A DNA stretch of 64,000 nt from an uncultured delta proteobacterium (GTDB lineage Bacteria; Desulfobacterota; Desulfobaccia; Desulfobaccales; 0-14-0-80-60-11): positions 960,001 to 1,024,000 of the forward strand of contig CAWETI010000003.1 of NCBI GenBank assembly GCA_963812015.1. The letters run 5' to 3'. Positions 1 to 64,000 of this stretch are shown piece after piece; the stretch's first letter is position 1, and the number at the start of each line of letters is the position of its first letter. The position numbers and the translations under genes are program-made. The notes under the pieces are model-generated. The model saw only the letters and a program-made list of their open reading frames with translations, searched no databases and had not been told where the DNA came from.

Positions 1-43
1 TCAAATCCCTGGCCCAGACGCCAGGCGAAAGATAGGTGAGGAT

Positions 44-397
44 ATGGAACGTGTAGATCAATTGGCCCGGGAGCAGATGCGAGGCGACCTGCCCGCGTTT
101 CGCCCCGGGGATACCGTGGAAGTGCATGTGCGGATCGTGGAAGGCAACCGGGAGCGCATCCAGGTCTTCAAAGGCGTGGTTATCCGGAAGCGGGGCGGCC
201 TCACCGGGGCCAGCTTTACGGTGCGCAAGGTTTCCTATGGGGTGGGGGTGGAACGCATCTTCCCCATGCATTCCCCTAACATTGACCAGGTGGTGGTCCT
301 TACCCGGGGCAAAGTCCGGCGCAGCCGCCTCTATTACCTGAGAGATCGGGTGGGCAAGGCGGCCCGGATCAAGGAAAAGCGGTCCCCGGTGCTATGA
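44..397 (+). CDS. rplS: 50S ribosomal protein L19
   Basis: [56 protein letters not shown] signature. Confidence 0.98.
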
Positions 398-1032
398 GCC
401 GCCTTCCGGGCAGCGCCGATGTGCTGGCTGACCCGGAAGGATTCTGGCGTTTTCAGGGATTGACCTTAATTGCCGGTGTGGATGAGGTGGGCCGGGGCCC
501 CCTGGCGGGGCCGGTGGTGGCTGCGGCCGTAATCCTCCCTGCCGGCTTTGCTTTGCCCGGCCTCAGGGATTCCAAGCGCCTCTCCCCGGAAGTAAGGGTG
601 GAACTAGATAGCCACATCCGGTGCCAGGCCCTGGCCCTGGCCATCCGGGAAGTGGGACCCCGCCAGATCGAGCGCCAGGGAATCCTGACTGCCTCGCTGC
701 GAGCCATGGCCCGGGCCATACAAGACCTGTCCCTAGTCCCGGAGATGGTCCTGGTGGACGGCAACCAGCCCCTGCCCCTGACATACCCCCAGCAACCGGT
801 GATCAAGGGGGACGACCGCTGTCCCTCCATCGCCGCGGCCTCCGTGGTGGCCAAGGTCTATCGGGATCGGCTGATGGAGGCGCTGCACCACCGTTACCCC
901 CAATACAATTTCGCCCGGCACAAGGGCTACGGCACTGCCGAACACCTGGAGGCCCTGCGCTGCTGGGGCCCCTGCATCCTCCACCGCCGCACCTTCCGGG
1001 GCGTGAAGGAGTGGGTGGGGGGGAAGGAATAG
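394..1032 (+). CDS. rnhB: Ribonuclease HII
   Basis: [39 protein letters not shown] motifs; follows rplS. Confidence 0.97.
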
Positions 1033-1039
1033 TTTTTGG

Positions 1040-1135
1040 AAGAGGGGGCCAGAGGCCGACGGCCCCTGCCCCCTCTCCCAAACCCACTCCCCCAACCCCA
1101 TCAGGGGAGGGTGGCACAGGCATCTCGCCTGTGCT
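1040..1135. repeat. Intergenic REP-like palindromic repeat (C-rich CCCCAACCCC type plus GCACAGGC..GCCTGTGC hairpin)
   Basis: Related sequence recurs at ~5084-5212, ~9905-9966 and ~18476-18608; the hairpin recurs at ~8697 and partially at ~61496. Confidence 0.7.
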
Positions 1136-1152
1136 AAAAGTGGCTTGATGAG

Positions 1153-1515
1153 GTGGCTTTGAAAGACTTGCGACGCCAACTGGGCGATGCCGGCGAGGAC
1201 CTGGCCGCGGCGGCCTTGAAAAAACAGGGCTACAAGATCCTGGAGCGCAATTACGTGACCCCCCTGGGGGAGATCGACCTCATCGCCCGGCAGGGGCACA
1301 CGGTGGTGGTGGTAGAGGTCAAGACCCGGAAAAGCACCCGGTTCGGCAGCCCCCAAGAGGCGGTGTCCGTCACCAAGCAGCAGCGCTTGCGGCGTCTGGC
1401 CGATTATTACCTGAAGGACAAGCGCCTGGCCGGAACCACGGTGCGCTTCGACGTGGTGGCCGTCAGCCTGGCAGAGGCTGAACCGCAGGTGGAGATTATT
1501 CAGAACGCGTTTTGA
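1153..1515 (+). CDS. yraN: YraN family putative endonuclease (UPF0102)
   Basis: GE..A...L...GY.ILERN...GEIDLIA..VEVKTR..RFDVV. Confidence 0.93.
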   Translation: MALKDLRRQLGDAGEDLAAAALKKQGYKILERNYVTPLGEIDLIARQGHTVVVVEVKTRKSTRFGSPQEAVSVTKQQRLRRLADYYLKDKRLAGTTVRFDVVAVSLAEAEPQVEIIQNAF

Positions 1516-1516
1516 G

Positions 1517-2365
1517 GTGAGCCCCATCGGCACGCTCTATATCGTCGCCACCCCCATCGGCAATCTGGAGGACATTACCTTAAGGGCCCTTAGGGTGCTG
1601 AAAGAGGTTGACCTCATTGCCGCGGAAGACACCCGTCACACCAAAAAGCTCCTGAATCACTTCGGCATCAGCACGCCGCTCATCAGCTACCACGCCCACA
1701 ACCAGGCGTCCCGGGGGCCGGAGCTGATCCAGCGCCTTGAGAATGGGGAAACGCTGGCCCTGGTGAGCGACGCCGGCACCCCGGGATTTTCGGACCCCGG
1801 CGCCGACCTGGTGGCCCGGGCCTGGGAGGCGGGGGTGAAGGTGGAGGCGGTGCCCGGCCCGGCCGCGGGGGTGGCGGCGCTCTCGCTTTCCGGGTTCAAA
1901 GGGGATATACTCTTCGTGGGTTTTCTGCCCCGGGGCGAGGGCCGGCGGCTGAAAATGCTCCAGGGGCTGGCGCCAGAACACCGGGTGATTATTATCTATG
2001 AGTCACCCCGCCGCCTGCCCCGGACGCTGACGGAAATCGCCGGGGCCATGCCCCATCGCCAAATCATGGTGGGGCGCGAGCTCACCAAGAAATTCGAGGA
2101 GACCTGGCGGGGGCAGGTGGCGGATATCGCCGCCCAGCTTCGAGACGCCGAGATCAGAGGGGAATGCGCCCTGGTGCTCTCCTGCCCCACGTCAGAGGCG
2201 CCGGCATCGCCGGCGGATCTGGAGGAGTTTTTGCTGGAGGCCGCCGGGAAGAGCGGTTTACGAGGGCGGCGTCTGGCGGACCAGGTGGCCGGTGATCTCA
2301 AGGCGCCCCGGCGACAAGTCTACCAGACCTACCTGGCCCTGAAGGAGCAAGGCCGGTTGGAATGA
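1517..2365 (+). CDS. rsmI: 16S rRNA C1402 2'-O-methyltransferase
   Basis: LYIVATPIGNLEDIT.RA, AEDTR, VSDAGTPG.SDPG, YESPRR, RELTK. Confidence 0.96.
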   Translation: MSPIGTLYIVATPIGNLEDITLRALRVLKEVDLIAAEDTRHTKKLLNHFGISTPLISYHAHNQASRGPELIQRLENGETLALVSDAGTPGFSDPGADLVARAWEAGVKVEAVPGPAAGVAALSLSGFKGDILFVGFLPRGEGRRLKMLQGLAPEHRVIIIYESPRRLPRTLTEIAGAMPHRQIMVGRELTKKFEETWRGQVADIAAQLRDAEIRGECALVLSCPTSEAPASPADLEEFLLEAAGKSGLRGRRLADQVAGDLKAPRRQVYQTYLALKEQGRLE

Positions 2366-2377
2366 GGCGGTGGGGCC

Positions 2378-2444
2378 GTAGGGGCGGGTTTTAAACCCGC
2401 CCCTACCTCGAAGTGACAGATATGTAGGGTGGGCACTGCCCACC
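2378..2444. repeat. GTAG-type REP palindromes
   Basis: GTAGGGGCGGGTTTTAAACCCGCCCCTAC followed by GTAGGGTGGGCACTGCCCACC. Confidence 0.8.
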
Positions 2445-2549
2445 AATTCCTCTGACCCTCTGATTAATTGGTGCGTGGAAAGAACCCTATGAAGAACTGA
2501 CAGGGCAAACCTGCGGCTTACCTTATTCCAAACCTGATTTCATGATACA

Positions 2550-2843
2550 ATGGCGACCGACGAAACGAAACTTTGGACGGTAGAAAAGGAACTCTGGGTG
2601 GAAAACCGCCTGGGGCTGCACGCCCGGCCCGCGGCGAAAATCGCCACCGCGGCGCAGCAGTTCGACGCCGACATCAGCCTGGAGAAAGATGGCCTAACGG
2701 TCAACGCCCGGGATTTACTGGACGTCCTGGCGATGGACTGCCCTCAGGGAACCAGGCTGGTGCTGCGGGCCCGGGGCCCCCAGGCCCGGGAGGCGGCCAC
2801 CTCCATTACTTCCTTGTTTGCCCGGAAGTTTGAGGAGTCATGA
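2550..2843 (+). CDS. ptsH: Phosphocarrier protein HPr
   Basis: NRLGLHARPAA His15 motif; adjacent to enzyme I; the Ser46 position encodes Asp. Confidence 0.93.
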   Translation: MATDETKLWTVEKELWVENRLGLHARPAAKIATAAQQFDADISLEKDGLTVNARDLLDVLAMDCPQGTRLVLRARGPQAREAATSITSLFARKFEES

Positions 2844-4624
2844 CCGAGAAAAATCGCCTACTTGAGGGTATTGCCGCTTCCCCGGGCATTGTCATAGGGC
2901 CGGCCCGTGTCCTGACCCAGGAAGGCCAGGTCTCGACGCGTCTGCTCTACACCGACCAGGAAGTGACCGACGAGTTGGAGCGCTTCAATCGGGCGGTAGA
3001 CCGGACGGAGGAGGAACTCACCCGGCTCAGGCAGGAAATTGCCGCGGATTTGAAAGAGCATGCCCATATCCTGGAGCTGCACCTGCTCATCCTCCGGGAC
3101 CGCATGCTGCTCCTGGAGACCCAGAAGCTCATCAAGGAACAGAACTTCAACGCCGAACGGGCCCTGTACCAGGCGTTCCTGAAGATCAAGGAGGTGTTCC
3201 AGCGCATCGGGGACAAACACATCCGGGGACGCATCCAGGACGTGGAGGCGGTGTACCGCCGCCTGCTGGGACATCTGACCGGCCGGGGCGCCAGCAAAGC
3301 CTTTGAGTTCGACGAGCCGGTGATCATCGTGGCCCGGGACCTGTCCCCCACGGAAACCACCCAGATGTCCAGTGACCAGGTGCTGGGATTTATCACGGAG
3401 CGGGGCGGCAAGACCTCCCACACCGCCATTATCGCCCATTCCCTGGAAATTCCCGCGGTGGTGGGTCTGGACAGCGCCACCCTGGAGATCGCCTCCGGGG
3501 ACGAGGTCATCATCAATGGCCTGACCGGCCGGGTGATCGTCAACCCGGACGAGGCGATGCGCCGGAGTTACCAGGTCCGCCGGGAGGAATTCGAGACCTT
3601 CAAGTTGGAGGTGGCCCAGGGCAGCTCCCTGCCGGCGGTGACCAGCGACGGCCACCCCAACCGGGTGCTGGCTAACATCGAACAGCCGGATGAAGTCTCC
3701 CTGGCCCAAAAATACGGGGCGGATGGGATCGGCCTCTACCGCACCGAGTTCCTCTATCTGCAGCAGCGGCAATTGCCCACGGAGGAGGAGCTGTTCCACC
3801 ATTACCGGCAGGTGGTGGAGGCCATGGCCCCCCTGGAGGTCACCATCCGGACCCTGGACATCGGGGGCGACAAATTTCTTTCTCCCCTGGAGTATGCCCC
3901 TGAGATGAACCCGGCCCTGGGGCTCCGGGCCATCCGCTTTTGCCTCAAGGAGCAAAAAATTTTCCGGACCCAGGTCAAGGCCATCCTCCGGGCCTCGGCC
4001 TTCGGCAAAGTCCGGGTCATGTTCCCCCTGATCTCCAGCCCCCGGGAGTTGCACGAGGCCCGGTTGCTGCTGGAGTCGGTGAAGGGGGAGCTAGCCAGGG
4101 AACATACCGCCTTTGATCAGAAATTGCCGGTGGGGGCCATGATCGAGGTGCCGGCGGCCGTCACCCTGGCGGACCTGTTGACCAAGGAAGCGGATTTTTT
4201 CAGCATCGGCACCAATGACCTGATCCAGTACGCCCTGGCCATCGACCGGAGCAACAAGTCCGTGGCGGACATGTATGAACCCCTGCACCCGGCGGTGATG
4301 CGCATGGTCCGGGAGGTGGTCCAGGTCAGCCGGAAGGCCGGTATCCGGGTGGCCATGTGCGGCGAGATGGCCGGCGACCCGCTCTATATCCCGGTCCTCC
4401 TGGGGCTGGGGGTGGAAGAGCTGTCCATGAACCCCACCTCCATCCCGGTGGTCAAGAAAGTCATTCGCATGACCTCCATGGGCGAGGCCCAGGAAATCGC
4501 CCGCCAGGCCCTGTCCCTGGCCACTGTGGAAGAAGTCAACGAATACGTCAGCCGGGAGATGGATCACCGCTTTCCGGATATTTTTCGGTTCGGCCGCCCC
4601 CTGGCCACCAATCGGATCCTATGA
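2840..4624 (+). CDS. ptsI: PEP-protein phosphotransferase (PTS enzyme I)
   Basis: GGKTSHTAI, GIGLYRTEF, RTLDIGGDK, NPALGLRAIR, FSIGTNDLIQY, MCGEMAG. Confidence 0.97.
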   Translation: MTEKNRLLEGIAASPGIVIGPARVLTQEGQVSTRLLYTDQEVTDELERFNRAVDRTEEELTRLRQEIAADLKEHAHILELHLLILRDRMLLLETQKLIKEQNFNAERALYQAFLKIKEVFQRIGDKHIRGRIQDVEAVYRRLLGHLTGRGASKAFEFDEPVIIVARDLSPTETTQMSSDQVLGFITERGGKTSHTAIIAHSLEIPAVVGLDSATLEIASGDEVIINGLTGRVIVNPDEAMRRSYQVRREEFETFKLEVAQGSSLPAVTSDGHPNRVLANIEQPDEVSLAQKYGADGIGLYRTEFLYLQQRQLPTEEELFHHYRQVVEAMAPLEVTIRTLDIGGDKFLSPLEYAPEMNPALGLRAIRFCLKEQKIFRTQVKAILRASAFGKVRVMFPLISSPRELHEARLLLESVKGELAREHTAFDQKLPVGAMIEVPAAVTLADLLTKEADFFSIGTNDLIQYALAIDRSNKSVADMYEPLHPAVMRMVREVVQVSRKAGIRVAMCGEMAGDPLYIPVLLGLGVEELSMNPTSIPVVKKVIRMTSMGEAQEIARQALSLATVEEVNEYVSREMDHRFPDIFRFGRPLATNRIL

Positions 4625-5079
4625 AAGAAGACAACCTCAAGATCATCTGCCGCAACCGGAAGGCTTTGTTCGAATACAGCATCGATGCCTTGTATGAAGC
4701 CGGTATGGTGTTGAAAGGGACGGAAGTCAAATCTCTGCGCCAGGGAAAGGCCAGCATCAACGACGCCTACGCCCGCTTCAAAGACGGGGAGATCTACCTG
4801 TACAACGTCCATATCAGCCCCTATACCCATGCCGCCTTGGACAGCCACAACCCGGAACGGCCCCGGAAGCTCCTGCTGCATCGCTGGGAATTGCGGCGCC
4901 TCCTGGGCAAGACCCAGGAGCGGGGCTTCACGCTGATTCCCTTGCGGATGTACTTCAGGAATGAGCACGCCAAGGTGGAGATCGCCCTGGCCCGGGGGAA
5001 AAGAAAATTCGACAAACGGGAGAGCATTCGCAACCGGGAAGAGAAGCGAGACATGGAGCGGGCCCGGAAGCGGCGGTAA
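4621..5079 (+). CDS. smpB: SsrA-binding protein
   Basis: NRKA.FEY..EAGMVLKGTEVKSLR, RKLLLH, LARGK..DKRE; start at ATG 4621 overlapping the ptsI stop. Confidence 0.97.
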   Translation: MKEDNLKIICRNRKALFEYSIDALYEAGMVLKGTEVKSLRQGKASINDAYARFKDGEIYLYNVHISPYTHAALDSHNPERPRKLLLHRWELRRLLGKTQERGFTLIPLRMYFRNEHAKVEIALARGKRKFDKRESIRNREEKRDMERARKRR

Positions 5080-5083
5080 AAAT

Positions 5084-5212
5084 TGAGGGGAGGGCCGGGG
5101 GACGAGAGTCCCCCGCCCTCCCCTCAAACTCCCCTCCCATCCCCCTAATAAGGGGTTGGGGGTGGGAGTCTGAGGGAGGGGGCAGGGGCAGGTGCCCCTG
5201 GCCCCCTCTCTC
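5084..5212. repeat. Intergenic REP-like repeat (C/G-rich family)
   Basis: Similar to ~1040-1110, ~9905-9966 and ~18476-18608; nested palindromes. Confidence 0.65.
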
Positions 5213-5235
5213 AGAAATAACTGCGAGACCATCGC

Positions 5236-5616
5236 ATGGACTGTTTTGCCAGACTTGCCGAAAATCGTATCCAGGAAGCCATTGAGGCCGGCGAATTCGA
5301 CAACCTCAGTGGCAAGGGCCGACCCCTCAACCTGGAGGATGACAGCCACATTCCCCCTGAGCTGCGCATGGCCTACAAGATCTTGAAAAACGCCGACTGC
5401 CTGCCCCCGGAACTGGAACTGCGTAAAGAAGTGGTGCAGTTGCAGGACCTGGTGGCCACTATGCCGGATACGGCCGAGAAGCTCAAGCAGATGCGGCGCC
5501 TCAATTTTCTGGTGATGAAACTGAATATGATCCGGCCGGTGTCACCCCAGTTGCTGGAGCACGACCTCTACACCCCCAAGGTCCTGGAACGGCTGGCGTC
5601 AGACGGTAATCCTTAG
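5236..5616 (+). CDS. DUF1992 family protein
   Basis: AE.RI.EA...GEFDNL.GKG.PL.LEDD..P.ELRMAYKILKNA..LPPE. Confidence 0.85.
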   Translation: MDCFARLAENRIQEAIEAGEFDNLSGKGRPLNLEDDSHIPPELRMAYKILKNADCLPPELELRKEVVQLQDLVATMPDTAEKLKQMRRLNFLVMKLNMIRPVSPQLLEHDLYTPKVLERLASDGNP

Positions 5617-5697
5617 TATGAGCCGGGACTTGGCCAGAACGAGAGGCGCCCCGCCGGGCCCAAATCTTCCCATGCCGAACCGCACCCCGGAACCTGA

Positions 5698-6384
5698 ATG
5701 AAACTTCGCTGGGACCATCCCCTGTGGCGCGGCCAGGCCCCGGTCCTGGTGCGTCGCCTGATCCAGGCCTACCTCCGGACCTGCCCGTCGGAACTGGTGG
5801 CGACGCCGGCGATTAAGCAGCTCATCGTTTCGGGACCGCCGGTTATCTACACCACCTGGCACTGCCACTTGCTGAGCCCCCTGTTCATTGCGGATCGGTA
5901 CCGGGGGGGCCAACTTCCCATGGTGCTCATGGCCAGCCCCAGCCGGGATGGGGAGTTTATCGCGGCGGTGGCCCGGGGTCTGGGGTTCGTGGTTTTTTTG
6001 GGGTCCCGGCGCAAAGGCGGGGTCCAGGCCCTGCGCCAGATGGCCCCATGGTACCGCCGGGGATACAGTTGCGGGATGATTGCCGACGGTTCCCGGGGGC
6101 CGGCCCGGGTGGCCCAGCCCGGCGTCCTCTACCTGGCCCGGGAGACCCAGGGAGTCATCCTCCCCGTGGCCGTGGCCGCCCGCCGCAAACTAACCTTTGA
6201 CACCTGGGACCGGTTTGAACTGCCCCTGCCGTTTGGCCGCCTGGCCGTGCTGGTGGGAGAACCCCTCCGGGTTGGGCGGGAGGATCGGGGGCCGGCCCTG
6301 GAGCCTAAACGCCTGGAATTGGAAGCCTGCCTCAACCGCCTTTTCCTCGAGAGCCAATCGTATTATCTCGCCGGAGAAAAATAA
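5698..6384 (+). CDS. DUF374 / lysophospholipid acyltransferase family protein
   Basis: WH, S.SRDGE, GS..KGG..AL, DG.RGP, TWDRF.LPLPF. Confidence 0.85.
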   Translation: MKLRWDHPLWRGQAPVLVRRLIQAYLRTCPSELVATPAIKQLIVSGPPVIYTTWHCHLLSPLFIADRYRGGQLPMVLMASPSRDGEFIAAVARGLGFVVFLGSRRKGGVQALRQMAPWYRRGYSCGMIADGSRGPARVAQPGVLYLARETQGVILPVAVAARRKLTFDTWDRFELPLPFGRLAVLVGEPLRVGREDRGPALEPKRLELEACLNRLFLESQSYYLAGEK

Positions 6385-6477
6385 TTCTCCTAGTCCGACA
6401 AATTGGTCAATAAACGGTTGCCTTGTGCTGCCAATGTGTTAAATTTTAATAAAATAATTAAGGAATTGTGCACTGCT

Positions 6478-7281
6478 ATGCGGTTTGAAGACTTAGACGC
6501 CCAAACGCTGGACCAGATCGGGACGCCGGAGGATAATGACAAGGCTCGGTTGCTGGTCGAGAACCATCAGGTCAAGCATGGATACCGCTTGCCTGACCGT
6601 ATGCGGGGCTTGGTATTGGATGGACAACCTTTTCGGGTAGAGGTCAGGATTCAGGATGACCAGCTCACCTATGTGTGCGCCTGCCCCCAGGAAGAAGGCG
6701 AGGCTCTCTGCACCCACGTGCTGGCATTGCTGCGGGCCTGGAACCAGGAACCGGAGAAATTTCTCAGCCAGACAGAACTGAAAGAACGGTTAAAGAAATA
6801 CTCCAAACGGGAACTGGTGGATATTATCCTGGACGTGGCGGACCGGGTGGATGCAGCCCGGGATGTCCTGAAAGAAGAAGATCAGGGTTTGGACGACATT
6901 CTGGAGTCCATTGACCGGGTGATGGAGGAGGTCTCGGATGAGGCCGCTTCCCTGGCCGAGGCCGAGGTTAAGCTCAGGCGCGCCCAGGCCCGGGCCGACC
7001 GGTTGGCCCAGAGCGGCCGCCTGGCGGAAGCCCGCTCCATATATTTCTACCTCCTGGACAATATCCTCAGCCTGGAGGAGAAGTTCAAGAAGGAGCAACT
7101 CTTCTCCCTTGACCTGAAAAAGGAGCTGTTCGAAGAATATTGCCAGTTTATCCACGAGGACCGGCACCTGGAGAAGGAACTGGTCCAGCAGGAAATCGAG
7201 CAACTGGAATCCCGGGCCCCCATCTCCCTGGGGGAACTGGATCTCTCGGAAGTCAAACGGGAACTGGCGTTGCCGGGTTAA
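6478..7281 (+). CDS. SWIM zinc-finger protein
   Basis: CACP..LCTHVLALL (CxC..CxH) followed by acidic helical region; start taken at ATG 6478. Confidence 0.75.
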   Translation: MRFEDLDAQTLDQIGTPEDNDKARLLVENHQVKHGYRLPDRMRGLVLDGQPFRVEVRIQDDQLTYVCACPQEEGEALCTHVLALLRAWNQEPEKFLSQTELKERLKKYSKRELVDIILDVADRVDAARDVLKEEDQGLDDILESIDRVMEEVSDEAASLAEAEVKLRRAQARADRLAQSGRLAEARSIYFYLLDNILSLEEKFKKEQLFSLDLKKELFEEYCQFIHEDRHLEKELVQQEIEQLESRAPISLGELDLSEVKRELALPG

Positions 7282-7364
7282 CCCGGGGCAGGCGATTGCG
7301 GCCGGGAGGGGTTCAGCCCCGTTCCGGCACGGCGCGAAGTCCCAAGATTATCTGACGAACAATC

Positions 7365-8576
7365 TCAAGACCCATCCCCCACCGCGGGGGTGGGTCTTTT
7401 GCTGTCTCCGGCGGCCGACAGCGGCGCCAGGGCCTGGGGGGACAGGATGGTTTTCTGGTAGATGCGCAGCAGCGACAGGAGAAAGGACAGGATCAGGGGC
7501 CCCAGGATAAAGCCGATCATGCCGAAATAGGTGAGACCGCCCAGGATGCTGAACAGGATGAAGATGCTGGGGGTTTCGCTGCTGCCTTTCACCAGGATAG
7601 GCTTCAGGACGTTGTCGATGACGCTAACCACCACTCCGCCCCAAATGATCAGTCCCACTCCGGCGGCGATGCGCCCGGTCATGAGGAGATAAACTGCGGC
7701 GGGCCCCCAGATGATGGTGCTGCCCACCACCGGGATGACCGAGGCCGGGATCATCACCGTGCCCCAGAAGGCCGGCTGGGGCAGCCCGAAGATCAGGAAG
7801 CCCACCCCTCCCAGGGTCCCCTGGGCGAAGGCCACGATCACCGTGCCCCACAGGGTGGCCTTGATGGTCATTTCCGTCTCCCGGAGGATCTCGTCGTTGT
7901 GGACCGCCTCCAGGGGAGATAGTTGCTTGATCGCCGCGATGAAGTCATCGCCCTGGAGGAACATGAAAAAGGCGATGAACAGCACCAGGAGCAGGTCGAA
8001 AAAGAAAATCGAGAAACCCTTGATCAGGCCGATGGCGTTGGTGTAGACAAAGGCGCTGGCCTTGGACACCACCGTCTGGACGATCTGGGCCAGGTTGATA
8101 TCCCCCGGGGGCACCGGCAGGTTGAGGTGGGTCAGGGAGAGCTTGAAGGCGTCGATCTTGGCGGCGACCCAGCTCCAGAGGTGGCCGCTTTGCATGCCCT
8201 TGGTCACCTGGCTGGAAAATTCCAGGGCCTGGGTGGCGATGATGCTCATCAGGCTGAAGAGGGGAATCAGGATCACCAGGAGCAGGATGAGGCAGGTGAG
8301 GGCCGAGGCCAGGGCTTTCCAGCCTCTGAAGAGCCGGGTGAGGGCCTGGTAGAGGGGCTTGGCAGTGAAAAACAGCACCAGGGCCATGAAGATGTCCAGG
8401 AGATAGGGCTTGATGATGAGGTAGGAAAAGTAGAGCACCGCCAGGGTGATGACCCCGAAAAACAGCCGGGCGAACCGGGTGGGAAAGCCTTCCCGGAACT
8501 CCGGGGGAGGGCAGGGGGGGCAGGTCTCCGCCTGGGGCGGGGCGGCGGTCTCCGTCTGGGGCTCTGGTTCTTTCAT
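7365..8576 (-). CDS. AI-2E family transporter
   Basis: Multi-TM; QG.LGG.GF, IPVVG...IW.P, IDN.LKP, GG...FG..G.ILGP. Confidence 0.9.
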   Translation of the reverse strand: MKEPEPQTETAAPPQAETCPPCPPPEFREGFPTRFARLFFGVITLAVLYFSYLIIKPYLLDIFMALVLFFTAKPLYQALTRLFRGWKALASALTCLILLLVILIPLFSLMSIIATQALEFSSQVTKGMQSGHLWSWVAAKIDAFKLSLTHLNLPVPPGDINLAQIVQTVVSKASAFVYTNAIGLIKGFSIFFFDLLLVLFIAFFMFLQGDDFIAAIKQLSPLEAVHNDEILRETEMTIKATLWGTVIVAFAQGTLGGVGFLIFGLPQPAFWGTVMIPASVIPVVGSTIIWGPAAVYLLMTGRIAAGVGLIIWGGVVVSVIDNVLKPILVKGSSETPSIFILFSILGGLTYFGMIGFILGPLILSFLLSLLRIYQKTILSPQALAPLSAAGDSKRPTPAVGDGS

Positions 8577-8696
8577 GGCTCACCTACTCGGTGCGGATTC
8601 ACCAGGCACTATAAGGCAAAAAGCGCGGTTTGGAAAGGGGAAAAGGAGAAGAAAGAATCCCCGGCGGCGCCGGCACCCGGCCGGTGCAAAAAAAAA

Positions 8697-8786
8697 GCAC
8701 AGGCTGGAAAGCCTGTGCCACCAGGCAGGGTGGGCATGGCCCACCGTTTCTTAAGGTTAATGATGGCGGGAAGTGCCCGGCCTACA
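8697..8786. repeat. REP-like palindrome cluster
   Basis: GCACAGGCTGGAAAGCCTGTGC; GGTGGGCATGGCCCACC; GGCGGGAAGTGCCCGGCCTAC. Confidence 0.7.
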
Positions 8787-8793
8787 AAACTAA

Positions 8794-9813
8794 TTATCCA
8801 AAAAATTCTTTCCAAATATCTGGACAATCATTTTTTAGCTTCGACTTGCCTTTGTCATTGGGAAAGATATAATTGCGGTCACCGTCGTGGCCTTCAAAGC
8901 AGTCATAAAATTTACTTAAGTATCTTTCCGTAATGTCACCGGAAAATTCAGCCAAAACCCAGAAATCTGATTGTTTATAATATTCAAATTGTTCTTCAAT
9001 TGTGCCAGCACCAGGATATCTTGTCCTTACGTAAGGCCGCTTATAAGGAGTCGCTTCTGATGCTTCTTCAGAGTCCCAAGCAAGGAAATAAAGTAATATA
9101 ATCCCTGCATATTCAAACCCTATCACGTTTACTTTTGATAGAAAAAATTCTCGATTTGAAATTGCATGAGCTAAATAATATGCAATCTTTAGTGATAAAC
9201 GCAGAGGTGCTGATTGGCGAGGAGCAAAAATAGAAGGTTTGTCAGTATTGAGTCCAATGTGCTCTGGCTTTATATATTGATACACATTAAAAATCTGGCC
9301 ATGTTTACCTTTGGCAGTAAAAGCTTGAAAGCATTTTATGTACTTTTCGCGGTGCCGTAAGGTTTCATAGACTGTTTCTCCAATCAGAATTTGATTTCCA
9401 TCAGCTTTATCCATAACGCGCTGGGCCATGTTTATTCCTGCACCCGCAACACTTGGTTGGCCATTAAAATCGGTAATTAAATTATCAACATTTGAATTAA
9501 TTCCAATTCTTACAGAAAACCGGCGTTTCTCATCTGTGCATTCTAAATTATAAAGTTGCAGACGTTCAAGGATGCCTAAGCCAAGCAGAAGATGAATATC
9601 GTAATCTCTAAATTCAATGAGAGCAATACAAAGGCCATCACCAGTTGGAAGGACTATTAATTGTTCCTTTGGAATAGAATAATGTGAAATAGTATCATTA
9701 ACAATTTTATTCATATTAATAATAATATCTGATTGAGCTTCAGCGCTGCGATCCTTAGTAAAATCAACAACATCTAAAAAAATATATTTTATAGAAGCTG
9801 TTTCTGCATCCAT
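8794..9813 (-). CDS. Class III nucleotidyl cyclase-domain protein, AT-rich (likely horizontally acquired)
   Basis: FLDVVDFT, TGDG, RIGIN, G.GINMAQRVMD.A..NQIL; composition differs sharply from the flanking genes. Confidence 0.85.
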   Translation of the reverse strand: MDAETASIKYIFLDVVDFTKDRSAEAQSDIIINMNKIVNDTISHYSIPKEQLIVLPTGDGLCIALIEFRDYDIHLLLGLGILERLQLYNLECTDEKRRFSVRIGINSNVDNLITDFNGQPSVAGAGINMAQRVMDKADGNQILIGETVYETLRHREKYIKCFQAFTAKGKHGQIFNVYQYIKPEHIGLNTDKPSIFAPRQSAPLRLSLKIAYYLAHAISNREFFLSKVNVIGFEYAGIILLYFLAWDSEEASEATPYKRPYVRTRYPGAGTIEEQFEYYKQSDFWVLAEFSGDITERYLSKFYDCFEGHDGDRNYIFPNDKGKSKLKNDCPDIWKEFFG

Positions 9814-9878
9814 AAAAGATGATCCCCTTTAATTGTTAGCCTCAGCCAAGTGCGTAATATTCATTACATGGTTATAAA

Positions 9879-10022
9879 GGCGACCCAGCGGGTCGCCCCT
9901 ACTTATGGGGGTTGGGAGGGGGGTGTGGGGGGAGGGCAGGGATGAAGTCCCTGGCCCTCCCCCCACAAAACATCTGCATTTCGGCAATAATCCCGTAGGG
10001 GCGCTTCGCGAAGCGCCCCTAC
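9879..10022. repeat. REP-like palindrome cluster
   Basis: GGCGACCCAGCGGGTCGCCCCTAC; GTAGGGGCGCTTCGCGAAGCGCCCCTAC. Confidence 0.75.
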
Positions 10023-10031
10023 AATGGTTCT

Positions 10032-12239
10032 TTAACTACACCGTGAAAAGCCGCAACCGTGGCAGACCAGGCAGCCGCCTTCGTGTTCCACGGTGCCGCC
10101 GCAGTCGGGGCAGGAGCCCATGGTGGCCAGGGTGGGGGCCGGGGGGTCCACATCGGCGACGTGGGCCAGGACCTTGGCGATGGCGTCGGCGCAGGACAGC
10201 ACCTGGCTGCCGTTCTGCCAGTTGGAGCTGGGGCAGCGGATGCCGGTGATCTGCTTGATGATGGAGTCGATCTTGACCCCGGAGCGCAGGGCCAGGGAGA
10301 TGAGGCGGCCGGTGGACTCGATCTGGGAGGAGGCGCAGCCCCCGGTCTTGCCCATCTGGGCAAAGACCTCGCAGAAGCCCAGGTTATCCTGGTTGACGGT
10401 GACGTAGAGCTTGCCGCAGCCGGTGGTGATGAGTTCGGTGACCCCGGTGGTGCGTTCGGGGCGGGGGCGAGGGGTGATGTACTTCATCTTGGGCCGGTCG
10501 CCGCCGAAGCTCAAGACCTGTTCCTCCCGGCTGCCGTCCCGGTAGATGGTCACCCCTTTGAGGCCCAGTTCATAGGCCATGAGATAGGCTTCCCGGACGT
10601 CGTCCGGGGAGGCCTGTTTGGGGAAGTTGACCGTCTTGGACACGGCGTTGTCGGTAAATTTCTGGAAGGCCCCCTGGAGGCGGATGTGCCACTGGGGCGA
10701 GACTTCGTGGGCGGTGACGAAGAGGCGGCGCAGGTCCTGGGGAATTTCCTTGAAATCCCGGATGGAGCCGCTCTGGGCGATTTTCTGCATGAGCTCGGGG
10801 GTGTAAAAGCCCCGGCTTTTGGCCAGTTCTTCGAAGTAGGGGTGGACTTCCACCAGTTCGGTGCCTTCCATCACCCGGCGCACGAAGGAGACCGCAAACA
10901 GGGGCTCGATGCCGCTGGAGCAGCCGGAGATGATGCTGATGGTGCCGGTGGGGGCGATGGTGGTGGTGGTGGCGTTGCGCATGCGGCCCAGGCCGTTGCC
11001 GTCGAATTTGCTGCCGGGGTAGGCGGCGAAGTTGCCCCGCTGGTCGGCGAGGTTGGCGGAGGCCAGCCGGGACTCCTGCTGGATGAAGGCCGCCACCTGC
11101 TCGGCCACCGCCACGGCCTCCTCGGAGTTGTAGGGGATCTCCAGCTTCAGGAGCATGTCGGCAAAGCCCATGACCCCCAGGCCGATCTTCCGGGTTTCCC
11201 TGGTCTTCTGCTGGATGATCTCCAGGGGGAAGCGGTTGGCGTCGATGACGTTATCCAGAAAATGCACGGCGGTGTGGACCATGTCGGCCAAGGCCGGGAA
11301 GTCGATCCGGCCGCCCTTGACGATCTGGCCCAGGTTGAGGGAGCCCAGGTTGCAGGACTCGTAGGGCAACAGGGGTTGCTCGCCGCAGGGGTTGGTGGCT
11401 TCGACCTCGCCCAGGTTTGGGACGGTGTTGCCCCGGTTGAGGGCGTCCAGGAAGATGATGCCGGGCTCGCCGGTGGACCAGGCGCTCTGGACGATGAGGT
11501 CGAAGAGCCGGGCGGCGCTCACCTTTTGGACCTCCCGGCCGGTGCGGGGGTTGACCAGGGGGAAGGGTTGGTCGGCCCGGACCGCCTCCATGAAGGCGTC
11601 GGTGAGGCCCACGGAGATATTGAAGTTGGTGAGGCGCTTGGTGTCGTTCTTACAGGTGATGAAGGCTTCGATATCCGGGTGGTCCACCCGGAGGATCCCC
11701 ATGTTGGCGCCCCGGCGGGTGCCGCCCTGCTTGATGGTTTCGGTGGCCACGTCGAAGATGTTCATAAAGGAAATGGGGCCGGAGGCCACCCCCTTGGTGG
11801 AGAGCACCGGGTCGTTGGCGGGGCGGATGCGGGAAAAGGAGAAGCCGGTGCCGCCGCCGGACTTGTGGATGAGGGCCGTCTGCTTCACCGCTTCGAAGAT
11901 GCTTTCGATGTTATCTTCCACCGGCAAGACGAAGCAGGCGGAAAGCTGGCCCAGCTCCCGACCGGCGTTCATCAGGGTGGGGGAGTTGGGCATGAAGCGC
12001 AGCGACGCCATGTGGTCGTAGAACTTGGCGGCGGTGGCGGCCACGTCCGCCTGGGGATCGTAGCGCCGGTCGATTTCGGCGATGGTATCGGCCACCCGGC
12101 GAAACATATCCGGGGCCGCTTCGGTGGCCTCCCCGGCTTCATCCTTCTTCAGGTAGCGTTTCTTCAGCACTACCAAAGCATTGTGGCTTAACGGCAGCTC
12201 CCCGGCGATTTCCCTGATTTCCCCCTGCGGCGGCATCAT
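10032..12239 (-). CDS. nrdJ: Vitamin B12-dependent (class II) ribonucleotide reductase with C-terminal TSCPD-type and zinc-ribbon domains
   Basis: PNSPTLMNAG, LSACFVL, TNPCGEQPL, CNLGS, TIAPTGTIS, C-terminal CPDCG..CLVCHGCGFSRC. Confidence 0.95.
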   Translation of the reverse strand: MMPPQGEIREIAGELPLSHNALVVLKKRYLKKDEAGEATEAAPDMFRRVADTIAEIDRRYDPQADVAATAAKFYDHMASLRFMPNSPTLMNAGRELGQLSACFVLPVEDNIESIFEAVKQTALIHKSGGGTGFSFSRIRPANDPVLSTKGVASGPISFMNIFDVATETIKQGGTRRGANMGILRVDHPDIEAFITCKNDTKRLTNFNISVGLTDAFMEAVRADQPFPLVNPRTGREVQKVSAARLFDLIVQSAWSTGEPGIIFLDALNRGNTVPNLGEVEATNPCGEQPLLPYESCNLGSLNLGQIVKGGRIDFPALADMVHTAVHFLDNVIDANRFPLEIIQQKTRETRKIGLGVMGFADMLLKLEIPYNSEEAVAVAEQVAAFIQQESRLASANLADQRGNFAAYPGSKFDGNGLGRMRNATTTTIAPTGTISIISGCSSGIEPLFAVSFVRRVMEGTELVEVHPYFEELAKSRGFYTPELMQKIAQSGSIRDFKEIPQDLRRLFVTAHEVSPQWHIRLQGAFQKFTDNAVSKTVNFPKQASPDDVREAYLMAYELGLKGVTIYRDGSREEQVLSFGGDRPKMKYITPRPRPERTTGVTELITTGCGKLYVTVNQDNLGFCEVFAQMGKTGGCASSQIESTGRLISLALRSGVKIDSIIKQITGIRCPSSNWQNGSQVLSCADAIAKVLAHVADVDPPAPTLATMGSCPDCGGTVEHEGGCLVCHGCGFSRCS

Positions 12240-12279
12240 TTCCTCCTTGAATTTAAGCGGTTGGCGAAATTCCCTTAAA

Positions 12280-12332
12280 TAGCAACATGTTGTATTAATG
12301 GCTATTTTAAAATACTATATATAGGGTGTCAA
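12280..12332 (-). promoter_or_regulatory. Tandem NrdR boxes overlapping the nrdJ promoter
   Basis: GCAACATGTTGT and ATACTATATATAGGGT, 32 bp apart, upstream of nrdJ; TTGACA on the minus strand at 12327-12332. Confidence 0.75.
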
Positions 12333-12688
12333 GAAAATTTTTTGTAAGGTTTAAATTGGCTGAATGAGCTTATAGGTACTATACATATAGATAGTATATA
12401 ATAAGGCGAGAGAAAAAGATAGTTCAGTCCAATCAGTACCCGGGAAAAATGGGAGAAACTGCGTCGATGGGATGGTCGAGCCTAGCGGCATCGAGAACGG
12501 CACCTATCCGGGCCTGAAAAAAATCCGGTCATCAGGCCGTCACCGCCGGGGCCTTACCGGCAGGTTCAGCAAGAATTATCTTGACAGAAAAAGAGAATCA
12601 GATAGAGGAAAAGAACGTCAAACCGGGAGGAGGCGGGCCTGGCCGGGGATAACGGCGCCGACGGCTCTGACCGGCACAGGGGACTGTC

Positions 12689-13780
12689 GTGAAGCAGATG
12701 CGCAAACAAGTGAGGCTCATCCTGGTGCTTGGCCTGGCCCTGGCGCTGGTGGGCAGCGCCCCGGTCCCCGAGGACTCTGCCTCGCCGAAGGCAAAAATCA
12801 GTCTTGCCGCGGTGGGGGATATCATGATGGGGAACGATTTCCCCTGCCCGGAACTGCCCCCGGAGGATGGGAAGTCATTGTTTGAGGAGGCCAAGGCGAT
12901 TTTCACCCAAGCTGATATCGCCTTCGGCAACCTGGAGGGGGTGTTAGGCGCCGGGGGTTGTCCTGCCAAAGATGTGGACAGCAGTAATGTCTATGTCTTC
13001 CGTACCCCCCCCAGATTTGCCGCTAATCTTCACGAGGCCGGCCTCAAAGTGGTCTCTGTGGCGAACAACCATGCGATGGATTTCGGCTATACCGGGAAAT
13101 TATCCACGAAAAGGGCGTTGGATGACGCGGGGATCAAATATTCCGGCCAGGATGGCGAAGTGGCCGAATTCGACCTCAAGGGCGTGCAACTAGGCGTAAT
13201 CGCCCTTGCCTTCGGACCCCCGCCCAGGTCGATTATCCACCCCAAAAGCGCCTTGCGGGAGATCGAGGCCCTCGCCAAAAAATACGACATTTTGGTGGTA
13301 TCCGTCCATTGGGGGAAAGAAGGCAGGTCGGCCCAGCACACCGCGGATAAAAATGAATATTTCCTGGGGGAGGACCGGGGAAACCTGGTGAGGTTTGCGC
13401 ACGAGGCCATTGACCGGGGGGCTGACTTGATTTTGGGCCATGGCCCGCATGTGCCCAGAGCCATGGAGATCTACCAGGGGAAGCTGATTGCCTATAGCCT
13501 GGGAAATTTCTGTACGTATAAGGGGATGAATCTGGTGGATGAAAGGGGCTATGCTCCTTTATTATGGGTGGAGATGAACGAGAAGGGCGACTTTGTAGAG
13601 GGCAGGGTCCACTCATTTATCCAGCCCCGGCCAGGCGGGCCGCAAAAGGACGACCACGGCATGGCCTTCAATCGCATCAAGACCTTGTCTTTGGAGGACT
13701 TTCCGGAAAGCTGTCCACTCTTCGTCGCCCCCGATAAGATTTTGCCGAGCCAGAGCCAAGATAAGCCGCATGACCAGTAG
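12689..13780 (+). CDS. CapA family (metallophosphoesterase-like) secreted protein
   Basis: Signal peptide; VGDIM, GNLEG, ANNHAMDFG, HWGKE, GHGPHV, YSLGNF. Confidence 0.9.
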   Translation: MKQMRKQVRLILVLGLALALVGSAPVPEDSASPKAKISLAAVGDIMMGNDFPCPELPPEDGKSLFEEAKAIFTQADIAFGNLEGVLGAGGCPAKDVDSSNVYVFRTPPRFAANLHEAGLKVVSVANNHAMDFGYTGKLSTKRALDDAGIKYSGQDGEVAEFDLKGVQLGVIALAFGPPPRSIIHPKSALREIEALAKKYDILVVSVHWGKEGRSAQHTADKNEYFLGEDRGNLVRFAHEAIDRGADLILGHGPHVPRAMEIYQGKLIAYSLGNFCTYKGMNLVDERGYAPLLWVEMNEKGDFVEGRVHSFIQPRPGGPQKDDHGMAFNRIKTLSLEDFPESCPLFVAPDKILPSQSQDKPHDQ

Positions 13781-13927
13781 CGCCATAACGTTCCTGCCGA
13801 TGGCTGCGGCGAGCCTGGCCGCCGGTTAATCAACCCGGTTTCTCCTCTCAAAGCTACGGCCCGCCAATTCATTTGCCTTTTTCCCCCTGCTGCGGTATAC
13901 ATTACGCGAATACTCACGCACAGATAG

Positions 13928-14920
13928 GTGGTAACGTTGAGCCAGAAGCAAATCGGCATCCTGGGCACCGGGGTGTATCTGCCGGAAGCGGTCCTGACCA
14001 ATGAGGACCTGGAAAAGATTGTGGAGACCACGGCCCAGTGGATCGTGGAGCGCAGCGGCATCCATGAGCGGCGCATTGCCGCCCCCCACGAGAACACCGT
14101 CACCATGGCGGTGGCAGCGGGTCGCCAGGCCCTGCAGGCTGCTGGGATCGAGCCGGAGCAGTTGAGTTACATTGTCCTGGGCACCAATACTCCGGCACAC
14201 TTTTTCCCGGCCGGGGCCATCCAGGTCCAGGAGGAGTTGGGGATAGGCGGGCAGGCCGCGGCCTTCGACCTCCAGGCGGGCTGCTGCGGCTTTAACTACG
14301 CCCTGTATGTGGGGGAGCGCCTGGTGCTCCCGGAAGGCAAATATGCCCTGATCATCGGCAGTGATGTCTGCTCCCGCTTTACGGACTGGACCAACCGGGC
14401 CACCTGCTTGCTGTTCGGCGACGGGGCGGGGGCGGTGGTCATCGGCCCGAGCACCCGGGGCCGCATCCTCAAATCTTTCATCGCCTCCAAACTGAACGAA
14501 AACCTGTTTTGCGAAAGCGAATTTAATAAAGAGGTGAGCCCCTTTCTCCCGCCCCAAACCCAAACCCAGCGCCATTTTCTCCAGATGGACGGCCCGGAGA
14601 TCTTCAAGTTTGCAGTGAACGCGGTGAAAATGTCCATCCCCCGGATTCTGGAAATGGCCGGCATAACCCGGGAAGACATCGATTATCTCATTATTCACCA
14701 AGGGAATTACCGTATCCTGGAGGCCGGGGCCAAGTTCGCCCGGGTGCCCATGGATAAGGTCTTCGTCAATATCAACCGCTACGGCAATACCTCCGCGGCC
14801 TCGGTGCCCATTGCGCTGCATGAAGCCCTGCAGGAGGGCAAGATCAAGCCGGGGGACAAGGTGGTGCTCATCAGTTTTGGAGCCGGGGCCACCTGGGGAG
14901 CGACGCTGCTGGAATGGTAA
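13928..14920 (+). CDS. fabH: 3-oxoacyl-ACP synthase III
   Basis: WIVERSGI.ERR, AGCCGF, LFGDGAGA, HQGN, GNTSAASVP, FGAG.TWG. Confidence 0.93.
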   Translation: MVTLSQKQIGILGTGVYLPEAVLTNEDLEKIVETTAQWIVERSGIHERRIAAPHENTVTMAVAAGRQALQAAGIEPEQLSYIVLGTNTPAHFFPAGAIQVQEELGIGGQAAAFDLQAGCCGFNYALYVGERLVLPEGKYALIIGSDVCSRFTDWTNRATCLLFGDGAGAVVIGPSTRGRILKSFIASKLNENLFCESEFNKEVSPFLPPQTQTQRHFLQMDGPEIFKFAVNAVKMSIPRILEMAGITREDIDYLIIHQGNYRILEAGAKFARVPMDKVFVNINRYGNTSAASVPIALHEALQEGKIKPGDKVVLISFGAGATWGATLLEW

Positions 14921-14992
14921 TCAGTCAGTTGCCAGTTACTATCCTGGAGTTCCCGAATCTCAATAAATCTTAACGCCCGGCATGAGGCCAAA

Positions 14993-15026
14993 AAGAAGGG
15001 GCGGGTTATCCCGCCCCTCTTATTTT
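14993..15026 (+). terminator. Probable intrinsic terminator (possibly bidirectional)
   Basis: AAGAAGGGGCGGG-TTAT-CCCGCCCCTCTT between convergent genes. Confidence 0.6.
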
Positions 15027-15111
15027 GCCTAATTATTTTTTTCCGCACCGGACCTGCAAGGTTCACTAACACTCCGGCCGTTAGTCTTTACCTGACCACT
15101 GGCGACTTGCC

Positions 15112-15852
15112 CTACATAATCCGGATCGGGGAGGGCTTTTCGGGCTCGGGTGTGGCCGGAGCCGCCGGCTTTTCCGGTTTTTCCGGCGGTTCGGGCTTAG
15201 CCGGTTTTTCCGGCTTGGCGGGTTTTTCCGGCGCCGGGGCTCCTTCCTCCGCCGGTTTGGTCGGCTTGACCGGTTTAACCGGTTTGGCGGGCTGAGCCTC
15301 CTCAGGCTTTTTCTTTATGGGTGGGGTGGGGGCTTCCCCGGGCTTGGCGGGTTTGGGTTTTTCCACCGCGGGGGGCTTTTCCACCGCCGGGGGTTTCTCC
15401 ACTGCCGGCCTGGCCTCTTTCGGCTTTTCGGGGAGCGGCGGCGGCGTCACCGCTTCGGGCGGGATGGGCGCCGGCGTGACCTCCGGAGCTGCCGCCACCG
15501 GGGTGGGGGAGAGATACCGGGAGTTCACCCAGCCGATGGTGCCATCCCGTTTGACCCGGATCTGGGTCCAATCTTCGGCATCGCCAACTTTTTCCACATC
15601 GGCATTGCGGTCCAGAACCGCGATCTTGGGGCAATCCATTCCCGGGCAGGCCCGGAGATTGAGGCGGTTGACGGCCACATACAACGTGGGTCGGGCCACC
15701 TGGGGCGGGGGCGGCGGGGGCGCCGGAGCATGAGCCGCCGGCGGTATATATACCGGCTTGGGAAACAGGCCTTGACAGCCTGCCAGACATAAGGTCAACC
15801 CCAACCCCACCCACACGGTGCACCAGGATTTATGCATGGCCGCTAACCCCAT
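15112..15852 (-). CDS. SH3-domain lipoprotein with Pro/Lys/Glu-rich tail
   Basis: Lipobox-like LAGC; LNLRACPG..W..I...GWVNSRYL (bacterial SH3); repeated EKP/KP units; start uncertain (15852 or 15837). Confidence 0.75.
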   Translation of the reverse strand: MGLAAMHKSWCTVWVGLGLTLCLAGCQGLFPKPVYIPPAAHAPAPPPPPPQVARPTLYVAVNRLNLRACPGMDCPKIAVLDRNADVEKVGDAEDWTQIRVKRDGTIGWVNSRYLSPTPVAAAPEVTPAPIPPEAVTPPPLPEKPKEARPAVEKPPAVEKPPAVEKPKPAKPGEAPTPPIKKKPEEAQPAKPVKPVKPTKPAEEGAPAPEKPAKPEKPAKPEPPEKPEKPAAPATPEPEKPSPIRIM

Positions 15853-15859
15853 GGTAGGC

Positions 15860-16609
15860 TTATCCCCCTGCCACTTCTTTGCTGTCGCGGATTTTCCAGC
15901 CTCCCGGACCCATCTCCAGGATGGTTCTATAATTCTGCCGCACCAGGGTGTAGTCATGGGTGCGGTGATCGTAGAGCTGGATGTTCCAGACGATATCCGC
16001 CGTGGCTTCCGTATCGTTTAACCGCTGCACATTGGAAATGCGATAGGAGACTTCCTTAATATCATAGTTTTTCCACAGCTCCAGCATCTGGTTCTCGACC
16101 CGCCCCAGATTGGGATAAGAGGAGTTGTAACAGCTGAGCCATTTGTTGATATCTTTGTTGAGATGGGCGGAGCGGATCTTTTCGGCAATCTTTTCCACTT
16201 CCGGGCGCAGGGTGTCTTGGGGCGACGACGGGGTGGAAATCGGGGCAACGGGCGCCCGGGATGGGAGATGGCGCCACAGATATATCCCGCCCACGATGAG
16301 AAGGGCCAGGACGATGAGCGACAAAAAACGGCCGGGGCGCCGTTGGCGACGACGAGCCATGGCTTCAGGTCTCCGGGGGTAGAAAAGCGGCGGACGGTTG
16401 GGGGTCTCCTCCTCTTCCTGGTTGACCCGGGCCGTCCTGAGAGGCAGACCGCATTCGGTACAGAATTTTTGTCCGGGATAAGTCGAGGTGGCGCAGCGGG
16501 CGCAAGGCCGGGCCGAGGCATTGGAAGCGCCTTTCAACAGTTGGCCGCAACGCTGACAGAATCGATGTTCCTCTCCATGGATTACCTGGCATTGATTACA
16601 ATACGGCAT
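15860..16609 (-). CDS. Double zinc-ribbon membrane protein
   Basis: Four CxxC pairs, one TM helix, C-terminal domain. Confidence 0.75.
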   Translation of the reverse strand: MPYCNQCQVIHGEEHRFCQRCGQLLKGASNASARPCARCATSTYPGQKFCTECGLPLRTARVNQEEEETPNRPPLFYPRRPEAMARRRQRRPGRFLSLIVLALLIVGGIYLWRHLPSRAPVAPISTPSSPQDTLRPEVEKIAEKIRSAHLNKDINKWLSCYNSSYPNLGRVENQMLELWKNYDIKEVSYRISNVQRLNDTEATADIVWNIQLYDHRTHDYTLVRQNYRTILEMGPGGWKIRDSKEVAGG

Positions 16610-16821
16610 AGTTTCTCACCAACAGTCGCATAAAATTGTCTAACACATTCTCCCGGCAAAGCAAAGGAAATTAGAGTTCCGGCCCGGGGAAAGGGACCCG
16701 GGAAAGAAGCCGGCCCCGGCCGACTCCCCCGGGACCAGGGGTGGCCGCCGCGAAGGCCGTAGAGGCAAAGTTACCGGCAGTATACCAGCAAGCGCAATTT
16801 TTTGGTCTTATCGACGGAGCG

Positions 16822-17112
16822 CTATTTTTGGAGCTGCTGCATTTGCTGCTCCACTTCCCGCTGTCGCTTCTCGGCATCCCGTTGGCGCTGTTCGGCATCT
16901 TTACGGCGCTGGTAAGTGTTTTCCCGCCGTTTATCCTCCTTTTCCGAATCCTCCCAGTCCTTTTGCCGCTTTTGCTGCAATTCCTGCCACTCCTGATCCG
17001 ATAACTTGCCCGGGCCGCTTTGGGCAAAGGCCCGGGTTGCGAGCCAGCCGGCGCCGGAAATCAGCAGTAAACCTGCCAAGAGCAGTGCTCCAACTCCCAT
17101 TAACTTTTTCAT
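16822..17112 (-). CDS. Small secreted coiled-coil protein
   Basis: MKKLMGVGALLLAG signal peptide after a GGAGG RBS; Q/E/R-rich. Confidence 0.65.
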   Translation of the reverse strand: MKKLMGVGALLLAGLLLISGAGWLATRAFAQSGPGKLSDQEWQELQQKRQKDWEDSEKEDKRRENTYQRRKDAEQRQRDAEKRQREVEQQMQQLQK

Positions 17113-17548
17113 CTGCCTCGTCCTCCTAACCTCGGGTATTTTCTGATGCTCATTCGAGATCCGGCCGCCGCCGGGCTTGGGACTATCCCTCATCGATGCC
17201 GAAGGCGACTCTTGCCAATGATCCCCCGGTTTCCCGCCGGGGGGTGGGGTTCGAAATTTTCTTAAGAAATACAGCAACATTCGTTTTTTTGGGGGCAGCC
17301 CGGCTTCTTTTAGATATAATAATCCATCATCGTTTGCAAAAGCGAACCCCGGATTTCGGACTCTCCCAGGCCAGAGGTTGAGCACAAGAAAGGATTTGGT
17401 AGCCGCAGCACTCGGGACGGCCCAGAAAATAAATAATATTAACTTCTATTATCAAATAGTTACCCAAATAGCCAGCAAATTTTGTCGAATAATCCGGGAA
17501 CATTTTCGGAAAAAACCGGGCAAATTCATGGCAAAACTGTCTGGCCTC

Positions 17549-17580
17549 TTGACAAGAACCCAGGCAGACCGTTATATATA
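17549..17580 (+). promoter_or_regulatory. Sigma70-type promoter of rplM-rpsI
   Basis: TTGACA at 17549 with a TATATA-like -10 17-18 bp downstream. Confidence 0.55.
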
Positions 17581-17607
17581 TATGGTTCTGATTCAGGAGT
17601 GTCCCTT

Positions 17608-18069
17608 ATGAATAATATGAATAATATGGAAACCATGAAAAGTTATACCGCCCGGACAGGGGAAGTGCCGCGCCAGTGGTACGTGGTGGACGCCCAGGAC
17701 AAGGTCCTGGGTCGCCTGGCCAGTCGCATTGCCATGGTGCTGCGGGGTAAGACCAAGCCCACCTATACGCCCCACATCGACACCGGGGACTTCGTGGTCG
17801 TGGTCAATGCCGCTCAGGTGCAACTGACCGGCAGGAAGTTAGACAATAAATTCTACTACCGGCATTCCGGCTATCCTGGCGGGATCAAAGAGATTTCCGC
17901 CCGGAAACTCCTCCAGAAGAAACCGGAGGAGATTTTGCGCCATGCCGTCCGGGGCATGTTGCCCAAAAACAGCTTGGGAAGGCACCTGCTGAAAAAATTG
18001 AAGATCTACGTCGGCGGGGAGCATCCGCATGAGTCCCAGAAGCCGGCGCCTCTTCCCTGGGAGGATTAA
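17608..18069 (+). CDS. rplM: 50S ribosomal protein L13
   Basis: WYVVDA..LGRLAS, LRGK.KP.YTPH.DTGD, HSGYPGG, GMLPKN; start placed after an AGGAG RBS. Confidence 0.97.
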
Positions 18070-18464
18070 TGGCGGCGCAAGCAAGCATTCACGCCACGGG
18101 TAAACGCAAGACCGCGATCGCGCGGGTCTATCTGCGTCCCGGCAATGGCCGGATTATCGTGAATCAGCGCGAGTTTGAAGACTACTTCCCCGGGGAGACC
18201 ACCCGGAACCTGGTGCGCAAGCCCCTGCTCCTGGTGAACGTCGGCCCGGAGTTCGACATTCTGGTCAATGTCCGGGGCGGCGGCCTGGAAGGCCAGGCCG
18301 GGGCCGTCAAACACGCCCTGAGCCGGGCCCTGGTGGTGCTCAACCCGGAACTGCGTCCCATCCTGAAAAAGGCCGGTTTTCTCACCCGGGACGCCCGCAT
18401 CAAAGAGCGGAAGAAATACGGCCTCCGGGGCGCCCGCCGCGGCTGTCAGTATTCGAAACGGTAA
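18069..18464 (+). CDS. rpsI: 30S ribosomal protein S9
   Basis: TGKRK.A.ARV, GGG..GQAGA, LTRD.R.KERKKYG..QYSKR. Confidence 0.98.
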   Translation: MAAQASIHATGKRKTAIARVYLRPGNGRIIVNQREFEDYFPGETTRNLVRKPLLLVNVGPEFDILVNVRGGGLEGQAGAVKHALSRALVVLNPELRPILKKAGFLTRDARIKERKKYGLRGARRGCQYSKR

Positions 18465-18475
18465 TTAATGAGGAT

Positions 18476-18608
18476 TTTGGGGGAGGGGGCTAAGGGCGCC
18501 AGCCCTTACCCCCTCCCCCGAGCCCCCTCCCCCAATCCCTTACAGGGGGTTGGGAGGAGAGGTTGAGGGGAGAGCGGGGGAACTGCCTTCCCCCGGCCCT
18601 CCCCTCAA
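18476..18608. repeat. Intergenic REP-like repeat (C/G-rich family)
   Basis: Resembles the reverse complement of 5084-5212. Confidence 0.65.
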
Positions 18609-18626
18609 AGTTTTATATCCAATACC

Positions 18627-19673
18627 ATGACCAAAATCCGCGTCGCAGTCATCGGGGCTTCCGGTTATGCCGGGTTGGAGTTGGTGCGCCTGTTGGTGCG
18701 GCATCCGGGTTGCGAGCTCGCAGCCCTCACCTCCCTGGAATACCCCGGCCGGCCTTTCTCCCAGATCTTTCCGGCCCTGGCCGGTATTGTCGACTTGCCC
18801 TTCAGCCAGGACCCGACCCCCGAGAAAATTGCGGCTGCCGCCGAAGTGGTCTTCACCGCGGTGCCCCATCAAACCGCCATGGGCATGATCCCTACTTTCC
18901 TGGCCCAGGGGTGCAGAGTGGTGGACCTGAGCGCGGATTTTCGCTTCCGGGATGTCAGCCTCTATGAGAAGTGGTATCAGGCGCATACGGCGCCGGAGTT
19001 GAACGCCGAGGCGGTGTATGGCCTGCCCGAACTGCACCGGGAAGAGGTGCGCCGGACGCGCCTGGTGGGCAACCCCGGCTGCTATCCCACGTGCGTCATC
19101 CTGGGGTTAGCGCCTCTGGCCAAAGCCGGCTTGCTTGCGCCCCATTCGGTGATTGCCGATTGCAAATCCGGGACGAGCGGCGCCGGACGCCAGGCCCTGT
19201 TGGGCATCTCGTTCTGTGAAGTCAATGACGGCTTCCGGGCTTACAAAGTGCTGGAGCACCGGCATACCCCCGAGATGGAGCAGGAGCTGAGCTGGCTGGC
19301 CGGCACAGCGGTTAAAGTCACCTTTACCCCGCATCTCGTTCCCATGAGCCGGGGCATCCTGGGAACGCTGTACGCCAACTTGACGGCGCCCCGGACCGAG
19401 GGGGAACTCCGGGAACTCTACGAAAAATTCTTTCAGGGCCATCCCTTTGTGCGCCTCCATCCGCCGGGGAGTCTTCCCGATACCCGGGACGTACGGGGCG
19501 GGAATTTCTGCGATCTGGCCCTCAGGGTGGATCGGGAAAGCCAGCGGGTCATTGTCATTTCGGCCATCGACAACCTCACCAAGGGGGCGGCCGGCCAGGC
19601 GGTGCACAACTTCAACCTGATGATGGGTTTCCCCGAAACCACCGGGTTGGACGTGGTGCCTTTTGTCCCTTAA
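18627..19673 (+). CDS. argC: N-acetyl-gamma-glutamyl-phosphate reductase
   Basis: GASGY.G.EL, DLSADFR, NPGCYPT, SG.SGAGR, HRH.PE, IDNL.KGAAGQA. Confidence 0.97.
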   Translation: MTKIRVAVIGASGYAGLELVRLLVRHPGCELAALTSLEYPGRPFSQIFPALAGIVDLPFSQDPTPEKIAAAAEVVFTAVPHQTAMGMIPTFLAQGCRVVDLSADFRFRDVSLYEKWYQAHTAPELNAEAVYGLPELHREEVRRTRLVGNPGCYPTCVILGLAPLAKAGLLAPHSVIADCKSGTSGAGRQALLGISFCEVNDGFRAYKVLEHRHTPEMEQELSWLAGTAVKVTFTPHLVPMSRGILGTLYANLTAPRTEGELRELYEKFFQGHPFVRLHPPGSLPDTRDVRGGNFCDLALRVDRESQRVIVISAIDNLTKGAAGQAVHNFNLMMGFPETTGLDVVPFVP

Positions 19674-19785
19674 AAGGAGGGGCGAAAAGGGGAAAAGGGA
19701 AAAAGGCGAAAAGGGGAAAAACCAAAGGAGGTTTTTTTACTAGCGAGTGCCGAAAGTTTTTTCCGTTATGCCGCATGCGCCAGTA

Positions 19786-19880
19786 CCTAAATCCCCCCTA
19801 CCCCCCTTTACCAAAGGGAGGAACTTAGCGGAACCCCTTTTAAAGTCCCCCTTTGAAAAAGGGAGATTTAGGGGGATTTA
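19786..19880. repeat. Long imperfect palindrome (REP-like)
   Basis: CCTAAATCCCCCCTACCCCCCTTT...CCCCCTTTGAAAAAGGGAGATTTAGGGGGATTT. Confidence 0.55.
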
Positions 19881-19985
19881 AAAACCAGCAATCGGACGGA
19901 ATTTTTAGCAAACGCGATAACCTATCCGTTTCGCCTTTTCCCACCTGGCAATTTTCTGATTTTCCCCCGGGAATAACCATCGCGC

Positions 19986-20732
19986 ATGGACCTTCGAAGA
20001 AACATCCGCCTCCTCCTGGAGTACGACGGCACCCGTTATCACGGGTGGCAGCGCCAGGCGGATACCCTGACGATTCAGGAGGTGCTGGAAGCGGCGGTGG
20101 CGCGGCTGACGGGGGAAGGGATCGCCCTCATCGGCTCGGGGCGCACCGACGCCGGGGTTCACGCCCTGGGCCAGGTGGCCAATTTCCGCACCATAAGCGC
20201 CATCCCCCTCAAGGCTTTTCATCAAGGCTTGAACTCCCTGCTCCCCAAAGACATCGCGGTGCTGGAGGCAAGTGAAGCGCCGCCGGAGTTTCACGCCCGG
20301 AAATCGGCCTGGGCCAAGACCTATGAGTACCGTATCCTCAACCGCCCCACACGCTCACCCCTTTATCACCACTACGCCTGGTGGATCGACCCGCCCCTGG
20401 ACCTGGTCGCCATGGCCGGGGCCGCCGCGGCTCTACCGGGTGAGCATGATTTTACCGCCTTCAGGGCCAGCGGCAGCGACAATCAAAATCCCGTGCGCCG
20501 GGTGCTGGCGGCTGATTGGCGTGACTTTCCCGGGGGGTGGCTGAGTTTTAGCATCACCGGGACCGGGTTCTTACGGGGCATGGTGCGGAGCCTGGTGGGC
20601 ACCATGGCGGATGTCGGCAAGGGCAAGGCGGCTCCGGAGTTGCTGGCGGAGTTGCTCAAGAGCGGCGAGCGCCACCTGGCCGGACCCACGGCGCCGCCCC
20701 AGGGGCTCTATCTGGTGGAAGTGAGGTATTGA
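19986..20732 (+). CDS. truA: tRNA pseudouridine(38-40) synthase
   Basis: YDGT.YHGWQ.Q, GRTDAGVHA.GQ, FHAR, HDF.AF, FL.GMVR, TAP..GLYL. Confidence 0.97.
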   Translation: MDLRRNIRLLLEYDGTRYHGWQRQADTLTIQEVLEAAVARLTGEGIALIGSGRTDAGVHALGQVANFRTISAIPLKAFHQGLNSLLPKDIAVLEASEAPPEFHARKSAWAKTYEYRILNRPTRSPLYHHYAWWIDPPLDLVAMAGAAAALPGEHDFTAFRASGSDNQNPVRRVLAADWRDFPGGWLSFSITGTGFLRGMVRSLVGTMADVGKGKAAPELLAELLKSGERHLAGPTAPPQGLYLVEVRY

Positions 20733-20841
20733 GGTCAGGGGCCTCGGCGCCAGATAGCCGCGCATGCAGGCTCCATGGAATAAATTTAGGTCAAGGCTTC
20801 GCTTGGTCTTCCCTCCCAAAAAGATTGTGATATAATTCGCT

Positions 20842-21762
20842 ATGCCTGGACCGCAGCACGTGGAGCCTGCCCCCGCGGTCCCCAAGGATCATATGGAAGC
20901 CGACCAGCCCCAACCCGACGCCGAATCTAAACCGGAACTGAATATCATTCAGGCCATCGAGCTGGCCATCGCCCATGAGACCGAGGCCCGGAAGAGCTAT
21001 CTGTCCCTGTCCCAGGAGACCGACGATCTAGAGCTCAGGACCCTCCTGAAAGAAATCGCCATGGAAGAGGCCAGCCATGAGGCGTCGCTCCGGAGCCGCC
21101 TGCGCCTCTACCAGGAGCGGCACGTGCTCCGGGACACCTTCTCCCGTTATGTGAGTCCGGAGTTGTGCGAAGAGATCTTGAAGAATCCGGGGCTGCTGGC
21201 CCTGGGGGGGCGGCGCCAGCAGGTGACGGTGCTCTTTGCCGATATCCGCAATTTTACCAGCATGTCGGAATCCCTGGCCCCGGAAGCCGTGGTGGAGGTG
21301 CTCAACACCTATTTTACCGCGATGGTGGATTTGGTATTTCACTATCAGGGGACCCTGGATAAGTTTGTGGGAGATGCCCTGATGGCGGTGTTCGGGGTGC
21401 CGCTGCCCCTCCCCCAGGCCGCGGACCGGGCGGTGGAATGCGCCCTGGCCATGCAGCGCCACCTGAGGCAGATGCAGGCCGCAGGTAAGACCCCCATTCA
21501 GGGCATGCGCATCGGTATCAACACTGGGGAGGCCATCGTGGGCAACATCGGCTCCGCCAAGCGCATGGACTTCACCGTGGTGGGGGACGCGGTCAACGTG
21601 GCCGCCCGGCTTCAGGAACTGGCCAAAGAGCTGGAAGCCGACACCCTCATCAGCGAGGCCACCTTTCGGGAACTGGGGGGGAAGTTTGAGGCGGCCCCCG
21701 AGCCCGCGGTGGTGCTGCGAGGTCGCAAGGAACCGACGCCCATCTATCGCCTCGAAGCTTGA
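20842..21762 (+). CDS. Adenylate cyclase with N-terminal rubrerythrin/ferritin-like helix pair
   Basis: N-terminal AI..E..A...Y..EEASH; FADIRNFT, DKFVGD, DFTVVGDAVNVAARLQ. Confidence 0.88.
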   Translation: MPGPQHVEPAPAVPKDHMEADQPQPDAESKPELNIIQAIELAIAHETEARKSYLSLSQETDDLELRTLLKEIAMEEASHEASLRSRLRLYQERHVLRDTFSRYVSPELCEEILKNPGLLALGGRRQQVTVLFADIRNFTSMSESLAPEAVVEVLNTYFTAMVDLVFHYQGTLDKFVGDALMAVFGVPLPLPQAADRAVECALAMQRHLRQMQAAGKTPIQGMRIGINTGEAIVGNIGSAKRMDFTVVGDAVNVAARLQELAKELEADTLISEATFRELGGKFEAAPEPAVVLRGRKEPTPIYRLEA

Positions 21763-21823
21763 GGCAGGAAAAGGCGCGGCTTCCCATGGTTGAGGCAAAA
21801 AAACGGGTTCGTGAAAAATGTTA

Positions 21824-21885
21824 TTGACAAGTGTCGAGAGATGATTTATTGTGAGAATCTGGATAGCATGTGAATTTTTTCACAT
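21824..21885 (+). promoter_or_regulatory. sat promoter with Rex-type operator
   Basis: TTGACA-N17-TATTGT (21824-21852) followed by perfect dyad ATGTGAA-TTTT-TTCACAT (21868-21885). Confidence 0.8.
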
Positions 21886-21953
21886 TATTCCTGTAACTTA
21901 CCCGTAACTTAAGTTTCTGACAAAAAACTCTTACAGCCCGAGGAGGGAAATAG

Positions 21954-23189
21954 ATGGCTTTGGTAAACCCACACGGTAAAGAGAAGAAGTTAAAACCCTT
22001 ACTGCTTTCGCCGACTCAGATCGCCGAAGAAAAAAAGCGGGCCAAGGAATTGACGGTAGTCACCATGACCTCCCGGGAAACGGCCGACCTCATCATGATG
22101 GGGATCGGCGGCTTCACCCCCCTGGACGGTTTCATGGGCCACGATGACTGGAAAGGCTCCTGCAGCGATGCTATGAAGCTGACGGACGGCACCTTCTGGC
22201 CCATCCCCGTCACCATGTCCGTCAACCAGGGCAAAGCCGACTCCATCAAGGTCGGCCAGGAAGTGCTGCTGGTGGACGAAGAGACGGAAGAGATGATGGG
22301 GACCATGAAGGTCACCGAGAAGTACAAGGTTGACAAAAAGTGGGAATGCAAGCAGGTCTTCACCACCGATGAGATGGACCACCCGGGCGTGCAGATGGTC
22401 ATGGGCCAGGAAGCAGTCAACCTGGCGGGCACCGTCAAGGTCTGGAGTGAAGGCCCCTTTCCGAAACTGTATCCCGGTCTCTATATGCGGCCTTGGGAAA
22501 CCCGGAAGATGTTTGAGGACAAGGGCTGGAACACCATTGCCGCCCTGCAGCTCCGGAACCCCATGCACCGCTCCCACGAGTACCTGGCCAAGATTGCCAT
22601 CGAGGTCTGCGACGGCATTCTGATCCACCAGCTCCTGGGCAAACTGAAACCCGGCGACATCCCCGCGGAAGTGCGCACCGAGGCCATCAACGTCCTCACC
22701 CAGTACTACTTCGTGAAAGACACCAGCATCCAGTCCGGCTATCCCCTGGATATGCGCTATGCCGGTCCCCGGGAAGCGTTGTTCCACGCGGTGTTCCGCC
22801 AGAATTTCGGCTGCTCCCACCTGATCGTCGGCCGTGACCACGCCGGCGTGGGCGAGTACTACGGCCCCTTCGACGCCCAGAAGATCTTCACCACGATCCC
22901 CAAGGACGCCCTGGAGCTGAAACCCCTGAACATCGACTGGACCTTCTATTGCCACAAGTGCGACGGCATGGCCTCCATGCGCACCTGCTGCCACGGCAAG
23001 GAAGACCGCCTGATGCTGTCCGGCACCATGCTGCGCAAGATGCTGTCCGAAGACATGGAAGTGCCGGATCACTTCAGCCGCCCCGAAGTCCTGACCGTCC
23101 TCCGGAAGTATTACCGGGGCCTCACCGAGAAAGTGGAAGTCAAGGTGCACGGCTTCGCCACCGGCGACATCTCGGGGAAGAAAAAGTAG
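21954..23189 (+). CDS. sat: Sulfate adenylyltransferase
   Basis: [34 protein letters not shown]. Confidence 0.98.
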
Positions 23190-23295
23190 TGTAGAGTAAG
23201 GTGGTGCAGGGGCGGAAGCACTCTTCCGCCTCTCACCGCATAATGCAGGTATATAACAAGATAACTGCTTAACCCTAATGAGGAGGTTTTACGTT

Positions 23296-23721
23296 ATGCC
23301 GAGTTTCGTAATCGTGGAAAAATGTGACGGCTGTAAAGCCCTGGACAAGACTGCTTGCCAGTACATCTGCCCCAATGACCTGATGGTCCTGGAACCCGAA
23401 CAAAAGAAGGCTTACAACCAGGAACCGGATCAGTGCTGGGAATGCTACAACTGCGTGAAGATCTGCCCCCAGCAGGCCATCGAAGTCCGCCACTATGCGG
23501 ACATCATGCCCCTGGGCTCCAGCACCATCCCGCTGCGCGGCAGCGACAACATCATGTGGACCATCAAATTCCGGGACCAGAAGACCATCAAGCGGTTCAA
23601 GTTCCCCATCCGGACCACGGCGGAAGGGTCCATCGATTGCTTCAAGGGCAAAACCTTGCCCACCGACATGGCCGGCCTGAAGAAACCCGGTTTCTACACC
23701 GGCGCGGCCCGCCCCGAGTAG
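23296..23721 (+). CDS. aprB: Adenylylsulfate reductase beta subunit
   Basis: MPSFV..CDGC....TACQYICPNDLM, CWECYNCVKICPQ; start after an AGGAGG RBS. Confidence 0.97.
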   Translation: MPSFVIVEKCDGCKALDKTACQYICPNDLMVLEPEQKKAYNQEPDQCWECYNCVKICPQQAIEVRHYADIMPLGSSTIPLRGSDNIMWTIKFRDQKTIKRFKFPIRTTAEGSIDCFKGKTLPTDMAGLKKPGFYTGAARPE

Positions 23722-23759
23722 TCTCCACCGCAGCGAAAATTTAAGGAGGACACTGAGAT

Positions 23760-25724
23760 ATGGCTCTGGAAAGAGAATTTTGTAAATGGTCTTTTTGTGC
23801 GAAACCGGAAGTAGTCACTGTTGAAACCGACCTGCTGCTGGTAGGCGGTGGCATGGCTTGCACCGGCGCCGCGGTTGAAGCATCTGCCTGGGCGAAAGCC
23901 GCCGGGCTGAAGGTCACCCTGGTTGACAAAGCCGCCCTGGATCGCTCCGGCGCGGTAGCTATGGGTCTGTCCGCCATCAACACCTACATCGGTTCGGAAA
24001 ACAAAATAGCTGATTATGTGAACATGGTGCGCACCGACCTCATGGGCATCATCCGGGAAGACTTGGTCTACAGCGTGGGCGCCCACGTCGACCAGACCGT
24101 GCATGACTTCCAGGATTGGGGCCTGCCCATCTGGCAGAAAGACAACGAAGGCCACACCGTTGACGGCCAGGTCGCCAGAGACGAGGGCCTGCCCCTCCTG
24201 AAAGACGGCGGTAAGTGCGTCCGCTCCGGCCGTTGGCAGTGCATGATCAACGGTGAGTCCTACAAGGTGATCGTGGCCGAAGCCGCCAAGAACGCCCTGG
24301 GGATGGACAACATTTACGAGCGCGTCTTCATCGTCAAACTGCTCACCGACAAGAACAACAGCAACCGCGTATGCGGGGCCGTGGGTTTTAGCGTGCGTGA
24401 GCACAAGACCTATGTCTTCAAATGCAAGGCCATGATCATCGCCTGCGGCGGTGTGGTCAACGTCTTCCGGCCCCGGTCGGTGGGTGAAGGCCAGGGTCGT
24501 GCCTGGTACCCCGTATGGAACGCCGGCTCCACCTACGCCATGCCCGCCGAAATCGGCGCCAAGATGGTGCTGATGGAAAACCGTTTCGTCCCCGCCCGCT
24601 TTAAGGATGGTTACGGCCCGGTCGGCGCCTGGTTCCTGTTCTTCAAGGCCCAGGCCACCAACGCTTACGGCGAAGATTACATGGCCAAAAACTGGGACCG
24701 GGTCAAGAAAGAGTACCCCGGTTATGCCGATAATCCCGGCACCTGCCTGCGGAACCACGCGGCGATGATCGAAATGCGGGAAGGCCGCGGCCCCATCATG
24801 ATGCACACCGACAAGGCCATGGCGAAGCTGGCCGAAACCCTGAGCAAGAAAGAGCTCAAGCATCTGGAAGCCGAAGCCTGGGAAGACTTTCTGGATATGT
24901 CCATCTCCGCCGCCTGTCTGTGGGCTTCCTTCAACATGGAGCCCGACAAGATGCCGTCGGAAATCATCCCCTCCGAGCCTTACCTGCTCGGTTCGCATGC
25001 CGGCTGCGCCGGTCTGTGGGTCTCCGGTCCCGCCAAGAACTACATGGGCGCGCCCGACAGCTGGTTCTGGGGCTATGACCGCATGACCACCGTTGACGGC
25101 CTGTTCACCGCCGGTGATGGCGTCGGCGCCTCCGGGCACAAGTTCTCCTCCGGGGCCCACGCTGAGGGCCGCATGGCCGCCAAGGGCGCCCTGGCCTTCA
25201 TCCTGGACCACAAGAACGACAAGCTGGAAGCGGCGCAGAACATCGACGAAGTCATCGCCGAGATCTACCTGCCCTTCGAGATCTTCGAGAAGTACAAAGG
25301 CTACACCACCGCCCCGGAGATCAACCCCAACTACCTGATGCCCAAGCAGGTCCAGACCCGCTTGCAGAAGCTGATGGACGAATACGTGGCGGGCTGCTCC
25401 ACCATGTATATGTGTAACAAACCCAGCCTGGAAGAGGGCCTGAAGCGCCTCACCCTGCTGAAAGAAGACGCGACCCGGTTGGCCGCTCGGGACCTGCACG
25501 AACTGATGCGGGCCTGGGAAAATTATCACCGGATCCTCTCCGGTGAGGCCCACCTGCGCCACATCCTGTTCCGGGAAGAGAGCCGTTATCCTGGCTACTA
25601 CTACCGCTCCGACTTCCTGAGCATCGATGACAACAAGTGGAGGGTGTTCACCATCTCCCAGTACGACAAGAACAAGAACGAGTGGAAGTTCGAGACCGAG
25701 CCTTACAAGCAGCTGATTAAGTAA
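23760..25724 (+). CDS. aprA: Adenylylsulfate reductase alpha subunit
   Basis: RSGAVAMGLSAINTY, GEGQGRAWYPVWNAGS, RFKDGYGPVGAWFL, GHKFSSG. Confidence 0.98.
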   Translation: MALEREFCKWSFCAKPEVVTVETDLLLVGGGMACTGAAVEASAWAKAAGLKVTLVDKAALDRSGAVAMGLSAINTYIGSENKIADYVNMVRTDLMGIIREDLVYSVGAHVDQTVHDFQDWGLPIWQKDNEGHTVDGQVARDEGLPLLKDGGKCVRSGRWQCMINGESYKVIVAEAAKNALGMDNIYERVFIVKLLTDKNNSNRVCGAVGFSVREHKTYVFKCKAMIIACGGVVNVFRPRSVGEGQGRAWYPVWNAGSTYAMPAEIGAKMVLMENRFVPARFKDGYGPVGAWFLFFKAQATNAYGEDYMAKNWDRVKKEYPGYADNPGTCLRNHAAMIEMREGRGPIMMHTDKAMAKLAETLSKKELKHLEAEAWEDFLDMSISAACLWASFNMEPDKMPSEIIPSEPYLLGSHAGCAGLWVSGPAKNYMGAPDSWFWGYDRMTTVDGLFTAGDGVGASGHKFSSGAHAEGRMAAKGALAFILDHKNDKLEAAQNIDEVIAEIYLPFEIFEKYKGYTTAPEINPNYLMPKQVQTRLQKLMDEYVAGCSTMYMCNKPSLEEGLKRLTLLKEDATRLAARDLHELMRAWENYHRILSGEAHLRHILFREESRYPGYYYRSDFLSIDDNKWRVFTISQYDKNKNEWKFETEPYKQLIK

Positions 25725-25738
25725 GAACGGCTAGGTTC

Positions 25739-25820
25739 CGGGGCTTCGGGTGATCCCGAAGCCCCGGGCTGTTTTTTGGCCGTGGTCTCAGGCCCTCCGG
25801 CCAGCCACGGCCAATTTTTT
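25739..25820 (+). terminator. Hairpins after aprA (terminator/stabiliser)
   Basis: GGGGCTTCGGG-TGAT-CCCGAAGCCCC, then TTGGCCGTGG..CCACGGCCAA followed by a T-run. Confidence 0.6.
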
Positions 25821-25977
25821 GAGGGATGCATCACCATCCCCCCACCAGAGCGACGTTTTTCCTTGAACCCATATTCACAATGTATTATAGAATGAGAAAG
25901 TGGGTCTCAGGGCCTGGGCCGGAGCCGAGACTCGGCCAATGCTCTGGATCGCTTCAATGTCCCCAAGGAGGACTTGT

Positions 25978-27237
25978 GTGAACGCCGATAACAAAATTCT
26001 GGTCATCGGGGGAGGCATGAGCGGCCTCACCGCAGCCCTGGAGGCGGCGGAAGCCGGGTCTCAGGTGATCATCACCGAGGCGGGCCCGTACCTGGGCGGC
26101 CGGGTTGCCCAACTCCACCGATACTTCCCCAAGCTCTGCCCTCCCACGTGCGGTTTGGAAATCAACTTTCGCCGGATCAAAGAAAATCCCAACATCAGCT
26201 TTTACACCATGGCGGAAGTGACCCAGGTCAGCGGCAGCGCCGGCAATTTCGACGTCACCGTAAAGGTGCACCCCCGCTATGTCAATGATCGCTGTGTGGC
26301 GTGTCATGCCTGTGCGGAAGCGTGTCCCCAGTGGCGGGTAAACGATTTTAACTACGGTCTGGACAAGACCAAAGCGGCCTATCTGCCCTATGATATGGCC
26401 TTCCCCCAGCAATACGTCATCGACAAGAGCGTGTGCAGCGGCGACTGCGGCCAGAAGTGCCTGGAGGCCTGCAAGTACGACGCCATTGAGCTGCACATGA
26501 AACCCCAGACTTTGAATTTCAACGTGGGCGCCATCATCATGTCCAGCGGCTGGGAACTCTACGATGCCACCAAGATGGACAATCTGGGGTTCGGCCAGGT
26601 GGCCAACGTCATCACCAACATGCAGATGGAGCGCCTGGCGGCGTCCAACGGCCCCACCGGCGGCCAGATTCTCAGGCCCAGCGACCAGCAGCCGCCTAAG
26701 AAGGTGGCTTTTGTGCAGTGCGCCGGCTCCCGGGATGAAAACCATCTGCCGTATTGTTCCTATATCTGCTGCATGGCCTCTCTGAAGCAGGCCACCTACG
26801 TGCGGGAAAAGGCCCCGGAGGCCGAGGTTTATATCTTTTATATCGATATCCGGACCCCGGGCCGCTACGAGCAGTTTTACTGGAAGGTCCGGGACGATGA
26901 ACATGTCCATCTGATTAGGGGTAAGGTGGCCAAGATCACCCAGGAACCCGGGACCGACAACGTCGTGGTGGTGGCGGAAAATACCGCCACGGGCGACAAG
27001 CAGAGCATGGTTTTCGATATGGTGGTCCTGGCGGCGGGCATGGTGCCCTCCACCAAAGCCTCCCCCTTCCCCCTGCCGTTGTCTTACACCCCGGATGGCT
27101 TCGTCATTCAGGACCTGTTGCCGCCGGGAGTTTACGCTGTGGGAACTTTGAAGGGCCCCCTGGATGTGACCAAGTCGGTGCAGGATGGCACCGGGGCCGC
27201 CCTTAAGAGTCTCATCGCCCTGGGCAGGAGGTCATGA
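25978..27237 (+). CDS. qmoA: QmoA (HdrA-like)
   Basis: GGGMSG FAD motif, YFPKLCPPTCG, QCAGSRD..LPYCS.ICC; GTG start after AGGAGG; follows aprA. Confidence 0.93.
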   Translation: MNADNKILVIGGGMSGLTAALEAAEAGSQVIITEAGPYLGGRVAQLHRYFPKLCPPTCGLEINFRRIKENPNISFYTMAEVTQVSGSAGNFDVTVKVHPRYVNDRCVACHACAEACPQWRVNDFNYGLDKTKAAYLPYDMAFPQQYVIDKSVCSGDCGQKCLEACKYDAIELHMKPQTLNFNVGAIIMSSGWELYDATKMDNLGFGQVANVITNMQMERLAASNGPTGGQILRPSDQQPPKKVAFVQCAGSRDENHLPYCSYICCMASLKQATYVREKAPEAEVYIFYIDIRTPGRYEQFYWKVRDDEHVHLIRGKVAKITQEPGTDNVVVVAENTATGDKQSMVFDMVVLAAGMVPSTKASPFPLPLSYTPDGFVIQDLLPPGVYAVGTLKGPLDVTKSVQDGTGAALKSLIALGRRS

Positions 27238-29408
27238 TGGAAATCGAAAAGAAATACGGCGTATATTTGTGCAAGGGCTGTGGCATCGCCGAGGCCATAG
27301 ATTTTGAGAGCCTCACCAAGGTGATCAAAAAATCGGGGAAGATCCAGCACATCAAAGAAGCTGACATCCTCTGCAGCCCCGAGGGCCGGGCCCTGATCCT
27401 GGAAGACCTCAAGCCGGAAGGCGAGGGCATCAATGCCATCGTCGTGGCGGCCTGCTCGCCCCGGGTGAAATACGAAGAGTTTGATTTCCCCAATGTCCTG
27501 GTGGAGCGCTGCAACATCCGGGAGCAGGTGGCCTGGACCCAGGAACCCAACAACGAGCATACCCAGGCCCTGGCGGAAGACTATCTGCGCATGGCCTGCG
27601 CCCGCATCAAGAAGGTCGAGATGCCGGAGCCGTACCAGACCGAATGCGACAAGACCATCCTGGTCATCGGCGGCGGCACCGCGGGCTTAAGCGCCGCCCT
27701 GCAAGCGGCCAACAACGGCTACTCGGTGGTCCTGGTGGAGAAAGAGGCCCAGCTGGGCGGGTTCGCCGCCAGGATGTACCGGCAGACGCCTTCCAGCTAC
27801 CCCTACACCACCCTCCAGGAGCCCGTGGTCTTCAAGCAGATCCAGGAAGTCCAGAGTCACCCCAGAATCAAGGTGATGACCGCGGCGACCCTGGAGAAAC
27901 TCGATGGGCAGCCGGGTCTGTTGGACGCCGACATCAAGGTGGGCGGCGACCTGGAGACCCTCAGGGTGGGCACCGTGGTCATGGCGGCCGGTTGGAAGCC
28001 CTATGATGCCACCAAGCTCACCAAGCTGGGCTACGGCTTGTCTAAAGACGTGATCACCAATATCGAGATGGAGGAGATGGCCAAGGCGGGCAAGATCGTG
28101 CGGCCCTCCGACGGCAAAGCCCCCGAATCGGTGGCCTTCATTCAATGCGCCGGTTCCCGGGACCCGGACCATCTCCCCTACTGCTCCGACTTCTGCTGCA
28201 CGGCCTCCCTGAAGCAGGCCCTGTATGTCCGGGAGCAGAACCCCAACGCCATCGCCTATATCCTCTACAAGGATATCCGCACCCCGGGACAGATGGAGCT
28301 GTTCTACAAGCAGGTGCAGAGCGACCCCGGCGTCATGCTCACCAAGGCGGAGATCGCCGAAGTGGGCCTCGGTGACGGCGGCAAACTCCGGATCAGCGCC
28401 ACCGACACCCTGTTGGGGGCAAACGTGATCTTCGAGGCCGATCTGGTGGTCCTGGCCACCGGCATGGTCCCGGCGACTGCGGACGAGGCGGTGCTCAACC
28501 TCGGCTACCGTCAGGGACCGAATTTGCCCGACCTGGAGTTGTTCAGCGGTTTCGCCGACTCCAACTTCATCTGCTTCCCGTACGAAACCCGGCGGACCGG
28601 CATTTTTGCCGCCGGCTGCGTCCACCAGCCCATGAACATGGCCATGGCCGTGGAGGACGGCGTCGGTGCCGCCTGCAAGGCCATTCAGGCCGCGGAGCAC
28701 GTCGCCGCAGGGATGGCGGTGTCTCCCCGGGCCTGGGACATTACCTTCCCGGACCCGTTCATGCAGCGCTGCACTTCCTGTAAGCGGTGCACCGAGGAAT
28801 GTCCCTTCGGCGCCATCGAAGAAGATGAAAAAGGCACGCCCTTTTTCAAGATCAACCGCTGCCGCCGGTGCGCCACCTGCATGGGGGCCTGTCCGGAGCG
28901 CATCGTTTCCTTTAAGGACTACAGCGTTGACCAAATCGGCTCCATGCTCAAGAGTCTGGATGTCCCGGAAATCGAGGATGAGGACGATCCCCTGGCGCCT
29001 CTCCGGGTCATCGGCCTGGTGTGCGAAAACGACGCCTACCCGGCCCTGGACGCCGCGGCCCTGCATAAGCTGCACCTGAACCCGATGATCCGGTTCATCT
29101 CGCTGCGCTGCCTGGGGTCCTTCAACATGGTGTGGGTCTCCGACGCCTTCTCCCGGGGCATTGACGGCATCATTCTCCTGGGCTGCAAGCACGGGGACGA
29201 CTATCAATGCCACTTCGCCAAAGGCAGCGAGCTCTGCGAATACCGTATGAGCAAGTTGTCAGAGACCCTGGATAAATTGGGCCTGGAAGCAGACCGGGTG
29301 ATACAGTACCAGATCGGCCATTCCGACTTCGACCTCCTGCCCAAGCTTCTTGACGACTTTGTGGCCCGGGTGCGAGAGATCGGCCCCAACCCCTTCAAGG
29401 AATTATAG
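27234..29408 (+). CDS. qmoB: QmoB (HdrA-like fused to MvhD-like domain)
   Basis: NFICFPYETRRTGI, two ferredoxin motifs, CENDAYPALD, GCKHGDDYQCHF. Confidence 0.95.
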   Translation: MMEIEKKYGVYLCKGCGIAEAIDFESLTKVIKKSGKIQHIKEADILCSPEGRALILEDLKPEGEGINAIVVAACSPRVKYEEFDFPNVLVERCNIREQVAWTQEPNNEHTQALAEDYLRMACARIKKVEMPEPYQTECDKTILVIGGGTAGLSAALQAANNGYSVVLVEKEAQLGGFAARMYRQTPSSYPYTTLQEPVVFKQIQEVQSHPRIKVMTAATLEKLDGQPGLLDADIKVGGDLETLRVGTVVMAAGWKPYDATKLTKLGYGLSKDVITNIEMEEMAKAGKIVRPSDGKAPESVAFIQCAGSRDPDHLPYCSDFCCTASLKQALYVREQNPNAIAYILYKDIRTPGQMELFYKQVQSDPGVMLTKAEIAEVGLGDGGKLRISATDTLLGANVIFEADLVVLATGMVPATADEAVLNLGYRQGPNLPDLELFSGFADSNFICFPYETRRTGIFAAGCVHQPMNMAMAVEDGVGAACKAIQAAEHVAAGMAVSPRAWDITFPDPFMQRCTSCKRCTEECPFGAIEEDEKGTPFFKINRCRRCATCMGACPERIVSFKDYSVDQIGSMLKSLDVPEIEDEDDPLAPLRVIGLVCENDAYPALDAAALHKLHLNPMIRFISLRCLGSFNMVWVSDAFSRGIDGIILLGCKHGDDYQCHFAKGSELCEYRMSKLSETLDKLGLEADRVIQYQIGHSDFDLLPKLLDDFVARVREIGPNPFKEL

Positions 29409-29420
29409 GAGGTATGATCC

Positions 29421-30536
29421 ATGGCAGGTGAAATTCTCATTAAACCGGACCTCCAATTCGTGAAGCGGGTGATGGCCGCCGGGGGGGACACGGTCAAGAA
29501 GTGTTACCAATGTGATACCTGTTCGGTGGTGTGTAACCTCACCCCCGATCAGAAGCCCTTTCCCCGGAAGGAGATGCTTCAGGCCCAGTGGGGTCTGAAG
29601 GAGGTGCTCCAGGACCCGGATATCTGGCTGTGCCACCAGTGCAGCGACTGCACCGTCTTGTGCCCCCGGGGCGCCAAGCCCGGTGAGGTCTTGGGCGTGC
29701 TCCGGCAGATGACCATCGAGCAGTATGCCACGCCGCCGGTGGTAGCCAAGGCGGTGGGGGACCCCAAGTTCCTGCCGTTGCTCATCGCCTTTCCGATGCT
29801 GCTGCTGCTGCTGGCCCTGAAGGCCACCGGCCACTGGAACATCCCGGAAGGGCCCATCGTTTACTCACACTTTTTCCCCACCCTGCTGGTGGACTTCATC
29901 TTTGTCCCCACCTTCTTCTTTGCCGTGGCGGTGCTGGCCAAAGGCGCCCTGGCCTACTGGCAGGACATCAATGCTCCTCACCCCTGGCGGGTAAAAGTGG
30001 AAGGCAACCTGGTGGGCAACCTGATCGCCACTTTGAAAGATATCTTGTTTCACAACCGCTTCCGGCAATGCGAAGTTACCTATAACCGTTCCACCAACCA
30101 CCTGTTCTTGGTGTTCGGGTTTATCTTTCTGTTAGTGGTAACCACGTGGGGGTTCCTCAATGAGTGGGTGTTACATCACGAATCCCCCTACTTTCTGTTA
30201 TCACCGATAAAACTCCTGGCCATGGCGGGAACCGCGTCCTTGCTCTATGGGATCTGGAACATCATCAAAGAGCGCCAGGCCAACGCCGAAAAGGCGGGAT
30301 ACGGCTCCTACTATGACTGGTTCCTGATCTACGTGATCTTTGTAGTGGGCGCCACCGGATTGCTCTCCTGGCTGTTCCGCCTGGTGGGCCTGCGGGTTCT
30401 GGCCTACCCCACCTACTTCCTGCACCTGACGGCGATCTTCATGCTGTTCTTCTACGCCCCGTACACCAAGCTGGCCCACATCGTCTACCGCACCGTGGCC
30501 ATGCTCCATGCCCGCATGTCGGGCCGGGGCTTCTAA
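29421..30536 (+). CDS. qmoC: QmoC (Fe-S plus membrane heme b subunit)
   Basis: CYQCDTCSVVC, WLCHQCSDC...CPRGAKPG, TM helices, PYTKLAH. Confidence 0.95.
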   Translation: MAGEILIKPDLQFVKRVMAAGGDTVKKCYQCDTCSVVCNLTPDQKPFPRKEMLQAQWGLKEVLQDPDIWLCHQCSDCTVLCPRGAKPGEVLGVLRQMTIEQYATPPVVAKAVGDPKFLPLLIAFPMLLLLLALKATGHWNIPEGPIVYSHFFPTLLVDFIFVPTFFFAVAVLAKGALAYWQDINAPHPWRVKVEGNLVGNLIATLKDILFHNRFRQCEVTYNRSTNHLFLVFGFIFLLVVTTWGFLNEWVLHHESPYFLLSPIKLLAMAGTASLLYGIWNIIKERQANAEKAGYGSYYDWFLIYVIFVVGATGLLSWLFRLVGLRVLAYPTYFLHLTAIFMLFFYAPYTKLAHIVYRTVAMLHARMSGRGF

Positions 30537-30562
30537 CCGCCTCAACCGGCACGTGAAACCCA

Positions 30563-30595
30563 GCCGGCCCCCATTGCGGGGGCCGGTTTTTTTTT
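30563..30595 (+). terminator. Intrinsic terminator after qmoC
   Basis: GCCGGCCCCC-ATTGC-GGGGGCCGG followed by T9. Confidence 0.85.
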
Positions 30596-30976
30596 GAACT
30601 GATGGGTGGGCAAATTATTGAAAAACCATGGGAGCGCGGCCCGTTCCTGGGCTAAGAAATTGGTGGGCAATTTGATGGCAGGGTTCACAGCAAGAGAGCC
30701 CACAAACACGATTTCTGATAATTTGTGGGGTATACCTAGTCCACAAACCTGGCCACCCCGGATCGATGCCGCAGGACGGATTTGCCGGGCGGGGTCGGCA
30801 CCCACCTGGTATCTGGCCAGCCCCGACGCCCGCCGGCGATGTCCGGAGCCGGAGCCGGCTCGATGCTCCCAGGGTTTATGACTGGGCCGCCTTCTCTGCC
30901 AAGTGGCGCTTACCGATCCGCAACCGGGATTCGGCCTGCCTTTCCTTGGTCAGAGGGCGTTTTCAGATCGCCGCGG

Positions 30977-31099
30977 TTATCGGGCTAATAAATAAACCAC
31001 GAAGATCAAATTGAGCATGACTAAGGTGGCAATCTGGAGCTGTTTGACCTTGGTTTCCAGTTCGGTTACCTTTTGGGCAAGATCTGTGGGTTCAGACAT
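30977..31099 (-). CDS. Putative 40-aa coiled-coil plus TM microprotein (not in ORF track)
   Basis: GGGAGG RBS; MSEPTDLAQKVTELETKVKQLQIATLVMLNLIFVVYLLAR. Confidence 0.5.
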   Translation of the reverse strand: MSEPTDLAQKVTELETKVKQLQIATLVMLNLIFVVYLLAR

Positions 31100-31271
31100 G
31101 GCCGCCCCCCCTCCCTAAGAATTTCTTTCCTTATCGGCGTATCGGCATTGATGCTTAAGTAATCATGGGCCGGCGGGCGGGATCAGGGCCTCGGTCCCCA
31201 ACGCATTATAGGATTTTTATTTGGCTGAAATTTTGATAAGATATCAATGAGCCAAGAAAAAACCTAAGGAG

Positions 31272-32075
31272 TTGAATATGGTAGATTTGAACATGAAGGT
31301 GGTGGAGCCCCGGAAGCTCACTATGGCGAGCCGCTTTAAGTTCCGTTGTCACCCTGGAGTGTCGTGCTTCACCGAGTGCTGCGGCAAGACCACCATCATC
31401 CTCACCCCCTATGATATCCTGCGCCTCAAAACCCGCCTCAACCTGAAGGCGGCTGACTTTCTGGAAAAATACACCCGGATGGAGGCCCACGACAAATCCG
31501 GCCTGCCCATGGTGATCATGGACATGCCCCGGTTTGAGAACCGCTGCCCCTTTGTGCGGCCGGTCACCGGGTGCACGGTCTACAGCGATCGCCCGGCCAC
31601 CTGCCGCTACTATCCCATCGGCCAGGGCAGCCTGATCACCGAGGAAGGCCTGGATGAGTTCTATTTCTACGTCAGAGAGCCGCACTGCAAGGGCTACGAA
31701 GAGGAGGCCGAATGGACCGTGGCCACCTGGCGGGAAGACCAAGGGGTGGAAAAATACGACGAGATGAACCGTGACTGGAAGGCCATGATGCTGCGCCGGG
31801 CCGAAAATGGCGGGCCGGTCACCGATGAGCGGGGCAACCGGCTCTTTGCCATGGTCTTGTATGATCTGGACGAATTCCGGAGATTCGTTTTCAAGAGCCG
31901 CTTCCTGACCGTCTTCAACGTGGAAGACGAGGTCAAGGAGAGGATCTGGGACGATGATGACGAACTCCTGAAGTTCGGGTATAAATACCTCAAAATGGCT
32001 TTAAAGATCGAGGATACCCTGGAGGTGAATCAGCCTCTGGGTCCGGGACCCGGCTCCACGACCATGACCTTTTGA
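31272..32075 (+). CDS. YkgJ family Cys-cluster (CxxCxxCC-like) protein
   Basis: F.C.....CFT.CC, LTPYDI.RL, CPF....GC.VY.DRP..CR.YP. Confidence 0.85.
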   Translation: MNMVDLNMKVVEPRKLTMASRFKFRCHPGVSCFTECCGKTTIILTPYDILRLKTRLNLKAADFLEKYTRMEAHDKSGLPMVIMDMPRFENRCPFVRPVTGCTVYSDRPATCRYYPIGQGSLITEEGLDEFYFYVREPHCKGYEEEAEWTVATWREDQGVEKYDEMNRDWKAMMLRRAENGGPVTDERGNRLFAMVLYDLDEFRRFVFKSRFLTVFNVEDEVKERIWDDDDELLKFGYKYLKMALKIEDTLEVNQPLGPGPGSTTMTF

Positions 32076-32244
32076 ATCGCGGGGAAAGGGCCGGAATTCA
32101 GGTCCCGGCCCTGCTGCTCAATTTCCCGGGGCCAGGGGGGGCCGAGGGCGGCGGCGCCGCCTCCGGCCCCATTCCTTGAAGGGGCCCTAAACCCGGCAGC
32201 CGTGAGAGCTCCCGCAATCAGCCGGGGCCAGACCAGGAGGCAAC

Positions 32245-32670
32245 GTGACCCCAACCCCAGAGATTCAGGCGAGTGCGGCGGAGATTACCGAGATCCTGCA
32301 AGATTACCGGGTGGTGGCGGTGGTGGGGCTTTCCACTGATCCCGACCGGCCCAGCTACCGGGTGGCCAAATACCTCCAGGAGCATGGCTACCGCATAGTT
32401 CCGGTCAATCCCGGCTGCCAGGAAATTTTGGGGGAAAAGTGCTACCCCAGTCTCAAGGACATCCCCTTCCCGGTGGAGATCGTGGACATCTTCCGCGTCG
32501 TTGATGCCATCCCCGGGGTCGTGGCTGACGCCATCGCTGTGGGGGCCAAGGTAGTGTGGATGCAGCAGGGGCTGGCAGAGCCCGACTCGGCCCGGAAAGC
32601 CGGAAAGGCCGGCCTCCGGGTGGTTATGGACCGTTGTCTGAAGATCGAGCATGACCAACGCCGTCTTTAA
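32245..32670 (+). CDS. CoA-binding protein (YccU-like)
   Basis: VVGLS..PDRPSY.VA.YL...GY.I.PVNP, VDIFR, VWMQ.G, VMDRC.KIEH. Confidence 0.9.
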   Translation: MTPTPEIQASAAEITEILQDYRVVAVVGLSTDPDRPSYRVAKYLQEHGYRIVPVNPGCQEILGEKCYPSLKDIPFPVEIVDIFRVVDAIPGVVADAIAVGAKVVWMQQGLAEPDSARKAGKAGLRVVMDRCLKIEHDQRRL

Positions 32671-32811
32671 GCAAGGAAAAAACCGGGTGGGGCGCCCACC
32701 TGTGAGCCGGTAAGGAGTTGCACCGCAGATCGAGCATGACCAACGCCGTCTTTAAGCAAGGAAAAAACCGGGTGGGGCGCCCACCTGTGAGCCGGTAAGG
32801 AGTTGCACCGC
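32642..32811 (+). repeat. Perfect 85-bp tandem duplication
   Basis: 32642-32726 is identical to 32727-32811. Confidence 0.95.
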
Positions 32812-33174
32812 ATGGAAATCACCCTGTTCAATAAAAACGGCAGGCCGGTGGCCTATATCGCCGATGACGGCGAGTCCATCTACCTGTGGGACGGCCGCCC
32901 CGTGGCCTATATCGTCGACGACCAGGTCTATGACTGGAACGGCAGGCAAGTGGGCTGGTTTACCAACGGCACCGTGTTTGACATCTATGGCTTGAGGAGC
33001 GGTTTTATCAAGACTAAATCCCCCATCGCCACGGAGGTGGAACCGATCAAACCCCATAAACACCTCAAACCGGTCAAAGGCAAAAAGCAGTCCCAGGTGA
33101 TCAAGCCGATTTTATGCTATGGCTACTCCACTAAGAATTTAGAGGACATCCTGGACCTGGCGGGCAAACATTGA
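32812..33174 (+). CDS. 4-fold beta-flower-like protein
   Basis: Repeated G+PVAYI/GW units (LFNKNGRPVAYI, YLWDGRPVAYI, YDWNGRQVGW); AGGAG RBS. Confidence 0.65.
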   Translation: MEITLFNKNGRPVAYIADDGESIYLWDGRPVAYIVDDQVYDWNGRQVGWFTNGTVFDIYGLRSGFIKTKSPIATEVEPIKPHKHLKPVKGKKQSQVIKPILCYGYSTKNLEDILDLAGKH

Positions 33175-33471
33175 GCGCCTCCCAGCCCCGGTGACCCCGC
33201 CGGGCCGGCCGGGGCCCGGAGGCGGCGCGCCTAACCGCCCCAAGGGCAGGCGACCCCATCCCGGCACGATCCGCCTCAACTTATCCCCCCGCTCGGAGGC
33301 ACGCGGTGCTTCTGATCGCCGCGTCAGTTTTCGCTGTCTGAAGAAACCCCGGTTATCTCTCGCCTCGGGAGGATGAGGCGCCAGGGCCGAGGTTTGTCTC
33401 CGGGAGAAAAATTATTGAAAATCCCGGCTGCATGCCTTATGGTGAACTCGGCTGCAGGAGAACTCGGTCCA

Positions 33472-34164
33472 ATGACAGGCATTGAGAAGCGATATGAACG
33501 GCATGGGCCCATCAAACCCTGCGTCATAAACCGCCAGGACATTCTTAGTTTAGGACAGATAATCCAGGAAACCTTCAGTAAACCGGAAATCGAGCGTTAT
33601 TTCCGCATATCCACGACCCTCAATCACACCCGGGTTTTTTCCAACTCCATTGACCATCTCTTGAGCCTGGAAGGATTGGGTGACCGGGTGGCCGACCTGT
33701 CGTTTTGGATTGAGGGATGGGACCAGAAGACCCGCTTCGATAAAAATATTTTACTCGATTTCAGCAAGTATTCCATTCAACTCAGTGTGGAAGGCACGGA
33801 CCCGGTTTGGGTATACGACAAGTATAACCGCATCAGCAAATATCTGAGCAGCAAGACCGCCTGGTATTGGCCCATTATTCTGATGGAAAAAGTCCTTATA
33901 TTTTTCATTACCATTGCACTGATTATCAATATTATAGTTGGCGTCAAAAAAGATGCGCTATTCTATCATTTAGATAAGCTTGGGTTGTTGGCGGCCTGGA
34001 TGTTTTTAGTCTTTTATGACACCAGAAAAATCTGGCCTTACGCCAATATCCGGCTGAGGGAGGCGAGCTTCCCTTTATCCAGGGAAAATGTCTTCATGGT
34101 TCTCATGATCCTCGTGGTTATCTTGGCCATATTCGGAGGGACTATCCTGCCCTTACTGCACTAA
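33472..34164 (+). CDS. Hypothetical membrane protein
   Basis: Long ORF with three C-terminal hydrophobic helices; start uncertain. Confidence 0.6.
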   Translation: MTGIEKRYERHGPIKPCVINRQDILSLGQIIQETFSKPEIERYFRISTTLNHTRVFSNSIDHLLSLEGLGDRVADLSFWIEGWDQKTRFDKNILLDFSKYSIQLSVEGTDPVWVYDKYNRISKYLSSKTAWYWPIILMEKVLIFFITIALIINIIVGVKKDALFYHLDKLGLLAAWMFLVFYDTRKIWPYANIRLREASFPLSRENVFMVLMILVVILAIFGGTILPLLH

Positions 34165-34248
34165 AACCCTCCATGGTCTGCCCGCCGGGTTTCGGGGGCT
34201 TGGCCGGAATTCCGGGAAAGACGCAAGGATGCTCTACAGGGGAAGCAG

Positions 34249-34458
34249 ATGTTGGCCAGGGTGAAAAGCGGAGCCTTGTTGGGGGTGGACGCCTACATTG
34301 TGGAGGTGGAGGTGGACCTGGCCCCGGGTCTGCCGGCCTTTACCACCGTGGGGCTGCCCGAGACCGCGGTGAAGGAGAGCAAGGACCGGGTCAGGGCCGC
34401 GGTGAAGAACTCCGGCTATAAGTTCCCCGGCAACCGCGTCACTATCAACCTAATTTAA
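34249..34458 (+). pseudogene. comM: comM/yifB 5' fragment, cut after RVTINL
   Basis: VEVD...GLP.F..VGLP..AVKES.DRVR.A..NSG..FP..RVTINL, then abrupt AT-rich sequence. Confidence 0.93.
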
Positions 34459-34683
34459 TTAACTACCATTTATTATTGGGGAAACCCCAGTTTAGGCAGA
34501 CGCCTGAGCGGGGGTTTATCTTTAGTGGAAGACCTCAAGGCCAAGAAGGATTCCGGGTTAAAATTATATAGGGACAGAAAACTTGGCCTCTCTAACCCCC
34601 GGCTGATCCCCGGAGGGACAGAGTGGAAATCTCCGCCACTTTGGGGGGCCAATCATTTTGGAGAGCCGTAGGGAGAGGCGGTG

Positions 34684-35370
34684 ATGGCAAGGAAAACGAA
34701 ACCGGCGATACCCAAAATTGGTCAGCAGCTTTCATACTGGCAGGGCTATGCCATATTCGATGCAGCAAAGGCCACACGCCTCATAGATTTCACTTCCAAC
34801 ATTCCTCACGAAATTTCTGTCAGCATCGACTACCTGGCGGGCGCCATCCGGAAGTTCCCCGGAGAGTCTTTGGGAAATCCGACGATATGGGGGCTGGTGG
34901 CCTTCGTGAGGGAATCAGAGCTGAACGGCAGTTTGCCCCGGGGCACGTTTGACAAAATCCTTAAAGCCACGCGGATCGAATACCGCGGCTTCCACAAGAG
35001 ATCCAAACCTGAGGATCTCCAGAGAATCGTCTTTGGCAACCTCATGTTCTTTTTGAAGATATTAAACAGGGACAGGTCAACAACGATAGATAGCGCCATT
35101 ACCAAATACATCAATGAGGCTGAAACAACGACCGGAAAGGGATACGCTACTAACAAGGAAGGGGAAGAAAATTATAAGAGAATCTTCACCGCATACAATA
35201 AGGTGTATAAGAACTTAACCGCTGCCTTGAGCCAGAAGGAGGCTATCCATTTTTTGGAACATGCCGGCAAGATGATAGGCCAGCCAATAGACTACTCAAT
35301 TTGGAAACCGGAAAAGCGGCGGTTGTTGTATGCAAAGGGCATGGAAATGGTGTGCGAAATAGTCAGATAG
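34684..35370 (+). CDS. Hypothetical protein (first island gene)
   Basis: ORF with GGAG RBS; 29-nt leader shared with the gene at 46324. Confidence 0.65.
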   Translation: MARKTKPAIPKIGQQLSYWQGYAIFDAAKATRLIDFTSNIPHEISVSIDYLAGAIRKFPGESLGNPTIWGLVAFVRESELNGSLPRGTFDKILKATRIEYRGFHKRSKPEDLQRIVFGNLMFFLKILNRDRSTTIDSAITKYINEAETTTGKGYATNKEGEENYKRIFTAYNKVYKNLTAALSQKEAIHFLEHAGKMIGQPIDYSIWKPEKRRLLYAKGMEMVCEIVR

Positions 35371-35471
35371 TTAAGAACACCGTCTTTTTGACTATTTTAT
35401 TTTAATTTAATTTTAATTTAATTATTAGGTAATTTCCACGATCGCCTTTATTTGTCTGTGGAGGAAATAAG

Positions 35472-35672
35472 ATGCCGACTCGCTTGAGACGAGAAAGAAC
35501 CCAAAGGGGCCTGACCCAAGCCGGGGTGGCGCATCTGACCACCCTGGCCGGGACGCCGATTAGCCAAGTGCGCCTCAGCATGCTGGAACGTGGCCTGAAC
35601 CCTAAGCCTGCGGAGGCCGAGGCCCTGGCCGAAATTTTCGGGGTGAGGCCCGATGAACTTTTTGAAAGATGA
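35472..35672 (+). CDS. XRE-family HTH regulator
   Basis: LR.ER..RGLTQ...A..ISQ..LS.LERG...P....A.ALA..FGV..DELF; GGAGG RBS. Confidence 0.88.
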   Translation: MPTRLRRERTQRGLTQAGVAHLTTLAGTPISQVRLSMLERGLNPKPAEAEALAEIFGVRPDELFER

Positions 35673-35782
35673 CATGAATAAACGATTTCCCGGGCTGCCG
35701 TTTGAAGGGACGGTCCACCAGGGGGGAGTGCCTTCTCACTCCCCTCAGCCCGGGAATTTCCTGCCCGAGAAGGAGGGCAACC

Positions 35783-36412
35783 ATGTATTACTTTTCGACC
35801 ATTTATGATGATAACTATCAGGACTTGCAGGCTTGGCGCAGGGAGATCCTCGACATTGTTCGCAAATGGGATGGATGGGGAGATTTTCAAATTGCCGGAA
35901 GGGGCGTGCAGGCGATCCTGTGTGAGATCAAGTTCCTCTTCGATAATCTTGAGAAAGGGATTCCGGGCCAATGGCGGCAAAACTTCAAACCGGAACACCT
36001 CAAATTGTACGACTCCATATCAATCATCGGGGAAGAAGGAAAAAAGAACCCGAAGGCCTGGTTTCCAGGCTTCAAGGACACCATGGAGCGAGCAGCGAGG
36101 GAACTATCCCACGTCGAACTCCGGCTCTTCCTCCTGGCCTGCTGCGACGCGCACAACGGTCCCGAGAAGAACATCTCCGGGATGGGTCCGGGGGAGTTCT
36201 TCACCGGGAACAAGACCTTTGCAAAGAGGTCCGGCGCTGACAAGGCCTCCATATCGGAGGCGTGGAAGGTCCTTGATGGGCGGGGCTATGTGAAGAAAGT
36301 TAGAGGCCACAGGACCCGGACCCTTGTCCGGCGAGTTGAAATGCTCACATTGCAGGGAAGGGAAGCGGAATCGAAGGATGAATTGGAGAGCGGAGGGGAA
36401 GTCCAAGAATAG
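35783..36412 (+). CDS. Putative replication initiator-like protein (C-terminal wHTH)
   Basis: LS..ELRLFL..F.G.KTFAKRSG.DK.SIS.AWK.L..RGYVK pattern; followed by 25-bp tandem repeats; AGGAGG RBS. Confidence 0.5.
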   Translation: MYYFSTIYDDNYQDLQAWRREILDIVRKWDGWGDFQIAGRGVQAILCEIKFLFDNLEKGIPGQWRQNFKPEHLKLYDSISIIGEEGKKNPKAWFPGFKDTMERAARELSHVELRLFLLACCDAHNGPEKNISGMGPGEFFTGNKTFAKRSGADKASISEAWKVLDGRGYVKKVRGHRTRTLVRRVEMLTLQGREAESKDELESGGEVQE

Positions 36413-36506
36413 TGGAAACGCCTACGTTTAAGAATAGGCAAAATACCTATTTATAGGAATAGGGATAAAGCCTATTTGTAGGAATAGGCATTATCCCCCC
36501 CCTAAT
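36407..36506 (+). repeat. Four 25-bp iteron-like tandem repeats (putative origin)
   Basis: GAATAG recurs at 36407, 36432, 36457 and 36482; the middle units contain an AATAGG-N7-CCTATT dyad. Confidence 0.7.
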
Positions 36507-36862
36507 AAGAATAAGGAAATGATAATAATTGAACGACAATAACCGAAACATACAGTTCCTTAAGGAACTGTCTGGGCTTTCTGGCGAAAGCCCGTGTTGC
36601 TCCAAAAGATTTTTTGGAATATCAGGGAGCGTTTTTAAAAGAAAATCATCCCGAGATTCCCTATAGGGGCCTCTGGGGAAAGTGATGATTAATCATCCCC
36701 GAAATCAATCTCTGGGTCTTTGCGCGGGCGGTCCAAGACCCGCAAAGGAATTGATGATGTGAGACGTGGGAGACGGCCTGAAGCCCCCACCAGGCCACCC
36801 CATGCCCAGCCCCCCTGGTAAGGGTTTAATGATCACGATGCAATATGGGATAACAGATTAAT

Positions 36863-37351
36863 ATGAATAGGATTTCAAAGCAAAAATCAGACCAGGGTTT
36901 AAAGAGGGAACAAAGCCCATATTCGATATTCCCTAAGCCCTTGCGCAAGGTTAAGCACGGCCTCTACATGGCGCTGGAGCGCCACGAGATTGACGGGCGG
37001 ACAAGGCTTGCACAAATCCTCAGGCGGGCGACGGAGCTGCTGCTTGAGGGACACAAGGAGCCAGCACCCGGCCCGGCCCAGCTATTGGCCCAGCGGTGCG
37101 CCGTGAAGCTGATCCGCGCGGCATCCTACGAGGCGGCGCTGCTGGGGGGCAAGGTGGAACTGGGGGCCGGGACGGAGAAAGATTATCTGATGCTCTGCAA
37201 CAGCATTAGGGCGGACATTATGGCTTTGAGCACTCTGATGAAAGAAGGCCAGCCTTCTGACAGACCTCCCAGCCTTGAGGAATACCTGGCCGCCCTAAAA
37301 TCCGGCAAGATCGTGCCGGTGCAGGGCGAAGCCCAGGATGAGGGTAAATGA
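36863..37351 (+). CDS. Hypothetical protein, possibly terminase small subunit-like
   Basis: KHGLY motif followed by helical region; lies upstream of TerL. Confidence 0.45.
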   Translation: MNRISKQKSDQGLKREQSPYSIFPKPLRKVKHGLYMALERHEIDGRTRLAQILRRATELLLEGHKEPAPGPAQLLAQRCAVKLIRAASYEAALLGGKVELGAGTEKDYLMLCNSIRADIMALSTLMKEGQPSDRPPSLEEYLAALKSGKIVPVQGEAQDEGK

Positions 37352-37364
37352 GATGCAATCCTCT

Positions 37365-37985
37365 CTAAATGGACAATTTGTTCGCCAGGGCCTGCCGCTG
37401 CTCCGGGAGAATGTCTGCGTAGAGAGCGGTGTGGGCAATGTTTTCGTGACCAAGCTGTTTTTGCACGAATTTGAGGTTTCCCGTGTCCGCCAGCAAATGC
37501 GTGGCGAAGGTATGACGGGCATGGTGGATTGTGTGATGCAGGGGCAGCCCGGCCTTCTGCAAGGCCTTCTTAAAGCTGAAGTACAGGGCCATGGTGGTGA
37601 AGGGCTTTCCCTCCCCATGAGAGAAAAGGGAATCACTGGGGCTGACAGGCTGCTTCCAGGTCTTGGCCTTGATGTCGATGTACCGCTTCAAGGGTTTGAC
37701 CAGCGACCCGTTGAAAAAAACATCCCTGGGCTTGTCCCCTTTGCCGCGCCTAACACTGATATAGGTTTCTCGTCCTCCCAGGTGGATGTCCCCGATCTTG
37801 AGGGCGGCGATCTCGCCCACCCTGAGGCCGCTACGCAGGGCCAGGGCCACCAGCATATGCCGGGTGACCCAAGTCTGCCGCCCCTTGAGCAAGTCGAGGT
37901 CGGCCTGCTCCTCGCAGACCTTCAAGAGCCGCTTGACTTCATCGGTGGAAAGGAACTTGTCACGGGTGATTTTGTACTGTCCCAT
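37365..37985 (-). CDS. Small (catalytic-domain-only) tyrosine recombinase
   Basis: SGLRVGE, GKGDK.R, HHARHTFAT, LGH....T.LY: R-K-H-R-H-Y residues all present. Confidence 0.92.
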   Translation of the reverse strand: MGQYKITRDKFLSTDEVKRLLKVCEEQADLDLLKGRQTWVTRHMLVALALRSGLRVGEIAALKIGDIHLGGRETYISVRRGKGDKPRDVFFNGSLVKPLKRYIDIKAKTWKQPVSPSDSLFSHGEGKPFTTMALYFSFKKALQKAGLPLHHTIHHARHTFATHLLADTGNLKFVQKQLGHENIAHTALYADILPEQRQALANKLSI

Positions 37986-38055
37986 GGTCTTGGCCCCCCA
38001 TTTATTTTAATGAAAATATATAATAAATTAAGGAAAAGATAAAGGAAAAGGACAG

Positions 38056-38090
38056 TATTTTTAGGAAAATATTATATTTTCCTAAAAATA
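38056..38090. promoter_or_regulatory. Perfect 16-bp inverted repeat, candidate recombinase core site/operator
   Basis: TATTTTTAGGAAAATA-TTA-TATTTTCCTAAAAATA, 70 bp upstream of the recombinase start. Confidence 0.65.
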
Positions 38091-38103
38091 AGGCAGGCCC
38101 AAA

Positions 38104-38223
38104 ATGACAGAGCGCGAACTTGCCGCAGACCTGCTCAAGCTGCAAAAGGCTGCTCCGGAAATGTACCGGGCCATCATGCAGATGGTCAAGGCGGCGTTGA
38201 GGACAGTTGGCATAGTTAAGTAG
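38104..38223 (+). CDS. Putative 39-aa protein (not in ORF track)
   Basis: MTERELAADLLKLQKAAPEMYRAIMQMVKAALRTVGIVK, amphipathic; followed by a hairpin at ~38264-38308. Confidence 0.35.
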   Translation: MTERELAADLLKLQKAAPEMYRAIMQMVKAALRTVGIVK

Positions 38224-38336
38224 TGCCCCTTAAAAACTTAATCTGACAAGGCGCGCCCACAAGGCCCCCCTTGAGGTAGGTATCAACCTATCCATCGGGG
38301 GCATTTTTAATTTGTGGAGAAAAAGGAGGGGACATC

Positions 38337-38879
38337 ATGGACAGCTTGCCGGGCAAGGCCAATGTGGGCGGCGTCGTGCTGATGATAGTCTCGGAAGGGA
38401 AGGCACCGGCGCATTACCAATGGAAAAGAATCCTGGAGAAGGACTGGGCCGGGCCGTTCACGATCGCCAAACTAACCCGCTACCGATACCACATGGGACT
38501 CGACCCTGCCTTCGTTTGCGAGCAACCTCAATTCAAAAAAGGTCAGCTCCATTGGTACGAATGGATCATCTGCGAGAACGGCGGGGTGATCCATCTTTAC
38601 GACGAGGCAGAGAAATCCTTCGCCTTGTTGACCACGACCCAGACGGCCGCGAAGGTTCAGGCCGGGGTGAGGGAAGCCAAGCAGGCCCTCGAGACGGATG
38701 AGCGCCTGGGAAAGGAAATCCGTTTCCCGGCTGCGGTCTTGGAGCAGGTCTGCGAACTGGCCGGGGCCAGGATAGCCAGGAGGGGGCGCCCCTTGAGCCC
38801 GGAGCAAATGGCCTCTTTCGCAGAGGGCAGGAAACGGGGTATGGAGGCCATGAAATCGGCCGGCGGACCCTGTCTTTAA
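38337..38879 (+). CDS. Hypothetical protein
   Basis: ORF with strong AGGAGG RBS. Confidence 0.6.
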   Translation: MDSLPGKANVGGVVLMIVSEGKAPAHYQWKRILEKDWAGPFTIAKLTRYRYHMGLDPAFVCEQPQFKKGQLHWYEWIICENGGVIHLYDEAEKSFALLTTTQTAAKVQAGVREAKQALETDERLGKEIRFPAAVLEQVCELAGARIARRGRPLSPEQMASFAEGRKRGMEAMKSAGGPCL

Positions 38880-38946
38880 ACCCCGTTTCGGGTCCGATTT
38901 CAAGCGATACGCCCCGACCCCATAAAAAGGCATTGCTGGGGAGACA

Positions 38947-40479
38947 ATGAATATAATTCAAGCCATTGGAGACAGAAATTTGATAGGGGCGGGGTTCCCA
39001 GACCTCGCACCCTGGCAGCCCTGGAGGACGGCTCTAAAGGCCGCCTACGGCCTCCCCCTGGCAGACATTGACCTCCCCCTCTATCAGAGATGCACGGGGC
39101 GGCAAGCGGCCCCACAAGGCCCTGCCGGGGAGGTCTACTTCATAGTGGGGAGGCGGGGCGGCAAGTCCCGGATCACGGCGGCTACGGCCTGCTTCAGTGC
39201 GGCCTTTGCCGATACGGCCGTCTTGGCCCCCGGCGAGATCGGCCTGGTGGCCGTGATCGCCAACGACCGGGAGCAGGCCGGCATAATCATTTCATATTGC
39301 CGGGAGATATTCCGCCTTTCCCCCATCCTGGCGGGCATGGTGGAGGCGGACCTGGCCCAGGAGATAAGGCTGAAGAACCGGGTGAGCATCAAGATTCTGA
39401 CATGCTCCACGGCGGCCGTTCGTGGATACACCCTGTTGGCAGTGATTCTGGAAGAAGCAAGTTTCTGGAGAGTGGAGGGCAGGGACCCCGGCAAGGAGAT
39501 CTTGCGGAGTCTGCGCCCCGGCCTTGCCACCACTGGTGGGCCATTGATCGCCATAAGCTCACCCTACGCCAAACAGGGTGTCATGTGGGAGGCATTCTCC
39601 CGCTACTACGGCAAGGACGGGCGGGTCCTGGTCTGGCAGGCGGCCACCCGGACCATGAACCCGACCCTGTCCGCGGAAGTGGTGCAGCAGGCACTGGCTG
39701 AGGACCACGCAAGCGCCAAGACCGAGTACCTGGCCCTGTTCCGGGACGACATTTCGGGGTTCCTGGACATCGAGACCCTGGAGCCCCTGGTCGTTCATGG
39801 TCGGCGAGAGCTGCCGCCAAAGGAAGGTTTGCGGTACTTCGGCTTCGCAGCCCCCTCCGGGGGCCGCCAGGATAGCTTCACCCTGGGCCTGGCGCACCGT
39901 GAAGCCGATGGCCAAATTGTTTTGGACGTGATCCGGCGGCGGGTCCCCCCCTTCAATCCGGGTGAGGTGGTGGCCGAATATGCCCAGGTGCTCAAGGAGT
40001 TCAAATGCTCTCAAGTGACGGGGGACAAGTACGCGGCCGAGTGGGTCGTCTCGGCATTCCGGGAGCACGGCATTGACTATCGGAGCTCGGTAAGGGACAG
40101 GTCGCAGATCTTCCTGGAGGCCCTGCCCCTGTTCACCAGGGGCCAGGTGGAGCTGCTGGACGACCAGGCTTTGCTCTCGGAATTGCTTGGCCTGGAGCGG
40201 CGGGTGCGGCCCATGGGCAAGGACATGATAACCCACGGCCCGGCCGGGCATGACGACGTGGCGAATTCCGCCTGCGGCGCTTTGGTTCTGGCGGGGGGCC
40301 AGGGCCAGGGGGACGGCCTGGGCCTTTTCTACTATTACAAGGAGCTGGCCGCCCGGCTCACCGAACGGGCCAGCAACCGGGGACCGGAGGTCCGATACCA
40401 TATCACCGGCTCGAAAGGTCTGGTAACCACCACCAAAAATTACGGCGGGGTGCCGCAAAGAGGTAAGGATGAACATTGA
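38947..40479 (+). CDS. Terminase large subunit-like protein
   Basis: GRRGGKS Walker A, VRG..L.AVILEE Walker B region, ISSP motif III, C-terminal HDD. Confidence 0.82.
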   Translation: MNIIQAIGDRNLIGAGFPDLAPWQPWRTALKAAYGLPLADIDLPLYQRCTGRQAAPQGPAGEVYFIVGRRGGKSRITAATACFSAAFADTAVLAPGEIGLVAVIANDREQAGIIISYCREIFRLSPILAGMVEADLAQEIRLKNRVSIKILTCSTAAVRGYTLLAVILEEASFWRVEGRDPGKEILRSLRPGLATTGGPLIAISSPYAKQGVMWEAFSRYYGKDGRVLVWQAATRTMNPTLSAEVVQQALAEDHASAKTEYLALFRDDISGFLDIETLEPLVVHGRRELPPKEGLRYFGFAAPSGGRQDSFTLGLAHREADGQIVLDVIRRRVPPFNPGEVVAEYAQVLKEFKCSQVTGDKYAAEWVVSAFREHGIDYRSSVRDRSQIFLEALPLFTRGQVELLDDQALLSELLGLERRVRPMGKDMITHGPAGHDDVANSACGALVLAGGQGQGDGLGLFYYYKELAARLTERASNRGPEVRYHITGSKGLVTTTKNYGGVPQRGKDEH

Positions 40480-40564
40480 AAATGCACAAAAAGAGCTGGT
40501 TCGCCGCCTTCAGATTTCTCCATCCCTGAGCCAAAGAGTTCCCCAGCCCTGTGAAACCTCTGTC

Positions 40565-40620
40565 GTTATGCAGATCATATCGCAACCTTTTGGGTTGTGC
40601 TGATAATGGCAAGTTCTAGA
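40565..40620 (+). repeat. Repeat family 1 copy E (core plus right arm only)
   Basis: TTATGCAGATCATATC..TTTTG..TGATAA, aligns with the right part of copy C. Confidence 0.65.
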
Positions 40621-40655
40621 AACTTTTGTATCCGAAGTTTTCTCTTTGCTAAACC

Positions 40656-40719
40656 ATCTCTGGCTTGACTTGAACCCCAGACTAACTTAAAACTTGGTAC
40701 AACTACTGGGGGCAGGTCA
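40656..40719 (+). mobile_element. Orphan right end of the IS3-family element
   Basis: Near-identical to 59112-59175 (..CTAACTTAAAACTTGGTACAACTA..GGGGGCAGGTCA). Confidence 0.9.
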
Positions 40720-40853
40720 TGTGCTTGTTCATGGCTAGGTCGAGGTCGGGCACAATCCGGTGCAAACGGGCACTACTGGGCACTTTGGAACCTGGCAAAA
40801 CAGCTCACCGGAAAAACTTCACCAGCGTCCAGTAGACGCACTTTAAGATCGCT

Positions 40854-41822
40854 ATGAATCAAGACGTGCAACTTTTCTCCTCTACGGCGACCGCGGTATT
40901 CTTGGAGGCCTCTCCCTTTTTACTTTTGGGGGCGTTGCTTTCGTCGGTTTTTGAGGTTTATCTGCCGTCGGATCGCCTGGAGAAGTTTATGCCCAAGGGC
41001 CTTCTCTTAGGCCTGCTTTTCGGGCTGAGTGCCGGGATCTTGATCCCCACCTGCGAGTGTGGCGTGGTTTCAATCGTGCGCCGGTTATTGAAAAAGGGCG
41101 TTCCACCGCATGTGGCGATGACTTATATGCTCTCGGCGCCGGTTATCAACCCGCTGACTATAGCCGCCACTTATATTGCTTTTCGTGGGAATTTCTGGAT
41201 GGTCCTGGGGAGAATCGGTATAGTCGCGGCCTGCGCCTCCTGTATAGGACTGGCCTTGGCCAGGATCAATCCGGTTCTGCTGCTGCGAGGGAGGGAAACC
41301 GAGCCGGACCTCTGTGACCATGACCACACAATTTGTAGCCCTGCTGATGTGAACCATATGCCTCATGTCCATCTTGACGTGGCCCATGGGTGTGGCTGCG
41401 GTTGTGCAGTCCCCAAAGGCTCCAGGCTGATCCAGGTGTTCCAGCATACAGCTTCGGAGTTCTTGGATATGGGAACGTATCTCATTCTAGGCGCTTTGGC
41501 GGTCGGTTTTTTCAGGGCCTTGCTCCACCAAGAGTGGCTGGCTTTTTTTCAAGACAACGTCTTCCTGGCCATTGGGATGATGATGCTCCTGGCTTTTTTT
41601 CTATCAATTTGCTCGCAAGCCGATGCCTTTGTGGCAGCATCCTTTGTCACCTTTCCCATTGTGGCCCAGCTTTCCTTCGTAACGCTTGGGCCAATGGTTG
41701 ACCTTAAACTCGTCGCCATGTATGGGGCGGTGTTCCGCAAGCGCATAGCGCTCACGCTCATCGTAGTGCCGATAATCCTTATTTATATTTTATCGCTCCT
41801 GCTGGGGATAGTGATCAGGTAA
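40854..41822 (+). CDS. DUF318/ArsP-type permease with His/Cys-rich loop
   Basis: EA.PFLLLG, P.CECG, AP.INP, CS.ADAFVA, GP.VDLK. Confidence 0.85.
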   Translation: MNQDVQLFSSTATAVFLEASPFLLLGALLSSVFEVYLPSDRLEKFMPKGLLLGLLFGLSAGILIPTCECGVVSIVRRLLKKGVPPHVAMTYMLSAPVINPLTIAATYIAFRGNFWMVLGRIGIVAACASCIGLALARINPVLLLRGRETEPDLCDHDHTICSPADVNHMPHVHLDVAHGCGCGCAVPKGSRLIQVFQHTASEFLDMGTYLILGALAVGFFRALLHQEWLAFFQDNVFLAIGMMMLLAFFLSICSQADAFVAASFVTFPIVAQLSFVTLGPMVDLKLVAMYGAVFRKRIALTLIVVPIILIYILSLLLGIVIR

Positions 41823-42613
41823 TGATGGGACGAATCGGTGGAATTATCGAGGGACTCATTCTGCTGGCGATAGGTGCCTATGCCGGTCTGCTGGTTATTT
41901 ACGGGGATTATTGGCGATTCCTGAATCCTAAATTTAAATGGCTGACCGGTTTGACTGCGGCCATGCTGATTCTTATAGGCACAATAGCCATCTTCAAGAC
42001 CAACAAACGGGCAAGCTATTTCAGGATTTGCATTTTCCTTATCTTTCTGGGAATCATCTTTTGGGGAAATTCAGGAAGGCCGGTAAGCCCAAAAGCCCAC
42101 TCAAAGGCTCTTTTGGAAAGCCCGGCTGACGCGGTGTCCCGAGGTGAAAGGCTTGCTGAAGAGAAATCTCGCCTGGCCCTGAATGGCCTTGAGTACATAA
42201 AAATCAATCTTGGCGAACTTTACTCACTCTGCCAAGAACCCAAACCAGACAAGATAGCCAGTCGCTACGTAGTCCGGGGGATCGTCAAACGCACTAAACA
42301 AACGGATCGTTTGGGGTACTTTGTGCTTCTCAGGAGCGCGGTAGTTTGCTGTCTGGCTGATTCGGTAGGGGTGGGGTTCAGGGTGAAGTACGAGCGGCTG
42401 AATGAACTTGAGGATGGGCAATGGGTGGAGGTCTATGGGACCCTGAGGAGCCTGTCGAAGAAGTTGCCAAAGCCTCACCTGCGCATCAAAGAGATTCGTT
42501 TGACTGTCTTGTGCGATTCTCATATTTTGGTCCCGGCCAGCATCGTTGGAACGGAAGAGCCGGAAACTCCTTTCATGTTCGAGTTCAGTGATACTGAGCC
42601 ATATAGATTCTGA
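41822..42613 (+). CDS. DUF1980/TIGR03943-like permease partner
   Basis: N-terminal TMs, R..V.CC.AD, WVEV.G; coupled to the upstream permease. Confidence 0.75.
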   Translation: MMGRIGGIIEGLILLAIGAYAGLLVIYGDYWRFLNPKFKWLTGLTAAMLILIGTIAIFKTNKRASYFRICIFLIFLGIIFWGNSGRPVSPKAHSKALLESPADAVSRGERLAEEKSRLALNGLEYIKINLGELYSLCQEPKPDKIASRYVVRGIVKRTKQTDRLGYFVLLRSAVVCCLADSVGVGFRVKYERLNELEDGQWVEVYGTLRSLSKKLPKPHLRIKEIRLTVLCDSHILVPASIVGTEEPETPFMFEFSDTEPYRF

Positions 42614-42680
42614 GACTTATGGGACAACCCTGTCTAAATCTATTAACTGTTCCATCGGCTCATAACTTAAGGAAATTTTC

Positions 42681-44633
42681 ATGACCATCAAGAATGTGCT
42701 CTGCTGGTGGATAGCTGGCATGCTTATCGTTACGACCGGGTGTAGCGAAAAGACCCCACCGGCGCGGAAAGAAGTGCGGCTGATACCGATGCAGGATTTC
42801 TTCCGCAACCCGGAGAAAGCCGGATTCAAGATTTCCCCCAACGGCGAATACCTCTCCTTTCTGATGCCTTGGAAACATCGGCTCAATATCTTTGTCCAGA
42901 AGATCGGACAAGATCAGGCCATCCGGATTACCGAGTCGACCCAACGTGATATTACCGATTATCGCTGGGCTAACGACCTGCGGCTCCTCTACCTGATGGA
43001 CAAAAACGGCGATGAGAACTATCGGGCCTATGGCGTCAACCGCGACGGCTCCGACTTCAAAGAGCTGACGCCCTTTGAGAATGTCCGGGTCAGTATCATT
43101 GATGGGCAGGAAGATATCAAGGACGAAATCTTGATCGGCATGAATAAACGTAATCCGAAAATCTTCGATGCCTACCGGCTCAACATCTATACCGGCGCAA
43201 TGAAGATGGTGGGGGAGAACCCTGGCAACATCTCGGGATGGATGGCTGATAACGCCGGCCAGCTCCGCGTGGCAGTGGCTACCGATGGGGTTAATGAGAC
43301 CCTGCTCTACCGGAAAACCGAAGCCGATCCCTTCAGAGCCATTGTCACCACCAACTTTAAGGATACTTTAGCGCCTCTTTTTTTCACCTTTGATAATAAA
43401 TATCTTTATGTATCCTCCAACCTGGGCCGGGATAAGCAGGCGATTTACCGCTACGATATTGAAAATGATAAATTGTTGGACCTGATTTACGAACATCCGG
43501 AGGTGGATGTGGAAGTGCTCTTGCGGTCGAAGGCACGCAAGGTCATTACCGGGGTTTCGTTTTTTACCGATAAACGGCATTATTATTTCTTCGATAAGGC
43601 CCGAAGACAGATGCAGGAGACCCTGGAAGAGCAGCTGCCCGGCTACGAGGTAGTAGCAGGCGACGAGGGCAGAAACCTGAGGAGCAAAGATGAAACCAAG
43701 GTAATCGTCCGCACCTACAGCGATAAATCTCTGGGGGCGTATTATCTCTACAATCAGCTGAACCACGAGCTGAAAAAACTGGCCGACGTCAGCCCCTGGC
43801 TCCAGGAAAGCGAGTTAGCCGATGTGCAACCGATTCAATTCCAATCCCGGGATGGCCTCACCATTCATGGTTATCTGACCCTGCCCAAGGGGGCAGATCC
43901 GAAAAACTTGCCGGTGATAATTAACCCCCATGGCGGGCCCTGGGCCCGAGACCGTTGGGGCTTTGATCCTGAAGTCCAGTTCCTGGTTAACCGCGGCATG
44001 GCGGTCCTGCAGATGAACTTCCGGGGGTCCACCGGCTATGGCAAAGCTTTCTGGCTGGCGGGCTTCAAAGAGTGGGGCCGCAAGATGCAGGACGACATCA
44101 CGGACGGGGTGCAATGGTTGATCCAACAGGGCATCGCCGATCCCAAACGCGTTGGAATTTATGGCGCCTCTTATGGAGGGTATGCCACTCTGGCGGGCGT
44201 AACCTTCACTCCGGATCTCTATGCCTGCGGGGTGGATTACGTGGGCCCCTCCAACCTCTTCACCCTGCTCGCCTCATTCCCACCTTACTGGGGCCTGGAA
44301 CTCCAGAAGTTTTACGAGATGGTGGGCGACCCGGTGAAGGACAAAGAGTTGCTGACGGCAGTCTCCCCGCTGTTTCACGCCGATAGGATCAAGGGGCCGT
44401 TGTTCGTGGCCCAAGGAGCCCATGACCCTAGGGTGAAAAAGGCGGAGTCCGACCAGATTGTGGCCGCTCTCAAAAAACGCGGCATCAATGTCTTATACAT
44501 GGTCAAAGATAACGAAGGCCATGGCTTCAGCAACGAGGAGAACCGCTTCGACTTTTATCGGGCCATGGAAGAGTTTTTGGGCAAGCATCTGGGAACCCAG
44601 GTCGAAAGGCGAATCGAACCTAAAGCTCGATAA
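42681..44633 (+). CDS. S9 family serine peptidase (probable lipoprotein)
   Basis: HGGPW.RD, NFRGSTGYG, G.SYGG, D.RV...ES, EGHGF. Confidence 0.93.
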   Translation: MTIKNVLCWWIAGMLIVTTGCSEKTPPARKEVRLIPMQDFFRNPEKAGFKISPNGEYLSFLMPWKHRLNIFVQKIGQDQAIRITESTQRDITDYRWANDLRLLYLMDKNGDENYRAYGVNRDGSDFKELTPFENVRVSIIDGQEDIKDEILIGMNKRNPKIFDAYRLNIYTGAMKMVGENPGNISGWMADNAGQLRVAVATDGVNETLLYRKTEADPFRAIVTTNFKDTLAPLFFTFDNKYLYVSSNLGRDKQAIYRYDIENDKLLDLIYEHPEVDVEVLLRSKARKVITGVSFFTDKRHYYFFDKARRQMQETLEEQLPGYEVVAGDEGRNLRSKDETKVIVRTYSDKSLGAYYLYNQLNHELKKLADVSPWLQESELADVQPIQFQSRDGLTIHGYLTLPKGADPKNLPVIINPHGGPWARDRWGFDPEVQFLVNRGMAVLQMNFRGSTGYGKAFWLAGFKEWGRKMQDDITDGVQWLIQQGIADPKRVGIYGASYGGYATLAGVTFTPDLYACGVDYVGPSNLFTLLASFPPYWGLELQKFYEMVGDPVKDKELLTAVSPLFHADRIKGPLFVAQGAHDPRVKKAESDQIVAALKKRGINVLYMVKDNEGHGFSNEENRFDFYRAMEEFLGKHLGTQVERRIEPKAR

Positions 44634-44741
44634 ACGGTTTCAAAAACGCGGAGGCAGATTGGGTGCAGCTTGCGCAGAAAGTATTGTTATGCCCATTCTC
44701 CCAGACCAGGCTGTTAGACAAACATCTTAGATTTCACTAAC

Positions 44742-44957
44742 TGCTATGATCCGACAGTTATCACCGGACCAAAAACCTTCCATGTCCAGATCATATCGAC
44801 TCTTTTTGACCTGATGGCCCCCTGCCTTTTCGCCAGTAACCTGGCCTTTTTCAATCGTTGACTTCCAAAATCATCCTCCCCACAAATGCCCGCACAAGAT
44901 ATGCGGATCATAGCTGCAACTTTTCCGGGTTTGGGGATAATTGTCGGGTTTGGCAAG
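44742..44957 (+). repeat. Repeat family 1 copy A (left arm-core-spacer-core-right arm)
   Basis: TGCTATGATCCGACAGTTATC ... GATAATTGTCGGGTTTGGCAAG imperfect terminal inverted repeats. Confidence 0.85.
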
Positions 44958-45010
44958 ATATTCGCTATCTTCCCTTAGCTACTTTCAGGCAAGATCAACC
45001 TGCCAAAACC

Positions 45011-45087
45011 AACCTTTTCGGGATTAAACTCGGGGAGAGAGGTCACAATCCATTTGTGAATAGCGGTGGCTACGGCTGCCGCATAAT
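45011..45087 (+). repeat. Repeat family 2 copy S1
   Basis: AACCTTTTCGGGATTAAACTCG...GCGGTGGC-TACG-GCTGCCGCATAAT. Confidence 0.75.
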
Positions 45088-45193
45088 TTTAGTTAATACA
45101 TCCAAACATCCATGGTCTAAAAATTAAAGGGGTTGTGCTTCGAAATCAAATCCAACCCTAACGGTTTGCTCTGTTCCAAAAAGGATGAGAACT

Positions 45194-45340
45194 ATGGATG
45201 CTTCTTTATTCATCAGCTTCGGCCTTGTTTTTGTCGGTGGTTTATTTGCCCTAGTCTGTTGCATACTAAGCTTGGCATTCCCTTCCCAAAAGGGACAAGT
45301 ATTGTTTGATCTTTTATCCTGGCCGCATCATAAGAGCTAA
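45194..45340 (+). CDS. Putative 48-aa membrane microprotein
   Basis: MDASLFISFGLVFVGGLFALVCCILSLAFP...; purine-rich upstream sequence. Confidence 0.35.
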   Translation: MDASLFISFGLVFVGGLFALVCCILSLAFPSQKGQVLFDLLSWPHHKS

Positions 45341-45868
45341 GCATACCCACAGGCCCGCCCTCAGGACCCCCATAGAATCCCATGGGTAACGCCTTTCGGC
45401 CACTAATGAACCCCAGAAAGCTATACTGATTGTGGCAAGCCAGACCATGGCCATTTCTCAAGGGCTGGTGCTCCTATGTATCTTATGCGGTCAAGGGAGT
45501 ATTGTGGGCCAAGAAGATCGGGGGCGGAATACTTGTTTTCGGTGGGGGGGCTTCGTGCCACCATTTTCGATCTGCGGATCATATCCGCAAGTATTGGGAA
45601 TTTTTGAGAAGATTTGGTTTTGGCAAGTCATCAGCACATCCATTAATAATGTCTGGCCTCTTTGGTTGGCCACTGCCGGGCGGTGGTGCCTGGTGTTTTT
45701 AGTCATCCCAAAAAAGTGCCTTTTGGTCGCGGATAGGCTGGTATGCTCGAAATCTGAGGAAAAATTGACTATACGTCCAGATTTGTGGTAACTTGCCCCC
45801 TATGAGAAGAATTGGGTTCGCCAGCACCCATAAGGGCTTCGGCGCACAACACTAAGGGGTAGAGCGGG

Positions 45869-46144
45869 ATGAATAAGGCGCAACTCATCGAAGCTTTGGC
45901 CAAAGCTGAGAATCTCACCTTGAAGAAGGCCGAAATGGTGGTCAGAGCGTTTTTTGAGAATATGGCCAATGCCCTGGTGCAGAAGGAACGCATTGAAATT
46001 CGCGGCTTTGGCAGTTTCAAAGTGAAATTTTACAATGGCTATAAAGGCCGGAACCCCAAGACCGGCGATCTCATCAAGGTAGATGGCAAGAAATTGCCTT
46101 TTTTCAAGGTTGGCAAGGAACTGCGGGAACGCGTCGATCGCTGA
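45869..46144 (+). CDS. ihfB: Integration host factor beta / HU family protein
   Basis: MNK..LI, ERIEIRGFGSF, GRNPKTG, FFKVGKELRERVD. Confidence 0.85.
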   Translation: MNKAQLIEALAKAENLTLKKAEMVVRAFFENMANALVQKERIEIRGFGSFKVKFYNGYKGRNPKTGDLIKVDGKKLPFFKVGKELRERVDR

Positions 46145-46323
46145 GCTATTATCACAACCTGGTCGTATTGGATGGGGGATAGCGGTACCCTGTAACCCGA
46201 AAACCGCTTCCGTGCGATCATGCCTTCCGGGAGACAATTCCGACTGCGGTGGCCAAGGCTGCCGCAGCGCCTCGTTTCATAAATTAGCGGGATAACCTTG
46301 GAGAGCCGTTAGGAGAGGCGGCG

Positions 46324-46869
46324 ATGAAGCCACTGTCAAAGAGAGAAATCGAAAAAAAATGGGAGACTTATTTATATTACAAATGGGAATTTTTAAAGAG
46401 AAAACAGGAATTGTTATCACCAGTAAACGAGGAATTTCGAAAGGAGTTTGGAATTCCAAGAACTATGGATATTCTTGAATCAGGTAATAACGTCACGATT
46501 ACACCAGGGTTAACCCATCCAGACGTTCTGACCTCCCTTTTAGATTCAAAGAAGAAAAGACTTAATGTGTCAATTAATTTAGAGGCTCCTAACTGGTTGA
46601 TTGGTCTAATTTTCGAGCATTTAGTTAACTATACTCGGGAGAGAGAGGGCATTAAAGAAAAGAGAATATCTTTTGATAAATTGAATATCTATCTGAAAAT
46701 ATTTGATTTAAATAAGGAGGGCAAATCTCTAAAGAAAATAGCGAAAGAAGTTTATCCGATTGAGTACAGAAGGGGTCAATATGGCACAATGGATTCATTA
46801 CTTAAAAAGGTTAAGAGAAATATAGAAGAGGCTAATAGGATCGTTGACTCAGGAGGAAAAATAATTTAG
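46324..46869 (+). CDS. AT-rich hypothetical protein with possible C-terminal HTH
   Basis: YL.IFDL..EGKS...IAK.VYP; leader shared with the gene at 34684. Confidence 0.65.
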   Translation: MKPLSKREIEKKWETYLYYKWEFLKRKQELLSPVNEEFRKEFGIPRTMDILESGNNVTITPGLTHPDVLTSLLDSKKKRLNVSINLEAPNWLIGLIFEHLVNYTREREGIKEKRISFDKLNIYLKIFDLNKEGKSLKKIAKEVYPIEYRRGQYGTMDSLLKKVKRNIEEANRIVDSGGKII

Positions 46870-46980
46870 CTACCTAAAGTGAGGCATTATCTCGGCTGAA
46901 ACCGACGGTCACAAGTATGGGAACGCCGCTGTTGCAATGCGGTTCTTACGGCAGGATGCGGCCTGATCTGGAGGTACGTT

Positions 46981-47715
46981 ATGTCCCAGTGCCCTATCTG
47001 CAAAACAGCCGTATGGGCAGGGCAGCGCTACTGCTCCACCTGTGACAACTACCTCCCCCATCCGGAAGAAGCGAATTATTTCTGCCCCCGATGCGGCATC
47101 CAGGTGGCCCCCCAACAGAAACTCTGCCACAAGTGTAAGGCCACCCTGCCCCAGTTGGCCGGGGCTCTTGCGGTCACGGCCAACTCCTGGAGGCTCTTTC
47201 CCAGGGCACTAATTTTCCTGGCTACGGGTTTGGCCATTGTCGCCCTTCTCTGGATCTTCCTCCGCCACCAAAAGCCCGAACCTCCGCAGAGGATGGCAAC
47301 GCTGCTTCCTCAGGCCGGTTCAGTGCAGACTCCTGCTACTGCGCCGATCCCTACGAAAGAGATAGCCCCCTCGGCTCCCCAGGCTCCTGCGGCCCAAGAA
47401 CCCGCAGTCCCATCATTACCAGCAACCCCTGCTCCCCCGGAAGAGACGACACCAGCACCATCGCCGCCGCGGTACTCTGTGAAGGTCCGTAGTCTGGCCC
47501 TCCGGGATGCCCCCACAAGGTCTGCCTCTCGAATCGCCACCCTCAACTTCCAAGACGAGGTGGAGCTCATCGAAACCGCCGGCGCTTGGGGGAGAGTACG
47601 AGACGATCAGCGCAATCTCGTCGGCTGGGCCTCCCGGCGCTACTTGGAGCCGTTAGCGGCTGATAGTCCACCGGCCGTTCCCCAGAATTGGCCTCCAGGG
47701 CCCAAGGAGCCTTAA
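46981..47715 (+). CDS. Double zinc-ribbon, TM, Pro-rich linker, SH3 protein
   Basis: Four CxxC pairs, TM helix, L.LR..P...W.RV....VGW.S.RYL; GGAGG RBS. Confidence 0.78.
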   Translation: MSQCPICKTAVWAGQRYCSTCDNYLPHPEEANYFCPRCGIQVAPQQKLCHKCKATLPQLAGALAVTANSWRLFPRALIFLATGLAIVALLWIFLRHQKPEPPQRMATLLPQAGSVQTPATAPIPTKEIAPSAPQAPAAQEPAVPSLPATPAPPEETTPAPSPPRYSVKVRSLALRDAPTRSASRIATLNFQDEVELIETAGAWGRVRDDQRNLVGWASRRYLEPLAADSPPAVPQNWPPGPKEP

Positions 47716-47859
47716 CCTATTTCGTCTGAAGCTGCCAATGACATGTAGCGGTGGATGGCAAAGGTGGTTGATTCCAGGTGGGTCTTGGGCGCTGGGACAT
47801 GCATCTAGTTCAAATGAAAAAACAAGATTACTTAACTTCAAGGTAAAAGAAGGGATTCA

Positions 47860-48037
47860 GATATCTAGAGCATATCGACTCTTTTCGACCTGATAGCTCC
47901 CTCTCTTTCTCCCCGGCAATCTGGTCTCTTTCAAACGTAGGTGCCTGAAATCATCCTCCCCACAATGGCCCTTGGAGGATATGGAGATCATATCTGCAGT
48001 TTTTGCTAGCTTGGGGATAAGCTTCGGTTTTGGCAAG
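47860..48037 (+). repeat. Repeat family 1 copy B (starts at the left core; no left arm)
   Basis: GATATCTAGAGCATATCGACTCTTTT..AAATCATCCTCCCCACAA..GATATGGAGATCATATC..TTTTGGCAAG. Confidence 0.85.
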
Positions 48038-48266
48038 GTATCAGCCATTCTCGCTTCTCCTTTCCTACCAGCCTGACCAATCCCAGGAATCGGCGACCCC
48101 TCCCTATCTAAATTGCACTTCCGAAATCTTAACTAAACGAATATTAGGAATTTCGAAGGCTAAAGATAGGGAATTAAGCAAATATTATTAGGGAAACCCT
48201 AATTATCTTGAATTATGGAGGTTAATATAATAAAAGATTTACCTCATTTCGGAAAGGAGTGGAATA

Positions 48267-49256
48267 ATGTTTTCCCATATTTATCAAATGGTTAAGTTCT
48301 CCCTGAGCCTAAGCAAATTTATGCAAATGAGATTGAACAGCTTTCTGTTCCGTTTCCTCCCCTTCTCCGTCTCCCGATGGTACCTTATGGTCCTGGGAAA
48401 GTTTTACTATTTTCTGAACCGTATGGAGGAAGCCCTGATCCGGAAAACCATTCACCATGTTTTTCAAAGAAAATTCCCCGCCCCGGTCTTGAACCGGAAG
48501 ATCAAAGCGGCCTTCAATGGGATCTTCGACCATTACCATGAGAAGCTGTTCGTGGCTTATTCTCATTTCCCCACGCTGGTGAAGTTCTTAAAATCCCAGG
48601 TCAGGTTTTCCGGGGAAGAGGATCTTCAGGCAGCCTTGCACGCTGGCAAGGGGGTCATCCTGGTAACCGGTCACTTCGGGGCGGTGGAGTTCCTGCCCGG
48701 CGCCCTGGCGTTGAAAGGCTATCCCACTTCCATGATCTGCCGTTTCCAAACCAACCGCCTCCGGCAATCCATGGGGGAGCGGGCCGAAGCGGTCGGCCTG
48801 CACCTTATTGATGCGGATGAGGGCAACATCATTCTGTCGGCCATGAAGGCTTTGAAGCAAGGCGGCATCCTCATCACCGAATGTGACGAGTTTGACGAGT
48901 GGCGGCCTGATCCGAATCGTGATGGTTCCTTTCTCAAATGCAAGCTGCCTTCAGACCGAACTCTGGAGCTTTTACAGAAACGCTCGGGTGCCCAGGTCAT
49001 CACGGCCCTGGTACAACGGCAAGGGAAGAAACACTATACCTGTAACCTCACGGCCGTCGGCAACGGGGCCTTCAACCCATCCATTAACGAGCAGTGCTTA
49101 TCGGTTTTAGAAAAGGCAGTTGAAAATTACCCAGAGCAATGGTACCAATGGAAGAAGTTTGGTAGTATGATCAAACCGCAATTGGAGATCGAACCTGATT
49201 GGCATACACCTGGATATCTGCCTGATATTGGGTTTCCAATCCCCGATCAAGCATAA
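48267..49256 (+). CDS. Lipid A lauroyl-type / lysophospholipid acyltransferase family
   Basis: GKGVIL.TGHFG..E, PEQW.QW. Confidence 0.8.
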   Translation: MFSHIYQMVKFSLSLSKFMQMRLNSFLFRFLPFSVSRWYLMVLGKFYYFLNRMEEALIRKTIHHVFQRKFPAPVLNRKIKAAFNGIFDHYHEKLFVAYSHFPTLVKFLKSQVRFSGEEDLQAALHAGKGVILVTGHFGAVEFLPGALALKGYPTSMICRFQTNRLRQSMGERAEAVGLHLIDADEGNIILSAMKALKQGGILITECDEFDEWRPDPNRDGSFLKCKLPSDRTLELLQKRSGAQVITALVQRQGKKHYTCNLTAVGNGAFNPSINEQCLSVLEKAVENYPEQWYQWKKFGSMIKPQLEIEPDWHTPGYLPDIGFPIPDQA

Positions 49257-49410
49257 TCCGGCTGCCGATGAAGGCATCAGATAAGAGCTGGGCTGCACCG
49301 GGCTTGCCGGTTGTCCCTCAAGGCCAGATAAAGAGCCCCGGCGGTCTGTTATATTATTTGCATATTGCGCGGTTTGGATAAGGATTTAATCAGGCAAAAG
49401 TGTCAGGTAC

Positions 49411-49628
49411 TGCTATGATTCGAGATTTATCAACCTAGTGAAAATTCTACCTATCTGGATCATAACTTCAATTTTTAGCCTGAAAAATTCCCTTCGTTCC
49501 CGCCAGATGTTAGGGCTTCCTTCTCTCACCGGCAGCTGAAATCATCCTCCCCACAAATGCCCTTGGAAGATATGCAGATCATATCTGCAGCTTTTGCTGG
49601 GCCGGTGATAAGGGAAGGTTTTGGCAAG
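49411..49628 (+). repeat. Repeat family 1 copy C (full length)
   Basis: TGCTATGATTCGA..AAATCATCCTCCCCACAAATGCCC..AGATATGCAGATCATATCT..TTTTGGCAAG. Confidence 0.85.
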
Positions 49629-49649
49629 CTAGCGATGCTCTGGGCTCGG

Positions 49650-49703
49650 GCTCATGTCCGATTCTGTGAGGGCGTGGGGGGAGATTCCTCCATGCGACTC
49701 GAC
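49650..49703 (+). other. Probable group II intron 3'-end remnant (3' half of domain V plus domain VI)
   Basis: GCTCATGTCCGATTCTGTGAGGGCGTGGGGGGAGATTCCTCCATGCGACTCGAC resembles DV/DVI ending in AC. Confidence 0.5.
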
Positions 49704-49777
49704 TACGATCCCTGAAGCCCTGGTATGACAATTTGTTGAAAAAGTCTCACTCAAGGTTGTGCTATTATGCCTCCCAT

Positions 49778-49888
49778 GAGACAATTTGGCTGCAAAAAGA
49801 GGAACCTTCTCGGGATTAAACCCGGAAAGAAAGGTCGCCAAAATCGTTTTTGGATTGCGGTGGCAAGAGCTGTTGCATAATCTCGGAT
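49778..49888 (+). repeat. Repeat family 2 copy S2
   Basis: AATTTGG..AAAAAGAGGAACCTTCTCGGGATTAAACCCG..TGCGGTGGC..GCTGTTGCATAATCTCGGAT. Confidence 0.8.
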
Positions 49889-50009
49889 TATATAGGTCAC
49901 ATCCTGAAGAGGGGAGCGGGCCGGGGAAAGAAGACTCTGAGCAAGATTTTTCAGACGCCTTCCGTGCAGTTGTCATACTAGGAATTTATGCGACAGGCGC
50001 ACCGCACCG

Positions 50010-50100
50010 CTAATTGCAGACGCGGCAAGCGATAACCAAATTATTTTGATAGCCACCGTCACCCTTCGAGCGTGGCTGTATGTGATCCACGGTGAATGTC
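50010..50100 (-). pseudogene. HNH endonuclease fragment
   Basis: TVDHIQPRSKG.GG...NLVIACRVCN followed by a stop. Confidence 0.65.
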
Positions 50101-50156
50101 GTTGGCATTCTGCTGAAACCTGCTACCATTGGCTTGGCAGCCAAAAGGGAGCAACA

Positions 50157-50471
50157 ATGCGCTGGTACCACTATGTGGCGTACTTCTTCGGGGGCGCATT
50201 CCTCGCAAACACCCTGCCCCATCTCGGCAATGGGATCTCGGGGCATGCCTTCCAGAGTCCCTTCGCATCACCACCCGGGGTAGGCTTGTCCTCCTCGATG
50301 GTCAATGTCCTATGGGGACTCTTCAACCTTGCCGTCGGCTACCTGCTCGTTTGTCGTGTCGGCAGCTTCAATCTGCGCAAGACCCAGCACGTGCTCGTCC
50401 TCGGGGCGGGCATCCTGATCATGTCGCTAATCCTTGCCAACGCATTCGGACGATTCCACGGGGGGCTGTGA
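50157..50471 (+). CDS. Small membrane protein
   Basis: MRWYHY..FLAN..PH...G..G..FQSPFA.PPG.GLSS..VNVLWG; GGAG RBS. Confidence 0.75.
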   Translation: MRWYHYVAYFFGGAFLANTLPHLGNGISGHAFQSPFASPPGVGLSSSMVNVLWGLFNLAVGYLLVCRVGSFNLRKTQHVLVLGAGILIMSLILANAFGRFHGGL

Positions 50472-50586
50472 GCCTGCCTTTTCACGGTGGAAAGGTGTGG
50501 CGCAAACGACAGTGCATAAATCAAGTATAGATAACTTTCGTATCGGATATGTGACATTGATTAGATTGATATCGGCATTTTCAGAC

Positions 50587-50696
50587 GAGGAAATTTGGAT
50601 AAAAAAGTGGAAACTTGTGTGGGGTTAAACTCGTTTATAGGGCTCTCAAAAAATGTTTTTGACTGAGGTGGCAGAAGCTGCCGCATAATCTCGGAT
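50587..50696 (+). repeat. Repeat family 2 copy S3
   Basis: AATTTGG..AAAAAGTGGAAACTT..GGGTTAAACTCG..TGAGGTGGC..GCTGCCGCATAATCTCGGAT. Confidence 0.8.
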
Positions 50697-50719
50697 ATCA
50701 CTATCGAGGATAACATACC

Positions 50720-51346
50720 ATGGACCAAAACGATGGATTCATCCTGGAGGTTTTCTCCGATTACGTCTGACCCTGGTGCTACTTCATCACCGGGCGTGTT
50801 GAAAGGCTAAAGGAAGAGCACGAGATAGAGATCAGGTGGATTGCCTTCCCCCTTCATCCGGAAACACCGGAAGAGGGCTTGAGCCTCGAGGAGCTTTTCA
50901 AGGGACGGGGAATAGATCTCCCTTCGTCCATGGAGCATCTGAAGAAAGTCGCTGCCGAGTTGGGACTTCCCTGGGGTATGCGCACGAGAACCTACAATAG
51001 CCGCCGGGCGCAAGAACTCGGGAAATGGGCTGAGGCATTGGGCAAAGGGGTTGAGTTTCACATGGCTGTATTTCAGGCATACTTCGCTGATGGAAGGAAC
51101 ATCGCCGATATTTCGGTCTTGAAAGAGATCGCCGGGGCAATTGGCCTTGATGGCCGAATGGCGGAACAGGCCTTGACTGAGAGGACTTTCAAGGAAGCAG
51201 TAGACCGTGACTGGGATTATTCCCGCACCTGCGGCATTACAGCAGTTCCAACTTTCATGGTTGATGGGCGGAAAGTGGTCGGCGCCCAGCCTTACCAGGC
51301 TCTTGAAGACCTTGTAAGAGCCGCGGGGGGGAATATGCGGAAATGA
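50720..51346 (+). CDS. DsbA/FrnE-family thiol oxidoreductase, selenoprotein (UxxC)
   Basis: MDQNDGFILEVFSDYV-TGA-PWCY in frame with ORF 50879-51346 (F.LHP, GITAVPTF, GAQPY); hairpin 3' of the TGA. Confidence 0.88.
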
Positions 51347-51568
51347 TGGGCGCAGTATAGTATCTCGGGTTCTCTCCGACAAGCTTCACTTGGATGTGGT
51401 CTTTAGCCATGTGCCCTTCGATGATGCTAAACATATTGTAGATAAGCTGAGGTTAGCTGCAATCCATACACAACCCGGTTTCGGCGCAGGAGATGGCCGC
51501 CTCTTGCCACCTCCGGCTCAGATAACCTGGCTCACAAAAGAGGAAAACTTCTTAGAGAGATAGTCATC

Positions 51569-52114
51569 ATGAACGAGCTCCCTTTATCTAAGGCATACTG
51601 CTTCATTGAGCCAGGTCCGGTCGTGCTGGTGACGACCGCGAATGAGGAACGCGCTAACATCATGACGATGAGCTGGCACATGGTGATGGATTTTACCCCA
51701 TTGATCGGCTGCATCATTGGCCCCTGGGATTACAGCTTCACGGCGTTGAGTACAACTAGAGAATGCGTGATCGCAATTCCTACGGTTGATCTTGCATCCA
51801 AGGTGGTCGAAATCGGCAACTGTTCGGGTGATGAGATCGATAAGTTTAATGCCTTTGGCCTGACCCCGATGCCAGCCCAAAAGGTCAAGCCGCCGCTCGT
51901 GGCCGAGTGTCTCGTCAATCTCGAATGCCAGGTAGCAGATACCAGCATGGTTGATAAGTACAATCTCTTCATCCTGGAAGTGGTCAAGGCCTGGACCGAT
52001 CCAGAGCGCGAGGAACGCCGGACGATCCACCACAATGGGGATGGTACCTTCGTTGTCGATGGCAGGACCATCAATCTAAAGGAGAAGATGGTAAAATGGC
52101 AGGTTCACCTCTAA
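51569..52114 (+). CDS. Flavin reductase family protein
   Basis: EPGPVVLVTT, NIMTMSWHM, IGNCSG...DKF, VKPPLV.EC..NLEC, HH.G.G.F. Confidence 0.88.
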   Translation: MNELPLSKAYCFIEPGPVVLVTTANEERANIMTMSWHMVMDFTPLIGCIIGPWDYSFTALSTTRECVIAIPTVDLASKVVEIGNCSGDEIDKFNAFGLTPMPAQKVKPPLVAECLVNLECQVADTSMVDKYNLFILEVVKAWTDPEREERRTIHHNGDGTFVVDGRTINLKEKMVKWQVHL

Positions 52115-52166
52115 CCAAGCAGGCTATCGAGGACCAGATTCCGGATCATGGGACGTGCGATGTTGC

Positions 52167-52265
52167 TGCTATGATCCGACAGTTATCACAAAGCCAAAAA
52201 CTTCCCATATCCAGATTATATCCGCAATTTTCCTCACTCCACCGATAATTGTCCATTGTGGCAAG
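52167..52265 (+). repeat. Repeat family 1 copy D (left arm-single core-right arm)
   Basis: TGCTATGATCCGACAGTTATCA..ATATCCAGATTATATC..GATAATTGTCCATTGTGGCAAG. Confidence 0.85.
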
Positions 52266-52413
52266 ATAGCCGCTATTCGGGGAAATAAGAAGGCAGGGCC
52301 AAGGCTGACCCTGCCTGTATCTTAACCTCATCTCTTCCCCCACGGCTCAAGCCGCAGTCGCCGTTTTCAGTTCAGAATACGCTTCAGAAGCCCTCGAAGA
52401 CGTTTATGCTATG

Positions 52414-55070
<2,657 letters not shown>

Positions 55071-55093
55071 TAACTTTATCCTGAAAGTTTCTC

Positions 55094-55118
55094 TTTATTA
55101 ATAATGATTATCAATAAA
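55094..55118. promoter_or_regulatory. Fur/Per box upstream of perR-katG
   Basis: Near-perfect dyad TTTATTAATAATGATTATCAATAAA. Confidence 0.75.
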
Positions 55119-56032
55119 ATGTCAAGGGGGAGTTTGTTGAAGTTGTGAGATTTTTGGTTGCCGCATTCGATAGAGGCCAGGGTGAACCCAGACTAGCATA
55201 TCTGCTATATATTTTCTGCTTTAAGCCGCAGAAAAATGGTGCGATATCCTTCTAATATCTGCTTTTATATGCCGCCAGAAGCTCATGGTTTGGCTCCGAA
55301 TGAAGGTTAGCCTGATTTTGGTGCGATGGTGCGCCAATATCACCTATTACCAGCCCGCCCCAAGAAACCAAGAAAGCCTCCCGGCCAGGTGCCCCACGGA
55401 ACCGCAATCAGGCCCTCAAGGGAGAAATTCGGAACACTTTAAAAAATGGGGTTGGGGTACGAAGCGCTCTATCGGATACGGGGGGAGGGAGTCCCGGACT
55501 TGGGGTTTGGGTTTCCGGGCCTTCCAGGGACAGGAAAACGCGCACGGGCGTAGCGCACCATAGAACAGAAGGCAGGGGCATCCACCACCCCCAGCACAGG
55601 GTCGGGCAGGGGTCGTTTTTGGCCCCTGGAGGGCTATCGGATCATTTTTGGTTCAATTGCCCCCCCCAGGCTTGACCCCGACCTTTCCCCCTGGACTGCA
55701 CCCCGATCGCCTCACCATCAATGAGAGAATCATTTGTAGCAGGCATCCTGAGATGCCGTTATCTCCCTCCTGGCGAGGTCGGCCAGGAGCAATCCACCGT
55801 AGGGAGGAAGGGGCTGGGAAAAAGGGGCGGCTGGGCACAGATTTTAAACTTAGCCCATTGTGGTCGCTTCGCTCAATATTGCTTGTATTGTCCTGGGCAT
55901 CCAGGTCTTCGCCCTTTAGCTAACCGTTCTTTCCTGATCCTGTACCCATCATACAAAAGGATAATTAATTATTGATAATTCGGAAAAGATATATTATCCT
56001 TCGGCCTACAAATTTCCCTGGCGGATATTGCG

Positions 56033-56383
56033 ATGGAACGGCGAAGGCATAAGCGGATTTTTGCTTCTATTCCCGTTAAGATCCATGTCCAACGAACTGA
56101 ATCTCCAAAGGATTCATGGAGCACCCTTGGAGTTCTAAAAGATATTAGCTACGAGGGGGCCTATTTCAGCACCAAGGCAAAACCGCCCCTGGAACAAGGA
56201 CAAATTAAAGGGTTTACCATCACACCCGCTGAAGAGAACCCCAACCTTCCTGGTATCACCCTCATTGACGGAACAGGTCGAGTTGTTCGCATAGATATCC
56301 CTCAAACAGGCTTTAATGATACCGGGGTCGCACTTGAGTTTATTTCGGCCAAGCTCTTTGACTGCCTAATTAAAGATAGTTGA
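56033..56383 (+). CDS. PilZ domain protein
   Basis: ERRRHKR (RxxxR) and DISYEG (DxSxxG), GRVVR, GVALEF. Confidence 0.88.
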   Translation: MERRRHKRIFASIPVKIHVQRTESPKDSWSTLGVLKDISYEGAYFSTKAKPPLEQGQIKGFTITPAEENPNLPGITLIDGTGRVVRIDIPQTGFNDTGVALEFISAKLFDCLIKDS

Positions 56384-56894
56384 CAGTCATCTCCTGGCCC
56401 TCTTGCCCATCCTCTTTCAGGTTTTCTCGGTCAAGCCAGCCCTGCCCGATCATGCCCGTTCCGATGACTACTCTCGCTGGAGTTTCATTGCCGTTCCAGA
56501 AATATCCCTTGCTTTTATCCAATAATTAATTATTATTGACTTACCTCCCCTATGACCCCCATATCGCGGGGGGGTTCACATAAGGCCGACCTACGTCCCT
56601 CCCCATGACACTCAGGTCGGCCTATCATTTTGGGCCTTGCCCCCCCCATCGGGCATGGTTTATGGCTCTTAATGCGCAACTTGCAGCCTGGGACTGTCGC
56701 CAGCGGTGGCCTTATGACCCTATAAGAGCTGGATCTTGAGTCGGGGCAACACCCCCACTCGCATAACCCATACCTCCATTCACATCTGCATATAACCTAT
56801 GGGACCTTCCATTGAAATTTTCGCCTATATCTGGCATAAGGAATATATTTGGGCTTACACGAGAGAGGTTGCTTTCGGGAAGATGCGCATTTTA

Positions 56895-56968
56895 GGGCTT
56901 AAACTCAGAAAAATAGATCCTAACATTACTTTGGAATAGAGGAAGAAACGGTTTCCGCATAATCTCGG
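56895..56968 (+). repeat. Repeat family 2 copy S4 (diverged)
   Basis: GGGCTTAAACTC...CCGCATAATCTCGG with the same 58-bp motif spacing. Confidence 0.6.
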
Positions 56969-56996
56969 TGGATAGCACTTTAATAAGGAGGTTGGT

Positions 56997-57335
56997 ATGA
57001 AAACTCTAATCATGGGACTGGTCGCATTAATCCTGGGGCTTATCGGCCTTATCTTAGGCTGGTCGCAGTTCCTCAATCTGTTGGCCGGTGGGATTCCCTT
57101 ACTACTTCTGCTGGGTGGGGGCCTGGCAATTTATCTGGGCTATGAAGAAGCCAAAGCCACTGCATGCAAGAAAGCGGAACCCCCCGCCTACGAGCCTCCC
57201 AAGGTGAACAAGGCTGAGGTGGAGCAATATAGTGAGCAAGACCGCCTTAAGGCTGAAATCGAAGAACCCGAGAAGAAGACAAAACCCAAAAAGAAGACAG
57301 AACCTAAGAAGAAGAAGACTTCTCAGGAGGGCTGA
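56997..57335 (+). CDS. Small two-TM protein with Lys-rich tail
   Basis: TAAGGAGGT RBS; hydrophobic N-terminal half. Confidence 0.75.
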   Translation: MKTLIMGLVALILGLIGLILGWSQFLNLLAGGIPLLLLLGGGLAIYLGYEEAKATACKKAEPPAYEPPKVNKAEVEQYSEQDRLKAEIEEPEKKTKPKKKTEPKKKKTSQEG

Positions 57336-57618
57336 GGGAGCTTAGTGTCGACCCATCCCCGAGGCCCGAGTCGATCTTCCCAGGATCTCGGCTTTGATAA
57401 AAATCTTGGTGGGAGGGGCTCTGGGGGCAAAATAAAGAAGAAACCGCGGGGGCCTCCGAGCCCCCTCTGCTATCTTTGATACCACCTCTATTCCCCCAGG
57501 CTTCTATTGAACCCCTGTATAATTTCGACTATATTGAAGGTTATAAAATTTTGATGCCTACTTCTGTCCTCCTGGCTGGGCCATCCACAAAATAGCTGTG
57601 ATTTAAGAGGGGAAACTG

Positions 57619-57819
57619 ATGAAAGTCGATGATAAGGACTCTTGTGAAAGAGGATATAAGGTTTCAAAAATTGTTCGGCTAAAGCACACAGTCGAATGTT
57701 TTAAGTGTAAGAAAGAAATCCCGGCAGGGTTAACCGCCACATTGGATCAAGGTAATTTCTTATGCACAGATTGCCTCAATTTCAGCATACTTCCTGCGCA
57801 AGAAGGTGGCAAAGTCTGA
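57619..57819 (+). CDS. Small zinc-finger protein
   Basis: CFKCKKEI..G...LCTDC; GAGGGG RBS. Confidence 0.5.
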   Translation: MKVDDKDSCERGYKVSKIVRLKHTVECFKCKKEIPAGLTATLDQGNFLCTDCLNFSILPAQEGGKV

Positions 57820-57974
57820 TGATCTGTGAACCCCGCCCCCCTGAGGCTCTTTTCTCCAGCCCTATCACCCCCCTTACTACCCCTAAATCGTGAGTAGCAA
57901 AGGAGTGGTGACCTGCCCCCCAAAAACTGATCCACATGTTAAGTTAGAGTAGTGGATCGAAGGGAGGCAGGGAG

Positions 57975-58253
57975 ATGAGCAGGAAGCGTTATACGCCGGA
58001 GCAGATCATTGGGAAGTTGCGGGAAGCAGAGGTGGCCTTGGCCCAGGGGGAGACGGTGGGCCAGGTTTGCCGAACCCTGGGTATTGCCGAACAGACCTTC
58101 TATCGCTGGCGCCGGGAGTATGGTGGTTTAAAGATAGAGCAGGCCAAGCGCCTCAAGGCCCTGGAGCAAGAGAATACCCGGCTGAGGCGGGCGGTATCGG
58201 ATCTCACACTGGATAAACTGATCCTCCAGGAGGCGGTAAGGGGAAACTTCTAA
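57975..58253 (+). CDS. IS3 transposase OrfA
   Basis: [29 protein letters not shown]. Confidence 0.93.
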
Positions 58254-59146
58254 GCCCGACCCGTCGGCGGCAATGCATTGAGCATATCCGGAAGGCTCTG
58301 CCGGTGTCGGAACGCCGTGTCTGCGGGGTGATTGGGCAACCGCGTGCGACCCAGCGTTACCAAGCCACCGAGCCTGATGACGAGGTGGGGCTGACTGCGG
58401 CCATCATTGGCCATGCCAGCAGGTATGGGCGATACGGCTATCGCCGTATCCTGGCGTTGCTGCGAAGTGACGGCTGGGTGGTGAACCATAAAAGAATGGA
58501 ACGGATCTGGCGACAGGAAGGGCTGAAGGTGCCCCAGAAGCAGCCAAAGCGGGGCAGGTTGTGGTTAAGCGACGGATCTTGTGTTCGTCTCCGGCCCTGC
58601 TGGCCGAACCATGTATGGTCCTATGACTTCGTGATGGCGCGGACTCACGATGGCAAAGCTTTCCGAATGCTCACCATCATTGATGAGTACACCAGGGAAT
58701 GCCTGGCCATCGAGGTGTCCCGGCGTTTTGATGCAGATGCGGTGTTGTATCGGTTGACAGAGCTGTTTGTGTCACGGCGCCCACCAGACTATATCCGATC
58801 AGACAACGGGCCGGAGTTTACGGCCAGGGCGGTTCGGGAGTGGTTAAGCCGAGTAGGAGTCAAAACGCTCTACATTGAACCTGGCAGTCCCTGGGAGAAT
58901 GGCTACAACGAGAGCTTCAATGGAAAACTGCGGGATGAGTTGCTCAACGGGGAGATTTTCACCACCCTGAAGGAGGCCCAGATCCTTATAGAACGCTGGC
59001 GGCGGGAATACAATACGGCAAGGCCTCACAGCGCCTTGGGTTATCGGCCACCCGCACCCGAGGCCATCCAGGTGATTTCCAGAGATCCTGGCTACGCTAT
59101 GCTCCGCCAGGATCTCTGGCTTGACTTGACCCCAATTCTAACTTAA
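58250..59146 (+). CDS. IS3 transposase OrfB (DDE), via -1 frameshift
   Basis: [49 protein letters not shown]. Confidence 0.93.
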
Positions 59147-59175
59147 AACTTGGTACAACTATCGGGGGCAGGTCA

Positions 59176-60659
59176 CACGTCTTGGGCGTAATGCAAGAGA
59201 CTTACTCAATATCGTTCATGAATTGGAAGAATGTCAAGTTATATTGATAAGCCTAAAAGATAAATTTGATTTGAGTAGCAACGTTGGGAGAGCGATGTTT
59301 GGTATGTTATCTTGCGTTGCACAGCTTGAGAAAGATATTATCGAAGAACAGATGAAAGAAAATAAATTAGCAAGATGGAGGAACAATGAAACATTTATTG
59401 GTAAAGCTCCATTTGGATACCAATGGAATAAAAAAACAAAAGCAATAGAGATTGATGATAAGCAGTCAGTAATTTATAAAAACATTGTGAATATGTATGT
59501 ATACCAGGGAATGACTTTTAGAGATATCGTAGTAAGACTTAGGAAAGACGGAATTAAGTGTAAGAGGTCATGGTTTAGCAATAGCACAATCAGCTATATG
59601 CTTAAAAATCCTGCGTACTACGGCTATTATTACGTAAATCAGTACGTTTACGATGGTACAAAACGAACTAAAGTGAAGAAGCCTGATAATGAATTTATTT
59701 CATTTATGATTCCACCAATAATTTCAAAAGATGAATGGGATAAGATTCAAGTTAATACTGAACGTAACAAAGTAAAAGGGAAAAATATTTCAATATCAGA
59801 AGGTTATTGGCTTAGAGATATTTTGATATGTGGAGAATGCGGAGGGAAAATAAAACCACATCATGGTTATAAGAGAAAAGACGGTAGCATATCCAGATAT
59901 TACGCTTGCTATTGGAGTTCTACGAGCCAAAGAAATTTAGAAATTCACGGAAAAAAGAGATGTGAGTTGCCTCATATCAATGCTAATGATTTAGAAGGAC
60001 ATATCTGGTCTACAATGATTGAAAGTTTTTCATCAATTGGAATCAAAAGACAGCCAAAACCAAGCAAATTTGAATCTTTGTATAGTACCGAACAACTTGA
60101 TGAACAAATAAAGCAACTTAAAACGGTTTCTAATACGTTAAAGGCTAATTTGAGAAAGAAGAAGATTGCAAGGGACAGGTATTTCATTTGTTATGAAGAT
60201 GATGATTTTGATAAAGATGAAATGTCAAGGAAATTGAAGGAAAATGATAATGATATTCGAAAAATAAAGTCTGACATTGAGAAAACTGAGAACAAATTAA
60301 TTACACTAAGTGAGGTTAACCATAATATAGTGTCATTTAAGGAACTTATCAAAAATAATCCAGATTGGATATATTCTCTCCAAAAGAGCTTGTATGAGCT
60401 ATCCCCAAAAGATAAAAAGTTACTTTTAGAAAATCTCGTTCAGGGGAAAATTCTGGTTTCAATCTCCGACCCTGACGAAAAAGGTTCATGGGGGGTTCAT
60501 GGCTTTGGAATTTCATTCAATAAAGCAGCTTTTGAGCGGTTAATGGGAGAGGGGAAAATTCCAGTGATTAATTCCAAATGGTGCGAACCATCCTGCCGCC
60601 CTGGAGTTTTGAAGAGGCTTTGGAGACCTCGAAGATCTACAGCGTCATGGGGCGCTTAA
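59176..60659 (+). pseudogene. Large serine recombinase, N-terminally truncated by the IS
   Basis: The frame begins TRLGRNARDLL at the IS end; G.APFGY, NP.Y.G, L.CG.CG zinc ribbon, coiled coil; the catalytic-Ser motif is absent; the ORF runs across the junction into comM. Confidence 0.9.
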
Positions 60660-61411
60660 GGCCCGGCCAGTCCCTGGTGCCCCGGCGGCCCTTCCGTTCG
60701 CCGCACCACACCATCTCGGATGCGGGCCTCATCGGCGGCGGCACCATCCCCCGGCCCGGAGAGGTGAGTCTGGCCCACCACGGGGTGCTGTTCCTGGACG
60801 AGCTGCCGGAGTTCCGCCGCTCCACCCTGGAGGTGCTGCGCCAGCCGTTGGAAGAGGGCAAGGTGACCATCTCCCGGGCGGCCACCTCCCTGACCTATCC
60901 GGCCCGGTTCATGCTGGTGGCGGCCATGAATCCATGCCCCTGCGGCTTCCTGGGGGACGTGAAAAGGGCCTGCACCTGCACCCCCAACCAGATTAACGCC
61001 TATCGCTCCCGCATCTCCGGCCCGCTGTTGGACCGGATCGACATCCAGGTCCAGGTGCCGGCGGTGCCGTTCCGGGACCTGGCGGCGCCGGCGGGAGGGG
61101 AGGGCTCTGTAGAGATTCGGGAGAAAGTGGTGGCGGCCCGGGAGCTCCAGACGGGGAGGTTTCATAAGACCCGCATCTACGCCAACGCCCACATGCCGCC
61201 CCGGCTCATCAAGCAGCATTGCGCCCCGGGCCCCGAGGCCCAGCGCCTGCTGGAGACGGCCATGGAGCGCCTGGGCCTCTCGGCCCGGGCCTACCACCGG
61301 ATCCTGAAGATCGCCCGGACCATCGCCGACCTGGAAGGGGAGGGCAGTATCGGCCCGGCCCAGGTGGCCGAGGCCATTCAGTATCGGACGATGGATAGGA
61401 AGTTTGGGTGA
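60586..61411 (+). pseudogene. comM: comM/yifB 3' fragment, starting at TILPP
   Basis: [66 protein letters not shown]. Confidence 0.95.
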
Positions 61412-61421
61412 GAAGCACTCT

Positions 61422-61447
61422 GGTTCCCAAGCTCCGGCTTGGGAACC
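61422..61447. repeat. REP-like hairpin
   Basis: GGTTCCCAAGCTCCGGCTTGGGAACC; relatives at ~63869-63896 and at the window end. Confidence 0.6.
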
Positions 61448-62274
61448 AGAGTGCTTCAGGTTCCAAGGGAACACCCAAAACCAGGCAAAGCATGGGTGGC
61501 ACAGGCTGAAGCCTGGGGCGACGTTTTCATAAAAACAGGGAAAAAAACGAGGTTTCGCGTCAATTTAGACCCCAAAAAGACCCCAAAAAGACCTAAAAAA
61601 GCACCGAAAATCGCTGAAAAGGGCCGGCCGCCGGCCGGTTAAGCAGGTAAAACCCGGGACGCGTGCCGGGCTATGGCGAGGTCGCGTCGTCCTCGACCCA
61701 GGCAGGACCCGCGTGGTTGGCGCGTCATGGTCAAGCCTGTGCCGCGGTCGTATCGGCCTGGTCCCGGGGTTAAAAATCCGGCTTTCGCCAAATTTAGTAA
61801 TGAATATCAAGGGATTCAGGATGAGTGGGCCTCCCGGTGCCGGGACGCGGTACAGGTGAAACGGCTTAATCCGGGTCATTTTCCACGGGTTGACCAATAG
61901 TGTGGCGCTTTTATCCCGGCAAGGCATGGGAGCATCATAAACTCAGGATTAGGCCGGCCTCCAGAAGCGCTGGGAGAGATGACGTGGTTTTCAGGCGGGC
62001 CTGGTTAGGGTGGCGCCCACGACCTGGTGAGGCAGGATGATTAGGGCTTTACCTTAATATTTACCTAGGGGCAGCCGATGATAACGTTGGAAGTCTGGAG
62101 ATAGAATAAGGCTCAAGGCGGGATACGCTATGCTTTCCCGCCCTACGGGCTACGGGCTCCCTTATAAAAACGACCATTTATCAATTGGTTACATTTTTTT
62201 TAATTTAATAATTAATAATTAACATTTGACAATAACCCTCCATTTGTGCAATGAATGATTGGTGGGAGATTAAT

Positions 62275-62913
62275 ATGAAGAACTATAAAAATAGATGTCA
62301 TTTATTGATGATATGTTTGGTTCTATTGTTTGATTTTTCAGTATCAGGGTGTGCCTTAACGAAAGAATATATAACCGTGGATTACACACCTCAAAAAAAT
62401 ATCGAGCCTATTAGAGGGGCAGAAAATATTCATCTTAAAGTAAATGTGAATGATGGTCGAAGTATGCGGGATAAGGTATGTTATAAAAAGAATGGCTATG
62501 GGATGGAACTAGGCGAAATTATCTCTAATAACGATGTTGTTCAATTAGTTAGTGATTCTATCAAAACTGAATTGACTAACCGCGGATTTATTGTAAATGA
62601 CGGTGATATAATTATTAATATTGAATTAATAAAATTTTTTAATGATTTCAAGATGGGATTTTTTGCAGGTGATGCATCTGCGGAAGTTTTAATGGGGTCA
62701 CAAGTTAAACTGTCAAATGGCAATATAATTTATAATAAAATAATCACTGGAAATTACGTAGAGCAGAATATTCAATTATCTACTGGGAATAATGCTAAAC
62801 TTGCCTTAGAAGGAGCATTAAAAGATGCTGTATCTAAGCTGGTTAATGATTCAGAATTCATTATAGCTTTGATGGGAACTAAGAAATTAGGTATTAATCT
62901 TAAATTTCCTTGA
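62275..62913 (+). CDS. YajG-like lipoprotein, AT-rich
   Basis: Lipobox-like VSGC; V.D.R, L..RGF pattern; GGGAG RBS before ATG 62275. Confidence 0.65.
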   Translation: MKNYKNRCHLLMICLVLLFDFSVSGCALTKEYITVDYTPQKNIEPIRGAENIHLKVNVNDGRSMRDKVCYKKNGYGMELGEIISNNDVVQLVSDSIKTELTNRGFIVNDGDIIINIELIKFFNDFKMGFFAGDASAEVLMGSQVKLSNGNIIYNKIITGNYVEQNIQLSTGNNAKLALEGALKDAVSKLVNDSEFIIALMGTKKLGINLKFP

Positions 62914-63052
62914 CGTTTTTTTTACTTAGTGGCGCTTCGAGAGACGTAAGCTTCTAACCATAGCTCCTGCGTTTGACAGTAATCCTTATATATATGTAAT
63001 GAAGATGATAGTGGAAAAGCTGATAATTAATCGTTAAAGGAGGCGTCGCCTC

Positions 63053-63808
63053 ATGAAGAGAATTCTATCAGTAATTCTGATTGTGCTTTTTGGGTCAGTA
63101 GGATTAGCCTATGGTCAATCGGCAAAAGATGTTTATAAAGCCGTTAAAAAAGCTGAGCTTAGCGCAACAGGGCCTCGGGCAACTTTTGCAAGTGCAATGA
63201 CCGATGCAGAAACCGAGTTCGATTTATTTAACGATAGCCCGGAGGCAAAGAAAAACCCTGAATTTACATCCCATATAAAAAAAGCTATAGGAAGTCTTGC
63301 AATGGTCCAATTGAGTAGGGACCCTAATATGATTATGGGTTTCGTTCTCATGGAAAAACAAAAAGGCAAGGGTAATGCTGGTCTTGACCCTGCAACTCGA
63401 TTTAAGGAAGGCATGGATACAGCTACCAGAGAATTAGAACTGGCTAAAAAATATATGGGGCTAATTGGAACACCATCTGGTGAATCTGAAGCAGATACTA
63501 AAAATATTCCTGATATTAATGATAGACAAAAAATAAATTATAGTAACAGAATTGATGAACTTCACAGCAGAATGAAGAGCGAGTTTGGTATACTGGCTCA
63601 ATCTGATCCAAAAAATGCTAAAGCAGTCAGTGTTGGTGTAATATCAAACATAAAAAAACTTATAAATGAGCGAGACAACTTAAAATTCGAGGCTCTTAAA
63701 TACTACCACATGAAACTGCCACCGGATTTAGCTAAGAAATTTGAGGAATCAGAGCGGGCGACGGATCAGGCAAAGAAAACAATGCAGAATGCGGGGGCTC
63801 AATGGTAA
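63053..63808 (+). CDS. Secreted hypothetical protein, AT-rich
   Basis: AGGAGG RBS; signal peptide; helical. Confidence 0.7.
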   Translation: MKRILSVILIVLFGSVGLAYGQSAKDVYKAVKKAELSATGPRATFASAMTDAETEFDLFNDSPEAKKNPEFTSHIKKAIGSLAMVQLSRDPNMIMGFVLMEKQKGKGNAGLDPATRFKEGMDTATRELELAKKYMGLIGTPSGESEADTKNIPDINDRQKINYSNRIDELHSRMKSEFGILAQSDPKNAKAVSVGVISNIKKLINERDNLKFEALKYYHMKLPPDLAKKFEESERATDQAKKTMQNAGAQW

Positions 63809-64000
63809 TGGCTTTTGGTTTGGGGGGTGACATTTTTCTGATTTATTATTTCTGATTTATTTTTCCCGGGTTTCCAAGCTCCCACTTGGGAACCCTTTTT
63901 TTGCAAAGGTCTGCTTTGCTCTCGCGGTGATGATATAATGGCAGATATCTGTCGCCAAGCGGAACTTGGCGTAAGAAGATGCGTCCCCAAGCAGGAGCTT

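Follow-up and report, generated by a model that had tools for sequence, protein, structure and literature searches.

The window analysed here, a 64,000-nt stretch of the genome of an uncultured delta proteobacterium, contains between 40.5 and 52.3 kb an island in which six related sites, all (6/6) on the plus strand, lie among blocks of genes (Table 1). An earlier note had described five of these, E, A, B, C and D, as sharing one orientation, and all five were found in their places and in that orientation, together with a sixth copy, F. The layout it gave, with a single core in D, two in A and C, B beginning at core 1 and E at core 2, agrees with ours. Its description of the right arm as an imperfect inverted copy of the left holds over ~10–12 nt only (GAAACTTATC / GATAAGTTTC), and the outermost letters that it counted in the left arm, TGCTAT, belong by empty-site comparison to the flanking target motif.

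Copy E marks the right-hand limit of a 3.8-kb block that has a second copy at C3:457666-453858, with homology ending exactly past GGCAAG, and the composite of right arm, linker and insertion-sequence end seen at E recurs at 3 further places in the genome. The block to the right of B has a paralog without the element, and a 99.7%-identical 1.5-kb block to the left of D stops at the left junction of D. A permease/peptidase block, the HU/IHF gene, an acyltransferase and katG are present in the window as second copies, and the window's blocks are located differently in every relative. The IHF subunit and tyrosine recombinase previously reported for the island are both there, the former as an HU/IHF-family gene. 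Minus-strand small ORFs in A (70 aa) and B (63 aa) were considered as genes and rejected, the frame being unconserved and closed by a stop in C. Neither Rfam at gathering score nor a tRNA scan gave any match within the window.

Table 1. Features of the island and its surroundings, in window coordinates.
Feature	Position	Strand	Remarks
206-aa tyrosine recombinase of a phage-like block	37365..37985	-	
E, right half: core 2, T-tract, right arm with terminal GGCAAG	40565..40613	+	
Linker of ~35 nt and solo right end of an IS3-family insertion sequence	40614..40719	+	outward TTGACT / TAAAAC promoter-like hexamers
Left junction motif of A, TAACTGCTAT, target-derived	44738..44747	+	retained in G008, where the orthologous site is empty
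A, long gene-less copy: left arm, core 1, spacer, core 2, right arm	44748..44957	+	E 5.8e-66
Right junction motif of A, ATATTCGCTAT	44958..44968	+	
F, right half: core 2 hairpin GCGGAT-CAT-ATCCGC, right arm	45569..45627	+	absent from the earlier note
HU/IHF-family gene, extra copy, cargo	45869..46144	+	paralogs C2:1303627 and C2:713300
B, core 1 onward (without left arm): spacer, core 2, right arm	47858..48037	+	
C, long gene-less copy, left junction motif GTACTGCTAT	49407..49628	+	E 4.7e-63
D, short copy: left arm, single core, right arm	52163..52276	+	flanks TTGCTGCTAT and ATAGCCGCTAT

The repeat family and its recombinase-bearing form

A family profile and genome search, which the earlier note had proposed, found the family to be real and dispersed genome-wide. 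There were 74 nhmmer hits and 75 instances, whole, short or half, and A, B and C matched a 10-copy profile with E-values of 1e-46 to 1e-66, far beyond chance. The modular order in the family is left arm, core 1, a spacer of ~100 nt, core 2 and right arm; the cores consist of 6-nt arms around a 7-nt (or 5-nt) spacer, and the inverted repeats, of ~10–12 nt, are subterminal. A, B and C all contain the spacer motif AAATCATCCTCCCCACAA, which is near-invariant across 18 long copies from 8 genomes. Most copies are relics of 60–230 nt, and the 75 instances divide into 14 long copies, 14 short copies, 32 right halves, 11 left halves and 4 others. Such an excess of right over left halves is unpredicted by simple decay and counts against the main explanation given below. 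Truncated copies break at cores, as had been proposed, with 24 of 41 truncated starts and 19 of 25 truncated ends located there. The half copies retain a whole core and no hybrid core was seen, which does not support the proposal that B and E are hybrids; D, taken as empty, and A and C, taken as filled, are instead the short and long gene-less versions of one dispersed element.

The full-length form is a 1.05-kb element in which both arms flank a single gene, for an Xer-like tyrosine recombinase, read antisense between left arm plus core 1 and core 2 plus right arm. Its translation shows the catalytic R, K, HxxR, H and Y, it matches PF00589 (E 1.6e-21) and the XerA structure 4a8e (E 1.6e-14), and its nearest relatives are XerA, XerC and XerD, all under the family cut-offs. 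A run of A's in the gene demands a frame change; a head of 18–21 codons would be joined to the main frame by a +1 shift or by the loss of one A from the mRNA. Repeats are present in 15 of the 17 other genomes of the genus and the recombinase flanked by family arms in 7 of the 17; the expected co-occurrence with one recombinase family was borne out, since all 7 recombinase-positive genomes hold repeats, and both of the repeat-free genomes (2/2) are without the recombinase. Of 53 recombinase loci in other Thermodesulfobacteriota MAGs, 8 are flanked at fixed distance by both arms and a further 8 by a single arm, and at one recombinase-bearing locus (L050) the left arm lies 0.9 kb farther out than usual. 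The shared arms enclose an Xer-like recombinase gene in the 1.05-kb form, so that the sites are linked to a recombinase and their assignment to a tyrosine-recombinase element is supported. The recombinase at 37365-37985, suggested earlier as the enzyme of the sites, is not cognate: it has 27% identity to the element recombinase over 94 residues, and family arms do not flank it. That the spacer of the long form could be a remnant of the recombinase gene ends was also considered and is unsupported, local alignment of 5 long copies to the interior of the recombinase-bearing element detecting no derivation relative to shuffles (z <=1.2); this too counts against the main explanation.

The only recombinase-bearing copy in the source genome (G000:C2:303527-302470) is broken, by a TAA plus a frame break. 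There is no intact element-recombinase gene in this genome, which counts against the main explanation; since the gene is present there only in broken form, the copies of the source genome are probably relics.

Junctions, mobility and block edges

The mobile unit, GATC...GGCAAG, adjoins a TAnCTGCTAT-like motif, with a left-junction consensus of nTAnCTGCTAT|GAyCC (33 left ends) and a right-junction consensus of GGCAAG|wTAkynGCnAT (42 right ends). Both junction motifs of one copy match at ~7/10 places, with GCTAT or TA in common; a match of only this degree amounts to no clean target duplication and does not prove a common core, which counts against the main explanation. Terminal inverted repeats with a target-site duplication are thus not what is seen; the repeats are subterminal and the flanking 10-nt motifs imperfect. 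An orthologous empty site for A was identified in the related genome G008 (...TAACTGCTAT|CTATTTGC...) and a paralogous one for B, without the element, at C3:888172, and in both cases the insertion polymorphism is at the outer ends of the element, not at the core. Pairing of flanks across all 75 instances gave no empty paralogous sites except IS-related ones, and no contiguous empty site was found in relatives for the flanks of the source genome's recombinase-bearing copy. Intact recombinase-bearing copies occupy different loci in relatives, and one MAG has two 1,045-bp recombinase-bearing copies that are 99.5% identical and have unrelated flanks; judged from sequence, mobility of the full form is recent. 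Different loci and empty sites show, at the level of genome comparison, that short and full forms are mobile, and the enzyme of the full form would be what moves the element. No excision product or circle junction was seen in assembled contigs, a point against the main explanation; contigs are, however, uninformative either way on excision. In run X1 (79% of words) no joint was reported, and the joints in the contigs of runs X2-X4, which had sides of 20–38 letters at 90% likeness, linked repeats of other organisms.

Copies cluster in islands, as had been anticipated, with 44 neighbour pairs within 10 kb compared with 12.9 expected, and 42 of the 44 pairs are co-oriented. By crude longest-ORF calls, 25 of the 28 complete copies are positioned 50–150 nt downstream of a co-oriented ORF. 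The sites mark block boundaries. The expectation that flanking gene blocks change at the elements was upheld by duplication ends, 18 of 267 of which are at elements where 0.78 would be expected, a 23-fold enrichment. In block I (4.1 kb, two places, 94% identical) homology extends across the left arm and core 1 and is lost beyond them, and this boundary at core 1 rather than at the element end counts against the main explanation. Block V (1.5 kb, 99.7%) stops at the left junction of two different elements, and an 827-bp unit with a small gene is bounded by GGCAAG|...GGCAAG| twice, each time behind a different right half. Block 0 (3.8 kb) has no left arm at its left edge, and in blocks 0, I and V the opposite edge is away from any element.

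Explanations for the island

We consider it likely that all six sites go back to the 1.05-kb IS-like element, as non-autonomous (MITE-like) and truncated copies moved by its recombinase. Dispersed copies sharing both ends, a longer form encoding the enzyme, and presence or absence at homologous sites are as expected of insertion sequences and their miniature derivatives, and a tyrosine recombinase with its catalytic residues is as expected of Campbell-type insertion. The Xer-like recombinase would excise the element as a circle, which would be re-inserted at the motif by conservative site-specific recombination of the Campbell type; repeated wTATC words in arms and cores are putative recombinase binding sites, and gene-less copies may be mobilised in trans. 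Because each insertion adds new motif-plus-arm junctions, later insertions and exchanges would concentrate at resident copies and could produce co-oriented islands such as that at 40.5–52.3 kb. The cargo mosaic would then be most simply accounted for by repeated hotspot insertion and by recombination between copies, homologous or recombinase-made, and the family is a candidate driver of paralog traffic between islands.

An alternative explanation, which we regard as rather unlikely, is a true cassette system, integron-like without attC, in which the junction motif, the cores or both would be live sites: the self-encoded Xer-like recombinase would act there, moving not only the 1-kb element that encodes it but also entire gene blocks, carried or swapped from island to island. 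The 23-fold excess of block edges on element landmarks is in its favor, but these edges are at three landmarks (right end, left junction and core) with no single crossover point, and homologous recombination or gene conversion among 75 repeats would likewise place edges at the most conserved stretches. Consistent with cassettes are block I, which continues through left arm and core 1 into a different right arm and flank, the end of block V at the left junction of two elements, the small-gene unit bounded by GGCAAG in two places, the outward displacement of the left arm at L050, the differing sites of the window's blocks in each relative, and the position of complete copies behind co-oriented genes, like attC sites. 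Against this, blocks 0, I and V have no element at their opposite edge, empty sites show that the elements themselves are gained and lost as units, no joined or circular forms were found in the contigs of the source-like run, and the source genome is without a working recombinase. The earlier suggestion of integron-like but non-attC accretion is supported as regards sites of a recombinase element, islands, block edges and the difference from attC, and unsupported as regards the cassette reading of D as empty, A and C as filled and B and E as hybrid. If cassettes were nevertheless the case, integrons and dif modules would be joined by a third kind of gene accretion through tyrosine recombinases, one that is native to bacteria related to sulfate reducers and draws on duplicated chromosomal genes.

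Two further possibilities were considered. It is very improbable that the sites are a structured RNA or terminator-like 3′ element with a host function, mobility being secondary, although the 25 of 28 complete copies 50–150 nt downstream of co-oriented genes, the capacity of core 2 to fold a 6–7-bp hairpin followed by a T-tract, and the near-invariance of the spacer motif between genomes would all fit. Rfam at gathering score gave no family, and RNAalifold on 18 long copies gave essentially nothing (-0.67 kcal/mol, 4 pairs without covariation). Covariation for a specified arm pairing plus core hairpin was weak and non-significant, with 73.4% paired cells compared with 71.4% for shuffled, a value reached by 37 of 500 shuffles, and a conserved RNA fold was rejected. 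Complementarity of a copy's own arms was 3.6 pairs of 8, as opposed to 2.8 for shuffled partners, in a regex set that includes spurious pairs. Conservation of the ends is explained by the recombinase gene that those ends flank. Derivation as hairpin-ended products of an HUH (IS200/IS605 or REP/RAYT) single-strand transposon has a next to negligible probability; local strand bias, subterminal palindromes and the absence of a clean target duplication would agree with it, but the 3 Y1_Tnp (PF01797) matches genome-wide are weak and none is beside a copy, and the full-length form encodes a classical tyrosine recombinase.

Comparison with known systems

The element favored here resembles insertion sequences with MITEs in its ~1-kb one-gene autonomous form, its many gene-less derivatives with both ends, and its insertion polymorphism, intergenic location and clustering. 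Many IS transposase genes have a frame change at an A-run, as in the element recombinase gene. Known insertion elements of small size and one gene carry DDE, HUH and serine enzymes, whereas the enzyme here is an Xer-like tyrosine recombinase, and insertion is site-selective beside a 10-nt motif, with no clean target duplication and with subterminal inverted repeats. At the level of titles and abstracts, ISfinder being outside the comparison, the literature yielded no description of an IS/MITE family with an Xer-like recombinase, nor of a 1-kb element of this kind with a large miniature family. The element would provide a compact site-selective recombinase, and because its ends are defined (~60 nt each) and its target motif is short, the system is directly testable. 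As the relics mark places of gene-block duplication and reshuffling in their hosts, the family can serve in Thermodesulfobacteriota genomes as a practical marker for flexible islands.

With integrons the island shares arrayed, co-oriented imperfect palindromes downstream of co-oriented genes, and a tyrosine recombinase. An integron was nonetheless rejected. None of the 22 matches in the genome to the integron integrase model TIGR02249 is over the cut-off of 265 bits, the best having 122, the 37365-37985 recombinase 77.5 and the element recombinase 44.4. The attC boxes have the consensus RYYYAAC...GTTRRRY, and by eye against this consensus the R″/R′ boxes are absent from the element ends, GATCC...TTTGGCAAG. 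The repeats here, unlike integron sites, are also found one at a time across the genome and as insertions for which empty sites exist.

The nearest analogue of the cassette alternative, as far as abstracts describe it, is the plasmid dif (pdif) modules of Acinetobacter, in which gene modules between short Xer-type sites are shuffled between replicons. The pdif sites are dif-like and of 28 bp, with XerC and XerD arms around 6 bp, and the host XerCD acts on them, whereas sites here are 60–230 nt with arms and cores, are co-oriented and have their own Xer-like recombinase, and module movement is a candidate only. Tycheposons of Prochlorococcus, as outlined in a preprint, use seven tRNA genes as integration sites (Hackl et al., bioRxiv 10.1101/2020.12.28.424599), while the window is without a tRNA gene and the target is a short motif that follows genes; the autonomous form here has moreover a length of 1.05 kb and a single gene, and relics of 60–230 nt make up most of the copies. 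The likeness is in the class of process, tycheposons being, in the same outline, cargo-bearing, transposon-like and site-specific, with cycles of excision and integration that remodel flexible-gene islands (bioRxiv 10.1101/2020.12.28.424599).

Modular repeats in the window and the source genome

It is well supported that the repeats studied here derive from a tyrosine-recombinase element, as copies that lack its gene or are truncated. The five sites of the earlier note were present where it had placed them and were mutually homologous, and a sixth copy, F, absent from its list, lay between A and B; every one of the six lies on the + strand. An alignment of ten full copies of the source genome covered about 230 nt, beginning outermost left with a junction word (nTAnCTGCTAT) and continuing with a left arm (GAyCCGAAACTTATCA) and A-tract, core 1 (CATATCCAGAnCATATC) with its T-tract, a roughly 100-nt spacer containing AAATCwTCCTCCCCACAAATGCC, core 2 (AGATATGCAGATCATATCTGCA) and T-tract, and a right arm (GATAAGTG-N5-TTTGGCAAG). 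A and C contained every module, including both cores and the spacer, D consisted of arms with a single core, B began at core 1, and E began at core 2, as did F. The spacer was strongly conserved, with no detectable origin in the inner part of the recombinase element.

The window is C3:960001-1024000 of the source genome (G000), and a ten-copy profile gave 74 matches on the two large contigs of that genome. Of individual modules, three separate profiles found 40 left ones, 18 spacers and 62 right ones, which merged into 75 instances. There were 14 long instances (two of which, like B, begin at core 1), 14 short ones, 32 right halves and 11 left halves, a ratio of approximately three to one, with 2 of spacer plus right, 1 of left plus spacer and 1 of spacer only. 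Homology did tend to break at the cores as proposed, with a 22-nt window at core 2's left edge accounting for 24 of 41 truncated starts, and core 1 plus its T-tract for 19 of 25 truncated ends (full-profile matches; the 14 short copies enter both counts by construction), but the half copies were not the hybrids envisaged, each retaining one complete core. Copies were clustered (44 neighbour pairs within 10 kb, compared with 12.9 expected under random placement and a maximum of 23 in 2000 trials) and largely co-oriented (42 of the 44). By crude longest-ORF gene calling, an overlap of over 30 nt with an ORF was seen for 12 of 75 instances, and a co-oriented upstream ORF was found for 48 of 75 and for 25 of the 28 complete copies, usually 50–150 nt distant.

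The full-length recombinase element

The locus G000:C2:303527-302470 comprises, in this order, left arm, core 1, hairpin, recombinase gene, core-2-like palindrome and right arm; the gene runs on the opposite strand and is interrupted by a TAA as well as a frame change. The translation showed the tyrosine-recombinase residues R, K, HxxR, H and Y and matched PF00589 (E 1.6e-21); its nearest NCBIfam relatives were XerA, XerC and XerD, all far under cut-offs, and the nearest solved structure was archaeal XerA (4a8e, E 1.6e-14). Of the 17 further genomes of the genus, 7 contained copies with 88–94% protein identity, of unchanged architecture and in different surroundings. Scanning one genome per species produced 53 recombinase loci, recorded as Desulfobaccales, Syntrophobacterales, Desulfobacterales or Thermodesulfobacteriota. 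Both arms lay at a fixed distance in 8 of these (element length about 1,050 bp) and one arm did in 8 more, and the outermost words (CTGCTAT... and ...TGGCAAG) were seen by eye even around relatives of 64–68% protein identity. Two loci of one MAG, L054 and L055, shared a unit from CTATGATC to GGCAAG, 99.5% identical over 1,045 bp, between unrelated flanks. Each of the 7 genomes of the genus with the recombinase also has repeats, and the recombinase is missing from both repeat-free genomes; eight further genomes, several of them incomplete, have repeats without the gene. The gene at 37365-37985, proposed in the earlier note for an excision assay, is a different one: it has 27% identity over 94 residues to the element enzyme, the arms do not flank it, and it sits in a phage-like block with a terminase-like gene.

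A run of six to nine A near codon 20 of the element gene placed the first 17–21 codons (MKVSKAVNLFLDYHKLNS...) one register behind the main 249-codon frame in 28 of 33 such loci (L042-L093; G000:C2:302572-302690); two were in frame, and more distant relatives had no such run. The full protein would need an mRNA one A shorter or a +1 shift. By its pattern this resembles the programmed slippage known from IS transposase genes. At L050 (and L056) the left arm lay about 0.9 kb farther from the gene than usual, which would give an element of about 1.9 kb with additional DNA between gene and left arm, possibly a natural cargo-carrying form.

Junctions, block edges and possible movement

In G008, another genome of the genus, the counterpart of the permease/peptidase block (94% identical) ends ...CACTAACTGCTAT/CTATTTGCTACTCC... 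without an element (slashes mark junctions), and the window at A reads ...CACTAACTGCTAT/GATCC...(A)...GGCAAG/ATATTCGCTATCTTCCC...; TAACTGCTAT is therefore target sequence. The acyltransferase-block paralog at C3:888172 reads ...CACATAGGAG/TTATCCGCTATTCTTAC..., compared with B's ...TTTTGGCAAG/GTATCAGCCATTCTCGC... in the window. Consensus junctions were nTAnCTGCTAT/GAyCC on the left (n=33) and GGCAAG/wTAkynGCnAT on the right (n=42). No more than about 7 of 10 positions were shared between the two motifs of a single copy, with flanks differing by about 6%; the pattern is not that of a replicative target duplication. As sequences, the junctions would fit a short shared core of an att-type site, with GCTAT or just TA as candidate. 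There were 28 "free" TAwCyGCTAT sites in G000, with longer context common to several. A second kind of short element likewise follows the junction word TAACTGCTAT; its left part is another (TAATGCGCTCATCAAGAGGGTCTGGAAGTATTTCAC), its core and right arm the usual ones (G000:C2:118755, 786192, 1102979; C3:742690).

Downstream of katG (window 52415-54601; loci L022-L028), differing copies or halves occurred in G008, G014 and G015, and this stretch is a recurrent landing place; the katG loci of G011, G002, G005 and G001 had no copy within 1.5 kb. In several genomes an IS3-family insertion sequence, or its solo right end, lay about 35 nt past the right arm, and this composite recurred at G000:C3:1477044 (-), C2:446891 and C3:794878 and at L047, L067 and L078, which suggests either targeting of this spot by the IS3-family element or spread of the composite as one unit. 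Directly behind one left half, whose outer end is cut by an IS3 copy, lay an integrase-like gene and then an IS91-type (HTWDQ...HHHLH) transposase frame (G000:C2:1181126-1182300). Repeats of a second family (AACCTTyTCGGGATTAAAC..., then GCGGTGGC-N4-5-GCTGCCGCATAATCTC) are promoter-like, with TTGACT...CATAAT in one copy; the 99.7% block has one of them as its left edge.

Window features and their other copies in the source genome
Feature	Window position	Other copy	Remarks
Copy E	40565-40613
Copy A	44738-44968
Copy F	45569-45627
Copy B	47858-48037
Copy C	49407-49628
Copy D	52163-52276
ArsP-type permease, DUF1980 protein, S9 peptidase	40854-44633		Pfam
HU/IHF gene	45869-46144
RovC-like protein, zinc-ribbon/SH3 protein	46324-47715		Pfam
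Lipid A acyltransferase-like protein	48267-49256		Pfam
HNH fragment			Pfam; between acyltransferase and flavin reductase in gene list
Flavin reductase	51569-52114		Pfam
katG, Fur-family gene	52415-55070		Pfam
Duplicated block	36792-40613	C3:457666-453858	93.8%; homology stops exactly after E's GGCAAG
Duplicated block	40704-44798	C2:1630707-1634800	93.8%; homology continues through A's left arm and core 1; beyond, long spacer in window, short element with differing right arm and flank in C2
Duplicated block	48036-49367	C3:888172-889511	89.7%; homology begins at B's right end
Duplicated block	50659-52174	C2:790333-791848	99.7%; homology stops at D's left junction; beyond, long element and unrelated right flank in C2
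206-aa recombinase gene	37365-37985	C3:456502-457053	Paralog within duplicated phage-like block
Perfect 35-bp palindrome	38055-38090		TATTTTTAGGAAAATAT-A-ATATTTTCCTAAAAATA; in AT-rich stretch upstream of 206-aa recombinase gene
About 35-nt linker and solo IS3-family right end	40614-40719		Outward promoter-like hexamers
IS3-family insertion sequence, full copy	57909-59175
Second repeat family	45011-45094, 46246-46266, 49803-49888, 50612-50696

The IHF-subunit gene claimed for the island is there as an HU/IHF gene, and many cargo genes proved to be second copies when the window was compared with its own genome. The opposite edges of the four duplicated blocks had no element copy. Of 267 distinct low-copy duplication ends across G000 (duplications of 500 bp or more), 18 lay within 25 nt of an instance, compared with 0.78 expected. 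The idea that flanks change at the core held in part: block edges are enriched at the elements, some at the core, but most at the right end or left junction. An 827-bp unit bounded GGCAAG/...GGCAAG/, carrying an ORF of 86 codons whose N-terminal part includes a hydrophobic stretch, occurred at two places, preceded by a different right half each time. Each window block was placed differently across the 17 other genomes of the genus, and none of these repeated the block order.

The association of copies with block edges is real. It can come from the recombinase acting on pairs of sites, and it can equally come from homologous recombination or gene conversion between the 75 repeats, in which cores and ends are most conserved. 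Because the edges coincide with three separate landmarks, and in many cases on a single side, we consider a true cassette mechanism unlikely. As for an integron, none of 22 integron-integrase matches in the genome was over the cut-off (best 122 bits, compared with 265), and the element ends do not fit the attC boxes as generally known, in agreement with the earlier note. As for a structured RNA, there was no Rfam match, no consensus fold was found, and covariation for a specified pairing was not above shuffles (73.4% compared with 71.4% paired; 37 of 500 shuffles as high). As for relics of HUH transposons, none of the three weak Y1_Tnp matches adjoined a copy. Under the reading as derivatives of the recombinase element, its recombinase would move the gene-less and truncated copies, probably by circle excision and then site-specific reinsertion, with the repeated wTATC words as putative binding sites.

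Relation to known systems

No description of this element family was found in the titles and abstract openings covered by a literature search. It functions in the manner of an insertion sequence accompanied by MITE derivatives, though with a Xer-like tyrosine recombinase and site-selective insertion. Tycheposons are similar as island builders (bioRxiv 10.1101/2020.12.28.424599), and Acinetobacter dif modules would be similar under the cassette reading.
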